Virus record (IMG/VR): IMGVR_UViG_3300032315_001715
Span: 310,001-374,000 of that record
Direction: 5' to 3' (one strand)
DNA: 64,000 bases
The notes under the pieces are model-generated. The model was not told the origin of the DNA and ran no database searches. It worked only from the letters and a program-made list of their open reading frames with translations. Below, piece after piece: positions 1 to 64,000 of the stretch. Positions within the stretch are counted from its first letter, which is position 1, and the number at the start of each line of letters is the position of its first letter. Both the position numbers and the translations under genes were made by a program.

Positions 1-174
1 GGCCTCAAACAGGATGGATCCAGGACGATCATCACCAAACCTCTCCCTGCACCATGCTCGCATGTCTCCGATCTGCGTCATGCGTTCCTTGGGGATCGAC
101 ACGCAATGTCCCAACACATATCGAATGAGATCTGGCCGGGAATACCCGGTGAAATCGTCCCGTTCGGTTTGCAT
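1..174 (-). CDS. hypothetical protein, partial (runs off left edge)
   Basis: ATG at 174 overlaps TGA of upstream gene (TGATG); open to base 1: MQTERDDFTGYSRPDLIRYVLGHCVSIPKERMTQIGDMRAWCRERFGDDRPG; not in ORF track. Confidence 0.55.
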   Translation of the reverse strand, partial: MQTERDDFTGYSRPDLIRYVLGHCVSIPKERMTQIGDMRAWCRERFGDDRPGSILFEA

Positions 175-1322
175 CACAGGAACCAGTGCGGTACCACGCG
201 GCTGCGATCACGAACGATCTCCCGATCATGATCACGAACGATCATGCCGGCGGATTTGTTACCTACCACCCAGCTACCAATCACCGCATGATTACCGTCC
301 TGCTTGAACAGGTTGGCACGCTGCTGATAGATCCTGCGGCCCTGGTAAATGCCATCGGTCTTGTCCACTACTTGCCCAGAGCTAACAATGTCAATGTTTG
401 CGCCCTCGCGGCTCAGCAGAGGCTTGGCAACGTAATCCGTGGTCATCTCCTCGGCGGTCCACTTGGCCGGCAGGATGTTGGGGTGGTCCGGGAACATCTC
501 ATGTAGGATTGGCAGGATGCCCTTGTTGCTAAGGATCATCTTCCAAACGGGCTCAACGATACCGCTGACGTCGTTGCGTGTATAGCTGCCGAAGTCATCG
601 TCCGTCATCCACTCCCAGGGATAGAGCTTGAACCAATACTTGATCTGACGATCCTCTAGGTCCACGAACTTGCCATCCAGCCAGCCGATCTTGGCAAGAT
701 CGATGAAATCCGTGTCCATGCCGGCCTGCGTGGCCAGGTCTTGTAGATACCGACAGGTTTGGCGCTCCTCCTCGTTTTCCTCGTAGCCAGCAAAGTAAAA
801 GCGCTCACCCGGGGTCATGATGGTGCGAAGCTCACCAAATCGTTCCTGTAGCTTTTCGTGCAGGCTGTTGAACTGATCGCAGCCCTTGTGGGTGTCCTGC
901 AACCAGAACCACTGCATCAGCGCGCTTTCAATCACCATAGTGGGCGTATCGGCGTTGTATTCCAGCATCTTGGGCAGCGACTTGCCATCGTAGGCAAAGT
1001 CAAAACGCCCATACAGGCTCGGATCCTGACGAGCCCAGCTCCACTGGATGTAATCGTGATAGAGCACGGGAATGCCCATCTTTTTCATGAGGTCGGTGTC
1101 CTTGAACACACGATCCACGGCTTCGATGCAGCGATCATGGCACTCTTCCGTGGCAGCTTCAAGCTCGTCCACTTCAGCAGCGGTGAACTCATAGGCCACG
1201 CTTTCGTCCCAATAGGTGCCATCGCCACCGTCGGCTGGCAATCCAGCCGTGTGGTAGGTAAACCCGATTTCTTCAGCCCGCTCGGTCCAATTAGCCCGAG
1301 GCTTAACCACATGTCGCTTCAT
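174..1322 (-). CDS. glutathionylspermidine synthase family ATP-grasp ligase (YjfC/YgiC-like)
   Basis: LYGRFDFAYDG, KMLEYNADTPT, FKLYPWEWM, KPLLSREGANI motifs; start moved to 1322 (AGGAG RBS, follows stop of upstream gene). Confidence 0.92.
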   Translation of the reverse strand: MKRHVVKPRANWTERAEEIGFTYHTAGLPADGGDGTYWDESVAYEFTAAEVDELEAATEECHDRCIEAVDRVFKDTDLMKKMGIPVLYHDYIQWSWARQDPSLYGRFDFAYDGKSLPKMLEYNADTPTMVIESALMQWFWLQDTHKGCDQFNSLHEKLQERFGELRTIMTPGERFYFAGYEENEEERQTCRYLQDLATQAGMDTDFIDLAKIGWLDGKFVDLEDRQIKYWFKLYPWEWMTDDDFGSYTRNDVSGIVEPVWKMILSNKGILPILHEMFPDHPNILPAKWTAEEMTTDYVAKPLLSREGANIDIVSSGQVVDKTDGIYQGRRIYQQRANLFKQDGNHAVIGSWVVGNKSAGMIVRDHDREIVRDRSRVVPHWFL

Positions 1323-1323
1323 G

Positions 1324-1941
1324 TTATGCTCCTGCTGCTCCCGAGCCTGCTCTGCCAAATCCACCACGTGCGGCTGCGCTCGGCGCTGCTACCGCTGCTC
1401 TACCTGCTGCAGGTGCGGGTGAACTGATGCCTGATCGCGCTGCACCTGAGCTCATACCGCTACCAAGGCTGCCAGAGGAGTAAGGAACGCCACCGCCGTG
1501 GAAGCTGCCGACAAACACCGCTGATCCGCCCGACCGTGTACCACCTGCTACCACCTGGCGACCGTCGCGTTCACGATCCGTGGCAGGATTTTGATATCCC
1601 TGCAGGTACACAGGCCTCGTGGTGTCTAATGCGCGGCCAACCATGAAACCGACCATGGCGGGAAGCCAAACGTCAGTTGAACCGGTGCTGACATTGTTGC
1701 AGCGCTCATGTCCGCGGTCCATGCAGGATTCCTGGCTGGAATATCGTGGACCAGTTGCGATGTGATTTCCAAGGGCTTGGGCATATCGTGTATCGCAATC
1801 AGTGCCGCCTGACGATCGACACTGTTCGATGGATTCATAAATGGCCTGTCCTTCTCGAGGGGTGTCGTCATTGCATGCCGCAAGGGCAACCGCACTGACA
1901 GTCCCAAGAAGTACCAAGGCAATCTGTCTTGAATGTTTCAT
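1324..1941 (-). CDS. DUF1190 family lipoprotein (YjfM/YgiB-like)
   Basis: Lipobox ALAAC, Cys pairs, WLPAMVGFMVG, Gly/Ser-rich tail ending RGGFG; adjacent to GSP synthase as in yjfMC. Confidence 0.85.
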   Translation of the reverse strand: MKHSRQIALVLLGTVSAVALAACNDDTPREGQAIYESIEQCRSSGGTDCDTRYAQALGNHIATGPRYSSQESCMDRGHERCNNVSTGSTDVWLPAMVGFMVGRALDTTRPVYLQGYQNPATDRERDGRQVVAGGTRSGGSAVFVGSFHGGGVPYSSGSLGSGMSSGAARSGISSPAPAAGRAAVAAPSAAARGGFGRAGSGAAGA

Positions 1942-1958
1942 GTTGTCTCCGTAGTGCT

Positions 1959-1986
1959 ATTATAGCAGGTTCCTGCTTTCGGTCAA
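1959..1986 (-). promoter_or_regulatory. sigma70-type promoter
   Basis: TTGACC-N16-TATAAT then GGAG RBS before 1941. Confidence 0.75.
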
Positions 1987-1990
1987 TGGT

Positions 1991-2386
1991 TTAATAGACC
2001 AAACAAGCAGCTTGCAGGATCCCAATGGCCATGCTGCCACCACCCAGCATCACGGCATTGGCCATGCACTCGTCCGATGCGATCTTCTTTTGCAGGTTAC
2101 CAAACACAAAGTTCAGCAGTTCCCACATGCCTAGCTGAACTACCAGGCTGATGGCGCACCAAACGAGCTTGTCCGTCCATCCGGTGCTGTGGATGATCAC
2201 GCTGCTCATGGCGATCACCATGCCCACGGCAGTGCCTAGATAGCTGATGGCCGCCGCGGTGTTGCCCTCGCGGATCAGCTTGATCTCGTCATACGGCGTG
2301 ACCAGCTTGTATGCGTAAAGTGCCAGTGCCAACATGGCAATGCTGGAAAGGAAATAAATGAGGAAATTTGGCAGTGTGCTGAGCAT
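1991..2386 (-). CDS. DUF350 family membrane protein (YjfL-like)
   Basis: Four hydrophobic segments; TPYDEIKLIREGNTAAA motif. Confidence 0.88.
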   Translation of the reverse strand: MLSTLPNFLIYFLSSIAMLALALYAYKLVTPYDEIKLIREGNTAAAISYLGTAVGMVIAMSSVIIHSTGWTDKLVWCAISLVVQLGMWELLNFVFGNLQKKIASDECMANAVMLGGGSMAIGILQAACLVY

Positions 2387-2408
2387 GATTGTCTCCTTTG
2401 TGCTCGTT

Positions 2409-2651
2409 TTATGCCCAGGTTAGCTGGGCTAGAAAAATGTACGGTCCAGTGGTCATCAACAGTTCGTCATAGGGTTTCATGCCTAGCTTTGATGAACTAA
2501 CACGCCTGATCCACCATGATCGAACGCCCGGGCCGTGGCTACGACCTATGTTAGCTCGACACCAGGTTTTCAATGCTTGCAATTCATCACGATCATCCGG
2601 ACGAAAGACCAGCACCGGCAACCCTTGATAAGTGTCCGAATAGCTTTTCAA
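2409..2651 (-). CDS. hypothetical protein (WCxxxxG small-protein type)
   Basis: 80 aa ORF in co-directional chain with overlapping stop/start. Confidence 0.6.
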   Translation of the reverse strand: MKSYSDTYQGLPVLVFRPDDRDELQALKTWCRANIGRSHGPGVRSWWIRRVSSSKLGMKPYDELLMTTGPYIFLAQLTWA

Positions 2652-2836
2652 AAGAACGGCTCTCGGCGCTGCGTCGGCAGTTTCCCGCGGAATTTACGGT
2701 CAACCCATCGGCGAAATCGTCCAAGGGTTTGACCAAAAGCACGGCTTCCCATCCACATCATACCGATCGCCATGCCAAGCAACGGCGGCATCGCTAAAAA
2801 CATCGCCATTAACAACCAATTAGTCATGGCTGTCAT
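2648..2836 (-). CDS. small hypothetical membrane protein
   Basis: N-terminal hydrophobic helix, basic tail, overlaps neighbours. Confidence 0.55.
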   Translation of the reverse strand: MTAMTNWLLMAMFLAMPPLLGMAIGMMWMGSRAFGQTLGRFRRWVDRKFRGKLPTQRREPFF

Positions 2837-3038
2837 TCCATCTGAGTATTGCTAGGGTGCGATCAAAATCACACATGGCAAAGTGCTCGGCTTGCTTTCT
2901 CAAATTTTGGTCATAAATCAGGCACAGCAACTCCGGTCGAGTCGTCTCGAGATTGCCGGCTACCTTGCTGTCGTAGACCGCATCAATTGCCCGACCTAGA
3001 TCATCATCTGACATGGCTAGCAGCCATCCATTAAGCAT
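2820..3038 (-). CDS. hypothetical protein
   Basis: TGATG coupling to ligase stop. Confidence 0.55.
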   Translation of the reverse strand: MLNGWLLAMSDDDLGRAIDAVYDSKVAGNLETTRPELLCLIYDQNLRKQAEHFAMCDFDRTLAILRWNDSHD

Positions 3039-4441
3039 CAGATCTTCTCCCCCGGTTCCCAGCCACGGAATTGCATGAACACCGGAAACCGCAGGCTCCA
3101 GCTATCGCCCTTTTGGCTCTTGGTTAGTGCATCTCCCTTGATTTCAACGATACGGCCCAAGACGGCGTTGCGATCAGCCCAGATCGCATCTCGCAGCTCT
3201 TCACTATAACCGCCGCCAACCGTTACCTCGACCAGCTTGCCTTGATCTGTGCCTCGGCAAATCAATCCGCCCAAAGTGTTGGCAAACTTGCTTTCAGGCT
3301 TGCCGGGTTCAAATCCAATCACTTCTAGATCAACGGTGATCCATGGCTTGATCTTTAGCCATGCATCGGTGCGCTTGGTTCGATATGTGGACGACGGGTC
3401 CTTGATCATCACGCCCTCATAGCCAGCCTCGATGGTCTCAGCGTTGAACTCCTTGAGGGCCTGTTGGCCTTCCTTGGTATTGAGATCAACCCTAAGCTTG
3501 GGTACCACGTAGATAGCACCGCTAGAAATCTCATCCAGTAATGGCTGGAATTCCACCAACGCTTCATGCCGTTGTGTTTGCGTAAGATTGCACTCTCCGG
3601 CAAGGAAATCCGCCATGGGTAAGCAATCAAACAGCGCGAGCTTGGCATCCTTGGTATCGGCCTTGCCCTTGCCTCGATTGAGCTGCTTCATCAGGGCCTG
3701 GAAGCTGCGGCTGGTCATCTCGCCGTCTAATACCATGCTACACTTGAGGCTAGGTAACAGCTTGGCTTGCATGGCTGCGATATGCTCAAAATTGGTGTTG
3801 ATGCGCCCTTCTCGAGTGTAGTGTGTGACCTCGTTGCGCTCCTTGTCGAGGAAGCTCAACACCCGCACACCGTCGAGCTTGATATCAATCAGCTTGGAGC
3901 CGATCATTTTCTTGGGATGGTCTTCGCCGTTCTTAGCCAACTGGCAGCTGAACTCCGGGATGATATAGGGTTCAGCTGCGGCGCCGTTTTTGCCCAAGAC
4001 CTTGTTGATGGTGCTGTCAGTGCAGCCGCATTTGAAATCCTTCAGCAAAACGCGGCGATAAAACCCGTTCCAATCCCGAACGTTGGCGGTATCAGATGCG
4101 GCACGCAATGCATCTCGAGCGGCATTGCCGCTGAGCTCACGGGTTTCTAGCTTGGCCGCGATCGCCTTGAAATCATTCCAGGTGAATGTGCTGGCTGGTT
4201 GTGGCGCATCGTCCTCATCGGTGATCAACGGGGCCTTTCGCACGCCATATGTGCGCAGCGCATCATACGCCATGAGAGCTCCTTCAAAGAACTCAATCAA
4301 TCCTGCATCCCAAGCTGCTTGGATGATGTGCTCCTTGTGACCACGAGCAGAGACCGATTCCAGCGCGTAGATTACATCGGCAGCGGTGAGCAGATTTAGC
4401 GAGGATGGATCAAAGTCGTCGTCGGAATGGGCATCGGCCAT
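3038..4441 (-). CDS. lig: ATP-dependent DNA ligase
   Basis: KLDGVR (motif I), LDGEM, EGVMIK, WLKIKP, C-terminal OB fold with SLRFPVF. Confidence 0.95.
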   Translation of the reverse strand: MADAHSDDDFDPSSLNLLTAADVIYALESVSARGHKEHIIQAAWDAGLIEFFEGALMAYDALRTYGVRKAPLITDEDDAPQPASTFTWNDFKAIAAKLETRELSGNAARDALRAASDTANVRDWNGFYRRVLLKDFKCGCTDSTINKVLGKNGAAAEPYIIPEFSCQLAKNGEDHPKKMIGSKLIDIKLDGVRVLSFLDKERNEVTHYTREGRINTNFEHIAAMQAKLLPSLKCSMVLDGEMTSRSFQALMKQLNRGKGKADTKDAKLALFDCLPMADFLAGECNLTQTQRHEALVEFQPLLDEISSGAIYVVPKLRVDLNTKEGQQALKEFNAETIEAGYEGVMIKDPSSTYRTKRTDAWLKIKPWITVDLEVIGFEPGKPESKFANTLGGLICRGTDQGKLVEVTVGGGYSEELRDAIWADRNAVLGRIVEIKGDALTKSQKGDSWSLRFPVFMQFRGWEPGEKI

Positions 4442-4466
4442 GTTATTCTCCTTGTTGCGTTGCTAG

Positions 4467-4494
4467 ATTATAGCACGGATTGCAGCATGGTCAA
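4467..4494 (-). promoter_or_regulatory. sigma70-type promoter
   Basis: TTGACC-N16-TATAAT then AAGGAG RBS of ligase. Confidence 0.8.
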
Positions 4495-4534
4495 GCGATT
4501 TAATCCTGGATGGTGCGGCACCGCATGGATCCGT

Positions 4535-4995
4535 TGGATGGATTACGCTGTGTTTGCGGTTGGCTGGGGTCATAGACCATATCTCCCCCGCGGTTAAATG
4601 GGGGAGATGTATCGTGGCTGCGTACAGGCAGTTTCCACAGACCGAATTTTCATGCTGCTTATTAAAGCGTCTGGCGGTTGTCCGGTACCAGAATCACATG
4701 CACATCTTGGATTTTTTTTAATCCAACAGCGGGGGAGCAAAGCAGGGTATTCGATCAACCTGCTTGCGCTTGATCGTTAACAACGTCAGTTAGAGCGATC
4801 CGTTTTGTCAGCCGGCTTCACCGGAGAAGATAATTTCGTGACCTCGATGCCGCCTTGATCAACTATACCGAGCTCGGGCTGGGGAGATTTATACGTTGGC
4901 ACAGCCGTGCTTCTCGGTCGCCCGCAGCGGGCATTTGTTCGCGTTCCTGACGGTAACCGTCCCTTCCGCGAGTGGATTCAGTACCACCATGTCAT
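4535..4995 (-). ncRNA. large structured ncRNA, unassigned family, copy A
   Basis: Intergenic; shares identical 11-16 nt blocks in the same order, plus covarying hairpins, with 54870-55330; ends approximate. Confidence 0.8.
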
Positions 4996-5056
4996 GTCTG
5001 CTATATGAAGTTTGTGATGTTACCGGCATTTGAGGTTTGGTTACAAATGATAAAAT

Positions 5057-5084
5057 AGAAAGCGGGCCAAAAGGCCCGCTTTCT
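5057..5084. terminator. intrinsic terminator, probably bidirectional
   Basis: AGAAAGCGGGCC-AAAA-GGCCCGCTTTCT with A/T-rich flanks. Confidence 0.8.
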
Positions 5085-5090
5085 TTTGGT

Positions 5091-5960
5091 TTATCCTTTC
5101 CAGTCGGATGGAGGTTTGCATCCGCTGGCATCATATGCAGGAAATGGATTAGCCTGGTATGACACATCACGCTTCTTTCGAAGCCTGATGCCCATTTTCT
5201 CCAGGTTCTTGGCCGTGTTGTAATACATGGCCAGCACAGCATCCGGTTGGTTTGGATTAGCCCTGCTGAACTGCGTGGTCTGCGTTTGCCACGTCGTGGC
5301 ATTGCCGAATCCGGTGCCAACATCCTGTGTTACCGGGCTGCTGGTTAGGCTTTGCTGCATTGCGGCGCCGATGATGCCGCCACTGGTCTTGACCTCGGCA
5401 GAATTCATGGGCATTGCCGCAGCAGCAGATTTTACCATGCTGGCATTGATGCGCCGATCGCTTGATTCGGTTAACGCTGCGCCCACCCATGTGTTATTGA
5501 TGGATGATATCTGTGACCCGTAACCTATAAGTCCTCGCGTCATGTAGTAGTCTTCGTGCCGTGTTGGTTCGACATATTCCGAAAATACCATCGCACCAAT
5601 GACCCCGGTATTGGAAGTGCTGCCGCCTATGGCATTAACATAGCTGTCCCTGCTGCGGCTGAAGAAGAACTCCGCAGCTTCTTGGTTGCTGATCTTCCAC
5701 CCAGGAATGCTGATGGTATCCTGTGCATTGACAACGTATCCTTGGCTGCTTGGACCGGCAGGCTTGCCTTCCAGTATGTCAAGTCCGTCAACACTCAGTA
5801 TGAACAATGCACGCGATTGCGTGTTGTTCCTGATATCGATGGTATAGTTGTTGCCTTCCCTGCCTTCGATCCAGACAGCACCATTGTGATAGTATTCATC
5901 GGCAGGGGTCCGACCCCTAGGACGCACGATCATCTCGTAGCGCCTTGCGTTGTCTAGCAT
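5091..5960 (-). CDS. conserved hypothetical protein (vWA-associated)
   Basis: 289 aa; LSVDGLDI, GYVV, IPGW, GVIGAMVF, GTGFG motifs; directly downstream of vWA gene. Confidence 0.75.
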   Translation of the reverse strand: MLDNARRYEMIVRPRGRTPADEYYHNGAVWIEGREGNNYTIDIRNNTQSRALFILSVDGLDILEGKPAGPSSQGYVVNAQDTISIPGWKISNQEAAEFFFSRSRDSYVNAIGGSTSNTGVIGAMVFSEYVEPTRHEDYYMTRGLIGYGSQISSINNTWVGAALTESSDRRINASMVKSAAAAMPMNSAEVKTSGGIIGAAMQQSLTSSPVTQDVGTGFGNATTWQTQTTQFSRANPNQPDAVLAMYYNTAKNLEKMGIRLRKKRDVSYQANPFPAYDASGCKPPSDWKG

Positions 5961-5971
5961 GTTGCTGCTCC

Positions 5972-6736
5972 TTACTTCATCGACTTCAGTTCGTCGGTGG
6001 TGTAGAGACCAGTGCTGTAAAGCTCTGCCGTTGAAACGCCTGCTGACTTTGCCATGCGCATGCGCGAGGTGCTAGCACTGACCGAGGCCATCGTTGCACC
6101 CATGTTGGCGGTAGAGTAGTTAACGCTGTTCGCCGCGCTCATGCCAAACCTGCTACCAACGCTGAATGCGTCGATGTTGGCACCGAGGAACGTAAAGGTC
6201 CAGTCAGCCTTTTCGGCCGCAGCAACCATGTCCTTGATCTGTTGGTTGTTGAACCTGCGAGAACTGTTTTCCTCACCATCGGTCATTATGGTGATGATCA
6301 CACCGGGGCGGTCCTTCTTTTTGCTAGCAGCAAGCACCGCATTGACGCTGTTGATGGTTTCGCCAATGGCATCCAACAGATTGGTGCCGCCCGCTGGGGT
6401 ATAACCGGCATGATCAAGCATTGGAACTTCTGAAAGAGGTCGTCCTTGATAAACGGTATTAACCTTATAGCCTTCGAATTTCACCAACGTAAGATAACCA
6501 GCTCCGGCAGTTGCTTCAGCGGCCTTTTGCCCTTGGACGAATTCGTTGAATCCGACGATGGTGGTGTCTCGGCAGATCCCCATGCTGCCGCTTTCGTCAA
6601 GAACGATGGCGATCAAGGTACCGTTCTTGCCGGCCTTCTTGAACTTGATCGGATTTGATTGTGCATCGGGGGTTGAGATCTGGACTGCGGCATTAACATT
6701 GACGGCAAGGCCAGGAAAAGGATTTGGTAAGTTCAT
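5972..6736 (-). CDS. von Willebrand factor A domain protein
   Basis: MIDAS DESGSM, GGTNLLDAIG, IMTDGEENSS. Confidence 0.9.
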   Translation of the reverse strand: MNLPNPFPGLAVNVNAAVQISTPDAQSNPIKFKKAGKNGTLIAIVLDESGSMGICRDTTIVGFNEFVQGQKAAEATAGAGYLTLVKFEGYKVNTVYQGRPLSEVPMLDHAGYTPAGGTNLLDAIGETINSVNAVLAASKKKDRPGVIITIMTDGEENSSRRFNNQQIKDMVAAAEKADWTFTFLGANIDAFSVGSRFGMSAANSVNYSTANMGATMASVSASTSRMRMAKSAGVSTAELYSTGLYTTDELKSMK

Positions 6737-6745
6737 GTTTTACCT

Positions 6746-6816
6746 TCGAGGGCTTTACTGCCGAGAATCACCTCTCGGTCTTTCTGCCTCAGATATGTGA
6801 GCACCATTGCTCACAT
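6746..6816 (-). promoter_or_regulatory. structured 5' leader of vWA gene (two hairpins)
   Basis: TATGTGAGCA-N4-TGCTCACATA, then stem CCGAGA/TCTCGG with AGAAA/AGTAA internal loop. Confidence 0.45.
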
Positions 6817-6916
6817 AATATTATGCACAAATGTAGGTTAACTTTCAATAAATATTGATGCGATTCACGGGATGGCAGTCCCTAATCGCTCTATAACTTG
6901 ATAGGAGTTACAGCAA

Positions 6917-7058
6917 ATGGATGCTAATCCATATTTATCAAACAAGTATTCTAAATGGTATTATCAAATAGTTGATCAAGCATGATGGATTAAGAAAACA
7001 ATTTGCAACGGATCCCGGGGATGGTTGGATTTTAGGTAAGGGCAAAACCAAGATCTAA
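6917..7058 (+). pseudogene. internally deleted homing-endonuclease-like gene remnant
   Basis: AGGAG RBS + MDANPYLSNKYSKWYYQIVDQA* (6917-6985), then in another frame DGLRKQFATDPGDGWILGKGKTKI* (to 7058); these resemble N- and C-termini of phage HNH/NUMOD proteins. Confidence 0.55.
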
Positions 7059-7060
7059 GA

Positions 7061-7678
7061 TCAACCTATTGTTGGAAAAAGTATCTCATTCATGAATTCG
7101 TCTGCACGTTCGGTCCCAAGGAGATTGACCAATGCCTTGCGGGTATGTTCATTTCGACGCTGTTGTAGACAATATCTATTCTGTCCAGCAACGATCGCCG
7201 TACGATCTCCCAAGCTGCCCAGGGTTGGTAGATAATGGACCAGCACTCGAACGGCTTCGTCGCCGATCAACCGCATCTCGTCGGGCGACGGTCGACATGC
7301 TAGCCAGTGCGGAGAAAAGATGTCTCCCCAGTCGGGCCGTTCGCGTGCGCGACCAACATCGATTTCTAAAAAAGGGTTGGTCGGTGCCGCCACCGGACTG
7401 AGATCCATAAACACGCCGGTGATCTTGTTTTCACCGGCGATCACATCAAAACCGTAGATCGGTGACGGGTCGTTTGCATGGGGAAACACGCAGCAATGCA
7501 CCACGCAGAAACGATCTTGGTTGAAGATTTCGACATGTGCTAGCCTAAATCGAGGGCTGCGGAATCTATGGTTTTCCCAGCCATAATCCGGTGTTGGTAT
7601 TGGAACAGCACCATGCTGATGCTCAATGACCTTGAGCAATCGTCGAGCTATTATCTCGACGAGATCAATGCAGCTCAT
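7061..7678 (-). CDS. pcyA: ferredoxin-dependent bilin reductase, PcyA-like
   Basis: RLAHVE, VVHCCVFP, PIYGFDVI, MDLSP, PDWGDIFS, QNRYCLQQRRNEHT; start moved to 7678. Confidence 0.88.
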   Translation of the reverse strand: MSCIDLVEIIARRLLKVIEHQHGAVPIPTPDYGWENHRFRSPRFRLAHVEIFNQDRFCVVHCCVFPHANDPSPIYGFDVIAGENKITGVFMDLSPVAAPTNPFLEIDVGRARERPDWGDIFSPHWLACRPSPDEMRLIGDEAVRVLVHYLPTLGSLGDRTAIVAGQNRYCLQQRRNEHTRKALVNLLGTERADEFMNEILFPTIG

Positions 7679-8231
7679 AGAGCTCGTTATAGATCTTGAT
7701 GGAATATTCGAATGCTTTTTTGGCTTCGACCGCATCTCGATCCCAAACCATGTTTAGCACGGTTTTTCGAACATAATCAACACATGCTCGGGGATCTCGG
7801 AATTCAAGATGCTTTTTTGGGAGGAATTGCAGCTTCTTTGCAATCATCTGTCCGCCATATAACCAACCAAGATAATGTGTATAGATATGCCCGTTGAGTT
7901 GTCCATGTAGATGTGGAAGATAATGGGTATTCAGATACCTGGCATATTCCAATGTGGACGGGCATGCAGTGACGCTGCATGCAGGACCGTTGGCAATATC
8001 TTGAACCAGAAGATGTCGGCGATTGAGATCGCTTGGGAACTGCATCTTGGTTTCAATGGCATCGGCAATCAAATATAGCTGATAACAATAGTTCTTGTAG
8101 ATTAGAGGATCTATTGACGCGTTGAGCAAGTCCTGTGCAAGCCGAGTGTGCTCAGCTTGATCGTGTAGATCGGCGCACGAGCTGCGCAGGTCTTGTTGTG
8201 AGATAGATTCCATCCAAAATAATGTTTTCAT
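7665..8231 (-). CDS. heme oxygenase
   Basis: LHDQAE proximal His, HIYTHYLGWLYGGQMI, EAKKAFEY. Confidence 0.88.
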   Translation of the reverse strand: MKTLFWMESISQQDLRSSCADLHDQAEHTRLAQDLLNASIDPLIYKNYCYQLYLIADAIETKMQFPSDLNRRHLLVQDIANGPACSVTACPSTLEYARYLNTHYLPHLHGQLNGHIYTHYLGWLYGGQMIAKKLQFLPKKHLEFRDPRACVDYVRKTVLNMVWDRDAVEAKKAFEYSIKIYNELYELH

Positions 8232-8791
8232 TTCTTGGATAATTTCAAGTTCATTCTGTCAAGAATTTCCATTAAAGTGACCATGCGCTGATACTCTACC
8301 TTTTTGTAGCTTTCTGGTAGAGAATCCCAGTCCTTGCATGTTGGGCTGGTCTTGTCTCGATGGCTGTGTTTTTGTCCATATCGCCAACCTTCGTCGGTTC
8401 GTTTCCGCAACCAATGGTTATGGTTCATCTTAGCAGCTTCGAGAGCAATGGCCTTGACCAAATCCTCGGCTATCTCATTAGACCGAGTATCAGCCACCGG
8501 CTCTTGGCTCCAGTGTATGGTAAAATCACCGTCTGGGTTGCGATCACTATAGCTTTTAGCGATATCGGTTGCTTCCTCAGCGGTGAGATCCCTGGCGAGC
8601 ACCGCAACATAATGATTGGTTTTACCGTCCTTTCTTCGATAAAAAGATATCTGTCCGTCGGTTGGCATGGTTTCCGTTGAGGCTGAAATTCCGGGAGGAC
8701 CAGCGTCGCTAATGCAGCGAATCCAGCATATTAGCGATTCATCGGGCAATTCGTAATTAGTATCGAGGCAGATGTACGGATGGTTGAACAT
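8228..8791 (-). CDS. RyR-domain protein
   Basis: C-terminal NHNHWLRKRTDEGWRYG...KTSPTCKDWDSLPESYK matches the RyR repeat pattern. Confidence 0.75.
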   Translation of the reverse strand: MFNHPYICLDTNYELPDESLICWIRCISDAGPPGISASTETMPTDGQISFYRRKDGKTNHYVAVLARDLTAEEATDIAKSYSDRNPDGDFTIHWSQEPVADTRSNEIAEDLVKAIALEAAKMNHNHWLRKRTDEGWRYGQKHSHRDKTSPTCKDWDSLPESYKKVEYQRMVTLMEILDRMNLKLSKK

Positions 8792-8798
8792 CCTTTAT

Positions 8799-9431
8799 TT
8801 ACCAAGTGGTGCCGTCCCAGCCGACCCTTTTCCAAATATTGGTAATTCCGTCATATGTGCCTGAACACCAATAAAAATACCCAACGCTGAAAGCGATCTT
8901 GTTTAGCACGTCGCCCGGTTGCCCGACGGATGATGATGGCACCGATGCAACGAACACCGACGCTGGCCCGGTTGGCCCGGTTGGGCCACCGGGATTACCC
9001 CGTGGTCCGGTCGGCCCAAGAGAACCTGGTGTACCAGCTGGACCAGTAATGGCTGATCCTGTTAAGAAATGCACTATATCTATGGTAGCGTTTTCTATCG
9101 GTGCCGTGCTAAAGTTTATTTGATTGCCAATGATTGAATAGTTGGTCACTGCGGTCTGGACAAGACCATCAACGTTTACGATCATGTTGTAAACGCTAAC
9201 CGGAGTTAGGCTCATGGTAAATGTGGACGTTATACCGTTGCCTAAGAAGGTGTCAACCGTGAGTGCTGTTAAGAGAACTCCAGCCGGACCTTGTGACCCA
9301 GTTGGACCAGACGGTCCGGTTGGCCCAGTACGGCTCATGATCCATGCTTCTTGTGCTTCGCTGTATGTCCAGCTTCGGCTACCAAGGGAATATATCTGAC
9401 CGTCAGATGGACTCGAAGGAAATGCTGTCAT
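8799..9431 (-). CDS. collagen-like repeat virion/fibre protein
   Basis: GPT repeats, FPSSPSDGQIY N-terminus, TAAATA upstream. Confidence 0.7.
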   Translation of the reverse strand: MTAFPSSPSDGQIYSLGSRSWTYSEAQEAWIMSRTGPTGPSGPTGSQGPAGVLLTALTVDTFLGNGITSTFTMSLTPVSVYNMIVNVDGLVQTAVTNYSIIGNQINFSTAPIENATIDIVHFLTGSAITGPAGTPGSLGPTGPRGNPGGPTGPTGPASVFVASVPSSSVGQPGDVLNKIAFSVGYFYWCSGTYDGITNIWKRVGWDGTTW

Positions 9432-9481
9432 TGTGATCTATTTATTGGTTTTGCTACCACTAAATATCGTGTTCTATTAGC

Positions 9482-10300
9482 ATGGAGAAACATCTAATGA
9501 TGATGAGATTTTTGTTAGCAGCAATGCTAACAATGGCGGTAATACCTGTGGTCGCCGCACAACAGTTGCCCCCAAGGCAGCCAGCATTGTGCGCTGAGCA
9601 AGCACCTTACGGATTTCCTCAGGTTATGCGCCCAAATTCGTCGCTGATATGCAGAACCGCATATATTCTTCTTCATGATAACGATGCGCGTGTTGCACCG
9701 TGGGTAGCATACACGCTTACGGCTGAGAATGTGCTTGGATGTGAACCTCGGGTTAATGCGTTTTCTCCGGATCAAAGCCTGCATCGTGGACAGCGGGCAG
9801 AGTTGGTTGACTATGCGAACAGCGGTTTTGATACCGGGCACATGGCTAATAACGCTGATATGAGCTGGAATCAGCAGGTTGCTCGCGAAAGCTTCATACT
9901 CAGCAACATGGCCCCGCAGATACCAGCCCTCAATCGCGGGGCATGGAGACAGCTTGAATCAGCCATCAGGGGATGGGCGTTTAACAGCAATCATAGCTTG
10001 ACCATTTACACCGGATCGATATATGATCTAAACGGTCGCAGGATTGGGCCAAATGGGGTTGTCGTTCCTCGGGCATTTTACAAGATAGTGATTAATAACG
10101 CAACGCGCCAAAGCCTTGCATTTGTTTTTCCGCACCAAGATATCAACGATTTTCGAACCGTGCAATCTACGGTAGCCGATGTTGAAACTTTGTCAGGCAT
10201 TCGATTTTTCGTGCCAGATGACAAAGCGATTCGCCACGGTGTATGGCCGGTCGAAATGGCACCTCTGATGGCAGCTAGGCGAGCACGCTGTAGGAGTTGA
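9482..10300 (+). CDS. DNA/RNA non-specific endonuclease (NucA/EndA family) with signal peptide
   Basis: DTGHMA (DRGH-type), ESFILSNMAPQ, LNRGAWRQLE, VPRAFYKIV; hydrophobic N-terminus. Confidence 0.9.
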   Translation: MEKHLMMMRFLLAAMLTMAVIPVVAAQQLPPRQPALCAEQAPYGFPQVMRPNSSLICRTAYILLHDNDARVAPWVAYTLTAENVLGCEPRVNAFSPDQSLHRGQRAELVDYANSGFDTGHMANNADMSWNQQVARESFILSNMAPQIPALNRGAWRQLESAIRGWAFNSNHSLTIYTGSIYDLNGRRIGPNGVVVPRAFYKIVINNATRQSLAFVFPHQDINDFRTVQSTVADVETLSGIRFFVPDDKAIRHGVWPVEMAPLMAARRARCRS

Positions 10301-10325
10301 CCTTTTCGACGCCTTGTGATACGCT

Positions 10326-10802
10326 TTGATCATGTTGTATAGATCTCCAGACGCCCTTCCCTGGGTTTTCCAAGCCTCATCGATCTTCATCGCTGGAGGT
10401 ATCAGTGATTGCCCGGACTGGCAAACCGAACTGGTATCCATGATGGATACCGACAAGCATGACGTGGTTAATCCACGAAGGATTGGCGGGTTTGATAAGA
10501 CCGGGGCCACGGCCGAGGAGCAGATTAAATGGGAACATTCGGCACTTGCCCACGTGGAAAACTGCATCTTTTGGTTTCCAAAAGAAACACTGTGTCCTAT
10601 AACCCTGTTTGAGCTTGGAAAGATGCTTGAAAAGGCACGAAAGGATCCCATCATCAAGCTGGCTATCGGATGGCATCCCGAGTATGCCCGTGCGTTTGAT
10701 TTGCAGGTCCAGATTTCACTCATGGGCATGAAAAAGCAGATCATCCATGCTGCTCCCGGTTGGGACGAACTATGCAGTGTGATCAAGACAACCTGGGGCT
10801 AA
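10326..10802 (+). CDS. nucleoside 2-deoxyribosyltransferase-like protein
   Basis: IFIAGGI, DWQ, NPRR, EQIKWE, FWFP, CPITLFELG. Confidence 0.8.
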   Translation: MIMLYRSPDALPWVFQASSIFIAGGISDCPDWQTELVSMMDTDKHDVVNPRRIGGFDKTGATAEEQIKWEHSALAHVENCIFWFPKETLCPITLFELGKMLEKARKDPIIKLAIGWHPEYARAFDLQVQISLMGMKKQIIHAAPGWDELCSVIKTTWG

Positions 10803-11017
10803 CCGCCCGATGGGTTAACTGTCAATTCTATGGTAAAAATCGCTATTGGATCCATCATGCGAAACAATGGTGCGTGGAAAAGTTTGGAGAATCCTCCAAA
10901 TCTGGACAGTGGATCATGTATGTAACACCGGCTAAAATGACATACGACTCGGCACGAGTGGTGACTTTCTTTAAAAGTCAACAAGACATGGCGTGGTTCA
11001 ATCTAACATGGGATTGA
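10760..11017 (+). CDS. hypothetical protein (WCxExFG small-protein type)
   Basis: KQWCVEKFG...W, FFKSQQDMAWFNLTW; start uncertain. Confidence 0.6.
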   Translation: MGRTMQCDQDNLGLTARWVNCQFYGKNRYWIHHAKQWCVEKFGESSKSGQWIMYVTPAKMTYDSARVVTFFKSQQDMAWFNLTWD

Positions 11018-11042
11018 CACTCCGCTGATGATGTGTTAAATT
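11014..11042 (+). promoter_or_regulatory. sigma70-type promoter for tRNA pair
   Basis: TTGACA-N17-TAAATT just upstream of tRNA 1. Confidence 0.55.
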
Positions 11043-11050
11043 CACTAAAT

Positions 11051-11125
11051 GCTTTGCTGTGCTGGTGGACAGCCGGAGGCCTCTAAAACCTCGCAGTGAT
11101 GGTTCAATTCCGTCGCAGAGCACCA
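11051..11125 (+). tRNA. tRNA with CUA anticodon (amber suppressor-type), discriminator A73
   Basis: Acceptor GCTTTGC/GCAGAGC + ACCA; anticodon loop CT-CTA-AA (11083-11085); T arm GATGG-TTCAATT-CCGTC. Confidence 0.82.
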
Positions 11126-11130
11126 AGTTT

Positions 11131-11206
11131 GCTTCCATAGTTCAGTGGTCAGAACGGAGACCTCTAAATTCTCTTGTCGCAGGTTCGAATCCTGCTGGAA
11201 GCGCCA
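11131..11206 (+). tRNA. tRNA with CUA anticodon (amber suppressor-type), discriminator G73
   Basis: Acceptor GCTTCCA/TGGAAGC + GCCA; D arm GTTC/GAAC; loop CT-CTA-AA (11164-11166); T arm GCAGG-TTCGAAT-CCTGC. Confidence 0.9.
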
Positions 11207-11272
11207 ACATAAATAGGAACGATGATGAGCGAGCTGTAGAACCACCTTAAGACACACATCGATTTAACCTTG

Positions 11273-11304
11273 AACCTGCATGGCTTCTGTCATGCAGGTT
11301 TTTT
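11273..11304 (+). terminator. intrinsic terminator after tRNAs
   Basis: AACCTGCATGG-N6-TCATGCAGGTT followed by T run. Confidence 0.7.
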
Positions 11305-11332
11305 CTTGACCTCAAATCCAAAGGAGAAACAA

Positions 11333-11719
11333 ATGGAGGAAATACTCGAGGAAATACGCGGTATAGCACCGGGCTGGGCCGGGCCAACTACCAAAGCACC
11401 GAACCCTTGGATAGTGGAGAATTTTGAAACCATTATTGCAAGGCATCTTCATTCGGTTCGAAATCCTGATGAGATTGAAATTGATCCAGATGACGGTGCA
11501 ATAACGATTTACTGGTCCAGTCGTGAGCTCAAGCAAACCTTCTCATTATCGTTCCAGTCTAGAACAACGATCATTGGGGTTCTAACGGATCTTCACAATT
11601 ACACGGGATATCCACCGTGGCGACTGCCAATTGAGGATTTGGGATCCATACAAGAAAAGCTAAATCACCCCGCGGTTAAAATACTAACAACCATTGCTAA
11701 CCACAACAGGAGCGAATGA
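11333..11719 (+). CDS. hypothetical protein
   Basis: AAGGAG RBS before ATG 11333. Confidence 0.65.
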   Translation: MEEILEEIRGIAPGWAGPTTKAPNPWIVENFETIIARHLHSVRNPDEIEIDPDDGAITIYWSSRELKQTFSLSFQSRTTIIGVLTDLHNYTGYPPWRLPIEDLGSIQEKLNHPAVKILTTIANHNRSE

Positions 11720-11720
11720 T

Positions 11721-12305
11721 ATGACCACAGAAATCGCATGCAAGGACGCTATTTTCCATTTTAACAAGCATCATTTAGTGGATCCAACCACTCCGCCGTG
11801 GACCATCAAGACCGGCGGCAAGACCTATTACGTGAATCACGTTGAGTGTAACTTACCTTGGAGCACCAAGGAAACACCTGATAATGCCAGCACCAAGGGC
11901 GCAATCAAGATCAAGAAAGCGCTGCTGATCATCAACGACAGCAACGACGCCGAGCTTCGACAGCTTACCAACGGAGATCTTTCAAGGATACGGGCCAACA
12001 AAAGAAACTATGCCAGGATCCTTGTCAGCAGCCGCAAGGACGAGATCAAGGAGTATCTCAAGAAAAACTCCATCTCTCACGGTAAGATCGTACCGGTCTC
12101 TGGTAGCTGCGGATCTTCGTTTGATTTGATTGATATCAAGAATAAATCGGACATGGTGCTGTTATCCCTGTCATTCCATGATTGTTATCGTATCCTTCAA
12201 CCAAATGAAGTTTACTACAAGGTCTATGACGATCCTGATCTTCTTGCTCGCCTCGATGCTGACGATTACTATGACGGCGACAATGATGACGACTCTGAAG
12301 AATAA
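11721..12305 (+). CDS. hypothetical protein
   Basis: AGGAG RBS; FHFNKHHL..PPWTIK..YYVNHV motif; acidic tail. Confidence 0.7.
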   Translation: MTTEIACKDAIFHFNKHHLVDPTTPPWTIKTGGKTYYVNHVECNLPWSTKETPDNASTKGAIKIKKALLIINDSNDAELRQLTNGDLSRIRANKRNYARILVSSRKDEIKEYLKKNSISHGKIVPVSGSCGSSFDLIDIKNKSDMVLLSLSFHDCYRILQPNEVYYKVYDDPDLLARLDADDYYDGDNDDDSEE

Positions 12306-12317
12306 CTAGACCGTGCC

Positions 12318-13184
12318 ATGTTTACATCGCAAAATACAGTCATGAAACCAAAGATATTAACAGTAGGGCATGCTTGCCTAGATATCGTGCATACCGTCCA
12401 GCTGATACCAAAATCAAACACCAAGGTTGCTAGCGACAGGGTGCAGATACAGGTAGGGGGTAATGCGGCTAATGCTGCGGTTGCACTGTGTGATCTAGGA
12501 GCTAGTGCTGATCTATGTACGGTGCTTGGTCGGGATTCACACCCTTTCACCCGGATACTGTTAGCATTGCTAAAGGAACGATGCGTTGGCGTCAATTACT
12601 GTCGATTTGACGAGGTCCAGGATTGCCCGAATTCAACCATCATGGTATTGCCAAATGGTGAACGGGCTATCGTAAACTGGCAAGCAGATGAAATACGATC
12701 TGCCGTGTCAGCACCGGCATCTCTAGACCCATATCAAATGGTCATTGCCGATGCATATCGATTACCAATGATTCGACAGATATTTGCCCTGGCTCGAAGC
12801 AAGGGTGTGCCGACCATGCTTGATGTTGACGGAGTGTTACCTGACATTGGACTGCTACCTTCGGCTGACCATATATGGTTTAGCCAAGAAGCGTGGCGAT
12901 GCCAGCGGATATCATTATCGGATTTACAGGCTAGATTTGGAGGCATCGTTGGTGTAACCGACGGCGATCGTCCGGTAACCTGGATTGATCGAGATGGCAA
13001 GATACGATATCATCAGCCGCCCCAAGTTATTGCTAAAAATACGCTTGGGGCAGGCGACGTGTTTCGAGCTAGATTAGCTCTTGGGCTTTGCTTGAACGAA
13101 TCCGTCAAAGATGCGATTAATGCCGCTTGCATAACCGCAGGTGAGCACATTATCGAACAACCGCTAACTAGGACCATCCAATGA
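12318..13184 (+). CDS. PfkB family carbohydrate kinase
   Basis: GGNAANAAVAL, NTLGAGDVF. Confidence 0.9.
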   Translation: MFTSQNTVMKPKILTVGHACLDIVHTVQLIPKSNTKVASDRVQIQVGGNAANAAVALCDLGASADLCTVLGRDSHPFTRILLALLKERCVGVNYCRFDEVQDCPNSTIMVLPNGERAIVNWQADEIRSAVSAPASLDPYQMVIADAYRLPMIRQIFALARSKGVPTMLDVDGVLPDIGLLPSADHIWFSQEAWRCQRISLSDLQARFGGIVGVTDGDRPVTWIDRDGKIRYHQPPQVIAKNTLGAGDVFRARLALGLCLNESVKDAINAACITAGEHIIEQPLTRTIQ

Positions 13185-14032
13185 AAACCCTAACCAGCAA
13201 CGTTGATTCCAGCGTAAATTTCATCGAAAAGGAATTAACTGGGTTCATCGAAAGCCGATATGTCAGGCGGCGTCGAGAATATTTCATTGCGTATCTCAGC
13301 AGCCAGACCGGTTGCAATCGAGGATGCAAGATGTGCCATCTCACCGCTACTAAGCAAACGCAATCCACAAATTGTGATCTGCAGGATTTTGTTGATCAGC
13401 TTGAAACAGTGTTTGCACACTACGACAAGGATTTACCTGCCGATTACATCCATGTAAACTGGATGGCTAGGGGAGAACCACTGGCTAATCCTACTGTTAC
13501 AGAGACTGGCACCGAATTGCTGATTAGATTGGGACAAATGGCTAGATCCAGGAATCTGCCTATCAAGTTCAATGTATCTACCATCATGCCGTTGACCATG
13601 AGAAAATCGTTGGTTGAGGTCTTCCCCGTGATAACACCGACCATTTATTATAGCATCTATTCGGCTAACCAGGACTTCCGTAACAAGTGGTTACCCGGAG
13701 CAATGCCGATTGATCGATCACTGAAAATGCTGGCCGAATATCAAAGATTCAGCAAAAAGATCATCAAATTTCACGGCGCGTTTATCAAGGACGAAAATGA
13801 TCGAGAAAAAGATGTATTAAATATGCTCACAGCCATACAACAGCACGGCATAGTTGGGGAATTCAACATCGTGAGATACAATCCATTTAGCGATGATCAG
13901 GGTGTTGAAAGTCCGTATCTAAAGCAGATCATGCAGTTGATCGCCGAGCGCATGCCATGCAAGATCATCCCTAGGGTTGGCGAGGATGTTTATGCCAGCT
14001 GCGGAACGTTTGTCGGAGAGGGTACCATTTGA
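13181..14032 (+). CDS. RlmN/Cfr-like radical SAM protein (divergent)
   Basis: SSQTGCNRGCKMC (CxxxCxxC), MARGEP (cf. MGMGEP), C-terminal ASCG. Confidence 0.8.
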   Translation: MKTLTSNVDSSVNFIEKELTGFIESRYVRRRREYFIAYLSSQTGCNRGCKMCHLTATKQTQSTNCDLQDFVDQLETVFAHYDKDLPADYIHVNWMARGEPLANPTVTETGTELLIRLGQMARSRNLPIKFNVSTIMPLTMRKSLVEVFPVITPTIYYSIYSANQDFRNKWLPGAMPIDRSLKMLAEYQRFSKKIIKFHGAFIKDENDREKDVLNMLTAIQQHGIVGEFNIVRYNPFSDDQGVESPYLKQIMQLIAERMPCKIIPRVGEDVYASCGTFVGEGTI

Positions 14033-14268
14033 TGATAACGATACTATCAACTACCCCTGATATGATCCATACTGGCATTAAGGATGGCAATGATGGAAAG
14101 CAGATATGCATAGCCATGGCACAGGATGTTGTTGACGCCATACGCTGGGTGCAAGAACATCGCAAGAAAATGGAAGCAGAAATTGAGCTTCGTAACAGCA
14201 CCCCAGCATTGGCCAGTGCGTGGGATCAGTATCAGGTCATGCTTCGCATAGTGATGGACGATGTCTAA
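14029..14268 (+). CDS. hypothetical protein
   Basis: TPALASAWDQYQVML motif; coupled to upstream gene. Confidence 0.65.
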   Translation: MMITILSTTPDMIHTGIKDGNDGKQICIAMAQDVVDAIRWVQEHRKKMEAEIELRNSTPALASAWDQYQVMLRIVMDDV

Positions 14269-14285
14269 CAGATATAAATACTAAT

Positions 14286-14864
14286 ATGTTTAGTGGACTA
14301 ACCAGCAAGCTGTTAATAGCGCAGATGGTAGTGATCATTTGCATGGCTACGGCAGGATATTTTTATTTTAATCATAGCCAATCGGTTATTACTGGTCTAA
14401 CGGCTGATAAAACACGACTAGAACTAGCTGTACAAACCCAAGAAGCAACAATCGCCGCTCAACAAGAGGCAGCAAGCCGGCAGAATACCGAAAGCGTTCA
14501 GTTACAACGACGCCTTGTTGATGCCGAGACCCAACGACGCACACTGGAAACAAGGCTTAGAAGCCAAAATTTAGAAGCCATGGCTAGGACTAACAGCGCG
14601 GATCTCGAACAGCGTATTAATAGAGCAACAACGCAAGCCTTCCGTGACATTGAAAATCTAACAAGACCAACTGACAGACCGGTGCCGGCAGCAACACCGC
14701 CGCAGCCCACAACCTTGCCGGCAACGTCTCAGCCGTCTGGTTCAACCAATCCTCGGATCGCGCCAGCGGCGATAACACAGCCGACGGTCCTTCCGGCAAC
14801 GTCTCAGCCGTCTGGTTCAACCAATCCTCAGCCTCCACCGAGGCCGCCGAGGCAATACCCATGA
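14286..14864 (+). CDS. putative inner-membrane spanin (Rz-like)
   Basis: N-terminal TM helix + coiled coil; TATAAATA at 14273; followed by lipoprotein gene. Confidence 0.65.
   Translation: MFSGLTSKLLIAQMVVIICMATAGYFYFNHSQSVITGLTADKTRLELAVQTQEATIAAQQEAASRQNTESVQLQRRLVDAETQRRTLETRLRSQNLEAMARTNSADLEQRINRATTQAFRDIENLTRPTDRPVPAATPPQPTTLPATSQPSGSTNPRIAPAAITQPTVLPATSQPSGSTNPQPPPRPPRQYP
14718..14829 (+). repeat. 37-bp exact direct repeat (14718-14754, 14793-14829)
   Basis: CCGGCAACGTCTCAGCCGTCTGGTTCAACCAATCCTC twice, period 75 nt, in frame. Confidence 0.9.
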
Positions 14865-15223
14865 TGAAATCCCTAATATCCATAGCATCTATTCTTTTTC
14901 TAACCGCATGTTCATCGTCGGGTAACATCAGAATAACTTCTAGACCACTTGAAATTGATATTACTAGGACCGCTGATCCGACCGGGATACAAATGCTTCC
15001 GGTGAATTTCAGGGTGGTTACCCGAGAAACTCTTGCATCGTTTATGGATGAATTGTCCAGAAGCCAGGGAAATTCATCCCCGGTTTTTATCGCCATTACC
15101 ACCAGGGATTATGAAAATCTAAGCTTGAATCTTTCAGATTTACGGCGATACATCGAGCAACAACAAGCGGTAATCATTTACTATCGACAGCTGACAACAC
15201 GTAATCCAACCGGTAATCAATGA
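14861..15223 (+). CDS. putative outer-membrane spanin lipoprotein (Rz1-like)
   Basis: Lipobox FLTAC; overlaps end of i-spanin. Confidence 0.65.
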   Translation: MMKSLISIASILFLTACSSSGNIRITSRPLEIDITRTADPTGIQMLPVNFRVVTRETLASFMDELSRSQGNSSPVFIAITTRDYENLSLNLSDLRRYIEQQQAVIIYYRQLTTRNPTGNQ

Positions 15224-15287
15224 GCATTTAATTATATCCATACCGACCTTTAAATATCATTATTAAGTTAAAAGGTCCAGATGTAAC

Positions 15288-15788
15288 ATGCCAATTTCCG
15301 GTACAAATAATATGCCACCGATCGATGAGGCTGATCCACAGCCTCGCCGTACTGCTCAGGACGAAATCGATCTGATGGATCCACATAATACCACATTATC
15401 GGGAAGTTCTAACTCGGTGCAATCTTCGTCTGAGGCCCAACAATCGGGAGCCACAATGTCTTATACCCAAAATCAACGATCAGATTCGCCAGGCCAGATC
15501 AACATTGACCATTCCATGAAAATACAAGAAGAACACTGGATCAAATCATATTGGAGACCTGCCATGGGCTGGCTGTATATGTTGATTTGTTTTGTGGATT
15601 TTGTGGTGTTTCCGGCGTTGGCCATGTTTTTACCGGCCTTTTTCTCCGGAGTTGGTATTACAATGCCATATACCGCATGGCAAAGCCTGTCGTTAAGCAA
15701 CGGTGGATTGGTCCATGTTGCCTTTGGTGCGATATTGGGTGTTACAGCATGGAGCCGAGGCCAGGAAAAGCTTAATGGTACTAGATGA
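15288..15788 (+). CDS. putative holin (3TM-type)
   Basis: WRPAMGWLY...FVVFP...GAILGVTAWSRGQEK; next to spanins. Confidence 0.65.
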   Translation: MPISGTNNMPPIDEADPQPRRTAQDEIDLMDPHNTTLSGSSNSVQSSSEAQQSGATMSYTQNQRSDSPGQINIDHSMKIQEEHWIKSYWRPAMGWLYMLICFVDFVVFPALAMFLPAFFSGVGITMPYTAWQSLSLSNGGLVHVAFGAILGVTAWSRGQEKLNGTR

Positions 15789-15802
15789 TGTGTTAGGATT
15801 GG

Positions 15803-15907
15803 TTACTTGTAGATATACGGATCCCTCTTTCTCATTTCCTTTAGTTTACGCTTAAAAGCAAAATGATCCTGGATCTTTTGATACAATCTAGCTATGAAAT
15901 TAAACAT
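15803..15907 (-). CDS. 34-aa conserved small phage protein
   Basis: MFNFIARLYQKIQDHFAFKRKLKEMRKRDPYIYK; KRDPxIYK ending recalled from T4-like phages; not in ORF track. Confidence 0.55.
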   Translation of the reverse strand: MFNFIARLYQKIQDHFAFKRKLKEMRKRDPYIYK

Positions 15908-16856
15908 GTTGCTTCCTTTCTAACGGTAGAAGATCTTTAAATCTTCTCTTTTTAATTGAATTTTTTTGATTTGAAAGATGTTGATGCAGATATTCTGCCC
16001 ATGCGCCGTGACTGATGGGGCTTGGATGCCAATTGATCATGCGATCATTTTTATCCACGTATTGATCGATGTATGATTTGAATGACCCTTGATCCTTGAG
16101 TATGAACCGTTCCTTGATCATATCCCATTGGAGCTTTAAGATGTCGATCTTGTTTTCCCAGTTATTCAACGGATCAGTCCAGCCTCCGAACTTGGATATA
16201 TCCCACGATTCAATGGTATCTTTGATGTTCACCGATTTCCACATCGATGGATTTGCGGATGGTGTTTCGTAAAACGCATTGAAGCAATGATAGTTGATCT
16301 TGTGGTGATCACAAAATAGCTTTAGATTATGATTTTGTTCAATAAATCTAGAGATGTATTCAGCTTCGGTCCAAAGATGTCGAACATGCATTTTAAAATA
16401 GCTCTTGGCTGCACTAGATACATAATAGGATGTTTCCCGCATGGCCGGCCATATGGTTTGCATGTATGTGTAACCATTTTCGTCGATGATCACATTTTTT
16501 CGTTCAGGGCTTGACCATCCGATCATTACCAGTAAATCGTTAGTAGGTCTTCCAGGTATGACATAGTTCTTTAGTAACCATGAAATGGTTGACTCGTATA
16601 TCCCATCGTTGCTTCTAGCTGGCCAGCCAAGATTTACGTTTTCGCATCCAATTTTTTCTGCTAGGATGGTCGGCCAAATTCTTGGTATCCGATAGTAATC
16701 ATTTTCTTGATCTGTATCAAACCGCCCTTTTTTGTAACGGTTGCCCATGCCGTAGCCTTTTTTTCCCGGACCAGCAAGAAATTCCGGAGCCATGATTTCG
16801 CTGCCGTATGTCCAACTGTCGCCATTGGTTACCAATGTTCGGATCGTATTAAGCAT
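15900..16856 (-). CDS. SGNH/GDSL-like hydrolase or acyltransferase
   Basis: LVTNGDSWTYG, ARSN, MIGWSSPER, WHPS..SHGAWA. Confidence 0.65.
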   Translation of the reverse strand: MLNTIRTLVTNGDSWTYGSEIMAPEFLAGPGKKGYGMGNRYKKGRFDTDQENDYYRIPRIWPTILAEKIGCENVNLGWPARSNDGIYESTISWLLKNYVIPGRPTNDLLVMIGWSSPERKNVIIDENGYTYMQTIWPAMRETSYYVSSAAKSYFKMHVRHLWTEAEYISRFIEQNHNLKLFCDHHKINYHCFNAFYETPSANPSMWKSVNIKDTIESWDISKFGGWTDPLNNWENKIDILKLQWDMIKERFILKDQGSFKSYIDQYVDKNDRMINWHPSPISHGAWAEYLHQHLSNQKNSIKKRRFKDLLPLERKQHV

Positions 16857-17529
16857 GTAAACCTCCCATGATCGATATGTTTCGTATTGCGGCCCATTTC
16901 CATAACAACGCTCCTAGACTGGCGGTTTGATAAGCCGGATCTAGATTAGAGGTTTGTACCATTTTCCACAATGACTCGTCGTCATATGCCAGTGAAACAC
17001 GCGACATGGTATCAATGTCAGCTGACCGGCCAACAAACATCGAGTCGTTAATTGACCATAGCCCGTTGCCAAATACGTCCTTTTTGACAGCTGATCGTAT
17101 CACACCGCCCCATTCGACTGAATTTCTCTTACCGAGCATTATCCTCGACGTCATTTCGGTTGACCGCAGACCTTGCAACGATCTAACCATAACTAAATCA
17201 AAACGTTGATTGTTTTCAATCTCATGGTTTTTCTTGTTGAGAATTGAAAGATACATTGCTCGAAGATGATCGGTATGTTGATATAGATGTGCGTCGGTGA
17301 TGCCTGGCCCGTGATTAACGATGTCACCTAGGTGATGTCGCCGAGGATTTCTCGTTGGTGATGATCTAGTAACATTGAAATTCATCGGGAAAACCCCAGT
17401 ATCGTTACCAACAACATGGGTAAAAATGGTGATAGTCGCATTGTCAACGGGTGGTAACGGCTCGATCTCCGATCGAGAGTCGTCGGATACACCATATATA
17501 CATACAGCAATGTTGTTATATGATTTCAT
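16849..17529 (-). CDS. putative glycosyltransferase-like protein
   Basis: IAVCIYG, FDLVMVRS, INDSMFVG; resembles neighbour. Confidence 0.5.
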   Translation of the reverse strand: MKSYNNIAVCIYGVSDDSRSEIEPLPPVDNATITIFTHVVGNDTGVFPMNFNVTRSSPTRNPRRHHLGDIVNHGPGITDAHLYQHTDHLRAMYLSILNKKNHEIENNQRFDLVMVRSLQGLRSTEMTSRIMLGKRNSVEWGGVIRSAVKKDVFGNGLWSINDSMFVGRSADIDTMSRVSLAYDDESLWKMVQTSNLDPAYQTASLGALLWKWAAIRNISIMGGLHA

Positions 17530-18286
17530 AGTTGTCGATTCGCCCCTTGAGATCGACATAGTCTTTTGATCTCATGACTTTGATATTTGGCCAGGATGAC
17601 CGAATGAGTAATCCGCAGCTTTTAAAGTAATAATATAAGGCTAATTCTGGAGGATAGTCTAGTTTGTTCGGATCGTTGTTTATGTAATCAGCTTCAATGA
17701 ATGGTAGATGATCATGAAATGCCGCTGCTTGATCATAAGTTGCACTGTCTGCCCAGAAAAATATGTCGCTGATCCTAAATGCATTCCATTCCTTCTCCCA
17801 AAATGGATGCGTGATATAAACCGTATTTGGTTGCGGTGGTTTGATATCAATGGGGATGGTGAAAAATAGATCGGATCGCATCCTTATCACCACGTCGTAC
17901 CGTGTATTGGTACTTATTTCGTGTTGCCTTTTTAGATGGGCACATTTCATTAGGCTGTTGAATTGATCCAATGACCAACAGCATATGGGATTTTTGACCT
18001 CATAAAATTCGCTAGGCACGGATAGCTTTGATTCAAACACGAATGATTTTGGTTTTAGTGTTTGTATTATTTCGGCTTTTTCTTCGTTTGTTAGTAACAC
18101 AGGATCAAATGATAATGCATGTCCATTTTGATTGCTGGTCCAAATCTGCCTTGGCATGGAGTTGTAGTCCCAAAAATGAAAGAAAACATCAATATTTGCA
18201 TTGAGATGGGACAGGTTATCAAACCAATTTTGATAACAGGTTTTCCACTGCCTAGCTTGACCACTTAAACATAGAGCTATTTTCAT
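17516..18286 (-). CDS. putative glycosyltransferase
   Basis: MKIALCLSGQAR, DVFFHFW, YDVVIRMRSDL, ISDIFFW; start moved to 18286. Confidence 0.65.
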   Translation of the reverse strand: MKIALCLSGQARQWKTCYQNWFDNLSHLNANIDVFFHFWDYNSMPRQIWTSNQNGHALSFDPVLLTNEEKAEIIQTLKPKSFVFESKLSVPSEFYEVKNPICCWSLDQFNSLMKCAHLKRQHEISTNTRYDVVIRMRSDLFFTIPIDIKPPQPNTVYITHPFWEKEWNAFRISDIFFWADSATYDQAAAFHDHLPFIEADYINNDPNKLDYPPELALYYYFKSCGLLIRSSWPNIKVMRSKDYVDLKGRIDNYEII

Positions 18287-19269
18287 CGGAAATTCTCCGT
18301 GTAATCGTCTAGTAATCCAGTTACGGTTGTTTGTAACATCGATTGATAGCCGGTTTGATCGATCTTTAACATTTCGTTGACGAGATTTGAGTTCTGATGG
18401 TAGTGGCCGGCAATGATGGTCTTCCATGCATTGTCAGCATCGGTGCTTGACAGCCATCGTTGCCATTTATCTCCGTTAATAACCTCGTTGGAAAATTGAT
18501 TCCATAGTTTCGACAGTTGATTACGACAACAATGTGTGTGTAGAACCCGGGTTTGCATGGCACCTAGTTGTGGAGCAATATTCATGGCATCAACTCCGGC
18601 CTTGGCCCTTGATCTTATTTGATCATTGGTTAGATAATCAGCGTTGTGTTCCTTGAATAGAAACCCACGCTCATGGACCATGTCTGTTAGTTTCTTAACA
18701 CGATCAACATCAAATGTCCCGACCTGCTTATCCTTAACAAGGCTACCGGTCTGTGCGACCACAAATCGGATATTGTTCCGGTATGGTTCTAGTAGATCAA
18801 GGTCCTTGGATAGGGTCTCGTCGATGCATGCTTCTCCGATGTTTTCTTCTGAACCGTATTCAAGCATCATGTGTGGTGCTTGCTTGAGAATGTGTTCTAT
18901 CAAGGATATTGCGGTTCGTTCTCTCTGATACAGAACCTTGCTTGGATCCACATGTATGAGATCTATTCCGTTATCAATGTCAGTATCAATGGTTCTCATG
19001 ACTTGGGCAATGGCTGCGGCCTGATCCAACCCTTGATCAGCATTCTTGAAATATGGTCCGCAGTGATCTCTGCATACCAGCACATTTGCTCCTGAGCTGC
19101 GAACCCTATTGATTAGTTCAGCTGTAGTACAAACATACCCGCCCTGATAATCTACCTGATTCCTGGACGCAACCATCATAAATGGTTGATCTTTCAATTT
19201 GGAATAATCACAGATGATGTCGATGAGATCTAGGCTCATCGGACCAAGTCCCAGCTTAGGTAGTTCCAT
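18283..19269 (-). CDS. GatZ/KbaZ-like (tagatose-bisphosphate aldolase-associated) TIM-barrel protein
   Basis: ASRNQVD, CRDHCGPY, IHVDPS, EYGSEE, KEHNADYL, NIAPQLG. Confidence 0.7.
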   Translation of the reverse strand: MELPKLGLGPMSLDLIDIICDYSKLKDQPFMMVASRNQVDYQGGYVCTTAELINRVRSSGANVLVCRDHCGPYFKNADQGLDQAAAIAQVMRTIDTDIDNGIDLIHVDPSKVLYQRERTAISLIEHILKQAPHMMLEYGSEENIGEACIDETLSKDLDLLEPYRNNIRFVVAQTGSLVKDKQVGTFDVDRVKKLTDMVHERGFLFKEHNADYLTNDQIRSRAKAGVDAMNIAPQLGAMQTRVLHTHCCRNQLSKLWNQFSNEVINGDKWQRWLSSTDADNAWKTIIAGHYHQNSNLVNEMLKIDQTGYQSMLQTTVTGLLDDYTENFR

Positions 19270-19996
19270 GGGTAAGTTCCTTCTCTAGCCTATCAAATTC
19301 GTTTGGATCGATTGATATACCGGTATAGATATTAAATTGTCGTATGAACTGATATTTATAAAAGATTAATCCTCCAACATAATCAGTACCGGTTGTTAAA
19401 CACTGATTGGCTAGGGATCCGGGCTTGGTGGCAAGATCTATGACCAATCTGGATCCTGGTATCATTTCTAATGGCGACTCTGGGATAGATGTACCGGCAG
19501 CGGTTGCATTTATGATCACATCGGCCGGTTGGTGTCTTTCTTCCCAGTTACCCAAGGATCTAGAAAACATGGTTGCTCGGCCATTAATCATCCGATGTAT
19601 CATTGATCCTATGGATCCGTTACCTAGTATGGTTACTCGATCATTGTCATTAATCATCGAAAGAACATGCTCAGCTCCGGCGAGATCAGCGTTGTATCCA
19701 ATTAATTTCCCGTTATCAACTAACACGGTATTGCAAGTATTGTGCTGCTTGACAGAATCGTCGACCTTGTTAAGCAAGGGTATTATCGTTTTCTTGAACG
19801 GCATGCTGATGCTGATACCGCACAGATGTCCCTGTGCAATCTCGGTGTTAATGGTGGACTGTAGATCTACACACGCAAGGGCGGTGTAATGATGTCCTGT
19901 CAGTTGGAAGTCATTGAAAAACCTGTTGTAAAAATAAGTTCCGGTTTTTCCTGGATGGGATGCTAGACTAATGAATCTATGCATTTGACAGTTCAC
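19256..19996 (-). CDS. shikimate dehydrogenase-like oxidoreductase
   Basis: ISISMPFK, CNTV, GYNAD, ILGNGSIG, IINATAAG. Confidence 0.75.
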   Translation of the reverse strand: MNCQMHRFISLASHPGKTGTYFYNRFFNDFQLTGHHYTALACVDLQSTINTEIAQGHLCGISISMPFKKTIIPLLNKVDDSVKQHNTCNTVLVDNGKLIGYNADLAGAEHVLSMINDNDRVTILGNGSIGSMIHRMINGRATMFSRSLGNWEERHQPADVIINATAAGTSIPESPLEMIPGSRLVIDLATKPGSLANQCLTTGTDYVGGLIFYKYQFIRQFNIYTGISIDPNEFDRLEKELTHGTT

Positions 19997-21509
19997 TGAA
20001 TAACTTTAGACCTAGGCACCATAGCAGATCGTTAAATGGCGGGGCATGCAACGGTGCCATGTTCCAGAAAATCAACGGCACCAACTGTTCAACTTTTTTG
20101 GTATCCATGCCCATATCTGATGTAAAAGCTAGAATGGTATCCCTGGCATTCTCAATATCAACACTTGGGACGGTGAGTTCGTAGTTGCCTTTTCCGTCAT
20201 TGGTAACTGAAAATTCGTTCTTTTTGATTTTCGAATAATCAATGATGCAGCCGCCTAACAGCTTGGATAGGTCATAATAGATATCACCGGCAAAGCTTTC
20301 CTGTCCGAAGCGTGGACGCCAGTCGATCGCACGCAATCCGCCGTCTGGTTTGACTATTATGTTATCAAACTGTAGATCGCCGTGTATCCATGCGGGTCGA
20401 TTTTCCGTAGCGAGATATTCCCAATTTATCGAGCTGAGATAGTCGCTCCAATTACCAACTACCACACCATTGACGCTTTTCGCGTGTAGCACCGGCCTGT
20501 GTTCGTTAACAAATACCAGTATTCGATCCCTGGATTTAGTTCGATAGAATTCCATGCAAGAATCTCGAAAGTTACCGGTCGGTACGGATTTCCACACGTC
20601 GGTCTTGAGCCACGTGAGCACGCGAGGTAACAGGTCCGGCGACATTGAGTGATACGCGGTGTCGCCGTCGATCTTATCATACACCAACATCTGATCAACG
20701 AATTCGACGTTTTGTGGTACCACAGTATCTCCGATCTTTTCGGCACGGATTTTCCGCTGCTTCATGTGTTCCCAGATTGCAGCCCATTTCAATACCTTAC
20801 CGTTGACCATCCATATCATTTCATCCTTCTTGGTGAAATCATAGGGTTCTGATTTTCTCACGGCTGTAAGATAGTCATCTCTGTTCCCCATGTCAATCCA
20901 GCTTTTCAGCGGATGCAGCTCGCCGCCAGTGTTCAACGAATCTATGAATTCCGTGGATTCAGTTTTGATCAATCGATCGAAAAACCCTCGATGATCGGCA
21001 ATGTACATCAATCCGGTAAATGCGGTCCAGTCCTCATTTTGCGTCTGCTTAAAGGATATTTCCAGTTTGTGGTTTGATTTCCTAAACATGGTGTATAGGT
21101 CTGATCGATCTGTTGGGACCAATTTGGTAAAATAGGTATCCTTGGATAATTGACCGATCGGTAAGCTGTCATTGAAATACGTGTCACATGCAACATACCA
21201 GAACGGACTGGCAATGCTGGCTTGGCACTCGCGCAAGGTGTGTGCGGTACCTGCACTTGCTCCCTTGTAATTTTCGATCTCAACAAATTCAATGGAACGA
21301 TCCTGATACATGGCTTGGATCAGAGATTTCACTTGCCAGTTATAGTGACCAATGGGTATTATGAACCTGGTATCGTGCGGAAACGCATCAATGATATGTG
21401 CAATGATTGGCTTACCGAGATATGGTAGCATGCATTTGTGCATGCGATCAACGAGATTGCCCATCCTAGATCCCGTACCAGCAGTTGGTATGACAACGGT
21501 TTCAGGCAT
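19977..21509 (-). CDS. nucleotidyltransferase fused to aminoglycoside/choline-kinase-like domain
   Basis: VIPTAGTGSRMG...KCMLP N-domain; IHGDLQFDNI and IDWR kinase motifs. Confidence 0.85.
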   Translation of the reverse strand: MPETVVIPTAGTGSRMGNLVDRMHKCMLPYLGKPIIAHIIDAFPHDTRFIIPIGHYNWQVKSLIQAMYQDRSIEFVEIENYKGASAGTAHTLRECQASIASPFWYVACDTYFNDSLPIGQLSKDTYFTKLVPTDRSDLYTMFRKSNHKLEISFKQTQNEDWTAFTGLMYIADHRGFFDRLIKTESTEFIDSLNTGGELHPLKSWIDMGNRDDYLTAVRKSEPYDFTKKDEMIWMVNGKVLKWAAIWEHMKQRKIRAEKIGDTVVPQNVEFVDQMLVYDKIDGDTAYHSMSPDLLPRVLTWLKTDVWKSVPTGNFRDSCMEFYRTKSRDRILVFVNEHRPVLHAKSVNGVVVGNWSDYLSSINWEYLATENRPAWIHGDLQFDNIIVKPDGGLRAIDWRPRFGQESFAGDIYYDLSKLLGGCIIDYSKIKKNEFSVTNDGKGNYELTVPSVDIENARDTILAFTSDMGMDTKKVEQLVPLIFWNMAPLHAPPFNDLLWCLGLKLFSELSNA

Positions 21510-21942
21510 GTTCAGATGCGATCCGCCCATTACCTCGCCGAGAATCATCTTGCAGCCTGATCACATCGTCTAGCTCTGGTGTGCTGGCCTCGATAAATAC
21601 CAAGTCGCTAATAGCAATAACCCGATGTATGGTGCCCGGATTGATGTCGAAGCTCATGCCTGGTTTGAGATCATGTGCGGTAACATCTTCTAGATACCAT
21701 TCGAGGGTTTCAGCAGTTAGCCGGCCTCCGAGGTAATCGTTGATCGGAAATGGACGATTTCCTAAAATTAGAATACCTTCTCCACTTAGCACATAGTTGG
21801 TTTCTTTCTTCTGTTGATGCACTTGCAAGCTCGATCGATGACCAGCGGTGAACAGTATTTTCTTAAGGGCGTATGGCATTCTAATACCGTCGGAGATCCA
21901 TTCCTCTTGTCCCCATGGTTTTGAAACTATCTTCGGTGTCAT
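21502..21942 (-). CDS. cupin-domain protein
   Basis: KPWGQE, SLQVHQQKKET, HRVIA, EASTPELDDVIRLQD. Confidence 0.85.
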   Translation of the reverse strand: MTPKIVSKPWGQEEWISDGIRMPYALKKILFTAGHRSSLQVHQQKKETNYVLSGEGILILGNRPFPINDYLGGRLTAETLEWYLEDVTAHDLKPGMSFDINPGTIHRVIAISDLVFIEASTPELDDVIRLQDDSRRGNGRIASEHA

Positions 21943-22742
21943 GACTGGATTACCTCATTTTTTGTTGTGAGCACAGGTTCGTATATCCTTAGGTATGCTT
22001 GATGCAAATATGTAGCCCAAGTTTGGTGACCTTTTATCATGGGATGATGGCATTGGCTCAGCGGTATGTTGTTATCGACACAAAATTTTAACATGCTGGA
22101 ATTTTCGTGCATATCAACAAATCTAGCATCATTTAGATATGCAAATTCCGTGGGAAATTCTTTCAAATGGTCTATACTGCTATTCGGAAAACACATGCCA
22201 CCGATGCTATTGAAAAATAAGAATTTAATTTGAAGATTTTCCAGAATATTAGCCATTACATAGACGTTTTGCAAATGTTTTCTGATGCATTCTCGTTCAT
22301 CAGTTAGATACTGATTTTTGATGTTCTGATACAGATCCAACTGGTTTTTAAGAAAGGATGGAAAGGAATTAGCAGCCCACTGATTTGAAAATTTTTGCCA
22401 AGTATTCATGTTACACCAGTTTCTGGTGTTTCGATATGACACAAATACCTCATCTCGTTCAATCGATGTCCATCCCAATACCACCAATAGTTCGTGTCGT
22501 TGATCGGTTGGCCAGTTGCGAATAAATTCGATGGTTCGCCGCATCATCCGTGTGTTGCTGCCGCCTCCATATCCGTCATTAACATGATCGGCATTCATCA
22601 GGGCGGCCAGTCGTTGTGGCCACGACAACAGCCGCTGCACATTTTCTACCTTATCAGGTGATGATGCGGCGATCATCGGGTCCGATTCGATGCCATTACC
22701 CGCCGTCCAGCTGCAACCATTTGCATAGATAAACTTGATCAT
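21939..22742 (-). CDS. SGNH-like protein
   Basis: YANGCSWTAG, GGSN, LGWTSIER, HHPMIKGH..WA. Confidence 0.6.
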   Translation of the reverse strand: MIKFIYANGCSWTAGNGIESDPMIAASSPDKVENVQRLLSWPQRLAALMNADHVNDGYGGGSNTRMMRRTIEFIRNWPTDQRHELLVVLGWTSIERDEVFVSYRNTRNWCNMNTWQKFSNQWAANSFPSFLKNQLDLYQNIKNQYLTDERECIRKHLQNVYVMANILENLQIKFLFFNSIGGMCFPNSSIDHLKEFPTEFAYLNDARFVDMHENSSMLKFCVDNNIPLSQCHHPMIKGHQTWATYLHQAYLRIYEPVLTTKNEVIQS

Positions 22743-22756
22743 CGGAGCAACTTGTA

Positions 22757-24151
22757 TTATTTCACAACAATGGTTTTGCAAAGTTGATAAAATTGCGCAA
22801 GCTCGGGGAATGTACTGATGAAGTTGGTACCTCTCCTCTTGTCGTGCTCATCAACAAATACTGCAAAGTCTCTTCTAGCGGCATTGATGCTGATGTTTTC
22901 ATTTCGATGGGGCGGAGCCTTGGTAAAGTTTATTAGCCGCTCGAGGTGTAGGATTTCATAGTGCATGAAATGTCCGGCCTTGGAAGTATCAGTGTTGGCC
23001 TTCATGAACTCCATTGCAGGATCAAGATCATTTTTATGCTCGTTGGTTAATATCGAAAGGCACTGATGATGTGGGTATCGCAGGATGGATATGTCGAGGC
23101 TTAGTCTGGTAGTACCATGCTTGGCCTTCAACCCCAGCAGATCAGATAACAGCGTGGTATATGTGGTGATGCTAAACACGTTGGCGGTGCTCATTATGGT
23201 CACGCGACAATCTGGTATTTCGGTTAAAAATTGATCTATCGTTGCGTACCATCTCTTATAATCAAGACCAAACCTTCCATATTCTGCTGCCGCTCCGGCA
23301 GCATCGACGCTGGTAAACAGATTAAAGCTCTTGATCTTTTTTTCGACTATTAGATGCTTCACCTTCTCCATGAATGGGTTAAGCTTTGAATCCGGTACAC
23401 ATGCATTGGTGTTTACAGCAAGCTCGAGCTGTGGTTGTGGACGTTCACTTAGGAAATCCAACACCTTGAAAGTATCATTGGCCAGCAGCGGCTCACCACC
23501 TGTTATGCGGAAGATTCGCAAATCCTTGACCAATGAGGGCCACCAATCCCAGAACGCTTCAACATAGGGATTATGCTCCTTGTGATGTATCGGCATTTCC
23601 TTGTTAGCTCGATACCACTCGAGATTATTAAATTTGCCGGAAGTTGGATACGGTCCGTGGTGTTCTATTTCTTCGGTCCAACGGCTTGAATAGACCGGAG
23701 AACAATACGAACACTTGAAATTGCAAATGTTGCTGAAGCTTACTTCTACATATGATGGGTTGATGTTACGCTCGGGAACATTATTGACGATTTCTCCCAT
23801 GCGATCGGCGCTCCATGGAGCAGCTGACTTGGCTACGCGATCGGAAAAGAATTCGTCCTTGTCGTAGTTTGGTAGATCCTCGACATTCCAGCAATACTGG
23901 CATTCGGTCGGTCTTTTGCCGTCGATCATGTCTTTTCTTTGCTGTTTTTTGAACTGTGTGTTGTGCAGGGCAGATGGGTCCTTTGCAAGCTCGTCAAGTG
24001 GTACCAGATGTGTTCTCGGGTGGTGGCAGCTATGGGTCCGTCCATTGTGGAGATGAAGGGTTACTTGGGTCCATTTTGCCGCACAAAAGCTAGGGCTCAC
24101 GTTGTTTAAGTCCTTCTTAACCTCTGCATATGCATCTTTTGGGTCTCTCAT
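22757..24151 (-). CDS. radical SAM protein with N-terminal Cys-rich (twitch-like) domain
   Basis: FCAAKW...SCHHP...CQYCW; CNFKCSYC; ITGGEP. Confidence 0.85.
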   Translation of the reverse strand: MRDPKDAYAEVKKDLNNVSPSFCAAKWTQVTLHLHNGRTHSCHHPRTHLVPLDELAKDPSALHNTQFKKQQRKDMIDGKRPTECQYCWNVEDLPNYDKDEFFSDRVAKSAAPWSADRMGEIVNNVPERNINPSYVEVSFSNICNFKCSYCSPVYSSRWTEEIEHHGPYPTSGKFNNLEWYRANKEMPIHHKEHNPYVEAFWDWWPSLVKDLRIFRITGGEPLLANDTFKVLDFLSERPQPQLELAVNTNACVPDSKLNPFMEKVKHLIVEKKIKSFNLFTSVDAAGAAAEYGRFGLDYKRWYATIDQFLTEIPDCRVTIMSTANVFSITTYTTLLSDLLGLKAKHGTTRLSLDISILRYPHHQCLSILTNEHKNDLDPAMEFMKANTDTSKAGHFMHYEILHLERLINFTKAPPHRNENISINAARRDFAVFVDEHDKRRGTNFISTFPELAQFYQLCKTIVVK

Positions 24152-24282
24152 GGATTTCTTACCTGTTCAATAAATTTAGTATATGATACTGGCCTAGACG
24201 GACGATCGTCAATGTTCCTCTGATTGACCATCCGTAATGATCAACGTTAACATGCTTTTAACGTCTAGGAGCGCAGAATGAT

Positions 24283-25776
24283 ATGATCGTTTGGGGAACA
24301 AGCTTTGGTAGCCATGATGCTGCACTATCGGTGATAGACCTGGCGACGGATCGTATCGTTTTTGCCAGCCACTCCGAAAGATTTTCCGGCCGAAAGGACG
24401 ATCCTAATCTTTGCCAGGAGTTAATTGATCACGCGGTGACTTCCTACGGACTGCCGCACAAGATATTTTATTATGAGAATCCGTGGAAAAAGAAGCTGCG
24501 ATATCTAGCAAGCGGCCAAATTAGGCATATTTTTGAAGATAGTCCAAAAACCAGCATGGTTAAGCTCGGTATTGATGCACCGATACATTATGTTGATCAT
24601 CATCATAGCCATGCTGCTGCTGGTTATTACACATCTGGATATAGCAACGCAACGATCGTTGTGGTTGATGCTATCGGTGAGCTAGCAACACTAACCATTT
24701 GGGACGGTGTTGGCACGACACTAACCTGCCGATATCAACAGGATTATCCCCATAGCTTGGGCCTGTTTTACAGTGCCATGACCGAGGCAGCGGGATTCAA
24801 ACCGGTCGGTGAGGAATACATTTTCATGGGTAAAGCTGCCTATGGAGATCCGTCAGTGATGTCTGATTTTTTGCAGGAAAATTTCCTTGATTTTGATAAT
24901 AATCGGCGTATCGTTGGACTTCGACACAACTTACATGCAGGTGCGAGACATCTGCTACCAACCGATATTTCTCCTGAGGATCTGGCTGCAGGTGCCCAGC
25001 ATGTTTACGAGCTAGCGTTGCATCGAGCATTAACATGGGCATGGCAGAATCTATCCAGCTCTAACTTGGTCCTCATGGGAGGGTGTGCCTTAAACTGCGT
25101 AGCCAATACAAATATTTCCAAGTGGCACGGTTGGCGCAATGTTTGGATCATGCCGAATCCCGGCGATGCCGGCAGTGCGATTGGTGCGGTGTTAGCCCGT
25201 ACCAGACGTTCGATCATCTGGGATGGCCCGTATCTAGGGTACGAAATCACCGGGGATTATCCGATAAAATCCGCATTGTCAGCATTGAATACCGGTGGTA
25301 TTGCCGCCGTGGCCAATGGCCGCGCTGAATTTGGTCCCCGAGCACTGGGAAATCGCAGCATTCTCGCTGATCCACGGATACCTGACATTAAATTGCAAAT
25401 GAATTGGTTGAAAAAGAGAGACCAGTTTAGGCCATTTGCGGCAGCCATACCAGAACATCTAGCCCACGAATACTTTGTAATCCCCCAGAACACATCAAGT
25501 CCATACATGCAATATGTGTTCGAGGCCAAGGATCGATCCAGGTTTCCTGGAATGGTGCATGTTGATGGCACTTCGAGGATACAAACCGTTAATCATCAAC
25601 AACATCCGAAATTTTATCAGCTATTGATGGAATGGTATAATGAAACCGGTTGTCCGATGTTGATCAATACCAGCTTAAACATCAAGAATCAGCCGTTGGT
25701 CAACACGGAGCAACATGCCCAAGATTTCGGCCTAAAATACGGTATCCCTGTATTAACCAGGGATATATCGGTATAA
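24283..25776 (+). CDS. carbamoyltransferase (NodU/CmcH family)
   Basis: HDAA, HHHSHAA, VVDAIGE, GGCALNC, EFGPRALGNRS, FRPFA, NTSLN. Confidence 0.93.
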   Translation: MIVWGTSFGSHDAALSVIDLATDRIVFASHSERFSGRKDDPNLCQELIDHAVTSYGLPHKIFYYENPWKKKLRYLASGQIRHIFEDSPKTSMVKLGIDAPIHYVDHHHSHAAAGYYTSGYSNATIVVVDAIGELATLTIWDGVGTTLTCRYQQDYPHSLGLFYSAMTEAAGFKPVGEEYIFMGKAAYGDPSVMSDFLQENFLDFDNNRRIVGLRHNLHAGARHLLPTDISPEDLAAGAQHVYELALHRALTWAWQNLSSSNLVLMGGCALNCVANTNISKWHGWRNVWIMPNPGDAGSAIGAVLARTRRSIIWDGPYLGYEITGDYPIKSALSALNTGGIAAVANGRAEFGPRALGNRSILADPRIPDIKLQMNWLKKRDQFRPFAAAIPEHLAHEYFVIPQNTSSPYMQYVFEAKDRSRFPGMVHVDGTSRIQTVNHQQHPKFYQLLMEWYNETGCPMLINTSLNIKNQPLVNTEQHAQDFGLKYGIPVLTRDISV

Positions 25777-25808
25777 ATACCACGTTAATCCAAAAGGAGG
25801 ATATAATA

Positions 25809-25997
25809 ATGAGCGTTCATGATCAAATTGTTGCGCATTTCAATGCGTATCTATCAGAGCATACCAAGTTTGAAGACAAGGGTGTAAAGGCATCTGCTGC
25901 GCGGGCTCGCAAGGCCCTCGGTGAGATTGGCAAGCTTTCCAAGGCACGCCGTGCTGAAATCCAGGAATCCAAGAATTCTGCTGCTCCAAAGGAGTAA
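25809..25997 (+). CDS. small basic histone H1-like (Hc1-type) protein
   Basis: KGVKASAARARKALGEIGKLSKARRAEIQE; TATAAATA and AGGAGG upstream. Confidence 0.7.
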   Translation: MSVHDQIVAHFNAYLSEHTKFEDKGVKASAARARKALGEIGKLSKARRAEIQESKNSAAPKE

Positions 25998-26000
25998 TCG

Positions 26001-26645
26001 ATGCTGGATACAATCTGTGACGTCTTAAAGGCCTCATATTCCCGTGGATGGATAACCACCAGAGACGGCAATGCTAGCCTGCGACGTCGCAGCCAGCCGT
26101 GGATGTATGTAACTCCGACTGGTGCGCGAAAGCAATCGCTCACCAGCGAGCAGATGCTCAAGTTACAATTCCCTGATTCTGACGACGGGCTAGAACAGCC
26201 GTGGGAACACATGTCCCGGGTCGACGACGAATATCAGCGTAAGATCGTCGGTCTTAATCCGACCGGGGAATTACCATTCCATTATTTGTTGCAAAGCAAG
26301 CTGTCGACCAGCAACCGAGTGGTGGTTCATTTGCATTGTACCTACACCGTAGCTGCTATAAGACGCGGGATTGATCTACAAAACCTGCGCAATGACTTTC
26401 CCGAGCTCAACGGCTTGACCCGTGTTGGTCCAAATGTTCCGTTTTTGGATGCTAGGACCGAAAATCTCGGTAGATCCGTTTACCGTGCGTTTTCGCCGGA
26501 TGAGAACGGCAAGCTAAAATACGACATCGTGGGCGTTGTCGGGCATGGTGTTGTTGCGGTTGATATTGATCCGTGGCGGGCCTTTGAGCACGCAGAACGC
26601 CTGGAGCATATATCTCAGATAGTGTTAGCGTCCGGCGTTTGGTAA
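26001..26645 (+). CDS. class II aldolase/adducin family protein
   Basis: DGNAS, TPTG, PTGELPFH, HLH, GHGVVA. Confidence 0.85.
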   Translation: MLDTICDVLKASYSRGWITTRDGNASLRRRSQPWMYVTPTGARKQSLTSEQMLKLQFPDSDDGLEQPWEHMSRVDDEYQRKIVGLNPTGELPFHYLLQSKLSTSNRVVVHLHCTYTVAAIRRGIDLQNLRNDFPELNGLTRVGPNVPFLDARTENLGRSVYRAFSPDENGKLKYDIVGVVGHGVVAVDIDPWRAFEHAERLEHISQIVLASGVW

Positions 26646-26654
26646 ACTCCGGTC

Positions 26655-26682
26655 TTGACAACGACAATCAATCTGCTATATT
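26655..26682 (+). promoter_or_regulatory. sigma70-type promoter
   Basis: TTGACA-N16-TATATT upstream of phosphoesterase-rpoD. Confidence 0.7.
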
Positions 26683-26734
26683 TCCCTAGCTCTCAGACCA
26701 ACTCTCTGGATTTCACGGGGACCGATCAAACAAC

Positions 26735-27313
26735 ATGGTAAACATTTTTCTCGTCAGCGACACTCACTTCGGTCATAAGAACATCTGTCTGTTCAACGGA
26801 CCGGACGGAAGTCCACTGCGTCCATGGGATGATCCCGATGAGATGGACGAGGCCATGGTCGAAAGATGGAACGGTGTGGTTAAACCAAATGACGTGGTTT
26901 ATCACCTCGGTGACGTGGTGATGAACCGCCGATGTCTTGCTACCGTTGCCCGGCTCAACGGAGACAAACGGCTAATACTCGGTAATCACGATATTTTTGA
27001 TCACAGCGACTATCTCGTGCATTTCAAACGGTTGCACGGTAGTTACAAGCTGGACAACTTCCTGCTAACCCATATACCGGTGCATATTGACTCAGTTGCC
27101 CATTGGACTGAATGTAACATCCACGGGCATGTACATGCCCACGATATTCCCAGTGGCAAGTATTTCAACGTCAGCGTGGAAATGATCGGCTACACGCCGA
27201 TTAGCCTTGAGGATGCTAGGGTTCGAATCAGGGAAAAGCAGGAAAAATATAAGGTTGACATGCAGCAGAATGATGCTAATTTGCCAATTGAAAATAGGAG
27301 AACTGCCGAGTGA
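26735..27313 (+). CDS. calcineurin-like metallophosphoesterase
   Basis: SDTHFGH, LGD, GNHD, THIP, HGHVH. Confidence 0.9.
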   Translation: MVNIFLVSDTHFGHKNICLFNGPDGSPLRPWDDPDEMDEAMVERWNGVVKPNDVVYHLGDVVMNRRCLATVARLNGDKRLILGNHDIFDHSDYLVHFKRLHGSYKLDNFLLTHIPVHIDSVAHWTECNIHGHVHAHDIPSGKYFNVSVEMIGYTPISLEDARVRIREKQEKYKVDMQQNDANLPIENRRTAE

Positions 27314-28767
27314 CAACACCTACCGCTACTAAAGTTCGTTCAATTCGTCGCGACGAGGGCTATCAGGATCCAATCAAGCTTTATCTCAAGGATGTGGGCA
27401 AGGCTCCATTGCTGACCCATAAGCAAGAGATCGAAATTAGCCAAACCATCGAAGCTTCGAAGCAGGCCATCACTGATCGGCTTCTTGGGATCCCCTTGAC
27501 CATTGCTACCGTTACATCCTGGATTGATGCTGCACGCATCAATGGACAGGATGCCCTCGAGGTGTTTGATATTGAACTGGATGATACCGACTCGGTTAGT
27601 CCAGACTTTCTAATACAGCTCGATCAGGTCAAGGAACTTTGTGAACGCTATCATACCGACGTGTCGAATATCGAACTGAGATCCCAGTTGGTCGAAATGT
27701 TCAACGAGCTTCCGTTGAATCCTGCTAGCATTGGCCATCTCATGGAGCAGATGATCGGCTTTAACAAGCAGGTCGTAACCATTGACGGTGAAATGCTGCG
27801 CCTGGCCGAAAGCTGCGGGATCAAGCGAGAGGAATGGCTCAAGGACTATCTGTTGAATGACGATCTTTCATGGATCGAGGCTTGTGCCGGGCGATCGTAC
27901 GAACTAATGCGAACGACATATCATGAAAAAATGTCCACCATTGCAGATCGAATCAATGAGATCAACGGTCTTACCGGGATGAGCCTTCGAGAGCTCCGAG
28001 AAACCGTCAAGGATTTGCGGGTACAAGCCAAGATCAAGGAAGCCGCTATCCAACGAATGGTTACTTCCAATCTGCGTCTCGTGGTTAGCGTGGCCAAGCG
28101 ATACAATCAAAACAACCCAACAACCCTGCTCGATCTAGTGCAGGAAGGCAACATCGGCCTGATCAAGGCCGTTGAAAAGTTCAAATGGCGCCTAGGCTAT
28201 CGGTTTAGCACATATGCTACTTGGTGGATTCGCCAGGCTATCATCAAGGCTACTACCGAACACAGCAAGACCATTCGGGTGCCTAGCCACGTTCTTGATG
28301 CGATCAAGAAGATCAATCGGGCTGCCAAGGAATATGTGAGCTCACACGGTTACGAGCCAAGTGATGCTGAGCTTGGCAAGCTGGTTGGCATGGATCCCGA
28401 AAAGGTCAATCGCATGCTACAGGTTGCCAAGGATCCGATCAGCCTCGAAACTCCGGTCGGTGATGATGAGGACTCAAACATCGGCAACTATATCGAGGAT
28501 CATTCCGCAATTGATGCCATTGAAAAGATCAACGATGACGATGTTGCTCGTGTGGTGGCCGAAGCACTCGGCACGCTAAACAGTCGAGAAGAGCGCGTAA
28601 TCCGCATGCGGTTTGGTATCGGTACCATGGACGAGCACACCCTGGAGGAGATTGGTAAGCGGTTTAACGTAACCCGTGAGCGGGTTCGACAGATCGAAGC
28701 CAAGGCCTTGCAGCGCCTGCAGACCCCGCAGCGCCTCAAGGAGCTCGAGTCGGCACTCGAGGACTAA
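27310..28767 (+). CDS. rpoD: RpoD-like primary sigma factor lacking region 1.1
   Basis: DPIKLYL (1.2), long non-conserved region, SNLRLVVSVAKRY, DLVQEGNIGL, STYATWWIRQAI, TLEEIG...TRERVRQIE. Confidence 0.95.
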   Translation: MTTPTATKVRSIRRDEGYQDPIKLYLKDVGKAPLLTHKQEIEISQTIEASKQAITDRLLGIPLTIATVTSWIDAARINGQDALEVFDIELDDTDSVSPDFLIQLDQVKELCERYHTDVSNIELRSQLVEMFNELPLNPASIGHLMEQMIGFNKQVVTIDGEMLRLAESCGIKREEWLKDYLLNDDLSWIEACAGRSYELMRTTYHEKMSTIADRINEINGLTGMSLRELRETVKDLRVQAKIKEAAIQRMVTSNLRLVVSVAKRYNQNNPTTLLDLVQEGNIGLIKAVEKFKWRLGYRFSTYATWWIRQAIIKATTEHSKTIRVPSHVLDAIKKINRAAKEYVSSHGYEPSDAELGKLVGMDPEKVNRMLQVAKDPISLETPVGDDEDSNIGNYIEDHSAIDAIEKINDDDVARVVAEALGTLNSREERVIRMRFGIGTMDEHTLEEIGKRFNVTRERVRQIEAKALQRLQTPQRLKELESALED

Positions 28768-28782
28768 ATGTCCGACCATGAT

Positions 28783-28814
28783 TCTCTGCGGTTGATAGCG
28801 ATCAACCGCAGAGA
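28783..28814. terminator. 14-bp perfect hairpin between convergent rpoD and sod
   Basis: TCTCTGCGGTTGAT-AGCG-ATCAACCGCAGAGA; no U-tract, so role uncertain. Confidence 0.5.
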
Positions 28815-28876
28815 TGCGGCAAATCACATGTCTTATGGTGGAGCAATATCTGGCAGGATCGCGATCGACGTAATAT

Positions 28877-29425
28877 TTATATTGAAATATTCAATCGATC
28901 ATTGATGACATTCCAATTGATGCAACGTAAAATACCTCTAATATATTTTCGTTTAGCATCACCACCCTGATAATCGAGCAGATACGCATGCTCCCAGATG
29001 TCCAAGGGCATGATCACGTCGTTCTTCCAGCTTTGATTCTTTAGGGTTTTGATCGCCCCATCTCGGGCCATGTAAACCCATCCACTGCCCTGGAACTTAG
29101 CAGCTTCTTCTACCAATGCATCCCTGAAATCTTCAAAGCTGCCGTGTATTTTTTCAATCAGCTCGAGGCTAGCTCCCTTGGCTTGATTGTTAACCTTTGG
29201 TGGTTGTAGCTGTGGCCAAAATAGGTTATGCAGCATCGCACCTGCACGATTGAACTCGGGATCGCCCTCGCCCTTGTTAAACCTATCAACGTATCCACGA
29301 CTCAACACGTCGTAGTGCAGCTTAACGGTTTCTCGACCCATCACCGGTTCAAGCGCATCGTGCTTGTACGGGAGATCAACCAGGGAGAGAGTTTCCTTGG
29401 CTTCTAATATGTGTTGGAATCTCAT
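28877..29425 (-). CDS. Fe/Mn superoxide dismutase
   Basis: LPYKHDALEP, LHY, HNLFW, QGSGW, DIWEHAY. Confidence 0.9.
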   Translation of the reverse strand: MRFQHILEAKETLSLVDLPYKHDALEPVMGRETVKLHYDVLSRGYVDRFNKGEGDPEFNRAGAMLHNLFWPQLQPPKVNNQAKGASLELIEKIHGSFEDFRDALVEEAAKFQGSGWVYMARDGAIKTLKNQSWKNDVIMPLDIWEHAYLLDYQGGDAKRKYIRGILRCINWNVINDRLNISI

Positions 29426-29500
29426 GTCATTATTTACCGATTATTGACCCGAGTTAATAACTACCAATATAATTCGATATCCATTATAGGGGGTAACAGC

Positions 29501-29722
29501 ATGGGCAGGCGCAGCACCATTGAAAAAAATAGAGTTTATGTTGAATGTACCGATGCTTACCGTCGAGTTAAAGGGCAGATAATATCCAGGGACGAAAATG
29601 TGCTGACCGTTGAACTCCCGACCGGGGCTGTCATGGAATTAACTCGTCGGAATCACAAGGGAATATATGCATTCCAAGCTGGGTTGTTGGAATTTATCTC
29701 GGACGGCAAGTTAGTGGTTTAG
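29501..29722 (+). CDS. hypothetical protein
   Basis: GGGG RBS, upstream TTGACC-N18-TATAAT (29444-29473); resembles 38196-38417. Confidence 0.6.
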   Translation: MGRRSTIEKNRVYVECTDAYRRVKGQIISRDENVLTVELPTGAVMELTRRNHKGIYAFQAGLLEFISDGKLVV

Positions 29723-29727
29723 AGCCA

Positions 29728-30078
29728 CTAGATCGGTGTGATTTGACCGGTAAAAATAAAATTGCTGGTACCGTTGTTGCTTGTTACTACAACAGAATCG
29801 TTGGAATTAATACAGATCTGTTGTAGATACAAGCTATGCCCATAGTGCAACGTTGATTGGTAAGCTATGTAACTTTCAGAAGACAGAACGTTACCGCTGG
29901 TTACAAGTGCAACGCTAACGGTATCATTCTCGGTTCCTTGGTTCATGCAAAAGATCGTGCCGATCGCAGTTTCATTCTTTGGTGGGCCAATCATGGATGG
30001 TATCGTGGTTGGCTGATAGAGAACACTAGGAATTCCTGCGATTGGCTTGATTTCCTTGAGCACCGGTTGCTTTGGCAT
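29728..30078 (-). CDS. hypothetical, probably virion-associated protein
   Basis: Beta-rich 116 aa; TAAATA upstream; ends in TAG. Confidence 0.6.
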   Translation of the reverse strand: MPKQPVLKEIKPIAGIPSVLYQPTTIPSMIGPPKNETAIGTIFCMNQGTENDTVSVALVTSGNVLSSESYIAYQSTLHYGHSLYLQQICINSNDSVVVTSNNGTSNFIFTGQITPI

Positions 30079-30095
30079 AGCGTATTTATGCCATG

Positions 30096-30746
30096 TTATT
30101 TCATGGTTCGAGCTAGGTCGAACTTAGTCGTCCCAAGATGGCGTATCTCTCGGCTTAGATCGGTGTCGATCTGTATGGTATAGCCAGCAGCCCTGGCCTT
30201 GGTGCAAAAATAAAAGTCCTCACCTATGTGATCATTAAACTCGTCGTGCCACGACACTTCAAACCATGGCTTGTCAAGGCTCTTATGTACTTCGGTTTTA
30301 ACCAGCATGCATCCCATCCCGACTCCTTCAACCTCAACCAGTTGATCACCTTGGACATTGTATCCGAGCCAGCTGTCCCAATCGCCGATAGAACGATATG
30401 CTACACCCTTGAATGGATAGGTTCGGGTGGAATAGTTGCAAGCAACAATATCCGTGTTGTGTGATAACAGAGTCTCGATGCAGTTAACCGGAAACATCAT
30501 ATCACTATCAAGCCACATGATGTGCGTTGCATCACTTGATATGGCCGTTTCAGCAAGACGCTGTCTTTGTTTAGAAATCAAGCTGCCCGTTTCCATTAGG
30601 ACATTGACCTTGATGCCAACACTGTTGCAAAATTGGACCAATTGTATCAGATTATAGGCAAATAAGCTGTGAATGCTGTCGCGGCATGGCACGCATATCG
30701 AGATCTTGCTGCTCTTGCTGTTCTTGCTGTTTAATTTAAGTTTCAT
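30096..30746 (-). CDS. GT-A fold glycosyltransferase-like protein
   Basis: ISICVP, MWLDSDM (DxD), GVGMGCML, GEDFYFC. Confidence 0.75.
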   Translation of the reverse strand: MKLKLNSKNSKSSKISICVPCRDSIHSLFAYNLIQLVQFCNSVGIKVNVLMETGSLISKQRQRLAETAISSDATHIMWLDSDMMFPVNCIETLLSHNTDIVACNYSTRTYPFKGVAYRSIGDWDSWLGYNVQGDQLVEVEGVGMGCMLVKTEVHKSLDKPWFEVSWHDEFNDHIGEDFYFCTKARAAGYTIQIDTDLSREIRHLGTTKFDLARTMK

Positions 30747-30748
30747 CG

Positions 30749-31276
30749 TTAACCGTTCGGAACACCGTTGGTGTTTACGCCAAGCGTTTCTTCAACCTCA
30801 GCGGTTGTATTCTTGATCAATGCTGCATATCGAATGCAGATTCGAGCAGCATCCTCAAATGCATCAACTGGCAAGCATGTCATCTTGTCCATGGTATCTT
30901 TGGTGGTCCGCCCGATGGTCATCAGTTCTAACGCTGCCTGTCGTCCGAGATAATTGGACCAATATTCAGACTCCTGATCAGAATATTCTGAAATGATAGC
31001 GTTTCTCATATCAGGGTCGATGTCGCTGTACCATGCAACCGCTTGTTGATACTTTTGATTGAGCTCTGTAATGGTCCGCCGGGTATCTATGTGACTATCA
31101 TCGTAAGAGCCTTCCAATTTATCAATCTGCGCACGTAGCTGTTCTATTTCTTTCATCACCGCGACAATTTGTCGCGCCGGGGTCGGATAAGCCTCTAGAA
31201 AGAAATGTTCAAATTCGTAGTCAGATCGTCCGGTTGGAATAGAATTTAGGATTTTGATAATTTCGGTGATGTCCAT
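30749..31276 (-). CDS. hypothetical helical protein
   Basis: 175 aa, co-directional chain. Confidence 0.65.
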   Translation of the reverse strand: MDITEIIKILNSIPTGRSDYEFEHFFLEAYPTPARQIVAVMKEIEQLRAQIDKLEGSYDDSHIDTRRTITELNQKYQQAVAWYSDIDPDMRNAIISEYSDQESEYWSNYLGRQAALELMTIGRTTKDTMDKMTCLPVDAFEDAARICIRYAALIKNTTAEVEETLGVNTNGVPNG

Positions 31277-31326
31277 GATAAGGTCCTTTCCAATAAATTG
31301 TATGGAAACCCTGTTGAACGATCAAG

Positions 31327-31524
31327 TTAAATGTAGTCGTACGGGCCGGTGCGTCCGCCAAACGTGGATGACAGCGTGATTGTTCCGGATGATACACCTA
31401 TATACGACCCTAGAGTTGCTCGTAGGCTGACATTAGATCCAGCTGACGCTGTGATATTGGTATAGGCTTTATACACTCCGCCCATTCTAATGGCTGACCC
31501 GGTGTTTGGAATCGCAATTGGCAT
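31327..31524 (-). CDS. small virion-type protein
   Basis: PNTGSAIRMG...LSSTFGGRT; TAAATA upstream. Confidence 0.6.
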   Translation of the reverse strand: MPIAIPNTGSAIRMGGVYKAYTNITASAGSNVSLRATLGSYIGVSSGTITLSSTFGGRTGPYDYI

Positions 31525-31553
31525 GATCTATTTATCAACCTTTTATGATTTTA

Positions 31554-32531
31554 TCAAGAACTTCTGCTGGCAATGTATTGCCGAACGCTGCCAACTGTTA
31601 CCAGCCCATCGGGTCCTCGTAAAATTGGATTAGCTCGCGCTACCGCCTGGGGGCTGAGATTTGGATGATTTCCAATGACATAATCATCTGGCTTACCAAC
31701 TGCGGCTGGATAAAAAGTTGAAAGATATAGATCACCGGTGGTTGGATTGGCCGGTAGTCGAACGCTGCGGTAATACTGGGTGACCGGTCCGCACATCTGT
31801 TCCCCAGGTGACATCTGCAGGATTTGTTCGGTGCTGTACCCCAGGCCTCGTGCGGTACTCGGCATTATCTGTATTAATCCGGCAGCCTGTGTACCAGGAT
31901 TCAATGCAGTCACTCCGTTTCTACCGCCAGGTGCATAATTGGTCCCCAAGCCGCTTTCTATCTGCATGATCGCAAGTATGCTGTCGGCTGGAACATTCTT
32001 TTCCTTGGCAAGATTATCAAGGCATTCCATGAATCTAGCATCGTTGCGATAGTTTTCTGGCAATCGGGCGCGCGCCGCATCGCTGATTGGTTGGTACCCA
32101 ACACCGTCTCCTCCCGGAGTAATGCGATTGGCCGGTGTGGTCGACACAGGCTCTCCTGGGCTACCAGCGGTGGCATTTTGTATTCCACCACCACCCGACC
32201 AGCTTCCGGTCCCGGTATCGCGAGGATTGGTCTGCGGGCCACCTGGTAGCTCTATCGACACAGCAGCACGGCTTGGTGCAAGTTCTAGGGCAGCGGTTTC
32301 TGGCACCGGCGTTTCTCGGTAATCAATTAGCTCGACCTTGGTTTCAAATCCACCAGGAGTTTTGACATATATCCCGTTGTCCCCTGCCCTGATTTCCCAA
32401 TTACCGCCTAATACTATCTTGTCAGCATACAAAACTGCACCCTGGCCGCCTACACCGCCAAACGAATTGGCCTGTACCTGATTAGCGGTTATTTGATTGG
32501 CGGTTATGCTGTCAGCATTTACATCGGTCAT
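31554..32531 (-). CDS. lytic transglycosylase (SLT-like) domain protein
   Basis: AIMQIESG, AAGLIQIMPSTARGLG in C-half; Pro/Gly linker. Confidence 0.75.
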   Translation of the reverse strand: MTDVNADSITANQITANQVQANSFGGVGGQGAVLYADKIVLGGNWEIRAGDNGIYVKTPGGFETKVELIDYRETPVPETAALELAPSRAAVSIELPGGPQTNPRDTGTGSWSGGGGIQNATAGSPGEPVSTTPANRITPGGDGVGYQPISDAARARLPENYRNDARFMECLDNLAKEKNVPADSILAIMQIESGLGTNYAPGGRNGVTALNPGTQAAGLIQIMPSTARGLGYSTEQILQMSPGEQMCGPVTQYYRSVRLPANPTTGDLYLSTFYPAAVGKPDDYVIGNHPNLSPQAVARANPILRGPDGLVTVGSVRQYIASRSS

Positions 32532-32579
32532 GATTTTTCCTCGGTCTTATGGTATTTAACGACCCGTTAACCGGTATCT

Positions 32580-32957
32580 TTAGAATAGCTCTGGATGTTT
32601 CTTGCTGTATAGACGCATTATTTGACCAGCAACAGAATTGGCCTCGTCTTCTTGGGGGCTGCCTGTCTTACCAGAATCCTGTGATAGCTCTCCGTTTAGA
32701 TCCTGCCGATAATGTACCAATTCATGTGCGAGGCTTCTAAGAACGTCCAATATGTGCCGATGTTTTGGATACAGATGTATTCGTTTATTGCCAGGGCTAT
32801 AAGCTGCAAAGCTGTTTGATTCTTTATTGGTTATATGACGATCTATGAGGCGCACGTCTGGTACGGTTTTGAGTTCCAGATGCTCGCACGCAAATCGAAT
32901 GAAATCGATCAGGGTCGACGCAGGATTTTCACCATGTATTAGATCCATCATTTTCAT
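32580..32957 (-). CDS. HEXXH metallopeptidase-like protein
   Basis: LAHELVHYRQ...EDEANSVAG. Confidence 0.65.
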   Translation of the reverse strand: MKMMDLIHGENPASTLIDFIRFACEHLELKTVPDVRLIDRHITNKESNSFAAYSPGNKRIHLYPKHRHILDVLRSLAHELVHYRQDLNGELSQDSGKTGSPQEDEANSVAGQIMRLYSKKHPELF

Positions 32958-33048
32958 CGTATGGTATTTATGGTTGACGTGCCGATTCTATAATGCAAAC
33001 TACTGAGACGGATCAATGTTGTATTTTTATCATCGAGGAATCAAGACA

Positions 33049-33198
33049 ATGCTAGGGCTAATTTATTATGTGCTGTTACTTGTGGTGGTACATCAATTGG
33101 TAGTATCAGCAGCAACTGGCCACTACCTTGTGGTGTTTTTGTGTGCGATAATTGGCGCTCTGCTTACGACGATCAAGCAGCAGAGCGTCAAATCTTGA
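33049..33198 (+). CDS. small membrane protein
   Basis: Two hydrophobic helices; GAGG RBS. Confidence 0.5.
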   Translation: MLGLIYYVLLLVVVHQLVVSAATGHYLVVFLCAIIGALLTTIKQQSVKS

Positions 33199-33208
33199 AC
33201 TAAAATAA

Positions 33209-33508
33209 TTAGACCGATGTGCTAGTCAGACTTGATGCCTTGCTCTTACGAGGAGATCTCGCCTTCTTTTCTGCTGGCACCGCTGTTGGATCCTTGGGTT
33301 TCTTGGTCCTGGGAGATTTCTTTTTTGATTCAGCGACCGGTGCAGGAGCAGGATCAGCACTAAGAACTACATATCGCGAATCAGCAATGATCGTAGCTGG
33401 TTGTGATGCTGCAACAACTGGTGCTGGGCTGCTTTCGACTGGCTTGGCAGCCGGCGGCGGAGCTGGGGTTTCGGATAACCAGTTTAGCAGTCGTTTGAAT
33501 ATATTCAT
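33209..33508 (-). CDS. Pro/Lys-rich hypothetical protein
   Basis: AGGAG RBS; low complexity. Confidence 0.55.
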   Translation of the reverse strand: MNIFKRLLNWLSETPAPPPAAKPVESSPAPVVAASQPATIIADSRYVVLSADPAPAPVAESKKKSPRTKKPKDPTAVPAEKKARSPRKSKASSLTSTSV

Positions 33509-33583
33509 GGGTATTCTCCTCCTTGTATTCCATTATATATCCAGGTTTTTTGATTGTATAATCAAAATATTTGAATTGACCCA

Positions 33584-33612
33584 TTGACCCACCGATTTCC
33601 GATATCTACAAT
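33584..33612 (+). promoter_or_regulatory. sigma70-type promoter
   Basis: TTGACC-N17-TACAAT. Confidence 0.7.
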
Positions 33613-33659
33613 GGAGATCTTAGCAACGGGACCACGATCCCAATCACAAGGAGAATAAC

Positions 33660-33896
33660 ATGACCAAAATCACTGCAAATGCCAAGACTCGTCTGCTGTC
33701 CTATCTGAAAAACGGCAAGACGTTGACCGTAGCCCAGGCCCGCAGCCGATTCAAGATTGCCAATCCGACCGCTCGAATTTCTGATCTACGTGCTGATGGT
33801 GCAAACATCGTCACCGAGATGCGCGAAGGTCGCGATGGTATTGAGCGTGCAGTGTACAGCCTGGCGCCGACGCGCCGGGTCCGCGCTCGCGCCTAA
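33660..33896 (+). CDS. helix-turn-helix DNA-binding protein
   Basis: LLSYLKNGKTLTVAQARSRFKIANPTARISDLRADG. Confidence 0.8.
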   Translation: MTKITANAKTRLLSYLKNGKTLTVAQARSRFKIANPTARISDLRADGANIVTEMREGRDGIERAVYSLAPTRRVRARA

Positions 33897-33913
33897 TCGG
33901 TAACACATTATCG

Positions 33914-33948
33914 AACAGAATGCCCGGAGAAATTCCGGGCATTCTGTT
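33914..33948. terminator. hairpin terminator
   Basis: AACAGAATGCCCGGA-GAAAT-TCCGGGCATTCTGTT. Confidence 0.7.
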
Positions 33949-33963
33949 GATCAGAGGAGATTA

Positions 33964-34239
33964 ATGGAAAGCTACCAGACCTGGATCACCAACTGTCCGG
34001 CAGATGATGCGTTTGAACGATTGGTTAGGTATTGCCACGAGGATCCAGATGGATCTTATACGATCGGTCCGCCACATGAAACGGTTTCTTTTTGCCAAAA
34101 TGGATCATACATATATTATTCTGGAATTGAAATTATATCTGATCGTTCACGGGGCTGCACGGTTTCTGAGCTCGAAAGCATGGATTATCGTGGAATATAC
34201 AAATGTTTACCAACTAACCCTACTAAAGTTGATATATAA
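33964..34239 (+). CDS. hypothetical protein
   Basis: AGGAG RBS. Confidence 0.5.
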   Translation: MESYQTWITNCPADDAFERLVRYCHEDPDGSYTIGPPHETVSFCQNGSYIYYSGIEIISDRSRGCTVSELESMDYRGIYKCLPTNPTKVDI

Positions 34240-34270
34240 TCAGGTTTAGGCACAGGGAGAACTGACCAAC

Positions 34271-34495
34271 ATGGCATTTGAACGAAAAGGATTAAAAACA
34301 TTGGTCGAAGGATCTCCCAGGATCCTAAGCTACATAACCGATGATACCGCAACAACGGTATCAAAACGCTATTATTTTCAGGATATCAGAGATAATTTAG
34401 CGTTTGGAGATTGGATCTTTGTTACCACTAGCACCGGTGGTGTTATTTTGCATGTGGATGAGATCGACCCTCTTGAACTGGGATCGCCTCGATGA
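34271..34495 (+). CDS. hypothetical protein
   Basis: GGAG RBS; YITDD...YF...GDWIFV. Confidence 0.6.
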   Translation: MAFERKGLKTLVEGSPRILSYITDDTATTVSKRYYFQDIRDNLAFGDWIFVTTSTGGVILHVDEIDPLELGSPR

Positions 34496-34785
34496 GCGCC
34501 AACAGTTTTGTTAAATCCATGTTGTTTAACGAGCTCCGCTGGAGGACTAGATTAACTGATGGGGATATTACCATCATTGTTGATTCATTCATGGAACAGA
34601 TCGAACGGCGCCGGCACACCATTGTACCGACATACCTCACTGATAACATGTACGAAACACAAAAATACATCGATCCGGATATTGAATTCAACAAGGCGAA
34701 CAGCCTTTATAAATCGGCACTGGCAGAATACAACAAACAGTCGGCTAGGCCTGCTGATTTGGATGAAACAAGCGGATTTTGGTGA
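34492..34785 (+). CDS. hypothetical protein
   Basis: ATGA overlap with upstream gene. Confidence 0.55.
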   Translation: MSANSFVKSMLFNELRWRTRLTDGDITIIVDSFMEQIERRRHTIVPTYLTDNMYETQKYIDPDIEFNKANSLYKSALAEYNKQSARPADLDETSGFW

Positions 34786-34872
34786 TTCGTGCTCGAGGAT
34801 TGATGTTTATTGCTACACCGATCATCTTGTGATATTATAAATTTCACCATCCATATCATAATAGGAGACAAC

Positions 34873-35463
34873 ATGAAGGGTATTGGAGAAAAGATTGCAC
34901 CGTTCCAATTCGTTGGCGTAAAGCCAAAGTTTAACAATCATGAGGAAAACGGCGAATCTGCATTTGAAACCATAACGGAATCTAGCTTCCCGGGAAAGTG
35001 GAAGATCATTTACTATTACCCAAAGGATTTTACCTTTGTCTGCCCAACTGAGATCGTCGCGTTTGATCAGCTAGCTGCTGACTTTGCCGATCGAAATACC
35101 GTACTTCTAGGTGGCAGCACCGATAATGAGTTTTGCAAGCTAGCATGGCGACAGGCACATCCAGATCTAAATCGTCTAGGGCATTGGAGCTTTGCTGACA
35201 CGCTGCCCCCGTATGGATCGGCTCCGACGGATGAAGGATTTTATCGAGGGAACCTAATCGATCAGCTTGGTATCAGGGATCCTACTGCCGGTGTGGCCCT
35301 GCGTGTTACCTATATCGTTGATCCGGATAACGTCATCCAGCATGTCAGTGCTAACAATCTCAACGTTGGTCGAAATCCGGCGGAAACCTTGAGAATCCTC
35401 GACGCCCTTCAAACCGGTGAGCTATGTGGCTGTAATCGAGACGTCGGCGGCTGTACCCTTTGA
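34873..35463 (+). CDS. ahpC: 2-Cys peroxiredoxin
   Basis: YPKDFTFVCPTE, RILDALQTGELC; start moved to 34873 (AGGAG). Confidence 0.93.
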   Translation: MKGIGEKIAPFQFVGVKPKFNNHEENGESAFETITESSFPGKWKIIYYYPKDFTFVCPTEIVAFDQLAADFADRNTVLLGGSTDNEFCKLAWRQAHPDLNRLGHWSFADTLPPYGSAPTDEGFYRGNLIDQLGIRDPTAGVALRVTYIVDPDNVIQHVSANNLNVGRNPAETLRILDALQTGELCGCNRDVGGCTL

Positions 35464-35480
35464 TCAATTAGTTGATTTTT

Positions 35481-35516
35481 AAATAAAAGCAGGCAGTGGT
35501 TGCCTGCTTTTATTTT
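35481..35516. terminator. bidirectional intrinsic terminator
   Basis: AAATAAAAGCAGGCA-N-TGCCTGCTTTTATTTT. Confidence 0.8.
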
Positions 35517-35522
35517 GATTAG

Positions 35523-35551
35523 TTGATGCAATCATCTTCAGGTCTTATAAT
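35523..35551 (+). promoter_or_regulatory. sigma70-type promoter
   Basis: TTGATG-N17-TATAAT. Confidence 0.65.
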
Positions 35552-35579
35552 TAAATCAACAGCATCATTGGAGAAATAA

Positions 35580-36134
35580 ATGGCCAAGGAAGACGCGTCG
35601 TCTATGGATCTAGAAGATCACAACATACATCTTTTCATGGATGACTTTGACAGCAAAACCGTAAAACCTGTCATTGAATTCATCATGCAGAAGAATCTCC
35701 TACCAACTGCTAAACGACCCAAGCATCTAACCCTGATGATCAACAGCCCTGGTGGCGATCTCAATGCTGCATTTGCATTAATAGATATCATGCGAGGCAG
35801 TTCAATTCCGGTACATACCGTTGGTATTGGGCAAATTGCCAGTTGTGGATTGCTGACATTCATGAGCGGCAAAAAGGGCAAAAGAATGCTCACCCCGAAT
35901 ACCAGCATACTCAGCCATCAATATAGCTGGGGCGGTTATGGCAAGGAGCACGAGTTATTTGCTAGGGTTCGAGAGTTTGAACTAACGAGCGAACGGCTCA
36001 TGGCACACTATCGCAAATGTACCGGTCTTGATGACAAGGTCATCAAGAAATTGTTGCTGCCTCCTGAAGATGTTTGGCTCGATGCCGAACAAGCTGTTAA
36101 GTATGGCATAGCTGACGAAATCAAGGAAATCTAA
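35580..36134 (+). CDS. clpP: ClpP-like protease
   Basis: INSPGG, IASCG (catalytic Ser), SHQ (His), WLDAEQAVKYGIAD. Confidence 0.88.
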   Translation: MAKEDASSMDLEDHNIHLFMDDFDSKTVKPVIEFIMQKNLLPTAKRPKHLTLMINSPGGDLNAAFALIDIMRGSSIPVHTVGIGQIASCGLLTFMSGKKGKRMLTPNTSILSHQYSWGGYGKEHELFARVREFELTSERLMAHYRKCTGLDDKVIKKLLLPPEDVWLDAEQAVKYGIADEIKEI

Positions 36135-36135
36135 C

Positions 36136-36783
36136 ATGGCATCATTTTTTGATCAAACGGTGTCGGCCGTCACCGAAAGGCCTACGATGGTCTACGGGCT
36201 GAAATTTTTTCCAAATCTCGAGCCCATCGTGGATAATAATCAGGATACTCCGGCATTTGGATGGCCGTCCGGACCAGAGGTCTCAGATTGTAATCTGTCC
36301 GTGGTCTCCGATGTGATCAAACGCCTTGGGAATCGCTGCCGAGTGATACTGGAAATTGGTGTGCATCGAAATGAAGGCCGAAGCATGACCAACATATTAA
36401 TGGACAATCGACCAGTTGGATCAACGTATATCGGGGTGGATATTAACGATAAAAGTTATCTAAACGACCAGTCCACGGGCATTTATACCATTCGATCCAA
36501 TAGCCACGATCAACAAAAGATCCGTGCAGCATTGATGGAAATCGGTGTTCAGCAGATAGATCTGCTGATGATCGACGGCTGGCACAGCGTTAATACCTGC
36601 GTGAATGATTGGGCTTATACCAATCTCCTAAGTGATCACGGTGTGGTCATCCTGCATGATACCAATGCACATCCCGGGTGTGTTGCATTGTTCCATGCGG
36701 TTGACGAGGATTTGTTTGTCAAGTCTAGATTTTGCGACGACGATAACGACATGGGCATTGCTACGTTTTGGAAGAAAAGCTAA
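36136..36783 (+). CDS. class I SAM-dependent methyltransferase
   Basis: ILEIGV, GVD, LMIDGWHS, ILHDT. Confidence 0.75.
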   Translation: MASFFDQTVSAVTERPTMVYGLKFFPNLEPIVDNNQDTPAFGWPSGPEVSDCNLSVVSDVIKRLGNRCRVILEIGVHRNEGRSMTNILMDNRPVGSTYIGVDINDKSYLNDQSTGIYTIRSNSHDQQKIRAALMEIGVQQIDLLMIDGWHSVNTCVNDWAYTNLLSDHGVVILHDTNAHPGCVALFHAVDEDLFVKSRFCDDDNDMGIATFWKKS

Positions 36784-36842
36784 GAACACTTGATTTCTAC
36801 TTGCGATAGTGTTAAAAAGCATTCTCAGCAAGGAGATATAGC

Positions 36843-37052
36843 ATGTTTTTCCAGCGTGATACGAAGTTTTACATCGGTCCTCTTTCTGACGTGCAGATTG
36901 ATAGCTTGCAAGCACGTCCAGAGCTGCGATCAAGTGGAATCGCATGCATGGCTTGGGACGGTAAGGTTGAGACGTATCTAACCATCCCTGCTATTGAGCC
37001 GAATCTAGAGATCCTGCGCGATCTCAAACGGATGGACATAATCAACACATGA
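36843..37052 (+). CDS. hypothetical protein
   Basis: AAGGAG RBS. Confidence 0.6.
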   Translation: MFFQRDTKFYIGPLSDVQIDSLQARPELRSSGIACMAWDGKVETYLTIPAIEPNLEILRDLKRMDIINT

Positions 37053-37477
37053 CGATGCATATGGTCCACCCGGGATTAACCACCCTCAATACCAGAAAGA
37101 CCAAGAAAAAGCCTTCTGTTAAACAGCAACAGGTTACAGCCAAGCACGATGCTTGGCTGCGTGCCCAGGGAGTGCATCCGGAGCAGCTTGCAATGCGCAA
37201 GGACTCAAAACCAAATAAACTACAATTAAATCTTTCAGTTGATCGATCTGGCCCACAGTGCAATAACGGGTTTGCGCCAGCAGGCGCCAAGAACAGTGTG
37301 TTTGACAGCCAATGGAAAAAGACGTATGACGACGATCCATCTATGGCAGCTAGGGAAGAAACCGCCCTTAAAAAGGCTGAGGCCAAGACTAAACGGATAG
37401 CACCAGCCTATTCAAAAGGCGCATACCAATACATTACATCAACTGACAGTTTGCAAGATATTGGTAAGAAAAAATAA
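37049..37477 (+). CDS. conserved phage hypothetical protein
   Basis: MHMVHPGL...IAPAYSKGAYQYIT. Confidence 0.7.
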   Translation: MTMHMVHPGLTTLNTRKTKKKPSVKQQQVTAKHDAWLRAQGVHPEQLAMRKDSKPNKLQLNLSVDRSGPQCNNGFAPAGAKNSVFDSQWKKTYDDDPSMAAREETALKKAEAKTKRIAPAYSKGAYQYITSTDSLQDIGKKK

Positions 37478-37650
37478 CATGTTGCTCCTTTGAAGCGATA
37501 GAGTAGTCAGGGACTGCAATCCCGTGGACTACATTTATTTATAACAATATACAACTTATCACTTGACGGTAGTGCCCGCTACTGCTATATTCTTTGAGAG
37601 TCAATATGACCAATCTCAAGGAAGGTAACGGTCGCGGCCGTACCTAGATC

Positions 37651-38127
37651 CTACAAGGTGGTCAACCATTCTTCAAACGCCAGTCGGTCGTCGACTGGCT
37701 TTTTTGCGCCAGCGATCATTCGGTCCGGCATGAATTCCTGGAATTCATTGATAACACAGCACTTCTTGGGCCAGGTATTGGTAACAAACGTTTCTTTGAT
37801 TTTTTTTGAGATCTCAACTGAATGCTGATCTAGAAAACTGCGGGAATCAATGCCGTTGGATTGATTCCAGTTGGCATGTGCGGCTTGATATCTGCAAATG
37901 CCTGGACTGGCTTTCCACGAACCTATGTGTTCACTCAACTGAAACTCCCACAAGGAGTATCTAGTCAACAGATTTTCAGAATATCGATCCTCATATTTTT
38001 TTACAAACGGTATGAATAACTTATAATAACCGTGGGTATTTTTTTTATATTCGTCGACATTGAACTGCTCATAAAAGCCAACGTTGGTGCTTTTTCTAAA
38101 ATCGACTCTCATCATTAGGTACATCAA
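37651..38127 (-). CDS. hypothetical protein
   Basis: 158 aa ORF, AAGGA RBS; ends in TAG. Confidence 0.5.
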   Translation of the reverse strand: MMYLMMRVDFRKSTNVGFYEQFNVDEYKKNTHGYYKLFIPFVKKYEDRYSENLLTRYSLWEFQLSEHIGSWKASPGICRYQAAHANWNQSNGIDSRSFLDQHSVEISKKIKETFVTNTWPKKCCVINEFQEFMPDRMIAGAKKPVDDRLAFEEWLTTL

Positions 38128-38195
38128 TCAATCCTTGACATTTGGTCTATCATGTGTTATTTAATAATAATACACGTAAGCTGAAGGTGTAAGCA

Positions 38196-38417
38196 ATGCG
38201 ATATTCGAATCCAGTTCAACGAGATCAACCAGTTAAGGTGACCTGCATTGACAACGGGAAAACCATTGATGCGATCCTAGTGGATCGATTCCAGGAGAAG
38301 ATTGTCGTTGAACTACCTGGTGGTATTCGAATGACCATGCATAGACATCAAACGCAAACGAATATATACATTACAAACAACAGTGGGATGGAATTCCAAT
38401 GCAAACTAACAACGTAA
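38196..38417 (+). CDS. hypothetical protein
   Basis: TTGACA at 38136 upstream; similar to 29501-29722. Confidence 0.6.
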   Translation: MRYSNPVQRDQPVKVTCIDNGKTIDAILVDRFQEKIVVELPGGIRMTMHRHQTQTNIYITNNSGMEFQCKLTT

Positions 38418-38710
38418 ACGCAGCAGCCAATACCACACCGGCTACTTTTCCGAAACCGTTGTTTTCTTATATCGGTCGAATGTACCATGCCGTGGTTGCC
38501 GCAGGGATACCGGTTGGTTCTCTTAATCGAGATCGTGCTGACACGGTGGTAAGGGATCTATCAAGGACCAATTGGAAGAAAGATAATCTTGACATACACG
38601 CCATGTGGAACAGCGGTGGTGATACGTGGGGACAACTGATCAAGGATGTTAAGAGCTATGCAAAGGATGTAAGCAAGCACCAACGATCGGAAAAATCGAC
38701 CAAAACCTGA
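38399..38710 (+). CDS. hypothetical protein
   Basis: 103 aa, overlaps upstream gene. Confidence 0.55.
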   Translation: MQTNNVNAAANTTPATFPKPLFSYIGRMYHAVVAAGIPVGSLNRDRADTVVRDLSRTNWKKDNLDIHAMWNSGGDTWGQLIKDVKSYAKDVSKHQRSEKSTKT

Positions 38711-38789
38711 CTGCACCGGCAGTTGCATCCTCCATGAACATAGATTGATGTTATCGACGATCTATAAACATAATTTTGGAGGATGTGAA

Positions 38790-38876
38790 ATGTTACGATA
38801 TATTGAAATACGTGCCGCTGAAGGCGGTGATGATAGCAAGCTGTTTGTTCGAGATTTGGCTAATATGGTCCGTTGA
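38790..38876 (+). pseudogene. truncated class I peptide chain release factor-like gene
   Basis: GGAGG RBS + MLRYIEIRAAEGGDDSKLFVRDLANMVR*, matching the LEVRAGTGGDEAALFAGDL motif of RF1/RF2/PrfH; not in ORF track. Confidence 0.7.
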
Positions 38877-38887
38877 TAAATAACTAC

Positions 38888-39850
38888 ATGCTGCTCAATG
38901 AAATATGGCCAGATGATGATTTAATAGATCTTACCGAGGCTGGCATCAAGGATCGCCTCGGTAAGTTTGCCATGGCTGGTGCCCTGGGCGCAGGATTGCT
39001 AGGCGGCGGGTACGGCGTTGGAAAATTGATAGGCGGAGCAGGCAATGCTCCGCAGCCTGCGGCAATTAGTTCTAACCCGTCGGTATCATCTCCCGAAACC
39101 CCCGATCCAACCGCGAATCGCCCATCTACTCAGACCGCTGCTTTCGGGGGTAATCAGGTTCGTGCAGGCGGTGATCCGCACGCCGGCTATCCGAGCGCGC
39201 TGCATTCACAGTCGTCGGCACAACGTCTCGATAGAATTAGAAATTTTACCAATTCGTTGAGACCGTTGATGCAACATGCTAATTCAGTCATACTGGCTGA
39301 CAGGAATAAGCTGATTAGGATTTCGGCTCTTGGTAATCGCGCTACCAACAATGATCGAGCTTGGCTGACCCATCAGATGCAGAGATATGATGTGGAACAG
39401 ATCGGTGCAAATGGTCAACGACGGCCCATGTCTGAGCTAATACGAGACCTGCTGATGAGGATTGACATCATTCCGGATGATCTAGCCATGGCACAAGCTG
39501 CATTGGAAACTGGATGGGGAACGAGTGATCTTGCTAGACAAGGCAATAATTTGTTCGGGCAAAAAGCCACCGGACGGCACCAGGATGCGCAGAAAATACG
39601 CAACGTTGACGGGCTTGATTATAGATCGTACACCAATCCTAGTCTCAGCATCCAAAGCTACACCCATAACCTCAATACACATCCGAGATATGCGGATTTT
39701 AGGCAAGCCAGAGCGCAGCTACGTCGTCAACAGGGAATGAACCCGCAGCTCATGGCAAGGGAATTATCAAAACATCTGCAGGCCTATAGCACCAGCCCAA
39801 CCTATATGGCTGATTTAAATCGAGTGATGAACACCTTGCGTGGTATATGA
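38888..39850 (+). CDS. glucosaminidase (GH73/Bax-like) domain protein
   Basis: AMAQAALETGWG, NNLFGQK, NLNTHPRY, YSTSPTY; start moved to 38888 after ATAAATA. Confidence 0.82.
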   Translation: MLLNEIWPDDDLIDLTEAGIKDRLGKFAMAGALGAGLLGGGYGVGKLIGGAGNAPQPAAISSNPSVSSPETPDPTANRPSTQTAAFGGNQVRAGGDPHAGYPSALHSQSSAQRLDRIRNFTNSLRPLMQHANSVILADRNKLIRISALGNRATNNDRAWLTHQMQRYDVEQIGANGQRRPMSELIRDLLMRIDIIPDDLAMAQAALETGWGTSDLARQGNNLFGQKATGRHQDAQKIRNVDGLDYRSYTNPSLSIQSYTHNLNTHPRYADFRQARAQLRRQQGMNPQLMARELSKHLQAYSTSPTYMADLNRVMNTLRGI

Positions 39851-39888
39851 TTATTGATCATTTTGTAGAAATTTGATTAAAATCAATA

Positions 39889-40275
39889 ATGATCGATATC
39901 AGCATTATCACCGGAAAAATATTCACATCAACTCCGAGCCCTAGCAACGCTAATCCCAAAAGGATGTATGTTAAAATATTTCCTGGCTCGTTTAGCTTGC
40001 AAGCACCTCGGCCCAAGAAGGCAAAGGTGTTGTCTGGGGAACTATTAGTACGATACAGTGGTAGGGAGTGGCCTATCAAGAAAAATGGTGAATTGGTTGG
40101 TGATCAAGGTTTCCTTCAGGGAATATCAACATTGCTTAGGACCGCTAATCTGATAAACGTTGAAGATATCGTGTGGAGCGATAGTCAACGGACAATCAAG
40201 GATACCGTAACCATTAAGGTTGGTAGCAAGCTAGCCCAGGAGATCATTGATCGAGGATGGGCTCAACTGGAATAA
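39889..40275 (+). CDS. hypothetical protein
   Basis: 128 aa ORF. Confidence 0.6.
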   Translation: MIDISIITGKIFTSTPSPSNANPKRMYVKIFPGSFSLQAPRPKKAKVLSGELLVRYSGREWPIKKNGELVGDQGFLQGISTLLRTANLINVEDIVWSDSQRTIKDTVTIKVGSKLAQEIIDRGWAQLE

Positions 40276-40303
40276 ATATCACTTGATATAACGGGGATGT
40301 TCC

Positions 40304-40747
40304 ATGGATAATCTAGTAAACGGCCTTAAGGTGCTCCTAGCATCAGATTTTGTTTTGTATCTCAAGACACATTCGGCACACTGGAATGTAAAGGGCATGT
40401 TTTTCAAAGAGCTGCACGAGCTGTTTGGAGATCAATACCAAGATCTCTGGAACAACGTTGATACCATTGCCGAAAAAATACGCATGCTAGATGCCGAAGT
40501 TACGCTAACACCCCAGGAACAACAAAGCCTATCAATAATTGAGCCAGATCAGCTGATACAAGACGGTGTTGGTTATTGTAAGACCCTGCTAAATGATCAC
40601 AACCGCATGATCATGCTGCTAAACAAGGTCTTTGTCCTTGCCGAAGCTGATCGGAATCAAGCGGTGATGAATTATATCGCAGATAGGCTGGATGCCCATG
40701 CAAAGCATCGTTGGTTCTTAAAAGCGACAATTGATCGCGCAGTTTGA
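40304..40747 (+). CDS. dps: Dps/ferritin-like protein
   Basis: HSAHWNVKG..FKELHELFGDQY, DTIAEKIR, HAKHRWFL. Confidence 0.9.
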   Translation: MDNLVNGLKVLLASDFVLYLKTHSAHWNVKGMFFKELHELFGDQYQDLWNNVDTIAEKIRMLDAEVTLTPQEQQSLSIIEPDQLIQDGVGYCKTLLNDHNRMIMLLNKVFVLAEADRNQAVMNYIADRLDAHAKHRWFLKATIDRAV

Positions 40748-40775
40748 CAATTAATCTAAACATATATTATAAATA

Positions 40776-40868
40776 CCTTCTGACAGGGTTAGAAGGGGTC
40801 CCAAAGCTAAAACTCCTTCCATAGGGTTGAAAGGCCCGCTGTGGGTTAATAGCCTCCAAATTGGAAGG
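40776..40868 (+). promoter_or_regulatory. structured leader upstream of speD
   Basis: TATAAATA 40768-40775; hairpin 40776-40796; three-way junction 40815-40868 closing over the RBS region. Confidence 0.5.
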
Positions 40869-40876
40869 GTAGATAG

Positions 40877-41296
40877 ATGGACTGTTTTGAACACTTTATC
40901 CGTGATGCCGGTAGCATCTATGTCGGCAATCATCTCATCGTGGATCTATGGGGAATTGAAAACCATTTCAATCCGGATGAAATTACCGAGACTTTTATAC
41001 ATTCATGCCAAGATGCTGGTGCAACCGTCTTATTCAGCCATTGTCATCCTTTTGGACCAGATTGCGGAACTACCGGGGTCATAGTATTGGCTGAAAGCCA
41101 TCTAAGCTGGCATCATTATCCAGAGGTCAACATGATCAGCATAGACATTTTCATGTGCGGCGTTGCTGATCCAACGAAAGCCATGCCTCGGATCAGGGAT
41201 TTTTGGCGTCCAACCCATATGGACAAATCCAATCTTAGGCGAGGATGCGTTGAGGAGCACAAGCTGGTTAAGCGATTGACAGGTGCTGATTCGTAG
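40877..41296 (+). CDS. speD: S-adenosylmethionine decarboxylase proenzyme
   Basis: GNHLIVDL, GTTGVIVLAESH (E|S cleavage), HHYPE, DIFMCG; ends in TAG. Confidence 0.92.
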   Translation: MDCFEHFIRDAGSIYVGNHLIVDLWGIENHFNPDEITETFIHSCQDAGATVLFSHCHPFGPDCGTTGVIVLAESHLSWHHYPEVNMISIDIFMCGVADPTKAMPRIRDFWRPTHMDKSNLRRGCVEEHKLVKRLTGADS

Positions 41297-41304
41297 TGTA
41301 TGAT
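41276..41304 (+). promoter_or_regulatory. sigma70-type promoter
   Basis: TTGACA-N17-TATGAT. Confidence 0.65.
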
Positions 41305-41332
41305 GCATTGAGAACCATCGGAGCAATGTCAC

Positions 41333-41671
41333 ATGTTAACCTCACGGTATTCGATACAATGGGTTGGTCGCTGTCGCTATCAAACTGAGAGAGAAAAATC
41401 AGACAAGGTCTGGGGATGGTTTTATTATGTCGATCCTACCGCACCAGACTCGCGACAAACCTATGCCTATGTATTTTGGGGACCCACAGGTAAGACCCTG
41501 AATTTCAAGCGTCACGATGCTAGCCTATTTTCAATGACCAAGTTGGTTAGATCCAAAATTGATCGTAAATACCAAGAGATCACCGTCGACGAGTTTCAAT
41601 CTCTATGGCCGGATCTTTACGAAACCGTAAATAACAAGTTCATTTTCCATCTACTAGCCAACGACATATAA
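41333..41671 (+). CDS. hypothetical protein (WGR-like)
   Basis: KSDKVWG...VFWGPTGK...K..RKYQ. Confidence 0.6.
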   Translation: MLTSRYSIQWVGRCRYQTEREKSDKVWGWFYYVDPTAPDSRQTYAYVFWGPTGKTLNFKRHDASLFSMTKLVRSKIDRKYQEITVDEFQSLWPDLYETVNNKFIFHLLANDI

Positions 41672-41675
41672 ATCC

Positions 41676-42011
41676 ATGCGCGATATTGTTAAAATCACCA
41701 ATGCTGCAAAAAGATACATCAATCAACGATGTGATGGCATTAATTCCGTCGTTGGCATACGGATCAACGGGAAAGGGTGTTCGGGCCATGCTTACGAATA
41801 TTCCCTTGTAGACCCGGCATCGGTTGGTCCAATGGACGAACTTATCACATGGAATGGTGGCGGATTGACGATTTCTGCCCTTAGCGTGATGTACATGATC
41901 GGATCTACCCTTGATGTGAAATCGTCCGCAATGGAAGAACATCTATATTGGACAAATCCCAATGCAGCTGATCATTGCGGCTGTGGTGAAAGTTTTTCAT
42001 TGAAATCGTGA
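41676..42011 (+). CDS. iscA: IscA/HesB Fe-S assembly protein
   Basis: GKGCSG, NPNA..HCGCGESF. Confidence 0.9.
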   Translation: MRDIVKITNAAKRYINQRCDGINSVVGIRINGKGCSGHAYEYSLVDPASVGPMDELITWNGGGLTISALSVMYMIGSTLDVKSSAMEEHLYWTNPNAADHCGCGESFSLKS

Positions 42012-42046
42012 TTGCATGAGCTCACTCCGATTGATATAATTAACGG

Positions 42047-42685
42047 ATGAGAACCACCTATACAAGCCGATTGTTTTACAACAAGTATCCGTACAAGATA
42101 GTGTTTGTGCGCAATGCAACCATCGGTGACCCGGACTATCATCTAGGCTGGACGATACATAACTGCAAATGTTGGCTAGACATCAACAACATCGATCATC
42201 GGATGTATAATCGGATACAATATCTTGGTCGACATGATCACCCAAAGACCAAGGTGGTTGTAACTGGTATCGTGTTTTTGTCATCAAAAAAATCATTTGA
42301 TAAAGTTATTAGGAAGTGGAAATCCGTTGTTGACAGCGTGGTCATTCCGTATGATCAATCCCACATTGATGTTTTAAAAAACAACACTAAAATATTGATT
42401 AGATCAACATATCTTTACAATAGATTCAAATACGTTGTTACATTTACTCGGGCATGGGAAGAATCGATAGACGATCTATCTGAGTGGATTGAGAACAGCT
42501 TTCTTGACAGGGATCAGGCTGACGGAGAGATAAAATATGCTAAAAACGGATGGAATCCGCGCATATATCTAACTTCCGAAGCCGATTTGGTCTTAACAAA
42601 GCTTACCTGGGGGGAGCGCATCAAGGAAATCACCGTTGTATGCACGATAGATGAGCTGGAGTCTAGCAAAAATCCCAAGCCATAA
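42047..42685 (+). CDS. hypothetical protein
   Basis: LFYNKYPYK motif; TTGCAT-N17-TATAAT upstream (42012-42040). Confidence 0.7.
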   Translation: MRTTYTSRLFYNKYPYKIVFVRNATIGDPDYHLGWTIHNCKCWLDINNIDHRMYNRIQYLGRHDHPKTKVVVTGIVFLSSKKSFDKVIRKWKSVVDSVVIPYDQSHIDVLKNNTKILIRSTYLYNRFKYVVTFTRAWEESIDDLSEWIENSFLDRDQADGEIKYAKNGWNPRIYLTSEADLVLTKLTWGERIKEITVVCTIDELESSKNPKP

Positions 42686-42712
42686 ATATGCGATATTGTT
42701 TGGACGATATCG

Positions 42713-45307
42713 ATGGATCTTCCTAGTTGGGTAACACTACCAAATCTTGGCACATATTCGCAGGACTATAGCTTTGACCTAAATCCATTGGTCATAAGTT
42801 TTTCCGCCGGATCAAATACCAATGTTGTTCTATTAAATGGGTCGTTGCCAATTGGGCTTAAATGGGTACAGGATGATGTTTCAAATTTCGTAACGATAAG
42901 CGGTGTTGCCCATCCGATCACGTCAACCATCAACGGGCAGTTCACATTTCGAATCATACAAACCGACGGTCAGTTGGCTGACCGAACATTTTATCTACAG
43001 CTTAACCCGTTGCCGGTATTGCCGAGCTGGGAAAATCAAGAAGGGTTTCTCGGATATCAGGGCAATGTTAATCCGAGCTCGTATCAATTGCTAGCAACAC
43101 CGCCGGCCGGTCAACACGTAACATATGGGTTGCTGACAACACCAACCGGTATGTCAATCAATTCGATCACCGGGTTGTTGACCTATAATGCCAGCGTTAT
43201 CAGCACCAATGCTTCGGTGATATTCAATGTTAGGGCATATGCTAGCTCTACGAGCAGCGACAAGGATTTCAGCATCGACGTCGTGGTAAATCCGTTAGCA
43301 CCAAAATGGACCACATCATCTGGGTCGATTGGCACCTACTACGGAAACGATTTCATCGAATTTAATTTTGAAGCCACTGATGTAACCGGTGCCGGTATAA
43401 CATATTCTTTGGTGTCAACCCCACCCGAATTCTCCCTAAGCCTATCATCGACCGGCGTTCTATATGGTCGATTTGAGAATCCAGTTGCTGAGACCACGTG
43501 GGCGTTCACGGTTAGGGCCGCCAGCACCAACGGTAACTCCGATCGAACCTTTTCGGTAACATTGGTACCGTCTGATCTGTACAGCTTGTTGGTCTGGGAG
43601 ACCAACGCAGATCTAGGCGAGATATACGAGGGGCAATACATTGAGCTGCTGATCAAAGCCCGAACCGAACGAAGAACCACGATAGTTTACAGTGTCGTCG
43701 GAGGATTGTTACCACCACATCTGATGCTGAATTCGACCGGCGCATTGATGATGGGATATGTTGACTATCATGCCATTGGCAAGACCTACATGTTTGATAT
43801 CCGAGCAACGGACGGATATCAAACCATCACCAGGCAGTTCGTGCTTAGGATCGAAAAACGATACAATGATCAGTTTTTTGGCGCATACATACCGATAACC
43901 GGTGAGCTGAGAGAAGCCTGGGCGTCGGATGTTTCCAACATCCGGGCCAGGGAACCCGGTACCGTGACGGTTAACAACATCATTGATATCATTGATCCGC
44001 CATTCATGAACATCGTCAACGGTGTTGTTACCGGATATAAAACACCGGATCAGTTGGTTGATCAAGCGTCTCCGTGGTTGCATACCATGGACCTTCGTTT
44101 AGGTGCGGTTAATAACTCCCATACCATCACGTCATCAATAGTACAAACATCGGACAATGTTGCCGTTCTAAGCACATTGTATCGAGAAATCGTTGACCAA
44201 CAAAATGGAGCAAATGTATCGGTCTATAGCCAGTCGGTTTACAATACCAACGTGCAAACCAATGGGATGGTCTATCCCATTAGTATTGAAAATCTAAGAA
44301 AAGCCTTCGTCGACGATCGCGGATATATCACCGGTGGTAGCGGCTCAGGATTGGTGTTGCAACCGGTATTGGACTGGAACACGGGTGCGTTAATCGACGC
44401 ATTGATCATAAAAAACGGCACGGGATACAAGAGCCCGCCGCAGCTAACCATTACCGGATCGGGTACTGGAGCAGCCGCTGCTGCCATTCTTGGATTGATT
44501 GATGTTAGCATAGTAAATGGTGGCCAAAATTGGCAGATCGGTGATATCATTAGCATACCAGGTAATCCATACGGCGGATTGGCCAAGATTTTGGTAACCC
44601 AGATCGGAACCAACGGGTCAATCGGCGCGGTATCGATCATCGATGCAGGTGATTATCGTCAGGTGCTTGCGGTCAATACCATCTCAATATACCAAGACGG
44701 CATCGCAGTATGTGTCATACAACCGACCTGGGGTATCGTTGCCGTAAACATTGCGTCAGGCGGAGCTGGGTATGGCTGTGGAATCAACATCGTAACCATC
44801 GGCGGAGAGATATTGCCTCCATGGCAGTCAACATATTTCCCGGCCATGGAGATCGGTAAGACACCGGTGGTCACCGCCAATCACGCCGCTGGCATCCTAA
44901 ACTACGAAACAGGATCTCTATGGGGGTCACCATGGACACCAAACTATCTGGTATTCAAATGGGAAGGCCTTAGATGGGTTGGTAGCACCATATTTGAAAG
45001 CGATGAAACCGGTTTTGATGGGGACACCACACAGTTTGAGGAAACCGAGGACGCCCGACTTACGGTCTTTGACAATCAACTGACGATCTTTAACACCGGA
45101 TCGGTGACGTTTGATTATTATGATCCGTTATATTACGACCTTTGGCAAACATGGGGAGGTACTCTCATCGATGAAGGAACCACCGTGTTTGATCTGTATT
45201 CAACGATATTTGATGCACTGAGACCTCGCCGATCGAGCAATACCTTGGTACAAAAATGGATCACCATGCAACATCGAGTCTACTCGGGCAACAACGCGGT
45301 TTGGTGA
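42713..45307 (+). CDS. large virion structural protein with Ig-like repeats (baseplate-type)
   Basis: Repeated P.W....G.LG...F.A...Y.L..G.L..TG units; ATAAATA upstream. Confidence 0.7.
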   Translation: MDLPSWVTLPNLGTYSQDYSFDLNPLVISFSAGSNTNVVLLNGSLPIGLKWVQDDVSNFVTISGVAHPITSTINGQFTFRIIQTDGQLADRTFYLQLNPLPVLPSWENQEGFLGYQGNVNPSSYQLLATPPAGQHVTYGLLTTPTGMSINSITGLLTYNASVISTNASVIFNVRAYASSTSSDKDFSIDVVVNPLAPKWTTSSGSIGTYYGNDFIEFNFEATDVTGAGITYSLVSTPPEFSLSLSSTGVLYGRFENPVAETTWAFTVRAASTNGNSDRTFSVTLVPSDLYSLLVWETNADLGEIYEGQYIELLIKARTERRTTIVYSVVGGLLPPHLMLNSTGALMMGYVDYHAIGKTYMFDIRATDGYQTITRQFVLRIEKRYNDQFFGAYIPITGELREAWASDVSNIRAREPGTVTVNNIIDIIDPPFMNIVNGVVTGYKTPDQLVDQASPWLHTMDLRLGAVNNSHTITSSIVQTSDNVAVLSTLYREIVDQQNGANVSVYSQSVYNTNVQTNGMVYPISIENLRKAFVDDRGYITGGSGSGLVLQPVLDWNTGALIDALIIKNGTGYKSPPQLTITGSGTGAAAAAILGLIDVSIVNGGQNWQIGDIISIPGNPYGGLAKILVTQIGTNGSIGAVSIIDAGDYRQVLAVNTISIYQDGIAVCVIQPTWGIVAVNIASGGAGYGCGINIVTIGGEILPPWQSTYFPAMEIGKTPVVTANHAAGILNYETGSLWGSPWTPNYLVFKWEGLRWVGSTIFESDETGFDGDTTQFEETEDARLTVFDNQLTIFNTGSVTFDYYDPLYYDLWQTWGGTLIDEGTTVFDLYSTIFDALRPRRSSNTLVQKWITMQHRVYSGNNAVW

Positions 45308-45350
45308 TATCGCTTGCCGATAAATAACACAAACACGCGGCGGAACGAGC

Positions 45351-47108
45351 ATGACATCAAATATCAACACATTCGGAATCAATGTTAATTTTCCGGTAAG
45401 CGGACTAAGCAACAACAGCCAGGGTTTTCGCGATAATTTCTCGGTTATCAAGGCTGGACTTAACATTGCCGGTGCTGAAATAACGGCATTGCAAGCCATT
45501 GCCACCAGCGGTATTACCGGTCCACAGGGACCGACTGGCCCCAATGGAGGTCCAACTGGTACTACCGGTCCGACCGGAACCATCGGATCGACCGGCCCTA
45601 GGGGGTTGCAGGGAATCGTTGGACCCCGAGGGGAAACTGGTTGGACCGGTCCGAGTGTTACCGGTCCGACAGGATCGACGTCGACGGTAACCGGTCCGAC
45701 CGGTTATACTGGCATTACTGGTCCAACCGGAAGTCTTGGTGCAACTGGCAACCAAGGTCCGACCGGGGCAGCATCAATCACGACAGGGCCAACTGGCAGC
45801 CGAGGTTTAACCGGATATACCGGCCCAACAGGTCGAGGATTCACTGGCCCGATCGGATCAGCAGGCGCTAGAGGCCCCACTGGTCCATCTGGACCTCGGG
45901 GTATCGTTGGTGCAACTGGTCCCAGAGGCATTGCTGGTCCAACGGGCAGGGTAGGTCCAAGCGTCACCGGTCCGATCGGACCGCCGGGCATTACCGGCCC
46001 GACCGGATCAAGAGGGTTGCTAGGAAGTACCGGCCCGGGTGCCAGCTTGCAAACTTCTTATAACTCCAGTGTCACCGGCGTAATAACCTTAAATGCCAGC
46101 GTGGGTCCTCTGACCGTAAAGGATGGATCTCCAACGGTCAGTGACCTTTTCAAGGTCACTGACTCAACCGGATCAATCGTTTATCTAGGTGCAAGCACGT
46201 CGGCGGTGTCGATAAACACAAACGTTGCAGCATCATTGACCACCGCTTGGAAAGTTCCGGGATACAACAGCAACCACCTGTTTAGCAACGAGATTGACGG
46301 TGCATCAAATACTAACACATTATATCTACAAAGCGCTGGCAACTTCAATGACGGCGGGCAAATTGTTTTTGGTACTGGATATCCAAACAGTGACGGCCGC
46401 CGAGAGGAATCAGCTAGGATCAGCCCGCAGGGATATGTTGGCATCGGGACAACAGACCCTGCACACAAGATTGACATCTACGCTCCAACAACCGCAAGCA
46501 TGAGGATTGGTACCGCCAATTCGTTGGCGGTATTTTCGGTATCAAGCGGACAGCTATCAATTAGTACCAATCCGTTGCACAACGTTAGGATTGGCGGAAC
46601 AACACTGGTTGTTAACACCGCCAGTGGCAATGTGGGAATTGGCACATCGTCTCCGATCGCAACATTGCAGATTAACAAAAGCAATCCAGGTGGTGTTGGA
46701 CCGATTTTAAGCCTTAGGAACGCCACCGGAAACGTCGGAGATACGGCACAAATACGATTTGATGTTGGTGGACTGTTACCGAACGGTACGATAGATTGGG
46801 TAACAGCAACCGGCGGTGATAGCCGCATGTCAATCAGCACCACCAGCAGCGGAGTTCTCGGTGAGAGATTGAGAATTGACGATGCGGGCAATGTTGGCAT
46901 AGGCACGACCGTGGCCACCTCGTCGTTGACGGTTGGCGGATTGATCGAAACACTCATCGGAGGCGTGAAGTTCCCCGATGGATCAGTACAGGACACATCA
47001 GCACTGGAATACACCATGGGCAATGTGATGAATTGGACCAGCAACGTTTACACGGTTGCCGATGCACTGGATCAGATTGCTGCTAGGATAACCGCGCTGG
47101 GCGGTTAA
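45351..47108 (+). CDS. collagen-like tail fibre protein
   Basis: [11 protein letters not shown]-terminus, long G-X-Y (GPT/GPR) tract, G.VGIGT repeats. Confidence 0.8.
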
Positions 47109-47155
47109 TGTAATGTTTTCAATAAATATCGTCACGCAGAAATTGGAGGATCATA

Positions 47156-50100
47156 ATGGCCATACGTAAGTTTATTAGCAAGGAAATATCCATTAGGGGC
47201 AGCGAATACGTTGGTCACCCGGCAGAGGTATGGATCGACGACGACGGTACCAGGCTACGTGTTGGCGACGGCGTCACGCCCGGTGGTATCAACGTTGTTG
47301 ACGGTCTCGCCAACAACGGCAATTCTGTGGTGCTTGGCACCAATGGCGTGCTATCCGTTCCCGGCAGCATTTCCCTGCCGAACACCACCACCATATCTGG
47401 AAATTCCATCATCGTCGGTGAGGACGCTGCAAGCCCCTATTGGTATTCAACCCTAAACGGCACGACCCTTCCTGCGGCAACCGTTGCATCGGCCACAGCC
47501 CCGGTAGGCGGTCCACCGGTTGTCACGCTAACTGGTCAGCAGCCAGCTGCTGACAGATCAAGGGTTCGCATCGTTGGTGCCATCGGAATGACCGGCCTCA
47601 ACGACTACTGGTACACCAAGGCCACCAACAATGCAAACGAATATGAGCTGTGGGATAACTATGATCTTGACGCCTACACGGATCTCAGCGGGGAAGATCC
47701 GTATGTTGCCAATTCAGCAAGCCTAAGCTACTACGGTTACCAAGCAGTAACCCAGGGAGTGGCACATGACGCCAACGGCAACGTGTTCACGTCTGGCTAT
47801 ACCGAAAGCCAAGGAGACGATCGTGCATTTGTTGCCAAGTATAGCAGCACCGGAACCCTGCTATGGCAGCGAGTCTTCGAGGATAGCCAAAACCTCAGCG
47901 GCTGGGGCATGGCGGTAGATCCAAGCGGCAACGCATTTGCCGTGGTCAATGATGAGGAGCGGATACACATCGTCAAGCTCAACGGAGCTACAGGCGCGTT
48001 GATGTTCCAAAACGCCATAACCAGTCCTACCGGTGAATATGGTTACTATTGCGAGATCGCAAGCGATGGCCATGTTGTGCTTGGCGGTCGCATATATGAT
48101 GCTGTCACCGGTACCGATGATTTCTTGCTTGCCAAGGTCAGCAGCACCGACGGGACGCTGATATGGAGCAAGCAGCTTGGAACCACGGTTAACGAGGAAG
48201 CATTTGGTGTAGCGTGCGACCCGCGTGGACCGATCACGGTGGTCGGTGCCATGTACGATGACACGGATACGATACTTGTTGCTCGTTATGAATCCGATGG
48301 AACCCTGATATGGCAGAAAACCATTGCAAACGTTGATCCGGACTATTCAGTGGTCGGTGTTGATGTTGCCATTGACAGCCGCGGAAATGCATATCTTGCT
48401 GCTAGCACCAGTTTCGCGGAAGGCCCTGGCGAGTCGGCCGCACTAGTGATCAAGCTCAATACCGCCGGCACGGTGCAGTGGACCAGAAAGATTGGTCCGG
48501 GCGCTTGCTACACGGTTGGATTGAGCATTGCTGTTGATTCCAACGACAAGATCTACATGCTGGCAGCAAATGGGCAGCAAACGACCGACGTTCCACAGTT
48601 TGATTTCGTGCTAGCATGCTATGATGCCAACGGCGCGGTCCAATGGCAGCGCTACTGGGGCAGCAAGAACGCCTGGGAAAATGGAGCCTTTAACAATCCT
48701 GCTTCTGGTCAGTTGATCTCGCTGCATGGCAACTACATGGCGGTTGGCGGTTGGCAGTGGTTTGTTGACGACGACGGTTTCCCCTTATCAGAAATCAGTG
48801 CCGCGTTCGTGGCACAGCTTCCCAAGGATGGATCGCTGATCAGCATCGGTCAATGGACCATGCGAGCGAGCCGCTTTGCCGGTGAATTCGTCACCACGAC
48901 CTCGGTCAATTCGGAACTTACCAGCATTGACAATCCGTTGGAGCAGAGCAGCGCGACCTTTGCGATCAACGCGGGCCTGATGACATCAACCCTAACGACG
49001 GATTGGCCAACGGTTCCGCAGGAGTGGACCTTCAATGCCGACGGTAGCACCAACGTTGCCGGCGGCGTTAACCTGAACAATACCGCATGGGCCGAGGACA
49101 TTTGGAATGGTCCAGAGGTTTATTTCGTCAAGCACAATGGTGGCGATGAGATAGATGTGATCGATACTGATTTAGAGATCGCACGGGAATGGGACAGCGG
49201 AATCTATAATTTTGCGCTCGAAAATGATTATGACAGCTTTTTCAGTCCAGAGGGTACGGAATGGAACAGCGACGGTTGGAGTGATCTCAGCAACGTTACG
49301 GACCGTAGCTACGAGACCTGGGAGGATGTTGTGTACTCCTTCAGCGGCATCATAGGTCGAGAGCTGGTGATGCATGACACGATAAATGACAAGTATTACA
49401 CCATCAAGTTTCTCAGTTGGCAGTCAGGCTCCGTGGGCGGAGGATTCAGCTATGTTCGCAGGCAGATCAACACTGCTGCATACTTCACCAAGACATCCGA
49501 GGGAAGCGAGATTGATCAGATAGACATTGGTCTGAGCATCACTCGCGGAGACTATGGTATCATCTACAATCCGGCAGCAGGTGAGACCGACTACGACAAT
49601 GACTACAGCCCCTTAAACACCCTGTGGAACGGTGACGGCTGGAGCGATCTAGGCAACCTAGAATCACGCCAGTGGTTGAGCTTCTACGGCATCATGGGGG
49701 GCAACAACGTTGGCAAGCGAATTCTTGGTCGCGAATGGATCATGTGGGATACCAACAACAACGAGTACTACGCCATCGAGTTCACCAACTGGCAACCCGG
49801 TAGCAACGGCGGTGCATTCAGCTACATCCGTCGCAAGGTCAGCAAGACCAACTACACCACGGGTGTCACGTTTGCCGACGGTACCACCCAAACAACGGCA
49901 TTCGATGAGGCAGCAGCAGGCATACTTCCGCAGAAGAAGTATGACGTTGATGACGATCGCTGGTTGAACATCGACGATGTTGGCAAGCACATCCTGATCA
50001 CGCAAAGTGGTACTGATCTAGAACTACCCGATGCGCAGGACCAGCCGTGGAGGATTGGTCACACCATAACCATCGTGAACCGCAGCGGTGGTAGCATATA

Positions 50101-50290
50101 TCTCAACAAGGATAACGACAATGAAAACGGAACCATTTATGGCGCAGGTACTGCTGACAGTTCCACAAGTTGGGAAATCCCGGATACGGGCGGCGGCAAC
50201 ATCTGCACGCTGATATGCATTGAAATGTACGGCTACGATAGCCAGACCGTGAACTGGATGCTGAGTGGCCCTGGAATAGTGACGAACTAA
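47156..50290 (+). CDS. tail/adhesin protein with beta-propeller and duplicated domain
   Basis: LRVGDGVTPGG head motif; repeated K.ss.GtliW blades; two ~110 aa repeats. Confidence 0.72.
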   Translation: MAIRKFISKEISIRGSEYVGHPAEVWIDDDGTRLRVGDGVTPGGINVVDGLANNGNSVVLGTNGVLSVPGSISLPNTTTISGNSIIVGEDAASPYWYSTLNGTTLPAATVASATAPVGGPPVVTLTGQQPAADRSRVRIVGAIGMTGLNDYWYTKATNNANEYELWDNYDLDAYTDLSGEDPYVANSASLSYYGYQAVTQGVAHDANGNVFTSGYTESQGDDRAFVAKYSSTGTLLWQRVFEDSQNLSGWGMAVDPSGNAFAVVNDEERIHIVKLNGATGALMFQNAITSPTGEYGYYCEIASDGHVVLGGRIYDAVTGTDDFLLAKVSSTDGTLIWSKQLGTTVNEEAFGVACDPRGPITVVGAMYDDTDTILVARYESDGTLIWQKTIANVDPDYSVVGVDVAIDSRGNAYLAASTSFAEGPGESAALVIKLNTAGTVQWTRKIGPGACYTVGLSIAVDSNDKIYMLAANGQQTTDVPQFDFVLACYDANGAVQWQRYWGSKNAWENGAFNNPASGQLISLHGNYMAVGGWQWFVDDDGFPLSEISAAFVAQLPKDGSLISIGQWTMRASRFAGEFVTTTSVNSELTSIDNPLEQSSATFAINAGLMTSTLTTDWPTVPQEWTFNADGSTNVAGGVNLNNTAWAEDIWNGPEVYFVKHNGGDEIDVIDTDLEIAREWDSGIYNFALENDYDSFFSPEGTEWNSDGWSDLSNVTDRSYETWEDVVYSFSGIIGRELVMHDTINDKYYTIKFLSWQSGSVGGGFSYVRRQINTAAYFTKTSEGSEIDQIDIGLSITRGDYGIIYNPAAGETDYDNDYSPLNTLWNGDGWSDLGNLESRQWLSFYGIMGGNNVGKRILGREWIMWDTNNNEYYAIEFTNWQPGSNGGAFSYIRRKVSKTNYTTGVTFADGTTQTTAFDEAAAGILPQKKYDVDDDRWLNIDDVGKHILITQSGTDLELPDAQDQPWRIGHTITIVNRSGGSIYLNKDNDNENGTIYGAGTADSSTSWEIPDTGGGNICTLICIEMYGYDSQTVNWMLSGPGIVTN

Positions 50291-50294
50291 CGCC

Positions 50295-51014
50295 ATGAGA
50301 GCCATACAAACAATCATCGCAGGAACATCATACATACGTGGAGGTGCTGCACCGGATCTTAACTATCCGGTGCCAGGGTCAGGAGCATATCGCACCGCTG
50401 CTACAGCGTTGTCGGGTATTTCATATGCAGACATAGGCGTGCCAGCGGCGGCAACCGGTGGTGTAAATGACGTAGCCGACGGCGTAAACGGATTATGGAG
50501 ACGCAAGTACGACGGGAACTTCTGTGCAGGTTCTGCCGATACCGTGGGCAGCTACGATCTAAATTGGTTCACAGGCAAGACACCCTTGCAGTCAGAGTAT
50601 GACGGCCACCTGAGTTGGGGATTCCAGCTTGACGGCCCCGGTGTGGGCCAGCATAACTTCAGCATGGAATGGCTGGGTTACATACAGCTCTCCACCCAAA
50701 AGTGGAACTTTTATGTGGAGAGCGACGATACCTGTGCCGTGTGGATAGGTGCGGATGCTGTTAGTGGATTTAGTGCCGTAAACTGCCTGGTATCCAGCTC
50801 TAACAAGACACTGCCTGGATCTGCTACCGATAGCCAAAGCAGCAACAGCCTTAGCTTTGATGGTACCAAATATTATCCCATAAGGATTTGGTTTAGTGAG
50901 TTCACCGGCGGCTGCAAATTCCAATTATATGCACTGGGCGAGGATGGCACAAAAATGGCTGGTAATGACATGGGCAGATTTGTCAATAACACCACCAAGG
51001 GTTTCAACCCATAA
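50295..51014 (+). CDS. PA14-domain protein
   Basis: FSMEWLGYI, ESDD..AVWIG, YYPIRIWFSEFTGG. Confidence 0.7.
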   Translation: MRAIQTIIAGTSYIRGGAAPDLNYPVPGSGAYRTAATALSGISYADIGVPAAATGGVNDVADGVNGLWRRKYDGNFCAGSADTVGSYDLNWFTGKTPLQSEYDGHLSWGFQLDGPGVGQHNFSMEWLGYIQLSTQKWNFYVESDDTCAVWIGADAVSGFSAVNCLVSSSNKTLPGSATDSQSSNSLSFDGTKYYPIRIWFSEFTGGCKFQLYALGEDGTKMAGNDMGRFVNNTTKGFNP

Positions 51015-51043
51015 CATACCCCACATGCAATTGACCTAAGATG

Positions 51044-51076
51044 AAAACGGTAAGATAGCGCATATCTTACCGTTTT
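51044..51076. terminator. intrinsic terminator
   Basis: AAAACGGTAAGATA-GCGCA-TATCTTACCGTTTT. Confidence 0.75.
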
Positions 51077-51159
51077 CCATGGATATATGTTCTGACGGAA
51101 CTTGATGTTGGGCCCATGGTTGATTGACGTTGCACGGTGGTAGTTAGCATGCTTGCGCC

Positions 51160-51366
51160 ATGCTGACATTGATCAAGATAGAAATCACGCTGTTCGTGAT
51201 CACCGCCGCCGTTATATTGATTTGCTACATGGCATCCAATGGGTGTGATCCGTCCCGTGAGAAAGGACGCCAGCAGATGTTACAGCACCTTGGACGATAT
51301 GCGATATTTTTTACAATGGTCTTATTTGTTGTGATTCTCGTCACGGCAATTTGGACGTTTGTTTAA
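51160..51366 (+). CDS. small two-TM membrane protein
   Basis: Two hydrophobic helices. Confidence 0.5.
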   Translation: MLTLIKIEITLFVITAAVILICYMASNGCDPSREKGRQQMLQHLGRYAIFFTMVLFVVILVTAIWTFV

Positions 51367-51370
51367 TAGG

Positions 51371-51399
51371 TTGACGCCGCAACACAGATATCTTATAAG
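51371..51399 (+). promoter_or_regulatory. sigma70-type promoter for NAD salvage operon
   Basis: TTGACG-N17-TATAAG. Confidence 0.7.
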
Positions 51400-51465
51400 T
51401 ATAAGCAAGGAAGATGGGATAGACCCTAACACCGGACTACACAACAGCCAGATAGGAGCTATCAA

Positions 51466-52563
51466 ATGGCACACAAGTACGATATGGCCGTATTCATCGG
51501 CCGATTCCAACCATTCCATCTAGGTCACCGAGCGGTGATCGAACAGGGGCTTGAACAAGCAGACCACGTCGTGGTGCTTGTTGGCTCCGCCCGCAGCCCG
51601 CGTTGCCATCGCAATCCGTTCAGCTTTGCCGAGCGCAAGGAAATGATCCTCGGTGCATTTTCCGGTGAGGTTCGCGATCGGGTCATCGTCCTGCCACTCG
51701 AGGATGCTGCATACAATGATGCGCAGTGGGTCCTCAATGTGCAAAAGCAGGTAGAGCAGGGTGCATGGTACGCCGGTCTGGCTGGTGCTACACTAGGTAC
51801 AATTTCCGAGAAGGTCCGCGTTGCGCTCATCGGTCACAGCAAGGACGCAACCAGCTACTATCTCAAGCTGTTCCCGCAGTGGGATAACATTGAGGTGTCC
51901 AATTTCCGAGATCTCAACGGCACGCTGATCCGCAGCACGTTTTTCAGCAACATCGGACACATGTGGGTCAAGGACGCTGACGGTCACCGCGCCGGCGATC
52001 TCCCGCGTGATGCAACCATCACTGGCAACGTGCGAGAGTTCCTCGAAGGATTCATTGACACGCCAGAATACAAGCTGATCCGGGATGAAAACGAGTTCAT
52101 CCGCAAGTACCGTGCGAGCTGGGCATCAGCGCCTTACGCACCGACATTCGTTACCGTGGATGCCATCGTGGTGCAGAGTGGACATGTGCTGCTGGTGCGC
52201 CGAGGTGCCAACCCGGGCAAGGGACTGTGGGCCATGCCTGGCGGGTTCATCAACGCTGATGAACGCATCCGCAATGCCGTGATCCGCGAGCTTCGTGAGG
52301 AAACCGGCATCAAGGTGCCTGATGCGGTGCTGCGTGGTAGCATTGTTGAACAGGACGTGTTTGACGATCCCAATCGATCGGCACGTGGACGCACGATCAC
52401 GCATGCGTTCCTCATCAAGCTGCGTGACGAGACCGCGCTGCCCAAGGTCAAGGGCATGGACGATGCTGACAAGGCACGATGGGTTCCCATCAGCCAGCTC
52501 AAGCCCGAGGATTTTTTTGAAGATCACTACCATATAGTGATGTCAATGTTGGCTCGGATCTGA
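51466..52563 (+). CDS. nadM: bifunctional NMN adenylyltransferase / ADP-ribose pyrophosphatase (NadM-Nudix)
   Basis: GRFQPFHLGH, RNPFSFAER; Nudix box GGF...AVIRELREETG. Confidence 0.95.
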   Translation: MAHKYDMAVFIGRFQPFHLGHRAVIEQGLEQADHVVVLVGSARSPRCHRNPFSFAERKEMILGAFSGEVRDRVIVLPLEDAAYNDAQWVLNVQKQVEQGAWYAGLAGATLGTISEKVRVALIGHSKDATSYYLKLFPQWDNIEVSNFRDLNGTLIRSTFFSNIGHMWVKDADGHRAGDLPRDATITGNVREFLEGFIDTPEYKLIRDENEFIRKYRASWASAPYAPTFVTVDAIVVQSGHVLLVRRGANPGKGLWAMPGGFINADERIRNAVIRELREETGIKVPDAVLRGSIVEQDVFDDPNRSARGRTITHAFLIKLRDETALPKVKGMDDADKARWVPISQLKPEDFFEDHYHIVMSMLARI

Positions 52564-52566
52564 ATC

Positions 52567-52938
52567 ATGTACACCGTGCAAGAAATGCGCGACATCGTCG
52601 CCCTGTGCCGGTTCGAGGAGTGGAACATCGTGGTTCGCATGGATGGAACTCGGCCGTATCTCCAGGTACATGCACCCAATGGACGGGATGCTGAAACCGG
52701 CTTGCCCATGCCATGGACCGGTCGCAAGTGGATGCTGAGTCCCCATATGTGCAAGAACGAGATCGTCACCACGGCTTTCAAGGCGGTGATGACTGCCATG
52801 GAGCATGAGGTCCGTGAGAGCTTTCGTTATCGCGGTGTAGCGATCTTCAATCCGCACCAGGACCCGGATAAGCTCGTTGACTTTGTCAGCGATGATGCTA
52901 ATATGCAAGAGAGAACTAACGTGGCGTTTGCCGCGTAA
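52567..52938 (+). CDS. conserved phage hypothetical protein
   Basis: WTGRKWMLSPHM...AMEHEVRESF; lies between NAD genes. Confidence 0.75.
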   Translation: MYTVQEMRDIVALCRFEEWNIVVRMDGTRPYLQVHAPNGRDAETGLPMPWTGRKWMLSPHMCKNEIVTTAFKAVMTAMEHEVRESFRYRGVAIFNPHQDPDKLVDFVSDDANMQERTNVAFAA

Positions 52939-52995
52939 TCCAATACTACCCCGTGGGGATAGACCCCGCGGACAACAAAGCAAAGGAGATTTGCA

Positions 52996-54387
52996 ATGCG
53001 TTATAATCTACTGTTGGATACCGACAGCTACAAGGCAAGCCATGCCTTCCAGTATCCGCCGAACACCACCCGGGTATTCAGCTACATCGAAAGCCGAGGT
53101 GGCGAATTTGATCGCACGGTGTTCTTCGGCCTGCAGATGTACCTCAAGCAATACCTGTCCACGCCCATTACCCAGGACATGGTCGATGAGGCCGCAGAAT
53201 TCTGGGCCGCACACGGCGAGCCCTTCAATCGCGAAGGCTGGGAATACATCGTCAATGCACACGGCGGTCGCCTGCCGGTGGTGATCAAGGCCGTTCGCGA
53301 GGGTGCGGTGATCCCGACCCGCAACGTCTTGCTCACCATAGAAAACACCGATCCGCGGTGCTTCTGGCTCACCTCCTTCCTGGAAACCGCGTTGCTGCGT
53401 GCCGTTTGGTACCCGACGACGGTGGCCACGCTGAGCTGGCACGGCAAGCAGATCATTCGGTCCGCCCTGGCAACGTCCGCCGAGGACGTTGAGGGCCAGC
53501 TGCCGTTTAAGCTGCACGACTTTGGTGCCCGCGGTGTAAGCTCCCGGGAGAGCGCCGGTCTCGGTGCCGCTGCCCACCTGGTGAACTTCATGGGATCGGA
53601 CACCGTCACCGGTGTTCTCTACGCCCGGGAATTCTATGGCGCTCCCATGGCAGGGTTTTCCATCCCCGCTGCTGAACACTCGACCATCACCAGCTGGGGT
53701 CGCAGCCGTGAAGCTGACGCATATGCCAACATGCTGGCACAGTTTGGCAAGCCCGGTGCGCTGTTTGCCGTGGTCAGCGACAGCTATGACATCATGAACG
53801 CTGCGCGGGAGATCTGGGGCGGCGACCTCAAGCGGTCGGTGATGTCCAGTGGTTCCACCCTGGTGGTGCGTCCGGACAGCGGCGACCCACTGACGGTGCC
53901 GGTGGATGTCGTGGAAGCACTGGGCGAGCGGTTCGGCTACACCCTGAACTCCAAGGGGTTCCGCGTGTTGCCGAGCTGCGTGCGGGTGATCCAGGGAGAT
54001 GGCATCACCATCAACAGCCTGCCCAAGATCCTGGGCAATCTGCTCGGTTGTGGTTGGAGCGCGGACAACATGGCGTTTGGCATGGGCGGCGGGCTGTTGC
54101 AGCTGGTCAACCGCGATACGTTGAAGTTTGCCATGAAATGCTCGGCTGCCATGATCGACGGCGAATGGGTTGACGTGTTCAAGGATCCCATCACCGACGC
54201 TGGCAAGCAGAGCAAGCGGGGCCAGCTGATGCTGACCCGGGAGACCGGCAAGTGGGAGACCATGCGACTGGGCAGCGGTTTTGACTGGGCCAACAGCCTG
54301 CACACCGTGTGGCAAAATGGCGAGCTTGTGCGGGATTGGACCTTTGATGAGGTGCGTGCGGCCAGCAACGAGCCCGTGCTTGATTAA
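52996..54387 (+). CDS. nadV: nicotinamide phosphoribosyltransferase
   Basis: DTDSYKASH, LHDFGARG, IPAAEHS, VSDSYD, RPDSGDP, IQGDGI, FGMGG. Confidence 0.96.
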   Translation: MRYNLLLDTDSYKASHAFQYPPNTTRVFSYIESRGGEFDRTVFFGLQMYLKQYLSTPITQDMVDEAAEFWAAHGEPFNREGWEYIVNAHGGRLPVVIKAVREGAVIPTRNVLLTIENTDPRCFWLTSFLETALLRAVWYPTTVATLSWHGKQIIRSALATSAEDVEGQLPFKLHDFGARGVSSRESAGLGAAAHLVNFMGSDTVTGVLYAREFYGAPMAGFSIPAAEHSTITSWGRSREADAYANMLAQFGKPGALFAVVSDSYDIMNAAREIWGGDLKRSVMSSGSTLVVRPDSGDPLTVPVDVVEALGERFGYTLNSKGFRVLPSCVRVIQGDGITINSLPKILGNLLGCGWSADNMAFGMGGGLLQLVNRDTLKFAMKCSAAMIDGEWVDVFKDPITDAGKQSKRGQLMLTRETGKWETMRLGSGFDWANSLHTVWQNGELVRDWTFDEVRAASNEPVLD

Positions 54388-54413
54388 CGGCCCTGCATAA
54401 TTGAATTGAAAAA

Positions 54414-54437
54414 CCCGGTTGGTGTATGCCAACCGGG
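54414..54437. terminator. hairpin terminator between convergent genes
   Basis: CCCGGTTGG-N6-CCAACCGGG with A/T flanks. Confidence 0.65.
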
Positions 54438-54453
54438 GATTTTCATGATCGAG

Positions 54454-54750
54454 TTAGATATTTTCTCGAGTCGATGTTGTCACTATGTTGTGTTCTAGAT
54501 TATGTATATTTTGATCTATCCGACCCTCACGGGCCACGGGGTCATTGACCCATTCGTCAAATGCACCATCCTGCCATACGGTAAATCCAGACATGGTTAG
54601 CTGATCCTCTGATATCGTCGAGCCGCGATCAATGATTTTTCCGGTTTCTCGATATAAACTGTTGGTATGGTCTGCGATCGGCTTTGGCCATGTGTACCAC
54701 GGTGTATCAATGGTTGGCCGAGTTGCGGTGTAGATGATCTTCTCTGGCAT
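54454..54750 (-). CDS. hypothetical protein
   Basis: GGAG RBS, TAAATA at 54783-54788. Confidence 0.65.
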   Translation of the reverse strand: MPEKIIYTATRPTIDTPWYTWPKPIADHTNSLYRETGKIIDRGSTISEDQLTMSGFTVWQDGAFDEWVNDPVAREGRIDQNIHNLEHNIVTTSTRENI

Positions 54751-54869
54751 TATAAATGCTCTCCATAATATTGGCTATCAAATATTTATCCACATGGATG
54801 GATATCATTTGGTTATTTGATCGACGCACCGATGGATACCGCAACACACTCAACAACAAGATGGTGCTG

Positions 54870-55330
54870 ATATCGTGGTAATGTATCCACGTGCGGAAGG
54901 GTTGGTTTCCAACAGGAACGCGAACAAACGGATGAACCATCCATTCGACCGGGAAGCACGGCTGTGCCTATTGACATGAATCTCATCGGCCCGAGCCCGG
55001 ATATATTGACAGCAAATGGCAATCGCTGTCGCAAATCATCTTCTCCGGTGAGGCCGGACGACAAAATGGATCGCTCTATCTGGTCATGGATAACGATCAG
55101 GACCAACAAGGATTAGCGTGTTTTCCTGGTTGATTTGCCGCTGCTGGACCGTGTTGGTCCGAGATGTGCATCGTGATGCTGGTACCGGGCAACCGCCAGC
55201 GACCTAGAATGGTCTAGCATGTAACACCCTGTGGACGCTGCCTATATGCAGTTTTCGTTTACATCTCTCCCAGAATATCGGGGGAGAGTATGGTCAGTAG
55301 CCAACTACCGGCTGCAAACTGCCGTGTGAT
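54870..55330 (+). ncRNA. large structured ncRNA, unassigned family, copy B
   Basis: Intergenic between divergent genes; collinear homolog of 4535-4995 with compensatory changes; GCAA tetraloop supports + strand; ends approximate. Confidence 0.8.
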
Positions 55331-55387
55331 CGAATGACGCAGGTAAATACCACACAAACAAATATCCCATCTGCGGAGCTCCGTGCA

Positions 55388-57256
55388 ATGACTGATTTTT
55401 TCAAACCAACCAATCGACCTTCCAATCTGCATGAGACCCTGCAATACAGCAACGTTGGTCTTGCTGAAATGCGTGTTGCAGCAATGGCTGGTCCAGATGC
55501 TCCGCTGCATGTGTTCGTGGACAATACTGAACCCATGCCGGTGACGCTGGGATCAGAAACCATAACCATCATAGGTAACATCGCCGTACCCACCACGGTG
55601 AATGTTACATCCACGCCCACCGATCCCGTGCATGTGCATCTAACCGAGGTTGGATCCAGTGGGTTGCTCGACGTGGCTTATCTACCGGTTGGGCAATCTA
55701 CCTCACCATGGATCGTAGTTGGCAATGTGAACATAGCCACCACCAATGGTGGTATTGAGGTCAACAACGACACGGGTAATCCGTTGCGCATCATCGGCAA
55801 TGTCAACACCACGGTCATTAGCACGGTTTCTGTCACACAGGGAACCTCTCCTTGGGTGGTGATCGGCAACACCAACATCACCAATACACCTACCGTTGCG
55901 CTATCAAGCAACGCGGTCACGGCTACGCAGGGAACATCTCCTTGGGTGATGTCAGGCAACGTGAATGCCAGCATCACGGGCACGGTGACAACGACCGTCG
56001 TGGCAGGTGCCACGGATGCGTTTGGTAGGTTGAGGACCTCTGATGGGTTCACCCTGGGAGACTACAAGCATACATATGGAATTGATCCGAATTTCAGGGA
56101 CACCCTTATTAACGGCGGTACCGTCACCCACATACCCAACCAAGCAGCCGCAAGGCTTGCCACGAGCAACAACGTGGCCAGCCGTGCCATACACCAGACC
56201 AAGATGTACCACAACTACATGCCCGGTAAGAGCCAATTGATCGAAAGCACCATCAACTTTTACGAGGCCACGGCCAACGTGACCAAGCGCACGGGCTATT
56301 TCGACGATCTCAACGGCATCTACTTTGAGCAGACCGGTATCGGCGAGCTGGCATTTGTGATAAGGACCAACACCAGTGGCACTCCCAGCGATGTCCGACG
56401 GGTTACGCAATCCCAGTGGAACCAAAATACCTGCAACACCGCGATCGCGGGCACGTCAACCGACGGGTCTAACTACGGGGTATTTGGTACATGGAACCTG
56501 GATATCACCAAGACGCAGATATTCTGGACCGACTTCCAGTGGTTGGGCGTTGGGCGCGTGCGTTGTGGGTTCATCCACAACGGTGAGACCGTCGTAGCAC
56601 ATGAGTTCTACAACAGCAACAACCTACCAGTGGTGTACATGGCCAATCCAAATCTGCCCATTCGCTGTGAGATATTGAACACCGGTGTCACCGCAGGAGC
56701 GTTCTTTGACCAGATATGCTCCACGGTGATATCCGAGGGCGGATATTCGGAAAGTGGGATAGACTTTAGTATCAACTCTGGTACAACAGGTCAAGCAGTG
56801 ACCCTCGCCAACGGGGTGTATCCCATACTGGCCTGGAGGTTGAAGAACACGTTCAGGGGCTATCCTAACCGCGTGGTGGTTCGTCCCGGAAACATGAACA
56901 TCTATGCCGAAAACCGTCCTGCTTACTGGACGCTGATCAAGCTGGATAGCCTGAGCAACATAACCCTTGGTAGCAGCACCTGGACCAGCGCCGACGACGA
57001 CTCTGCCGTGGAATACAACCTCACCGCCACGGCATTCACCGGCGGCGACAGAATGGATGGAGGCTTACTGGGAACCACCAGCCCAGGCGGCAGGGGCACT
57101 GGTGTTGCTCCTATCAATAATCCTAGCTTGGCCAAGAAGAACTTCATCGCACAGAACCAGGATTCAACCAATAGCGAGATATATGTCCTGTGTGCCCAAG
57201 CAATTGGCGGCACGACCACGGTTTGGTGTGACGTTCAGTGGCGCGAGATCTACTAG
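55388..57256 (+). CDS. virion structural protein with VTQGTSPW-type repeats
   Basis: Repeats then conserved DAFGRLR...YMPGKSQ...DFQWLGVGRVRCGF domain; start moved to 55388 (TAAATA 55344, GGAG); ends in TAG. Confidence 0.7.
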   Translation: MTDFFKPTNRPSNLHETLQYSNVGLAEMRVAAMAGPDAPLHVFVDNTEPMPVTLGSETITIIGNIAVPTTVNVTSTPTDPVHVHLTEVGSSGLLDVAYLPVGQSTSPWIVVGNVNIATTNGGIEVNNDTGNPLRIIGNVNTTVISTVSVTQGTSPWVVIGNTNITNTPTVALSSNAVTATQGTSPWVMSGNVNASITGTVTTTVVAGATDAFGRLRTSDGFTLGDYKHTYGIDPNFRDTLINGGTVTHIPNQAAARLATSNNVASRAIHQTKMYHNYMPGKSQLIESTINFYEATANVTKRTGYFDDLNGIYFEQTGIGELAFVIRTNTSGTPSDVRRVTQSQWNQNTCNTAIAGTSTDGSNYGVFGTWNLDITKTQIFWTDFQWLGVGRVRCGFIHNGETVVAHEFYNSNNLPVVYMANPNLPIRCEILNTGVTAGAFFDQICSTVISEGGYSESGIDFSINSGTTGQAVTLANGVYPILAWRLKNTFRGYPNRVVVRPGNMNIYAENRPAYWTLIKLDSLSNITLGSSTWTSADDDSAVEYNLTATAFTGGDRMDGGLLGTTSPGGRGTGVAPINNPSLAKKNFIAQNQDSTNSEIYVLCAQAIGGTTTVWCDVQWREIY

Positions 57257-57313
57257 TGGCAACGGCAAGCCCGTAACAAGTTGTACATGCGTTGATCAGG
57301 TTGATAAAAGTTC

Positions 57314-57341
57314 TTGACCGATTGATCATTTGTGCTATAGT
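57314..57341 (+). promoter_or_regulatory. sigma70-type promoter
   Basis: TTGACC-N16-TATAGT. Confidence 0.7.
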
Positions 57342-57374
57342 GATCCATGTAACGATGGGAAAGACCGCAAGCTG

Positions 57375-57647
57375 ATGCACGACAATTCACATGACGCCAC
57401 GGAAAGCCGCGTGGCACAATGGATCAACGCCAGGACAGGTCTGGGTAGCGGGAACGATCCAGTTGGTTTTGTGCTGGCCAGCTACGATCTCAAGATCCAG
57501 GAAATGGCTGAGATGCGGACAAAGCTTGCAGCCCTTGAAGAAATACTAGCCATGACGGCAAAGGTCTGCGGTCGCAACAACTGCAACTGCCCTCGATCCG
57601 ACCAGGTTAAAAAGCTGGTAAACGCATACATGGAGAAATTCGCATGA
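57375..57647 (+). CDS. hypothetical protein
   Basis: Start after promoter; coupled to rpiB. Confidence 0.55.
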   Translation: MHDNSHDATESRVAQWINARTGLGSGNDPVGFVLASYDLKIQEMAEMRTKLAALEEILAMTAKVCGRNNCNCPRSDQVKKLVNAYMEKFA

Positions 57648-58126
57648 ATCTTGAGGAATATCGCAATGACACCAATCGTGGGTTCATCGTGGCCGTGGCC
57701 AGTGACCATGCTGGCGTTGACATGCGGGTGGCGATCAGGGATCTTTTGAGAAGTACCGGAGCTCGCGGTCATTACGTGATTGATTTTGGTCCGATGCCCG
57801 TCGACGGTCGTGTTGACTATCCGGATTATGCGGCCAAGGTGGCGGAGAGCGTGCTCTCCGGTGAAGCTGATCGAGGCATCCTCATCTGCGGATCCGGCAT
57901 CGGCATGAGCATGGCAGCCAATCGGCACAAGGGTATCCGTTGTGCCATGGTCAGCGATGTCACCTCTGCACGTCTCAGCAGGCAACACAACAATGCCAAC
58001 ATCCTTGCGCTTGGTGCTCGGCTAATCGGCCCTGATCTTGCCTGGGCAATCGTAGAGGAATGGCTCAAGACACCATATGAGGGCGGCAGGCATGACCAGC
58101 GCATCGCCAAGATGGATGTTATGTGA
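57644..58126 (+). CDS. rpiB: ribose-5-phosphate isomerase B
   Basis: SDHAG, DYPD, ICGSGIGMSMAANR, HNNANILALG, GGRH..RI. Confidence 0.95.
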   Translation: MNLEEYRNDTNRGFIVAVASDHAGVDMRVAIRDLLRSTGARGHYVIDFGPMPVDGRVDYPDYAAKVAESVLSGEADRGILICGSGIGMSMAANRHKGIRCAMVSDVTSARLSRQHNNANILALGARLIGPDLAWAIVEEWLKTPYEGGRHDQRIAKMDVM

Positions 58127-58437
58127 TGACCTCGGTAACGGAATGGCCAAAGCCCGTGTCGGACGAACTGGTGGCACGACAGCGTGAGCATTTGGAAAAT
58201 ATTGGTGGCAAGGTCACTGAAGGCCTGCGCAAAGCATTGGGGGCAGCACCCATCCCAACATCAACCAAAGCTTCACGGATGAAAGAGCTGCGTGATACGC
58301 TTGGTATCAGCGTGCAAGAAGCCAAGCGACAGGTGATCAGGGAAGACACACTTGCTGCCATTGATGGTGCTGAAACCATGGAAGATGTCAAGGCCATGCT
58401 CAAGACCATCGTGGAACACTGGCACATGAAATCCTAG
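58123..58437 (+). CDS. hypothetical protein
   Basis: Overlap-coupled; ends in TAG. Confidence 0.6.
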   Translation: MMTSVTEWPKPVSDELVARQREHLENIGGKVTEGLRKALGAAPIPTSTKASRMKELRDTLGISVQEAKRQVIREDTLAAIDGAETMEDVKAMLKTIVEHWHMKS

Positions 58438-58444
58438 GTGGTTT

Positions 58445-58864
58445 CTAGCGAAACCATCCAACTGGCAGTCCATTGGCAATTCTGTGCTGCCATTCTTCCA
58501 CGGTGCCGGGATATCTCCAAGCCCACACTGCTACCATCAGCATGAACGCACCTAGGCCTGCGACCAACAAGATGTTACCCGTGGTCAAATAAAGCGTGAT
58601 CAAGCTGATGTCCATTGTTATCACCATCATCCACTTGGCACGGGTGGGAAACACACGCTTTTCGCTCCAGTTCCTGAGGAATGGACCAAACAGCCGATGA
58701 TTCATGATCCAATCGTGCCATCGTTTTGAACCCTTGGCAAAGCAAAATGCTGCCGCAACGGTGGGAGTGCTCCAGGGTATCCCCGGCGTTATAATACCGA
58801 TGTATGCAATGCCTAGGAAGATGAATCCAAGGCACATCCAGAAAATCTTTTTGATTCGTTCCAT
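58445..58864 (-). CDS. DUF454/YbaN family membrane protein
   Basis: IGIITPGIPWSTP..AAAFCFAKGSKRWHDW..NH..FGP; start 58864 after TAAATA. Confidence 0.85.
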   Translation of the reverse strand: MERIKKIFWMCLGFIFLGIAYIGIITPGIPWSTPTVAAAFCFAKGSKRWHDWIMNHRLFGPFLRNWSEKRVFPTRAKWMMVITMDISLITLYLTTGNILLVAGLGAFMLMVAVWAWRYPGTVEEWQHRIANGLPVGWFR

Positions 58865-58941
58865 GTGTGTATTTACGATGTTGTTGACAACCATCGAGAT
58901 GCGTGCTTTAATCTACATGGATATCAATCGTAGGATTACAA

Positions 58942-59691
58942 ATGAAACCTCTCTATAACATCAACGGCCTTGTCCATTGGACGCAACGTGAAATCTCAAT
59001 GCGGGAAGCCATGCAAGAGAGATTTGCCGCGGAGGTGTTTGAGTGGCTTCGTGGAACCAATCCTGCTTGGCGGTTCGATCGCGTGGAAGCGCCCATCATG
59101 ATTCCCCGCACAATGATCAACCCTAACTACACCAACGACGATCTCTGGGTGTTTGAACGGCACGACGAGCACGAGCCTGAGCTGGTGGCACGACCAGAAA
59201 CCACACCCAGCACCTATGCCTGGATGGTTGACCAGCTGCAAGGCCACAACGGCATCCGCCTTCCCTGGTGCGTGTGGCAAAGCGGCAAGAGCTTCCGTGC
59301 TGAGCAGGACCAGGTGCTGAAGAACATGCGCCTCAAGGAATTCTACCAGATGGAATTCCAGTGCGCTTACTCCTCGGACACCGCCAACGACTATCATGCC
59401 GACTGCCTTGAACCCATGCGCAAGATGCTAGGGTCGGCGCTGGGCCTGCCCACCCGCGTGATTGCCAGCGACCGGCTGCCCAGCTACAGTGAAATCACCA
59501 TGGACGTGGAGGTGGATACCGGTGAGCGTTGGATGGAGGTTTGCTCTATCAGCCGTCGCACGGACTTTCCCATCAGGAACCGTTACCAGGGCAAGAAGGG
59601 CATCGTGGAGACCGACATCATGGTGCTTGAGATCGCCATTGGACTTGATCGCTGCGTGAACGCACGTACCATCGCTAACAGTCTGATCTAA
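58942..59691 (+). CDS. alpha2-type glycyl-tRNA synthetase-like catalytic core, no anticodon-binding domain
   Basis: ARPETT, motif 2 QSGKSFRAE...RLKEFYQMEFQ, WMEVCSISRRTDF, motif 3 EIAIGLDR, then ends. Confidence 0.8.
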   Translation: MKPLYNINGLVHWTQREISMREAMQERFAAEVFEWLRGTNPAWRFDRVEAPIMIPRTMINPNYTNDDLWVFERHDEHEPELVARPETTPSTYAWMVDQLQGHNGIRLPWCVWQSGKSFRAEQDQVLKNMRLKEFYQMEFQCAYSSDTANDYHADCLEPMRKMLGSALGLPTRVIASDRLPSYSEITMDVEVDTGERWMEVCSISRRTDFPIRNRYQGKKGIVETDIMVLEIAIGLDRCVNARTIANSLI

Positions 59692-59700
59692 GGAAAACAA

Positions 59701-60093
59701 GTGATGAGCAAATGGATTATCTCTCCTGCCGTGAAGAAGAACATTGAAGAAAACTCCATGTGGACTAAAAACGGCCAAACGATCTGCAGGATCGAATGGT
59801 ATCGCTGGGGATCATGGAGCATGGAATCAGATCAACGCCCTGATGTTGATCTGGACAATCCCGATGGCTACGATGTCTATGGTTCCGATTACGATTGGGA
59901 GCTGGTTGATATGACCGACGGGGTCTCCGCGGAATGGGAATTCCCCGATGATATGGACGCTGCTGAACAAACTCGGATAGAAGAGCTCTACGACGAAGAG
60001 GGGTATTCGGGGCTTGAGGAGGATGGCTGGGATAATTCAGAAACCGAGGTTTTCATCCACGGGCTGCTTGAACTCACGGTCGAAACCGATTGA
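59701..60093 (+). CDS. acidic hypothetical protein
   Basis: AAGGA RBS; Trp/Asp/Glu rich. Confidence 0.65.
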   Translation: MMSKWIISPAVKKNIEENSMWTKNGQTICRIEWYRWGSWSMESDQRPDVDLDNPDGYDVYGSDYDWELVDMTDGVSAEWEFPDDMDAAEQTRIEELYDEEGYSGLEEDGWDNSETEVFIHGLLELTVETD

Positions 60094-60118
60094 CAATTCT
60101 GCGCATGCGTGTTATTGT
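60090..60118 (+). promoter_or_regulatory. sigma70-type promoter
   Basis: TTGACA-N17-TATTGT. Confidence 0.65.
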
Positions 60119-60145
60119 CATGCTTGAGAACATAGGAAGAACAAC

Positions 60146-61402
60146 ATGAGCACATTTTCCTGCCCGCTGGTTCGGGTATCCGAGGTCATTGACCATCCCA
60201 ATGCCGACCGGCTCAGTATCGTCAAGCTGGAAGGTCTGGGTTATACCTGCATCAGCGGCAAGCTGGAGGACGGTAGCCCGCGCTACAAGGCGGGAGACTG
60301 GGTGGTTTACATTCCCAGCGCCGCCATTTTGCCTGAATACCTGCTCAAGGAAATGGATTTCTGGAATGCAGAAACCCGCAAGGGTATGCTAGCAGGCAGC
60401 AACGGCGATCGGGTAAAGCCTCTCCGTTTGCGAGGCATCTTCAGCGAGGGTGTGCTGTATCCAGCATCAGTCACTGTGAATGACAACACTGAGATGATGC
60501 CTGAAGGTTATCTGCGCCGATACTGGCAAGTGGCCCTAGGAGAAAGCGATGGCGAGCTTTTGATGCGCATCGTGCGGCTCATGCCCGTGAATAAGCTGGA
60601 GGCTGTTGAGAGTATTGCCGGGCGCGATATGAGCGAACGTCTGGGCATCACCAAGTACGAGCCGCCCATCCCAGTCCACATGGCGGGTGAGGTAGCCAAC
60701 CTGTTTGACCACACCGTGCGCTACGATTTTGAGCGACTGGAGAGCGTGCCTGACATGTTTGCTTCAGACATGACGGTAACGGCCACTGAAAAGCTGCACG
60801 GAACCTTTTGCGCCATTGTCTATGAGCCTGGGCTAAACCACGCCGAGATGTTTGGCACCAACGGTGACATCATCGTCCACAGCAAGGGTCTCGGTGGTCA
60901 GGGCCTGGCGTTCAAGAACAACGCAGCCAATGACGGTAACCTCTATGTCAAGACCCTGCGCAAGCTGCTTGGTGACGGTCTGGAAGATCGCTTTCGCACC
61001 CTGGCCACCAGCTATGCTGGCAAGCGTTATGCCATCCTGGGCGAGATCTATGGAAAGGGTGTGCAGGACCTAGCCTATGGCACCAAGGAGCCTGAGTTCC
61101 GCATGTTTGATGTGATGGTGGATGATATCTTCCTACCACAGGACGAGCTGGGATTTGATCATTCATTGCATGGCATCCCGTTTGCACCCGTCCTCTACAA
61201 TGGACCGTTTAACATTGAGGCGCTTACCGCGGTGCGAGACGGCAAGACAACTGTAGGCGGAGATAACATCCGCGAAGGCATCGTGGTGCGTGCGGGTTGG
61301 TGGCAGCGCCATCCCATTCATGGTCGTCGGATCGCCAAGATGATCAGCCCTGACTACCTCTTGCGCAAGGTCAAGGGTGGCGAAGCAACGGAATATACCT
61401 AA
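60146..61402 (+). CDS. RNA ligase (DRB0094/Rnl5 family)
   Basis: HPNADRL OB-like N-domain, LRGIFSEG, TEKLHGT, GEIYG, FDV, REGIV, KMISPDYL. Confidence 0.9.
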   Translation: MSTFSCPLVRVSEVIDHPNADRLSIVKLEGLGYTCISGKLEDGSPRYKAGDWVVYIPSAAILPEYLLKEMDFWNAETRKGMLAGSNGDRVKPLRLRGIFSEGVLYPASVTVNDNTEMMPEGYLRRYWQVALGESDGELLMRIVRLMPVNKLEAVESIAGRDMSERLGITKYEPPIPVHMAGEVANLFDHTVRYDFERLESVPDMFASDMTVTATEKLHGTFCAIVYEPGLNHAEMFGTNGDIIVHSKGLGGQGLAFKNNAANDGNLYVKTLRKLLGDGLEDRFRTLATSYAGKRYAILGEIYGKGVQDLAYGTKEPEFRMFDVMVDDIFLPQDELGFDHSLHGIPFAPVLYNGPFNIEALTAVRDGKTTVGGDNIREGIVVRAGWWQRHPIHGRRIAKMISPDYLLRKVKGGEATEYT

Positions 61403-61635
61403 TGGCAGGGAAAGGCACGGTCCTTGTGTGCGACGGAGACGGATACGGCGATTGCGGTGAGCCTGCGCTTTATGTCAGGCACACGCAGTTCGCCGGTAGC
61501 CACCCTTTCTGCATGTTACACGCCTTGGCCGAACGGGATTTCATGCAGTCTGATTCATACCAGTTCTGGGAAAAGCTTGGTCCTGGAACGGAAACCAACC
61601 AACAGACAGATGATGGGAAAAAAGACAGATGCTGA
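61402..61635 (+). CDS. small Cys/His-containing hypothetical protein
   Basis: C..C...TQFAGSHPFC..H. Confidence 0.6.
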   Translation: MAGKGTVLVCDGDGYGDCGEPALYVRHTQFAGSHPFCMLHALAERDFMQSDSYQFWEKLGPGTETNQQTDDGKKDRC

Positions 61636-61877
61636 CCGTCAAGGAACTCATTGCCGAACTATCACTGCTTGATCCAGACGCCGTGGTGATCATGCAGCGC
61701 GACGGCGAGGGCAACGGCTACTCACCATGCTCTGGTGCCGAGGGCAATGGTGCATGGGATCGCAAGGAGCGTGAGTATGGTTACGCAACCCTTACTCCCG
61801 CGCTTGAAGAATCCGGATACTCTGAAGAAGATGTCATCGCCGGGGTCCCTGCGGTGGTGATCTATCCGGCATATTAA
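61629..61877 (+). CDS. hypothetical protein
   Basis: MLTVKELIAELSLLDPDA...DGEGNGYSP, common phage family. Confidence 0.7.
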   Translation: MLTVKELIAELSLLDPDAVVIMQRDGEGNGYSPCSGAEGNGAWDRKEREYGYATLTPALEESGYSEEDVIAGVPAVVIYPAY

Positions 61878-61923
61878 GATGGCTGCTGGTGTTTGATAAG
61901 ATTTTTATATTGTTGGGAGCAAC

Positions 61924-62376
61924 GTGATGAAGAAGAAAGCTGTGATTAAAACTCTCAGTGCTGGGGTGATTGTCACCGATGGTGCCCAACTGCTGCTAGG
62001 ACATGTTACCGGATCTCGCCATTGGGACATTCCCAAGGGCAAGGTGGATCCTGGCGAATCCGAAATTGATGGTGCGGTGCGCGAGCTATACGAGGAAACC
62101 AGCATGGTGGTTGACCCCGCCGTGCTGGTAGGGCTCGGTACCTTTCCTTACAAGCGAACCAAGGATCTCAGCCTTTGGCTGTATCGCACTGACATCATGC
62201 CTGATCCCAAAACATTGGACTGTCTCAGCACCTTTGACTCTGGCAAGGGCGCAATGAAAAAGGAAATGGATGCGTTTGCGGTGGTGTCATGGGATAATGC
62301 CCGAAATTACGTGATCCCGGACATGTGGGCGGTGCTGGAAAAGGTCAAGGCACTGATCGATGGCAAGAAAGCCTAA
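61924..62376 (+). CDS. NUDIX hydrolase
   Basis: WDIPKGKVDPGESEIDGAVRELYEET. Confidence 0.9.
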   Translation: MMKKKAVIKTLSAGVIVTDGAQLLLGHVTGSRHWDIPKGKVDPGESEIDGAVRELYEETSMVVDPAVLVGLGTFPYKRTKDLSLWLYRTDIMPDPKTLDCLSTFDSGKGAMKKEMDAFAVVSWDNARNYVIPDMWAVLEKVKALIDGKKA

Positions 62377-62887
62377 AACTTCCCCGTCGACGCACGCATT
62401 TATTGTGTTAATGGGATGCGTGATACTGCATTTTCAGGTGGCTATGTTTGCACCAGATACTGTGTTTTGGTCGATTGTTTACGTAAGCCTAGCAGTTATT
62501 ACCATGATCCTAGCGATAGCTCCTTTTGTTGTCTCACGACGATGGGCAGTTTTGATCCTATCATGCTTTTATAGAAACTCCGTTCCGGTAGAGCTCATTG
62601 ACCATGAAGGTGATCGGTATTATAGCCTTGCTGGTACCGATTCTGATGGACGGCTCGCGGCCCCGGTTCATTGGTCAACAAACATTGGGCATTGCATGCT
62701 CAATGACGATGGCCGTGTTGATCCACGAAGCGACTCCTCATATGTGTATCTTTGGGCTCCGTTGCGGCGGAAAGAGCGTGTCTTCCATATGCTGCGGAAT
62801 GATTTTCCCGACCTTGCCCAGCTGGACGAGCTTGACGTGCAGGAATGCCGTGTTATTATGAGGAACGCTTACAAAAACGGAGATTAA
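62360..62887 (+). CDS. membrane hypothetical protein
   Basis: Two N-terminal TM helices. Confidence 0.6.
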   Translation: MARKPKTSPSTHAFIVLMGCVILHFQVAMFAPDTVFWSIVYVSLAVITMILAIAPFVVSRRWAVLILSCFYRNSVPVELIDHEGDRYYSLAGTDSDGRLAAPVHWSTNIGHCMLNDDGRVDPRSDSSYVYLWAPLRRKERVFHMLRNDFPDLAQLDELDVQECRVIMRNAYKNGD

Positions 62888-62889
62888 CG

Positions 62890-63702
62890 ATGATCGGTGA
62901 TGCACTTGGCGACCGCATGAAAACCTACGAAGCACAGGAAACCGCCCGTCGGTTCCTTCCTGGTTTGCCCATTTATGCCCGCATTGACGGGCGTGGATTC
63001 AGCAAGTTCACCAAGGGCATGCAACGTCCGTATGATCCTCGCATGAGCGCTGCCATGGTCGACGCTACCAAGACGCTGGTTGAGCAAACCCATGCAACCA
63101 TTGGATATGTGCAAAGCGACGAGATCAGCCTCGTCTGGATCCCCACGGAGAACGGACACGGGTGGTTTGATGGCAAGACCATGAAGATGGCCAGCGTTCT
63201 AGCCGGCCTCACCACGGCGTCGTTCATCGGGGCAATGGCGGATCATTTTGATGACTGGGAAATGCTGTTGTTCAAGCTGCCGCACTTTGACGCCCGCGTG
63301 ATCAGCATGCCTAGTGAAACGGAAGCGGCTAACATGCTGCTGTGGCGAAACCTCGATGCTACCAAGAATGCCGTTAGCATGGCCGCAAGCCACTACTACA
63401 GCCACAAGGAGCTACACGGCAAGAACGGCAGCGAAAAGCAGGAGATGCTATTCCAAAAGGAGGTGAATTTCAACGATTATCCCTTTTTCTTCAAACGTGG
63501 AACGTTTGTTCGTCGGATGGCCACGGAGCGCACGCTCACTACCGACGAACTTGCTCGCATCCCGGAGAATCATCGGCCGTCAGCCGATCAACTCCTGGTG
63601 AGGACCGAGGTTGTTGATTTTGATCTTCCTCCTCTCAATCGGATCTCAAACCGTACCGATGTTTTGTTCCGTGCTGCCGATGTGGTGGTAAATATCGGGT
63701 AA
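62890..63702 (+). CDS. thg1: tRNA-His guanylyltransferase-like protein (Thg1/TLP)
   Basis: GDRMKTYE, RIDGRGFSKFT, YVQSDEISL, FDAR, KNAVSM. Confidence 0.92.
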   Translation: MIGDALGDRMKTYEAQETARRFLPGLPIYARIDGRGFSKFTKGMQRPYDPRMSAAMVDATKTLVEQTHATIGYVQSDEISLVWIPTENGHGWFDGKTMKMASVLAGLTTASFIGAMADHFDDWEMLLFKLPHFDARVISMPSETEAANMLLWRNLDATKNAVSMAASHYYSHKELHGKNGSEKQEMLFQKEVNFNDYPFFFKRGTFVRRMATERTLTTDELARIPENHRPSADQLLVRTEVVDFDLPPLNRISNRTDVLFRAADVVVNIG

Positions 63703-63854
63703 CACAACCAGAGGACAACGCCGTGCATGCAACATCACCTAGCGTAAACCCGTTGACATGGTCATAACGCTAGGTCGATCTCTATGGAAAATCGCGTTTA
63801 TCCAACATATATTTTCAATGAGATCAACAAGTTAATCTCAGCACCATCTAGCTC

Positions 63855-64000
63855 ATGCAGCATGGTAGCAATGTGACTAATCATACATCCTCAACCTGGT
63901 GCGGTCGCTTGTTTGGTGACTACCTGATGAATTGGTCACAGGGACAGTGGAGGTCCTGCTGCAAGATGCCCTGGGATGTTGTTCAATCTCACGGCACTTC
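63855..64000 (+). CDS. partial ORF, possible twitch-type radical SAM N-terminus
   Basis: TWCGRLFGDYLMNWSQGQWRSCCKMPW resembles the N-terminus of 22757-24151; runs off right edge. Confidence 0.4.
   Translation, partial: MQHGSNVTNHTSSTWCGRLFGDYLMNWSQGQWRSCCKMPWDVVQSHGT

What the first reader, a model, noticed from the sequence alone, without database searches (positions are those of the whole stretch)
11051..11206. Two tandem CUA-anticodon (amber suppressor-type) tRNAs in a phage that reads in the standard code
Seen: two complete cloverleaves with encoded CCA, both with loop CU-CUA-AA, G1:C72, C2:G71, U3:A70 and a 31-39 mismatch, but with different bodies and discriminators (A73, G73). Long structural and lysis ORFs here have no in-frame TAG, and TAG appears to be a true stop (29728, 37651, 41296, 57256, 58437). 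Established: phage suppressor tRNAs usually accompany TAG-recoded genomes. Inference: these drive conditional readthrough (phage genes elsewhere or host genes), or are relics or precursors of recoding.
Basis: partly seen in the sequence, partly recalled or inferred. Interest (0 to 1): 0.8.

Follow-up and report, generated by a model that had tools for sequence, protein, structure and literature searches.

The report
Conserved amber-suppressor tRNA pair, standard-code megaphage
A 453-kb freshwater phage that otherwise reads its genes in the standard code keeps two working-looking tRNAs that read the UAG stop codon, and the only UAG that interrupts a reading frame in the 107 kb examined sits 31 bases behind them, in a tiny conserved leader in front of a transcription terminator.

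Summary
ARAGORN finds two tRNAs in the window, at 11051-11125 and 11131-11206, both with anticodon CUA.

They are kept by selection, not relics:
- The cassette sits at the same place, upstream of the same 128-aa gene, in five lineages whose version of that gene is 52-88% identical.
- The loop CUCUAAA never changes.
- tRNA2 is canonical and its stems covary.
- tRNA1 is non-canonical, with a 4-bp D stem, a 5-nt D loop and a C31·A39 mismatch. Two compensatory D-stem changes support that fold.

The window is bases 310001-374000 of a 452,799-bp metagenomic phage contig. About 107 kb of it, including lysis and virion genes, reads in the standard code. TAG ends roughly 10-16% of genes, and no release-factor gene was seen. 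About 76% of the genome could not be fetched.

The cassette has its own sigma-70-type promoter and intrinsic terminator. The 65 nt after tRNA2 are 91% conserved and unstructured. They hold the phage's late-gene start motif, then ATG ATG NGC GAG CTG TAG. That TAG is in frame, through the terminator hairpin, with the next gene.

My best reading is site-specific UAG readthrough, with this leader as first candidate target. This is inferred, not shown. The inserted amino acid is unknown.

The parts
11014..11042 (+). Sigma-70-type promoter of the tRNA cassette: TTGACA, 17 nt, TAAATT, with TG before the second hexamer
   Evidence: Consensus scan gives 10 of 12 matches. Where the region aligns, the -35 hexamer is invariant while the spacer is only 50% identical. 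L058 has TTGACA-17-TATTAT in front of its single tRNA.
11051..11125 (+). tRNA1, anticodon CUA. Non-canonical: D stem 11-14/20-23, 5-nt D loop GUGGA, C31·A39 mismatch (canonical numbering; gene positions 30 and 38), A73, encoded CCA
   Evidence: Called by ARAGORN but below the Rfam tRNA threshold. It is identical in L056 and L059. L060 differs at 6 sites, 4 of which are two compensatory D-stem pairs, G-C to A-U and U-A to C-G. Outside the window's own phage (the 452,799-bp contig and an identical 102.6-kb contig), it was not found in IMG/VR, nor in GTDB genomes.
11131..11206 (+). tRNA2, anticodon CUA. Canonical cloverleaf, G73, C31·U39 mismatch (derived in this lineage), encoded CCA
   Evidence: ARAGORN; Rfam RF00005 at 65.3 bits. 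Orthologues occur in L056, L058, L059 and L060, and similar CUA tRNAs in four other viral contigs. In these, 97.4% of cells are paired and 13 pairs carry compensatory changes. L058 and L060 have A31-U39. L056 has A73.
11208..11215 (+). CATAAATA, the phage's NATAAATA gene-start motif (like a T4-type late promoter)
   Evidence: Invariant in all five lineages. ATAAATA occurs 20 times in the window, 16 of them intergenic against 12% expected, mostly 4-33 nt before start codons of lysis and structural-looking genes.
11222..11239 (+). Leader mini-ORF ATG ATG AGC GAG CTG TAG, with the amber codon at 11237-11239 followed by A
   Evidence: The stretch with its AGGA is 97% identical across lineages, against 50% for the promoter spacer and 68% for the start of the next gene. 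It is the only ATAAATA-linked start in 107 kb whose ORF is closed by TAG and then continues, for +159 codons.
11240..11332 (+). Stretch between the amber codon and the ATG of orf128, open in the leader's frame
   Evidence: It is open and in frame in all five lineages, while the other two frames close after 3 and 9-23 codons. Substitutions show no third-position bias, so it is not constrained as protein (read directly).
11272..11307 (+). Intrinsic terminator: 13-pair hairpin 11272-11301 followed by a T run
   Evidence: Terminator scan. Two pairs change compensatorily. The stretch with the hairpin folds at z about -3. The hairpin starts 32 nt after the TAG in every lineage.
11333..11719 (+). orf128, a conserved gene of unknown function that always follows the cassette, with its own Shine-Dalgarno sequence
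   Evidence: Homologues at 52-88% identity; gene calls. No Pfam, PHROG or NCBIfam family. The fold matches only uncharacterised bacterial proteins.
11721..12305 (+). orf194, unknown function, same co-directional block
   Evidence: Gene call in L018; no family.
12342..13184 (+). PfkB-family (ribokinase-like) kinase, same block
   Evidence: Pfam PF00294 at 85.6 bits; NCBIfam ribokinase-like.
13181..14032 (+). Radical-SAM protein distantly like the RNA methyltransferases RlmN/Cfr, same block
   Evidence: PHROG 27142. NCBIfam Cfr/RlmN models score 42-53 bits, far below their cut-offs. A CxxxCxxC motif is present. Homologues lie beside large tRNA arrays in L007, L009 and L014.

Best explanation
The two genes encode functional UAG-decoding (amber-suppressor) tRNAs. 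Selection keeps them in a clade of freshwater megaphages that read their genes in the standard code.

They form a small operon of their own:
- a sigma-70-type promoter;
- tRNA1;
- a 5-nt spacer;
- tRNA2;
- a 65-nt conserved trailer;
- an intrinsic terminator.

They do not serve a recoded genome, at least in the quarter of it that could be read. I propose that they act on a few specific UAG codons.

The first candidate is the conserved amber codon 31 nt behind tRNA2. It closes a 5-codon leader ORF that starts in the phage's usual late-gene start context. It lies 32 nt before the terminator hairpin and is in frame, through that hairpin, with the next gene.

Proposed mechanism:
- Without suppression, the ribosome stops too far upstream to disturb the hairpin, so transcription ends.
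- With charged suppressor tRNA, the ribosome translates through the hairpin region and RNA polymerase reads on into orf128, orf194, the PfkB kinase and the RlmN/Cfr-like radical-SAM gene.

Shown: the existence, structure and conservation of the tRNAs; standard code in 107 kb; the anatomy and conservation of the leader.

Inferred: charging, decoding and the coupling to termination. The inserted amino acid is unknown.
For: tRNAs real and constrained:
- Gene calls and models.
- The cassette is syntenic in five lineages, with both tRNAs in four of them and tRNA2 alone in L058, while orf128 is only 52-88% identical.
- The loop CUCUAAA is invariant.
- tRNA2 family: 13 pairs with compensatory changes.
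- tRNA1: all six substitutions are neutral for the structure, and four of them form two compensatory D-stem pairs.

Own expression signals:
- Promoter and terminator.
- Where the region aligns the -35 is invariant and the spacer 50% identical; L058 has its own TTGACA promoter.
- Compensatory changes in the terminator.

Standard code:
- 92-96% ORF coverage under code 11, with no gain when TAG is read as sense.
- The virion protein ends at the end of its profile.
- L058's nuclease ends in TAG exactly where the window's orthologue ends in TGA.
- No release-factor domain in the gene tables.

Leader:
- The trailer is 91% identical, and its SD plus mini-ORF 97%.
- It is unstructured, with MFE -6 kcal/mol and z -0.5.
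- The ATAAATA start motif is enriched before genes.
- It is the only TAG-closed start that continues, in 107 kb.
- The frame is open through the hairpin in all lineages.

Precedent: in E. coli a ribosome halted more than 27 nt before a hairpin cannot repress termination, while moving the stop next to the terminator (28 to 5 bp before it) drops termination from about 90% to under 10% (PMC4824070).
Against: - No aminoacylation, decoding or transcript data exist. The only 'metatranscriptomic' run holds one short contig over tRNA1 and is probably DNA.
- The leader is very short and close to both candidate start sites. The same paper notes that ribosomes rarely catch RNA polymerase within the first 100 bp unless polymerase pauses, and no pause site is known here.
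- An open frame of 31 codons is not rare by chance (about 0.2-0.4). With no insertions or deletions among the lineages its conservation is not independent evidence.
- The trailer's conservation fits other roles equally well: a 3'-trailer small RNA, a processing signal, or a lambda-bar-like minigene.
- The phage's own genes end in TAG in roughly 10-16% of cases without extra back-up stops, so efficient suppression would lengthen many of its proteins.
- L058 lacks tRNA1, so the pair as such is not essential.
- About 345 kb of the genome was not examined.
Confidence: 0.4

Rival explanations
1. Partial recoding elsewhere. The unsampled three quarters of the genome holds genes with in-frame TAG, for instance capsid, portal or other late genes. 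The tRNAs exist to translate them, as in alternatively coded phages.
For: Only about 107 of 453 kb could be fetched. In recoded phages some modules stay in standard code. Major capsid, portal and terminase genes were not seen in the sampled part.
Against: - The sampled part includes the modules most often recoded in such phages: spanins and holin, an endolysin-like gene, and long structural-looking genes with late start motifs. None carries an in-frame TAG.
- TAG is a common stop in late-type genes.
- No RF2 gene was seen.
- G+C is 49%, not low.
Confidence: 0.2
2. Untargeted, low-level suppression. The tRNAs read UAG wherever it occurs. This could disturb host proteins during takeover, buffer amber mutations in a very large genome, or be a stable state from which recoding could later arise. 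The neighbouring leader is unrelated to them.
For: Borges et al. propose acquisition of a suppressor tRNA by standard-code phages as a step towards recoding. The 31-39 mismatches could make weak suppressors (inference). Similar CUA tRNAs sit in other viral contigs, one inside an ordinary 20-tRNA array, with no such leader behind them.
Against: - TAG is not depleted in this phage.
- The cassette is old: it is shared by lineages with 52% protein identity, with no sign of drift towards recoding.
- This reading does not explain why the 65 nt behind tRNA2, with the amber codon, are as conserved as the tRNAs.
Confidence: 0.25
3. The conserved trailer has a function of its own, unrelated to suppression. 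It could be a small RNA released from the tRNA precursor (a 3' external transcribed spacer type), a short late transcript like lambda 6S RNA, or a bar-like minigene. The TAG is then just its stop codon.
For: An unstructured conserved stretch followed by a strong terminator with a U tail is the usual anatomy of a small regulatory RNA. T4 also encodes small stable RNAs beside its tRNA genes, and lambda carries minigenes (my own knowledge, not checked here).
Against: - The start context is that of real genes of this phage.
- The stop is TAG in every lineage and in three further lake metagenomes.
- It is the one frame that runs on into the next gene.

None of this is decisive.
Confidence: 0.3
4. 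The tRNA genes are relics, or serve a non-decoding role such as a decoy for anticodon nucleases, an integration site or a primer.
For: tRNA1 fails the general tRNA model. Both have a weakened anticodon stem. tRNA-repair genes (RNA ligase, Thg1-like) lie 49-52 kb away.
Against: - The loop is invariant, the stem changes are compensatory, CCA is encoded, and the promoter is conserved.
- No known nuclease targets a CUA anticodon (my own knowledge).
- No integrase lies nearby in the gene tables.
Confidence: 0.05

Closest known systems
Suppressor tRNAs of alternatively coded (TAG-recoded, code 15) phages such as crAss-like and Lak phages
   Same: A phage-encoded tRNA with anticodon CUA in a large phage that also carries other tRNAs and translation-related genes.
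   Different: In those phages structural and lysis genes are full of in-frame TAG, and some genomes encode RF2. Here 107 kb with lysis and virion genes has none, TAG ends roughly 10-16% of genes, and no release-factor gene was seen.
Standard-code phages that carry a suppressor tRNA (Borges et al. 2021, Agate clade)
   Same: Standard code plus a suppressor tRNA. This is the category the finding falls into.
   Different: That case is a TGA suppressor in one genome close to recoded relatives, read as a step towards recoding. Here a CUA pair is kept across lineages down to 52% protein identity. No recoded relative was found, TAG is not depleted, and a conserved amber-closed leader sits next to the tRNAs.
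Laboratory amber suppressors of E. coli (for example the tRNA-Trp-derived Su7)
   Same: The anticodon loop CUCUAAA, recalled from memory and not tested here.
   Different: The bodies do not match any isoacceptor clearly. The best similarity is 76%, between the related CUA tRNA of contig L022 and that contig's own tRNA-Trp. tRNA2's D arm and T loop are absent from 185,579 cellular genomes.
Ribosome-coupled leader attenuators (the pyrBI type) and the position effect of stop codons on intrinsic terminators
   Same: Promoter, short leader ORF, terminator overlapped by the leader's frame, then co-directional genes. The stop lies 32 nt before the hairpin, just past the 27-nt limit measured in E. coli.
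   Different: The gate here would be an amber codon read by tRNAs encoded on the same DNA, not UTP-sensitive pausing. No natural case is known to me, and nothing was tested.
tRNA-Pyl (ARAGORN's label)
   Same: Anticodon CUA; tRNA1 has a 5-nt D loop.
   Different: No 6-bp anticodon stem and no 3-nt variable loop. GG in the D loop and TTC in the T loop are present. No pyl genes appear in the gene tables.

Membership tests
Canonical tRNA (Rfam RF00005) | Score at or above the gathering threshold of 29 bits, with a cloverleaf of 7/4/5/5-bp stems | tested here: met
   tRNA2 scores 65.3 bits. In the family 97.4% of cells are paired and 13 pairs covary.
Canonical tRNA (Rfam RF00005) | The same feature, for tRNA1 | tested here: not met
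   tRNA1 gets no RF00005 hit; its best is tRNA-Sec at 21.4 bits against 47. ARAGORN still calls it. Acceptor, anticodon and T arms are regular. The D stem is shifted (11-14/20-23, 5-nt loop) and supported by two compensatory pairs.
Amber-suppressor tRNA | Anticodon CUA in a 7-nt loop with U33 and a purine at 37 | tested here: met
   The loop is CUCUAAA in both tRNAs and invariant in all lineages.
Amber-suppressor tRNA | Is aminoacylated and inserts an amino acid at UAG | not testable with these tools
   No expression or charging data. The isoacceptor origin is unresolved. The discriminator of tRNA2 varies, G73 or A73.
tRNA-Pyl | 6-bp anticodon stem, 3-nt variable loop, one base between acceptor and D stems, no G18G19 and no T54-Psi55-C56 | tested here: not met
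   The anticodon stems have 4-5 pairs and the variable loops 5 nt. GG and TTC are present.
tRNA-Sec | Anticodon UCA, 8/5 or 9/4 acceptor/T stems, long variable arm | tested here: not met
   Anticodon CUA, 7/5 stems, 5-nt variable loop. The Rfam score is below threshold.
TAG-recoded (code 15) phage genome | In-frame TAG in conserved genes, and higher coding density when TAG is read as sense | tested here: not met
   Not met in the roughly 107 kb read: 92-96% coverage under code 11, no gain with TAG as sense, and no convincing TAG-split gene except the leader. The rest of the genome was not tested.
TAG-recoded (code 15) phage genome | Phage-encoded RF2 or other code-change genes next to the suppressor tRNA | tested here: not met
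   No release-factor domain in the gene tables of the fetched loci; the middle of the window has no such table. The class II synthetase-core-like gene at 58942-59691 belongs to a family also common in Rhizobiales.
Leader-peptide transcription attenuator | Promoter, translatable leader ORF, intrinsic terminator within reach of the leader's frame, and downstream genes on the same strand without a promoter between | tested here: met
   All parts are present and conserved. Only 31 nt lie between the T run and the ATG of orf128.
Leader-peptide transcription attenuator | Termination changes with translation of the leader | not testable with these tools
   This needs reporter or transcript measurements.
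HDV-like (theta) ribozyme next to a phage suppressor tRNA | Match to an HDV-like ribozyme model beside the tRNA | tested here: not met
   A permissive Rfam scan of 10950-11350 gives no ribozyme hit. I did not check whether theta ribozymes have a model in Rfam 15.

The most novel reading that the evidence does not exclude
The cassette is a natural genetic switch gated by nonsense suppression. The phage makes its own amber-suppressor tRNAs. Once charged, they read the single conserved UAG of a 5-codon leader right behind them, carrying the ribosome through the terminator hairpin and so opening transcription (and an in-frame translation path) into orf128, a kinase and an RlmN/Cfr-like RNA methyltransferase. 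This would be a timer or checkpoint built from a stop codon, its own decoder and a terminator. It would also explain why standard-code phages keep suppressor tRNAs.
Probability: 0.25. Interest if true: 0.85.

Novelty: new variant of a known kind. Interest (0 to 1): 0.62.

Why it matters
Suppressor tRNAs in phages are explained today by genome recoding. Those found in standard-code phages are treated as a passing step towards it.

Here a pair of them is old and conserved in a clade that stays in the standard code, so it needs another explanation. The conserved amber-closed leader beside the tRNAs offers one that a few constructs could test.

If it holds, it would be a new kind of natural regulatory device: suppression-gated attenuation. 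It would also supply two naturally evolved amber-suppressor tRNA scaffolds, one of unusual architecture, that are absent from cellular genomes. Both are of interest for genetic-code engineering.

If it fails, the case is still a well-documented example that suppressor tRNAs can persist without recoding.

Tried and rejected
**Nearest relatives**
- Near-identity searches of the tRNA region in annotated phages and in E. coli genomes found nothing.
- The distant search gave only short matches of tRNA2 to a tRNA-Asn and a tRNA-Lys of unrelated phages.

**Functional readthrough extensions**
- TAG-ended genes continue for only 2-61 codons with no domain-like sequence.
- The one 154-codon continuation belongs to an antisense ORF that is probably spurious.

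**Isoacceptor origin**
- Comparison with 75-88 tRNAs from related arrays gave no clear nearest type, at most 76%.
- Pattern scans of 185,579 cellular genomes found neither tRNA body.

**Relatives found through the radical-SAM gene**
- These are at most 68% identical, share almost no gene order, and have no CUA tRNA nearby.
- The useful orthologues came through orf128 instead.

**Lost or limited calls**
- Two IMG/VR scans were lost to a spacing error in my patterns.
- One look-up was lost to a wrong stop-codon trim, and two to wrong start codons.
- A search for further amber-closed leaders before terminators had too little power. It produced one weak, SD-less hit at 37679-37699.

**Other dead ends**
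- The leader motif occurs nowhere else in the loci or in IMG/VR.
- Function of orf128 and orf194: no family, and no solved fold. Only uncharacterised bacterial proteins match.
- The 249-aa class II synthetase core at 58942-59691 was considered as a dedicated charging enzyme. I dropped it as evidence because about 60%-identical proteins are common in Rhizobiales genomes.
- Sequencing runs showed only that the cassette occurs in several freshwater metagenomes. No usable RNA data were found.
- The published idea of 4-bp anticodon stems concerns the top pair 27-43, not 31-39, so it does not apply directly.

Full report
**1. The observation**

ARAGORN finds exactly two tRNA genes in the 64-kb window, at 11051-11125 and 11131-11206 on the + strand, both with anticodon CTA. 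The tRNA-Pyl label follows from the anticodon alone.

- Both encode CCA and have the loop CUCUAAA.
- Both have G1:C72, C2:G71 and U3:A70.
- The discriminators are A73 and G73.
- Position 31-39 is mismatched, C·A in tRNA1 and C·U in tRNA2.

One correction is needed.
- tRNA2 scores 65.3 bits on the general Rfam tRNA model.
- tRNA1 reaches no Rfam threshold; its best hit is tRNA-Sec at 21.4 bits against 47.

**2. Where the window comes from**

The window is bases 310001-374000 of IMG/VR contig IMGVR_UViG_3300032315_001715, which is JGI Ga0335319_1173557 and 452,799 bp long.
- A 102.6-kb IMG/VR contig and a 187-kb ENA scaffold carry the same sequence.
- It is a megaphage of freshwater lakes.

Its genes in and near the window include:
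- an ATP-dependent DNA ligase, an RpoD-like sigma factor, an RNA ligase and a Thg1-like enzyme;
- NAD salvage genes;
- heme oxygenase plus a bilin reductase;
- spanins and a holin;
- a virion protein 50% identical to that of cyanophage S-RIM32.

The host is unknown. The bilin reductase is closest to that of a Pelagibacter phage, at 31%.

**3. Which code the phage uses**

I walked outward from the window by exact-protein look-ups and obtained window coordinates -16.4 kb to 91.5 kb, about 107 kb.
- Standard-code ORFs cover 92-96% of these stretches, apart from one 10-kb stretch that holds two tRNA genes (83%). Reading TAG as sense adds nothing real.
- TAG ends roughly 10-16% of called genes. The codons behind TAG stops are no richer in back-up stops than those behind TAA or TGA.
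- The virion protein 55334-57256 ends at the last position of its PHROG profile.
- In the relative L058, the nuclease ends in TAG exactly where the window's TGA-ended orthologue ends.
- No release-factor domain appears in the gene tables.
- TAG-ended genes have no domain-like continuation.
- G+C is 49%.

Further ordinary tRNAs lie to the right of the window: Cys, three Leu, Met, Pro and two Ser.

**4. Are the tRNAs under selection?**

Homologues of the 128-aa gene just downstream led to orthologous loci in four further lineages:
- L056/L057, with orf128 88% identical;
- L059, at 59%;
- L058, at 56%, on a 423,548-bp contig with the same gene order from ligase to spanin;
- L060/L061, at 52%.

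All carry CUA tRNAs at the same place. Four lineages have both, and L058 has tRNA2 only.

In the alignment the loop CUCUAAA never changes.

tRNA1:
- It is identical in three lineages.
- In L060 it differs at six sites. Four of these are two compensatory pairs, G11-C23 to A-U and U13-A21 to C-G.
- These define a 4-bp D stem at gene positions 11-14/20-23 with the 5-nt loop GUGGA.
- The other two changes lie in loops.
- This explains the poor Rfam score and shows a constrained, unusual fold.
- C31·A39 is kept in every tRNA1.

tRNA2:
- The C31·U39 mismatch is derived, because L058 and L060 have A31-U39.
- The discriminator is A73 in L056 and G73 elsewhere.
- Four other IMG/VR contigs carry similar CUA tRNAs, one inside a 20-tRNA array and one contig with two of them.
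- Over these and the orthologues the cloverleaf has 97.4% of cells paired and 13 pairs with compensatory changes.

Neither tRNA body was found in 185,579 cellular genomes. The isoacceptor origin and the inserted amino acid remain open.

**5. Expression signals**

- A sigma-70-type promoter (TTGACA, 17 nt, TAAATT, with TG) ends 9 nt before tRNA1.
- A 13-pair hairpin with a T run follows 65 nt after tRNA2.
- Where the region aligns, the -35 hexamer is invariant while the spacer is 50% identical.
- L058 has TTGACA-17-TATTAT before its single tRNA.
- Two hairpin pairs change compensatorily.

**6. The unexpected part: the trailer**

The 65 nt between tRNA2 and the hairpin are 91% identical across lineages. 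That compares with 95% for tRNA2, 50% for the promoter spacer and 68% for the start of orf128. The trailer is predicted to be unstructured, with MFE -6 kcal/mol and z -0.5.

It begins with CATAAATA.
- ATAAATA occurs 20 times in the window, 16 of them between genes where 12% is expected.
- It usually lies 4-33 nt before the start codons of lysis and structural-looking genes.
- It therefore resembles a T4-type late promoter or start signal. The comparison with T4 is from memory.

Six bases after the motif comes ATG ATG (A/C)GC GAG CTG TAG, at 11222-11239.
- Of 16 sites in the 107 kb where ATAAATA is followed within 10 nt by ATG, 11 open real ORFs and four open short ORFs closed by TAA or TGA.
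- Only this one opens an ORF closed by TAG that then continues, for 159 codons.
- The continuation runs in frame through the hairpin into the ATG of orf128 at 11333 in all five lineages. The other two frames close within 3-23 codons.
- Substitutions in the continuation show no third-position bias, so it is not conserved as protein.
- The TAG, both ATGs and the motif are also unchanged in contigs from three other lake metagenomes.

**7. How it most likely works**

Shown: two constrained CUA tRNAs with their own promoter and terminator; standard code in a quarter of the genome; one conserved amber codon in a gene-start context beside them.

Inferred: the tRNAs are charged and read UAG at a few sites, and this leader is one of them.

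The spacing fits a ribosome-coupled attenuator.
- The hairpin starts 32 nt after the TAG.
- In E. coli a ribosome halted more than 27 nt upstream cannot prevent terminator folding.
- Moving the stop from 28 to 5 bp before a terminator drops termination from about 90% to under 10% (PMC4824070).

With suppression, the ribosome would cross the hairpin and transcription would continue into four genes:
- orf128;
- orf194;
- a PfkB kinase;
- a radical-SAM protein distantly like RlmN/Cfr (42-53 bits, far below the family cut-offs; CxxxCxxC present).

Homologues of that last gene sit beside large tRNA arrays in other huge phages.

Against the model:
- The leader is very near its start sites, so coupling would need a polymerase pause.
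- An open 31-codon frame is not rare.
- Other roles fit the trailer.
- Efficient suppression would lengthen many of the phage's own proteins.

I give the general reading (functional suppressors in a standard-code phage) about 0.8. I give the specific switch about 0.25.

**8. Comparison with what is known**

Phage suppressor tRNAs are well known from TAG- or TGA-recoded phages. Borges et al. also describe a standard-code relative that acquired one, read as a step towards recoding. A 2026 survey of jumbo phages again links CUA tRNAs to code 15.

This case belongs to the second kind but differs from it:
- It is a conserved pair.
- One member has an unusual architecture.
- TAG is not depleted.
- No recoded relative was found.
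- A conserved amber-closed leader lies next to the tRNAs.

It is not tRNA-Pyl or tRNA-Sec, and no ribozyme model matches beside the tRNAs.

**9. Verdict**

This is a new variant of a known kind. A testable and possibly new regulatory reading remains open. The main gap is that most of the genome could not be read.

Noticed in passing
window 58942-59691: A 249-aa stand-alone class II aminoacyl-tRNA synthetase core (Pfam tRNA-synt_2b, closest to GlyRS) with no anticodon-binding domain. More than 1,100 homologues exist, many on 400-550 kb phage-like contigs, and about 60%-identical ones in Rhizobium and Agrobacterium. Both suppressor tRNAs share G1:C72 and C2:G71. Whether this enzyme charges them is open.
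   Followed up: partly
window 60146-61402 and 62890-63702: An RNA ligase and a Thg1-like tRNA 5'-end repair enzyme lie close together, with NUDIX, QueC-like and radical-SAM genes next to them. This looks like a tRNA-repair or modification island.
   Followed up: no
window, 20 sites (for example 9445, 14274, 30089, 31535, 32971, 38876, 42682, 45320, 47122): The motif ATAAATA is strongly enriched between genes (16 of 20 sites). It often lies only 4-7 nt before the ATG, which suggests late promoters that give leaderless or nearly leaderless mRNAs.
   Followed up: partly
window 27310-28767: The phage encodes a full-length RpoD-like primary sigma factor (460 bits to an RpoD model).
   Followed up: no
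window 7061-8231: Heme oxygenase plus a ferredoxin-dependent bilin reductase. The reductase is closest (31%) to that of Pelagibacter phage Mosig rather than to cyanophage PebS/PcyA, so the host need not be a cyanobacterium.
   Followed up: partly
window 13181-14032; L007, L009, L014: The RlmN/Cfr-like radical-SAM gene sits among 15 and 31 tRNA genes in two distant huge-phage contigs and near 3 in another. This hints at a tRNA-directed function.
   Followed up: partly
L026 5037-5110 and 5773-5846; L023 11222-11297 and 12412-12746: Another viral contig carries two different CUA tRNAs about 660 nt apart, both with C31·A39. A further one carries a CUA tRNA about 1.1 kb from a tmRNA gene.
   Followed up: no
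window 11044-11129, run X15: A 151-nt contig from a library labelled metatranscriptomic holds a tRNA1-like sequence (2 differences) with a different upstream flank. tRNA1 may therefore exist in another genomic context.
   Followed up: no
window 51466-54387: NAD salvage genes: an NMN adenylyltransferase/NUDIX fusion and a nicotinamide phosphoribosyltransferase.
   Followed up: no
L020 15324-17570 and 9518-9982 (left of the window): A family B DNA polymerase with an intein, and an Acb1-type anti-CBASS gene.
   Followed up: no
L056 905-913 (= window 11219-11227): In L056/L057 a C-to-T change turns the leader start into three consecutive in-frame ATGs. This fits the leader frame being read, but it is a single anecdote.
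   Followed up: no
ENA scaffold_13 versus the JGI contig: Placed on the JGI contig's coordinates, the 187-kb ENA scaffold would run about 89 kb past that contig's end. The genome may be circularly permuted, or the assemblies may differ there.
   Followed up: no

What the first reader, a model, noticed from the sequence alone, without database searches (positions are those of the whole stretch)
38726..38876. Release-factor gene remnant behind an RBS-sequestering hairpin
Seen: an unannotated 28-codon ORF, MLRYIEIRAAEGGDDSKLFVRDLANMVR*, follows the class I release factor motif (E. coli RF1 LEVRAGTGGDEAALFAGDL). Its GGAGG RBS is paired in a long hairpin (CATCCTCCA 38726-38734 / TGGAGGATG 38777-38785). 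Its TGA abuts the ATAAATA promoter of the next gene, suggesting deletion or replacement of the rest. Inference: this lineage recently carried a regulated release factor, which fits the CUA tRNAs, or the peptide acts as a ribosome-interfering fragment.
Basis: partly seen in the sequence, partly recalled or inferred. Interest (0 to 1): 0.65.

Follow-up and report, generated by a model that had tools for sequence, protein, structure and literature searches.

The report
Deleted remnant of phage release-factor gene
The 28-codon reading frame is what a 590-base internal deletion left of a phage-encoded, shortened release-factor-1-like gene; close relatives keep that gene intact at the same spot, so it is a recently dead gene, not a new peptide.

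Summary
An ATG at 38790 (not 38791) opens a 28-codon frame ending at TGA 38874-38876. A GGAGG ribosome-binding site precedes it and is paired in a strong hairpin (-27 to -29 kcal/mol, z about -4).

The window belongs to a 452.8-kb virus record with 43 tRNAs and a tmRNA. A lake-metagenome relative about 90% identical (L129) has the same neighbours and an intact 227-codon gene. That gene is RF1-like, lacks domain 1, and has PPT at the PxT position, GGQ, and one in-frame TGA at codon 36.

BLAST shows that 590 nt of it (codons 25-222) are missing from the window. The frame shifts at 38863/38864, which creates the TGA. The last 16 nt of the old gene survive, including its TAA and an ATAAATA box.

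More distant syntenic relatives either keep the gene (L126, L128) or lack it (L130, L131). The occluding hairpin recurs with different sequences in the relatives that keep the gene, so it is the gene's own leader.

No GGQ domain remains anywhere in the genome. A link to the CUA tRNAs and a ribosome-interfering peptide have no support.

In passing: more than 100 viral contigs carry this gene with a conserved UGA or a prfB-like +1 frameshift site at one position.

The parts
38399..38710 (+). Upstream gene (103 aa, no family match), ending in TGA one base before the leader structures
   Evidence: Orthologues sit in the same position in L126, L130 and L131 at 58-68% identity.
38711..38722 (+). Small 4-bp hairpin (CUGCACCGGCAG) directly after the upstream stop codon
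   Evidence: Folds.
38723..38788 (+). Long hairpin that pairs the ribosome-binding site.
   Evidence: z -3.9 to -4.15. The arms are identical in L129 while the loop has diverged. L126 and L128 have analogous occluding hairpins built from other sequences.
38778..38782 (+). GGAGG Shine-Dalgarno, 7 nt before the ATG, fully paired in the hairpin
38790..38876 (+). The 28-codon ORF, including its TGA stop
38790..38863 (+). Retained 5' end of the release-factor gene: codons 1-24 plus 2 nt. Residues 1-24 are identical to L129.
   Evidence: BLAST: L129 8-152 matches window 38720-38863 at 87.6%. tblastn: 24/24 identical. There are three synonymous differences.
38863..38864 (+). Deletion junction. 590 nt (L129 153-742, codons 25-222) are missing here, so the frame shifts.
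   Evidence: Loose ends of a relative's contigs at 38860 and 38864 show the same thing.
38864..38879 (+). Retained 3' end of the old gene: 2 nt of a Leu codon, then the codons for W-S-V-D-K and the TAA stop, in the original frame (now +1 relative to the ORF). The new TGA at 38874 arises from GTT GAT read out of frame.
   Evidence: L129 reads ...GYMDQLWSVDK*. The C-termini of other family members end similarly, in ...DLLW(K).
38876..38882 (+). ATAAATA box, 5 nt before the ATG of the next gene. It overlaps the old gene's stop codon.
   Evidence: The pattern ATAAATA-N3-7-ATG occurs 8 times in the window against 1.04 expected. Six of the 8 open ORFs of 65 aa or more. A similar box precedes the orthologous gene in L126, L128, L130 and L131.
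38888..39850 (+). Next gene: 320-aa protein with a C-terminal glucosaminidase (endolysin-like) domain and no Shine-Dalgarno of its own
   Evidence: Pfam PF01832, E 1.9e-22. PHROGs endolysin families. Orthologues found.

Best explanation
The ORF is a dead remnant. This megaphage's ancestor carried a roughly 227-codon release-factor-1-like gene without domain 1, lying between the 103-aa gene and the glucosaminidase gene. A single 590-bp internal deletion removed codons 25-222, which held the in-frame UGA, the PxT-type codon-reading loop and the GGQ catalytic loop. The deletion joined codon 24/25 to the last five codons out of frame.

What survives is the gene's leader (a hairpin that occludes the ribosome-binding site), its start codon, 24 native codons, four frame-shifted codons, a new TGA, and the old 3' end. 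That 3' end overlaps the promoter-like ATAAATA box of the downstream gene.

Shown: the homology, the synteny, the deletion end points, and the absence of the rest of the gene from the genome.

Inferred: that the peptide has no function, and that the deletion end point was tolerated because it spared the downstream gene's start signals.
For: - Close relative. L129 is about 90% identical in the flanking genes and has the intact gene in the same place. BLAST gives two colinear blocks, with 590 nt present only in L129.
- Independent sample. A contig from another lake metagenome runs on from 38860 as ...KAYQKLADRR. A second contig arrives at 38864 from ...HYLKGYMDQ.
- Synteny. Clp protease, methyltransferase, the small genes, glucosaminidase, the 128-aa gene and AdoMet decarboxylase are colinear in L126, L128, L130 and L131. 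L126 and L128 have the intact gene.
- Nothing left elsewhere. The genome has no RF-1/GGQ domain, and tblastn with four full-length relatives finds only the N-terminal 22-24 residues.
- The assembly holds. A 31.7-kb contig from a separate assembly pipeline (Logan), probably built from the source sample's own reads, is identical across the junction.
- Decay recurs. Another truncated copy exists in L026.
Against: - The leader, Shine-Dalgarno, start codon and 24 codons are undamaged, so the short ORF could still be translated and might have acquired a role.
- Only contigs were available, not raw reads, so a minority genotype with an intact gene in the source sample cannot be excluded.
- The closest intact relative is known only from a 2.5-kb contig.
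Confidence: 0.9

Rival explanations
1. The remnant has been co-opted as a leader ORF. Ribosomes that translate the 28 codons end 12 nt before the ATG of the glucosaminidase gene, which has no Shine-Dalgarno, and re-initiate there. The hairpin would then control the downstream gene. This is compatible with a deletion origin.
For: - The downstream ATG at 38888 has no Shine-Dalgarno, whereas the remnant has a strong one.
- In intact relatives the release-factor stop lies 4-8 nt before that ATG.
Against: - L130 and L131 express the same downstream gene with no release-factor gene or remnant upstream, and also without a Shine-Dalgarno.
- An ATAAATA box 4-6 nt before the ATG is common to all of them and enriched before starts genome-wide. 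That suggests the downstream gene has its own promoter and a near-leaderless transcript.
Confidence: 0.12
2. The 28-residue peptide is a functional fragment that binds ribosomes or interferes with termination.
For: - The 24 native residues are unchanged from the intact orthologue.
- The expression signals are intact.
Against: - The piece matches only prfA model positions 107-129. It lacks the PxT loop, the GGQ domain and most of domain 2.
- Its last four residues are an accident of the frame shift.
- All three nucleotide differences from L129 are synonymous, but selection in the lineage with the intact gene explains that equally well.
- None of roughly 125 other loci carries this same truncation.
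Confidence: 0.04
3. Assembly artefact: the real genome holds an intact gene and the assembler skipped 590 nt.
For: - Only contigs could be laid on the stretch, and the best holder is probably the source sample.
Against: - A separate assembly pipeline (Logan) gives an identical 31.7-kb contig at word depth 15.
- No repeat flanks the junction that could cause a collapse; microhomology is at most 2-3 nt.
Confidence: 0.03

Closest known systems
Bacterial release factor 1 (PrfA)
   Same: The intact orthologues match prfA models over positions 107-334 of 347 (E 1e-46 to 1e-82), which is 60-80 bits better than prfB. They have a PxT-position tripeptide (PPT) and GGQ. The remnant aligns to RF1 residues about 109-130.
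   Different: The whole family lacks domain 1 and scores below the curated prfA cut-offs. Most members carry an in-frame stop or a frameshift site. The window keeps only 24 codons.
Phage-encoded RF1/RF2 of huge phages and stop-codon-recoded phages (Al-Shayeb et al. 2020, PMC7162821; Borges et al. preprint, 10.1101/2021.08.26.457843)
   Same: These are release-factor genes carried by very large phages alongside tRNAs, tmRNA and initiation factors. The megaphage records LR756501-4 and LR745206 hold the same short protein. In other phages the gene sits in or beside tRNA arrays and IF-1.
   Different: Those papers report presence and link it to recoding. In the passages I searched they do not mention a domain-1-less form, a conserved in-frame UGA in standard-code phages, or a frameshift site. 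Here the gene is dead.
prfB (RF2) autoregulatory +1 frameshift
   Same: About 19 family members have GGAGG-N3-CTT-stop-C and continue in the +1 frame for about 185 codons to GGQ. This is the architecture of the prfB site as I know it (established knowledge, not tested here).
   Different: The protein is RF1-like, not RF2. The site lies in domain 2, not domain 1. The stop is TGA, TAG or TAA. The window's lineage uses in-frame UGA instead, and the window has lost that site.
PrfH (domain-1-less release-factor homologue paired with RtcB)
   Same: No domain 1, and a similar length of about 200-230 aa.
   Different: The match to the PrfH model is weak (33-87 bits against a cut-off of 167) and far below the prfA score. 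None of the recurrent neighbour families I scanned was RtcB; they are phosphatases, a kinase, IF-1 and tRNAs.
Mimivirus/Megavirus class I release-factor gene with frameshift plus readthrough (Jeudy et al. 2012, PMC3521657)
   Same: A virus-encoded termination factor whose own synthesis needs recoding at internal stop codons.
   Different: That protein is of the eukaryotic/archaeal eRF1 type in a eukaryotic virus. The phage family is of bacterial RF1 type.

Membership tests
Class I release factor, RF1 type (functional member) | RF-1 domain with the GGQ peptidyl-tRNA hydrolysis motif | tested here: not met
   No PF00472 match anywhere in the 452.8-kb genome. tblastn with full-length relatives finds only residues 5-28. 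GGQ lies in the deleted 590 nt.
Class I release factor, RF1 type (functional member) | Codon-recognition tripeptide (PxT in RF1, SPF in RF2) | tested here: not met
   Absent from the window. The intact orthologues L129, L126 and L128 have PPT, as do 86 of 88 type-A genes in which the position was read.
Class I release factor, RF1 type (functional member) | PCRF domain (domain 2) sequence | tested here: inconclusive
   Only profile positions 103-125 of 194 are present. The score is 21.6 bits against a cut-off of 24.
Gene remnant (pseudogene) of the phage short RF1-like gene | An intact orthologue at the same position between the same neighbours in related genomes | tested here: met
   L129 (about 90% identical), L126/L127 and L128.
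Gene remnant (pseudogene) of the phage short RF1-like gene | Both ends of the gene retained, the interior missing, and the frame broken | tested here: met
   L129 8-152 and 743-2547 align to window 38720-38863 and 38864-40644. The 590 missing nt are not a multiple of 3.
Gene remnant (pseudogene) of the phage short RF1-like gene | The junction is real in the DNA, not an assembly error | tested here: inconclusive
   An identical contig came from a second assembly pipeline, but probably from the same sample's reads. No raw reads were available.
PrfH | Match to the PrfH model above its cut-off, and an RtcB partner gene | tested here: not met
   Intact orthologues score 33-87 bits against a cut-off of 166.65, and prfA scores far higher. 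None of the recurrent neighbour families scanned was RtcB.
Translational-control hairpin that occludes the Shine-Dalgarno | The Shine-Dalgarno is paired in a structure more stable than shuffles give, and the structure is kept in relatives despite sequence change | tested here: met
   z scores are -3.9 (window), -4.8 (L129), -5.7 (L126) and -2.5 (L128), with different stem sequences. L132 is weak (z -1.65), and the feature is not general in the wider family. Its effect on translation was not tested.

The most novel reading that the evidence does not exclude
The parent gene belongs to a phage-borne family of RF1-like factors without domain 1. Their synthesis appears to be gated by failure to terminate at one fixed site in the gene.

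- About 90 viral contigs have a single in-frame UGA at the codon that is Trp in RF1. It is 100% conserved in 76 distinct sequences. The other Trp codons in the same genes are TGG, and TGA ends 30% of the conserved neighbour genes.
- About 19 contigs have a prfB-like +1 frameshift cassette at the adjacent codon.
- A few have no interruption.

If both devices are real, phages would make an extra RF1-type factor in proportion to how poorly the cell terminates, mostly at UGA. In the window's lineage an RBS-occluding hairpin adds a second gate. The window phage would then be a recent natural knockout of this system.
Probability: 0.4. Interest if true: 0.7.

Novelty: new member of a known kind. Interest (0 to 1): 0.35.

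Why it matters
On its own the remnant is ordinary. It shows that this accessory translation gene is dispensable and is lost repeatedly in one group of freshwater megaphages: by deletion here, truncated in L026, and absent from L130 and L131. It also warns against reading small conserved-looking ORFs as new peptides.

Its value is as a pointer. Following it uncovered a large, mostly unannotated family of phage RF1-like genes that gene callers split into a 35-aa and a 180-aa ORF. The interruption, either a UGA or a prfB-like shift site, always falls at the same place. If that recoding is real, it is a testable case of a virus tuning a termination factor to the host's termination capacity. The window phage and its 90%-identical relative would form a natural pair with and without the gene.

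Tried and rejected
- **Off-frame queries.** (protein 1; protein 1) used 38791 as the start. They gave meaningless hits (F-box protein, baseplate) and are void.
- **Cultured or deposited phages near the locus.** blastn of 2.7 kb found nothing.
- **Close relatives by peptide patterns of the glucosaminidase.** None in viral contigs or metagenome contigs.
- **Patterns built from the relative's loose end.** An exact pattern found nothing in viral contigs. A degenerate pattern found nothing in metagenome contigs.
- **Another genetic code for this genome.** Rejected. The longest ORFs do not grow under TAG, TGA or TAA reassignment. Same-frame ORF pairs joined by TAG (55) are no more common than those joined by TAA (64) or TGA (60).
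- **A continuation of the gene by frameshift or readthrough in the window.** Rejected. TGA is followed by TAA, and the +1 frame stops after 3 codons. The -1 frame is the glucosaminidase frame but has no release-factor homology.
- **The rest of the gene elsewhere in the genome.** Not found.
- **PrfH identity.** Rejected.
- **The hairpin as an intrinsic terminator.** No T-run and no terminator-like site. The sigma-70-like match inside the loop is at chance level.
- **The hairpin as a general family feature.** Rejected. Most type-A leaders leave the Shine-Dalgarno open.
- **Homologues of the window's tRNA-CUA pair in five large records with intact genes.** None found; this says little. The ENA and Logan relatives could not be searched as whole records.
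- **MAFFT pairwise alignment.** It misplaced the gap. The BLAST blocks are used instead.

Full report
**1. What is in the sequence**

The window is part of a 452,799-bp virus record, at bases 310,001-374,000. The record has 43 tRNA genes and a tmRNA. It reads normally in the standard code.

At 38790 an ATG opens a 28-codon frame, MLRYIEIRAAEGGDDSKLFVRDLANMVR. It ends at TGA 38874-38876, and a TAA follows immediately. Several of my first queries used 38791 and were out of frame; they are void.

A GGAGG (38778-38782) lies 7 nt before the ATG. It is paired with CCTCC inside a long hairpin at 38723-38788, and a small hairpin precedes that one. The fold is -27 to -29 kcal/mol, z about -4, and no shuffle folds as well.

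The peptide matches the PCRF domain (E 2e-4) and the prfA models (E 1.7e-4) over 23 residues. It matches solved RF1 chains at residues 109-130. It is also the best PCRF match in a six-frame search of the whole genome.

**2. The rest of the gene is not in this genome**

No RF-1/GGQ domain is found anywhere. Full-length relatives used as tblastn queries hit only the 22-24 N-terminal residues. Readthrough or frameshifting in place cannot rescue the gene. TGA is followed by TAA, the +1 frame ends after three codons, and the -1 frame is that of the next gene and has no homology.

**3. What the intact gene looks like**

A tblastn of the peptide against deposited phages hit megaphage records LR756501-4 and LR745206. 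There the motif opens a roughly 225-codon RF1-like protein that starts exactly at this point and so lacks domain 1. Its in-frame stops are all TGA, which fits a TGA=Trp code in those AT-rich records.

Nearly all encode a protein of about 220 residues with PPT at the PxT position and with GGQ. They score 60-80 bits better on prfA than on prfB, and only weakly on PrfH.

**4. The decisive comparison**

Homologues of the downstream glucosaminidase led to contigs from related phages. Gene order is the same as in the window: Clp protease, methyltransferase, small genes, [release factor], glucosaminidase, 128-aa gene, (ferritin), AdoMet decarboxylase. Identities run from 36% to 98% across these genes and relatives.

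L129 is a 2.5-kb lake-metagenome contig whose glucosaminidase is 90% identical. It has an intact gene at L129:79-762.

BLAST gives two colinear blocks:

| L129 | Window | Identity |
|---|---|---|
| 8-152 | 38720-38863 | 87.6% |
| 743-2547 | 38864-40644 | 91.4% |

L129 153-742 is absent from the window. That is 590 nt, or codons 25-222.

Because 590 is not a multiple of three, the frame shifts at the junction. The old ...L W S V D K TAA is now read as (N) M V R TGA. The window's first 24 residues are identical to L129's, with three synonymous differences.

Contigs of two public freshwater runs, which look like one data set filed twice, show the same thing. One contig leaves the window at 38860 and continues as ...KAYQKLADRR. 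Another enters at 38864 from ...HYLKGYMDQ.

A 31.7-kb contig from a separate assembly pipeline, probably built from the source sample's own reads, is identical across the junction. No raw reads were available. No repeat flanks the junction.

L126/L127 and L128 also keep the gene at this site. L130 and L131 lack it entirely. L026, in the wider family, carries another truncated copy. The gene is therefore an accessory that decays repeatedly.

**5. The hairpin**

L129 has the same two arms and a diverged loop. L126 pairs CCTCCT with AGGAGG around a different, perfect inner stem (z -5.7). L128 pairs CCTTTTT with AAAAAGG (z -2.5).

So occlusion of the ribosome-binding site is a kept feature of the intact gene in this lineage. 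It is not a general feature of the wider family, where most leaders leave the site open. It is not terminator-like. How it is opened is unknown. Melting by ribosomes finishing the upstream gene, whose stop codon lies 12 nt before the stem, is an inference only.

**6. The ATAAATA box**

The box at 38876-38882 overlaps the old gene's stop and lies 5 nt before the next ATG. The pattern ATAAATA-N3-7-ATG occurs 8 times in the window against 1.04 expected, and no shuffle reaches 8. Six of the eight matches open ORFs of 65 aa or more; genome-wide the figure is 24 of 35.

A similar box precedes the orthologous gene in all relatives, with or without the release-factor gene. It also explains why a deletion that spared the last 16 nt was tolerated; that last step is inference.

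**7. Interpretation**

The best-supported reading is a recent internal deletion that left a non-functional stub (confidence about 0.9).

- A leader-ORF role for the stub is possible but not needed, since L130 and L131 do without it.
- A ribosome-interfering peptide has no support.
- The proposed fit with the two tRNA-CUA genes (11051-11206) is untested. The one relevant observation goes against a strict incompatibility: locus L046 has both an intact gene and a tRNA-CUA.

**8. Seen on the way: recoding in the wider family**

| State at the site | Loci | Detail |
|---|---|---|
| In-frame TGA | 90 | Exactly 31 codons after the Ile of IEIR, at the codon that is Trp in RF1; the frame then continues about 187 codons to GGQ |
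| prfB-like +1 site | 19 | GGAGG-N3-CTT-(TGA, TAG or TAA)-C one codon later; the protein continues in the +1 frame |
| Uninterrupted | 1 (L043) | No stop or shift site |

- The TGA is invariant in 76 distinct sequences, while 197 other Trp codons in the same genes are TGG.
- Conserved neighbour genes end in TGA in 43 of 141 cases.
- No tRNA-UCA was found in the loci.
- Gene callers split only this gene, into 35-aa and 180-aa products.

This looks like programmed readthrough or frameshifting that ties synthesis of an RF1-type factor to weak termination. It was not tested here, and I found no description of it in the papers I searched. Phage-encoded RF1 and RF2 as such are known (PMC7162821; 10.1101/2021.08.26.457843). 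A giant-virus eRF1 that needs a frameshift and a readthrough is a precedent (PMC3521657).

**9. Verdict**

- The feature in the window is an ordinary gene remnant of an unusual and little-described phage gene family.

Noticed in passing
L007-L125 (viral contigs); for example L032:1723-2391 (-), L057:1896-2564 (-), L126:4312-4995: About 90 viral contigs carry the short RF1-like gene with one in-frame TGA at a fixed codon, the Trp position of RF1. It is invariant in 76 distinct sequences. The other Trp codons are TGG, and TGA ends 30% of conserved neighbour genes. It looks like programmed UGA readthrough. Gene callers split the gene into 35-aa and 180-aa ORFs.
   Followed up: partly
L009, L010, L016, L038, L044, L049, L056, L060, L061, L078, L082, L091, L094, L100, L102, L106, L108, L114, L119: Nineteen contigs have a prfB-like +1 frameshift cassette (GGAGG-N3-CTT-TGA-C, also CTT-TAG-C and CTT-TAA-C) one codon from the type-A UGA site. 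The protein is RF1-like, and it continues in the +1 frame for about 185 codons to GGQ. Two of them have SPT rather than PPT at the PxT position.
   Followed up: partly
window 11051-11125 and 11131-11206: Two adjacent tRNA genes with CUA anticodons (amber-suppressor type; ARAGORN calls them tRNA-Pyl). They lie far from the main tRNA array at genome 378-414 kb. No clear genome-wide TAG recoding was seen. TAG joins 55 of 179 same-frame ORF pairs but ends only 98 of 529 long ORFs, a mild excess that I did not resolve.
   Followed up: partly
window 6848, 9445(-), 11209, 14274, 30089(-), 31535(-), 32971(-), 38876: ATAAATA lies 3-7 nt before an ATG 8 times, against 1.04 expected. Six of these open ORFs of 65 aa or more; genome-wide it is 24 of 35. 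This suggests a T4-late-like promoter placed so close to the start codons that the transcripts would be nearly leaderless.
   Followed up: partly
genome C1:111695-112033 (-), outside the window: The phage genome encodes a tmRNA (tag AANDNAAFENELLAA) and 43 tRNAs, including two unusually long tRNA-Trp(CCA) predictions at 413842-414106.
   Followed up: no
L130:4950-5000 and L131:3411-3523: Two syntenic relatives have no release-factor gene between the same neighbours. The 51-nt spacer in L130 still holds a CCTCC-containing stretch followed by GTGTGATAAATA. That could be the trace of a larger, independent deletion.
   Followed up: partly
L026:8666-8761 and downstream: Another decayed copy. Homology to the family stops about 20 codons after the in-frame TGA, and a radical-SAM-like frame follows.
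   Followed up: no
type-A loci, for example L096:1038-1253, L053:7022-7540, L096:3395-3994, L058:5529-5990: In other phages the gene sits in or beside tRNA arrays. Its recurrent neighbours are an IF-1 homologue, a dual-specificity-phosphatase-like protein, a metallophosphoesterase (window homologue at 26735-27313) and an AAA_33 kinase. Together they look like a translation and RNA-repair gene island.
   Followed up: partly
window 40304-40747, 40877-41296, 51466-54387, 60146-61402, 27310-28767: Auxiliary genes near the locus: a Dps/ferritin-like protein (present in L129, L130 and L131 but absent from L126 and L128), AdoMet decarboxylase, an NAD-salvage pair (nicotinamide phosphoribosyltransferase and a cytidyltransferase/NUDIX protein), an RNA ligase and a sigma factor.
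   Followed up: no

What the first reader, a model, noticed from the sequence alone, without database searches (positions are those of the whole stretch)
54870..55330. Large structured ncRNA, copy B, between outward-facing late promoters
Seen: the second copy lies between divergent genes whose TAAATA motifs (54783-54788 minus; 55344-55349 plus) both point away from it. It interrupts no gene and has no obvious promoter of its own; copy A likewise sits just past a terminator. The GCAA tetraloop (CGG-GCAA-CCG) and G-U pairs support the stated strands. Inference: keeping two diverged copies suggests paralogs that co-assemble or specialise, or an element able to move without an adjacent protein gene.
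Basis: partly seen in the sequence, partly recalled or inferred. Interest (0 to 1): 0.8.

Follow-up and report, generated by a model that had tools for sequence, protein, structure and literature searches.

The report
New large pseudoknotted jumbo-phage RNA family
A 470-base RNA gene, present in three diverged copies in a 453-kb freshwater phage and in about two dozen related uncultured phages, folds into an intricate, knot-rich shape that matches no catalogued RNA family, so it is a candidate new ribozyme-sized RNA whose job is still unknown.

Summary
The finding is real. Window 54853-55321 (+) encodes a ~470-nt structured RNA. It is a paralog of window 4550-5008 (-). A third copy lies outside the window, at genome 15329-15819 (-). 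I recovered 25 distinct homologs (60-80% identity), all from uncultured, mostly freshwater phage contigs. None came from 185,579 bacterial species (one motif scan), cultured phages or Rfam 15. Covariation is overwhelming. In the 5' domain 98.6% of cells are paired, against 29-39% in slid controls, and 30 of 44 pairs show compensatory changes. In the 3' domain the figure is 93.2% against 34-52%. At least five long-range pairings knot the fold. The RNA is an independent gene. Its orientation relative to neighbours varies, it has no conserved ORF, and most members carry a sigma-70-like promoter at a conserved position (degenerate in copy B). The three copies are lineage-specific duplications, each with its own compensated changes. 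A second jumbo-phage lineage carries two paralogs. Function is unknown. My best reading is a trans-acting, compactly folded RNA machine: a ribozyme or the core of an RNA-protein complex. I rejected group I/II intron, RNase P, tmRNA, omega-RNA, retron-type RNA and cis-leader. Expression is untested.

The parts
54853..55321 (+). Copy B of the RNA, whole transcript core (5' leader strand of PKa through the CA-rich tail)
   Evidence: cmsearch R1 54854-55102 (216 bits) and R2 55098-55321 (155 bits); nhmmer
54817..54847 (+). Position homologous to the family's sigma-70-like promoter (-35-like TTGATC 54817-54822, -10-like CAACAC 54842-54847); degenerate in copy B
   Evidence: Upstream sequences of 24 homologs; not called by the consensus scan
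54751..54758 (+). TATAAATG on the RNA's strand about 100 nt upstream (7 of 8 match to the T4-type late promoter TATAAATA); a lead for how copy B is transcribed, not tested
   Evidence: Sequence; the T4 late consensus is from my own knowledge
54860..54864 (+). PKa 5' strand (GAUGG), pairs with the H4 loop CCAUC at 54937-54941
   Evidence: 4 covarying pairs in the close group; same-vs-cross test 0/2000
54874..54891 (+). Hairpin H2
   Evidence: helix 1: 4 of 5 pairs compensatory, 100% paired
54893..54921 (+). H3/H3b with the invariant purine-rich 5x5 internal loop (GGAAGGG ... CAGGAAC), identical in all 25 homologs
   Evidence: helices 2 and 3
54929..54947 (+). Hairpin H4; its loop is the 3' strand of PKa
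   Evidence: helix 4: 5 of 6 pairs compensatory
54949..55000 (+). H5/H5b arm with an AGYA/GAR internal loop; the 3' part of its long loop (54979-54984) is the 5' strand of PKd
   Evidence: helices 5 and 6; PKd test 0/5000; PKd is only 4 bp in copy B
55044..55058 (+). Hairpin H7 with conserved GUGA(N)GC loop
   Evidence: helix 7
55068..55098 (+). H8/H8b arm (GGAUCGCUCU ... AACGAUC); loop 55080-55088 is the 5' strand of PKe
   Evidence: helices 8 and 9; PKe test 0/5000, 9 bp in copy B
55102..55134 (+). Hairpin H9; loop bases 55116-55121 pair with 55224-55229 (PKc)
   Evidence: H9 and PKc 0/2000; helix 1: 6 of 6 pairs compensatory
55142..55145 (+).
   Evidence: complete in 22 of 24 homologs, 10 strand combinations
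55177..55201 (+). Hairpin H11 with the near-invariant loop GUACCGGGCAACC
   Evidence: helix 3
55264..55288 (+). Hairpin H14; its outer 3' strand (GGAGAG, 55283-55288) is also the 3' strand of PKd, so the two pairings exclude each other
   Evidence: helix 4
55289..55297 (+). Segment Y (UAUGGUCAG), 3' strand of PKe
55301..55319 (+). C/A-rich, G-poor 3' tail; no intramolecular partner detected
   Evidence: scan of all windows
4550..5008 (-). Copy A of the RNA, in the locus that is syntenic in other phages (upstream of the ATP-dependent DNA ligase gene at 3038-4441)
   Evidence: synteny
5017..5046 (-). Copy A promoter-like pair: TTGTAA, 18-nt spacer, TAACAT (8 of 12)
   Evidence: below the threshold of the scan
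5057..5084 (-). Intrinsic terminator of the upstream gene, before copy A
54783..54788 (-). TAAATA motif upstream of the divergent 97-aa gene
55344..55349 (+). TAAATA motif at the start of the virion structural protein gene

Best explanation
Copy B is one of three paralogous, independently transcribed genes for a ~470-nt trans-acting RNA of a family not previously catalogued. The family is restricted, as far as sampled, to uncultured freshwater jumbo phages with T4/cyanophage-like traits. Shown: the RNA has two domains with about 17 helices. These are tied together by at least five long-range Watson-Crick pairings. (1) The 5' leader pairs with the H4 loop. (2) CUGCU pairs with the H11 loop. (3) The H9 loop pairs with segment X. 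(4) The H5b loop pairs with the 3' strand of H14. (5) The H8b loop pairs with segment Y. Its most invariant nucleotides lie in internal loops and junctions of the 5' domain, not in helices. Inferred: the continuous 3' strand GGAGAU-AUGGU docks on two loops of the 5' domain and clamps the two domains into a compact globule. This docking competes with the outer half of hairpin H14, and all three strands covary, so the RNA probably alternates between an open and a clamped state. I think it most likely acts as a pre-organised RNA machine, either a ribozyme or the RNA core of a ribonucleoprotein, made from a host-type promoter. The paralogs would be specialised through their copy-specific loops and 3' segments. 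The chemistry or partner is unknown.
For: Homologs and paralogs. Covariation: 37 of 88 pairs compensatory in 10 sequences; 98.6% paired against 29-39% slid, 30 of 44 pairs compensatory, 0/500 shuffles; 93.2% against 34-52%, 21 of 24 compensatory. Pseudoknots: (all 0 of 2000-5000 permutations, while control window pairs are not significant). Independent gene: orientation opposite to both neighbours in L064 and L067, and convergent in L062 and L079; no conserved ORF; promoter-like pairs enriched and fixed in position (mean 8.2 of 12 against 6.9; at least 9 of 12 in 33% against 7.5%). Paralogs maintained. Size, pseudoknot density and loop conservation resemble RNase P and group I/II ribozymes; that comparison rests on my own knowledge of those families.
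Against: No expression data: no RNA run was listed. Copy B lacks a recognisable sigma-70 promoter. No catalytic motif, substrate or protein partner was identified. No terminator defines the 3' end. The single-sequence folding z-score is modest (-2.15). The open/clamped switch is inferred only from two mutually exclusive covarying pairings. The permutation tests ignore phylogeny. Alignments fitted to a model lean towards its structure.
Confidence: 0.55

Rival explanations
1. A self-assembling 'ornate' RNA like ROOL or GOLLD: the transcripts form homo- or hetero-oligomeric cages or scaffolds during infection, and the paralogs co-assemble.
For: It is phage-encoded, large, an independent gene and multi-copy. 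Several conserved loops contain palindromic cores (GAUC, GGUACC, CAUG). The CA-rich tail has no detected intramolecular partner and segment Y none for its 3' half. ROOL and GOLLD are phage-associated and form RNA-only multimers (bioRxiv 10.1101/2024.12.08.627333, abstract seen).
Against: No match to the ROOL or GOLLD models, even at E<=10. It is not next to tRNA genes. Most conserved loops are already used by intramolecular pseudoknots. No oligomer test was possible.
Confidence: 0.15
2. A decoy or sponge RNA that sequesters a host factor (an RNA-binding defence protein, a nuclease or a translation factor). The rigid scaffold would display the invariant purine-rich loop and the CA-rich tail.
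For: Host-type promoter, suggesting early expression. Invariant single-stranded motifs (GGAAGGG/CAGGAAC loop, CA-rich tail). Multiple copies raise dosage.
Against: A decoy rarely needs about 17 helices and five pseudoknots. The paralogs are diverged rather than identical, which argues against a simple dosage role. No candidate host partner was identified.
Confidence: 0.12
3. A giant cis-acting leader or riboswitch that controls the gene downstream (the ATP-dependent DNA ligase at the ancestral locus).
For: In the close clade the RNA sits upstream of the ligase gene in the same orientation in at least 8 lineages. There is no terminator between the RNA and the next gene. Two mutually exclusive covarying pairings are typical of switches.
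Against: Copies B and C and the distant clade precede unrelated genes. In L064 and L067 both neighbours are on the other strand. A strong sigma-70 promoter lies between the RNA and the ligase gene (window 4467-4494, 11 of 12; seen by eye in L005, L011, L020 and L084).
Confidence: 0.05
4. A mobile, protein-less RNA or DNA element (or a degenerate, ORF-less self-splicing intron) that copies itself to new intergenic sites.
For: Three intergenic copies in one genome. A truncated 5' remnant lies beside a full copy in L005/L006. The 5' leader pairs with an internal loop, which resembles intron exon-binding.
Against: The duplicated unit includes the promoter. No terminal repeats or target duplications were seen. 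The flanks are not exons of one gene. There is no group I or group II match. The 5' GUGYG of group II is not conserved. No reverse transcriptase is found in the genome. The copies are old (0.3-0.4 substitutions per site), and copy A's locus is syntenic across phages.
Confidence: 0.04

Closest known systems
GOLLD and ROOL RNAs (Rfam families; large 'ornate' RNAs of phages and prophages)
   Same: Large (hundreds of nt), intricately folded, encoded by phages as free-standing genes, function unknown.
   Different: No match to their covariance models. Shorter (~470 nt against ~580-800). Not adjacent to tRNA genes. The fold is dominated by intramolecular loop-strand pseudoknots. Oligomerisation is untested.
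Large ribozymes: RNase P RNA, group I and group II introns
   Same: Comparable size, two-domain build, several long-range Watson-Crick tertiary pairings, and invariant nucleotides concentrated in junctions and internal loops.
   Different: No Rfam match. No P4-type CR-I/CR-V pair, no domain V, no conserved GUGYG 5' end. No host gene is interrupted. No P3/P7 topology could be mapped.
OLE RNA and raiA motif RNA (large bacterial ncRNAs of unknown biochemistry)
   Same: A highly conserved, complex ncRNA class found by comparative genomics, with probable protein partners.
   Different: Those are bacterial chromosomal genes of Bacillota and Actinomycetota. This family is found only in phage contigs and has no sequence or model similarity.
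IscB/TnpB omega-RNAs (HEARO) and reverse-transcriptase-linked ncRNAs (retron, DRT)
   Same: Structured RNAs of 200-400 nt with pseudoknots and a variable terminal segment.
   Different: No adjacent nuclease or reverse transcriptase gene. No RVT_1 and no TnpB-type domain anywhere in the 453-kb genome.

Membership tests
Any Rfam 15 family (including GOLLD, ROOL, OLE, raiA, HEARO, RNase P, tmRNA, group I/II introns) | Match to the family covariance model | tested here: not met
   No hit at the gathering threshold in the window except one tRNA. No hit at E<=10 on 54600-55500. No hit over the RNA in 10 homolog loci at E<=10.
Group I intron | Interrupts a gene, so that the flanks form one continuous exon | tested here: not met
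   Copy B lies between divergent genes. Copy A lies between a terminator and a promoter.
Group I intron | P3/P7 double-pseudoknot core with complementary R and S elements | tested here: not met
   An S-like string (GAGAUAUGGUC) exists, but its partner is the H8b loop, and the similar segment X has the same sense rather than being complementary. The helix order does not map to P3-P9.
Group II intron | Domain V hairpin and a GUGYG 5' end | tested here: not met
   No RF00029 or D1-D4 hit. The GUGCG in copy B is not conserved in homologs.
RNase P RNA | Conserved regions CR-I and CR-V forming P4; match to the RNase P models | tested here: not met
   No model hit. No complementary CR-I/CR-V-like pair in the alignment. 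The consensus sequences used for this comparison come from my own memory.
tmRNA | tRNA-like acceptor formed from the two ends, plus a tag reading frame | tested here: not met
   ARAGORN calls nothing at the three loci. The genome's tmRNA is elsewhere, at 111695-112033.
omega-RNA of IscB/TnpB | Encoded next to its nuclease gene | tested here: not met
   The neighbours are unrelated. There is no PF07282 match in the genome.
Retron or DRT template RNA | A reverse transcriptase partner | tested here: not met
   No PF00078 match in the 453-kb genome.
Y RNA / Ro60 RNP | A TROVE-domain Ro60 protein in the genome | tested here: not met
   No PF05731 match.
Cis-regulatory leader / riboswitch | Constant position and orientation upstream of the regulated gene | tested here: not met
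   The downstream genes differ. In L064 and L067 both neighbours are on the other strand.
Self-assembling ornate RNA (functional class of ROOL/GOLLD) | Formation of defined RNA-only multimers | not testable with these tools
   Needs native gels, mass photometry or cryo-EM.
Ribozyme (functional class) | Catalysis by the RNA alone | not testable with these tools
   Needs in vitro self-processing and trans-activity assays.

The most novel reading that the evidence does not exclude
This is a new class of large ribozyme, or of conformationally switching RNA machine, encoded in several specialised copies by jumbo phages. On this reading, the invariant purine-rich loops of the 5' domain form an active site. 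The 3' strand toggles between the H14 hairpin and a two-loop clamp (PKd plus PKe) as part of the working cycle. The same-sense, co-varying segments X and Y are successive occupants of one recognition site.
Probability: 0.2. Interest if true: 0.92.

Novelty: new variant of a known kind. Interest (0 to 1): 0.72.

Why it matters
Large RNAs with this degree of folding are rare. Most of those with a known function are ribozymes or the cores of essential ribonucleoproteins, and the remaining orphans (OLE, GOLLD, ROOL, raiA) are long-standing puzzles. This adds a well-supported orphan class of about 470 nt with roughly 17 helices and at least five long-range pairings. It is encoded only by very large uncultured phages, and diverged paralogs are kept within one genome. 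That paralogy offers natural variants for dissecting function, a feature the other orphan classes lack to my knowledge. The family is small and well defined, with a testable secondary and tertiary map, so it suits cryo-EM and ribozyme screening directly. It also shows that jumbo phages carry complex RNA genes beyond tRNAs and tmRNA.

Tried and rejected
- **Rfam:** scans at gathering and permissive thresholds on the window and on ten homolog loci found nothing over the RNA.
- **Cultured phages:** blastn against 50,697 cultured phage records found nothing. The R1 model on three cultured relatives or jumbo phages (S-RIM32, S-SRM01, SCTP-2) gave only a 12.6-bit noise hit.
- **Bacterial genomes:** a motif scan of 185,579 bacterial and archaeal species returned eight chance matches and no homolog. 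That motif fits only the close clade, so absence of the wider family from bacteria is weakly tested.
- **Chance matches:** several scan hits (L009, L013, L019, L021, L023-25, L068, L083, L089) were discarded after profile or model scoring.
- **Intron and RNase P mapping by eye:** all attempts failed (see membership tests).
- **Telomerase-like template:** I considered this for the CCAACCAACC tail, but the genome has no reverse transcriptase.
- **Partner for the 3' tail, the 3' half of Y and the 5' linker:** a scan of all alignment windows found nothing convincing. The RNAalifold-predicted AUAU/AUAU closing helix was not supported (281/2000).
- **Expression:** only DNA runs hold the locus, and no RNA run was listed.
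- **Amber recoding:** I checked this because of the two CUA suppressor tRNAs. Treating TAG as sense does not lengthen ORFs.
- **L005 ORF:** my by-eye call of a GIY-YIG nuclease in the L005 insertion was not confirmed by Pfam. PHROGs gives only families of unknown function.

Full report
**What is there**

The window is bases 310001-374000 of a 452,799-bp virus record. The stretch named in the finding has a diverged reverse-strand copy in the window (70.8% identity over 438 nt, E=4e-39). A third copy lies elsewhere in the genome. A three-way alignment already shows compensatory helix changes. Rfam 15 has no match, either at curated thresholds or at E<=10 on the 900 bases around copy B. Cultured phages have no similar DNA.

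**Homologs**

I scanned public viral and metagenome contigs with short invariant blocks and scored the loci with profile HMMs. This gave 27 unique sequences, or 25 after merging two near-identical pairs. Pairwise identity is 60-80% in the close group and lower in a second clade.

- All homologs come from phage-like contigs. The runs that hold the window's locus are labelled freshwater metagenomes.
- A scan of one genome per 185,579 prokaryote species with the close-clade motif returned only chance matches.
- Four large contigs of a second jumbo-phage lineage each hold two diverged copies about 106 kb apart.

**Secondary structure**

- RNAalifold on ten sequences predicts 88 pairs, 37 of them with compensatory changes.
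- I built covariance models for the 5' and 3' halves and re-aligned all members.
- 5' domain (44 pairs, 9 helices): 98.6% of cells are standard pairs, against 29-39% when partners are slid by 1-3 columns. Thirty pairs show double changes, and 0 of 500 shuffles reach the observed values.
- 3' domain (24 pairs): 93.2% against 34-52%, with 21 pairs compensatory.
- These alignments are fitted to the models, which favours the structure. The gap to the controls is still very large.
- About 87 G-U cells in the 5' domain fix the strand. For copy B that is the plus strand.
- No ORF is conserved in position, strand or length.

**Tertiary pairings**

I compared the complementarity of two windows within a sequence against the same windows taken from different sequences (24 sequences, permutation test). 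This test ignores phylogeny, but unrelated window pairs served as negative controls and were not significant. Supported pairings:

- PKa: the 5' leader AAGAUGA with the H4 loop.
- PKb: CUGCU with the H11 loop.
- PKc: the H9 loop with segment X.
- Helices H9-H12, H14, H15 and H16.
- PKd: the 3' part of the H5b loop with GGAGAU.
- PKe: the H8b loop with AUGGU.

The bases read as a CGG-GCAA-CCG tetraloop hairpin form a 4-bp pseudoknot that is complete in 22 of 24 homologs with ten strand combinations. The hairpin is intact in only 11 of 24, and its changes are never compensated.

PKd and PKe lie side by side on one continuous 3' strand. That strand therefore bridges two loops of the 5' domain.

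PKd uses the same purine run as the outer half of hairpin H14, and all three strands covary (for example UCUUCC/GAAGA in L071). The two pairings cannot coexist, which I read as a possible open/clamped switch. This is inference.

**Unexplained features**

- Segments X and Y, about 70 nt apart, vary in parallel in the same sense (shared run of 5.3 nt within a sequence against 4.1 between sequences, 0/5000).
- The C/A-rich tail has no detectable partner.

**Independent gene**

- In the close clade the RNA lies upstream of an ATP-dependent DNA ligase gene, often after a heme oxygenase and bilin reductase cassette. Copy A shares this synteny.
- Copies B and C and the distant clade have unrelated neighbours. 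In several loci the RNA is antisense or convergent to them.
- A sigma-70-like -35/-10 pair sits at a fixed distance upstream in most members. The best match averages 8.2 of 12 against 6.9 in random windows, and reaches at least 9 of 12 in 33% against 7.5%.
- Copy A has TTGTAA, an 18-nt spacer and TAACAT.
- Copy B has only a degenerate version (best 6 of 12 by scan), plus a TATAAATG about 100 nt upstream on its strand. How copy B is transcribed is open.
- No terminator follows the tail. In several loci a strong promoter for the next gene follows directly.
- No RNA-seq run could be listed, so expression is untested.

**Paralogs**

In a maximum-likelihood tree the three copies, plus one metagenomic sequence that is copy C's closest relative, form a clade with support 96/97. 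Terminal branches are 0.15-0.42 substitutions per site. These are old, lineage-specific duplications that selection has kept.

Copy B's unusual Y segment is matched by an equally unusual H8b loop (9 bp). Each copy is therefore maintained as a folded RNA in its own right.

The duplicated unit includes the promoter region, and I saw no repeats at its ends. One locus pair (L005/L006) shows a truncated 5' remnant of a second copy and a 216-aa ORF insertion of unknown function. This fits recombination at a conserved sequence.

**What it is not**

See the membership tests. Group I/II intron, RNase P, tmRNA, omega-RNA, retron/DRT RNA, Y RNA and cis-leader all fail a defining feature.

**Phage background**

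- The genome has 43 tRNA genes and a permuted tmRNA whose best clan match is the cyanobacterial model.
- The virion protein next to copy B is 49.7% identical to one of T4-like cyanophage S-RIM32.
- TAAATA is concentrated just upstream of ORF starts.
- A cyanobacterial host is plausible but not shown.

**Verdict**

This is a real, strongly supported, previously uncatalogued family of large, multiply pseudoknotted phage RNAs. It is a free-standing gene kept in several diverged copies per jumbo genome. The mechanism is unknown. I favour a trans-acting RNA machine (a ribozyme or the core of a ribonucleoprotein) with a clamp-like 3' strand. Self-assembling scaffold and decoy are the main rivals.

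Noticed in passing
outside the window: genome G000:C1:15329-15819 (-), locus L002/L092: Third paralog (copy C) of the RNA. It lies between an HD-domain protein with a 99-aa ORF upstream and a 391-aa ORF of unknown function downstream. An HNH endonuclease gene lies just beyond.
   Followed up: yes
window 11051-11206 (+): Two adjacent tRNA genes with anticodon CUA (amber suppressors; ARAGORN labels them tRNA-Pyl, and Rfam calls only the second). Treating TAG as sense does not lengthen ORFs, and TAG ends 98 of 529 long ORFs, so genome-wide recoding is not evident.
   Followed up: partly
L005:1989-2840 versus L006:4580-4700: Just upstream of the full RNA gene lies an ~90-nt remnant of the 5' end of a second, L008-like copy. 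L005 also carries a ~730-bp insertion encoding a 216-aa ORF on the opposite strand (phrog_15526, unknown function). Its GIY-YIG-like motif, seen by eye, was not confirmed by Pfam.
   Followed up: partly
L005:593-1432, L006:3183-4022, L011:2594-3487: In these phages the gene after the RNA matches only the N-terminal third of the ATP-dependent DNA ligase family and is followed by a separate 299-aa ORF. The ligase may be split or interrupted.
   Followed up: no
outside the window: genome 111695-112033 (-), locus L097: Permuted (two-piece) tmRNA gene. Rfam tmRNA_permuted scores 67.7 bits, and the best clan match is cyano_tmRNA (39.9 bits, below its threshold). This hints at a cyanobacterial host.
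   Followed up: partly
window 51466-54387 (+): NAD+ salvage pair just upstream of copy B: a cytidylyltransferase-like/NUDIX fusion (NMNAT-Nudix type) and a nicotinamide phosphoribosyltransferase.
   Followed up: no
L045:2698-3853, L008:194-838 and other loci: A heme oxygenase and ferredoxin-dependent bilin reductase cassette lies upstream of the RNA in several related phages.
   Followed up: no
window-wide / whole genome: TAAATA is not over-represented overall (198 copies against 243 expected). However, 43% of copies lie 5-60 nt upstream of long-ORF start codons, against 8% for TTTATA. This is consistent with a T4-like late promoter core.
   Followed up: partly
L013, L019, L021 (for example L019:5640-5690): Three near-identical viral contigs carry a 25-nt string matching the H8 motif (TCGCTCTATC...GGATAACGA) but nothing else of the RNA. 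This is either chance or a small unrelated hairpin.
   Followed up: no
copy B 55224-55236 and 55289-55300; all homologs: Segments X and Y change in parallel, in the same sense, across the family, although they pair with different partners. No explanation found.
   Followed up: partly
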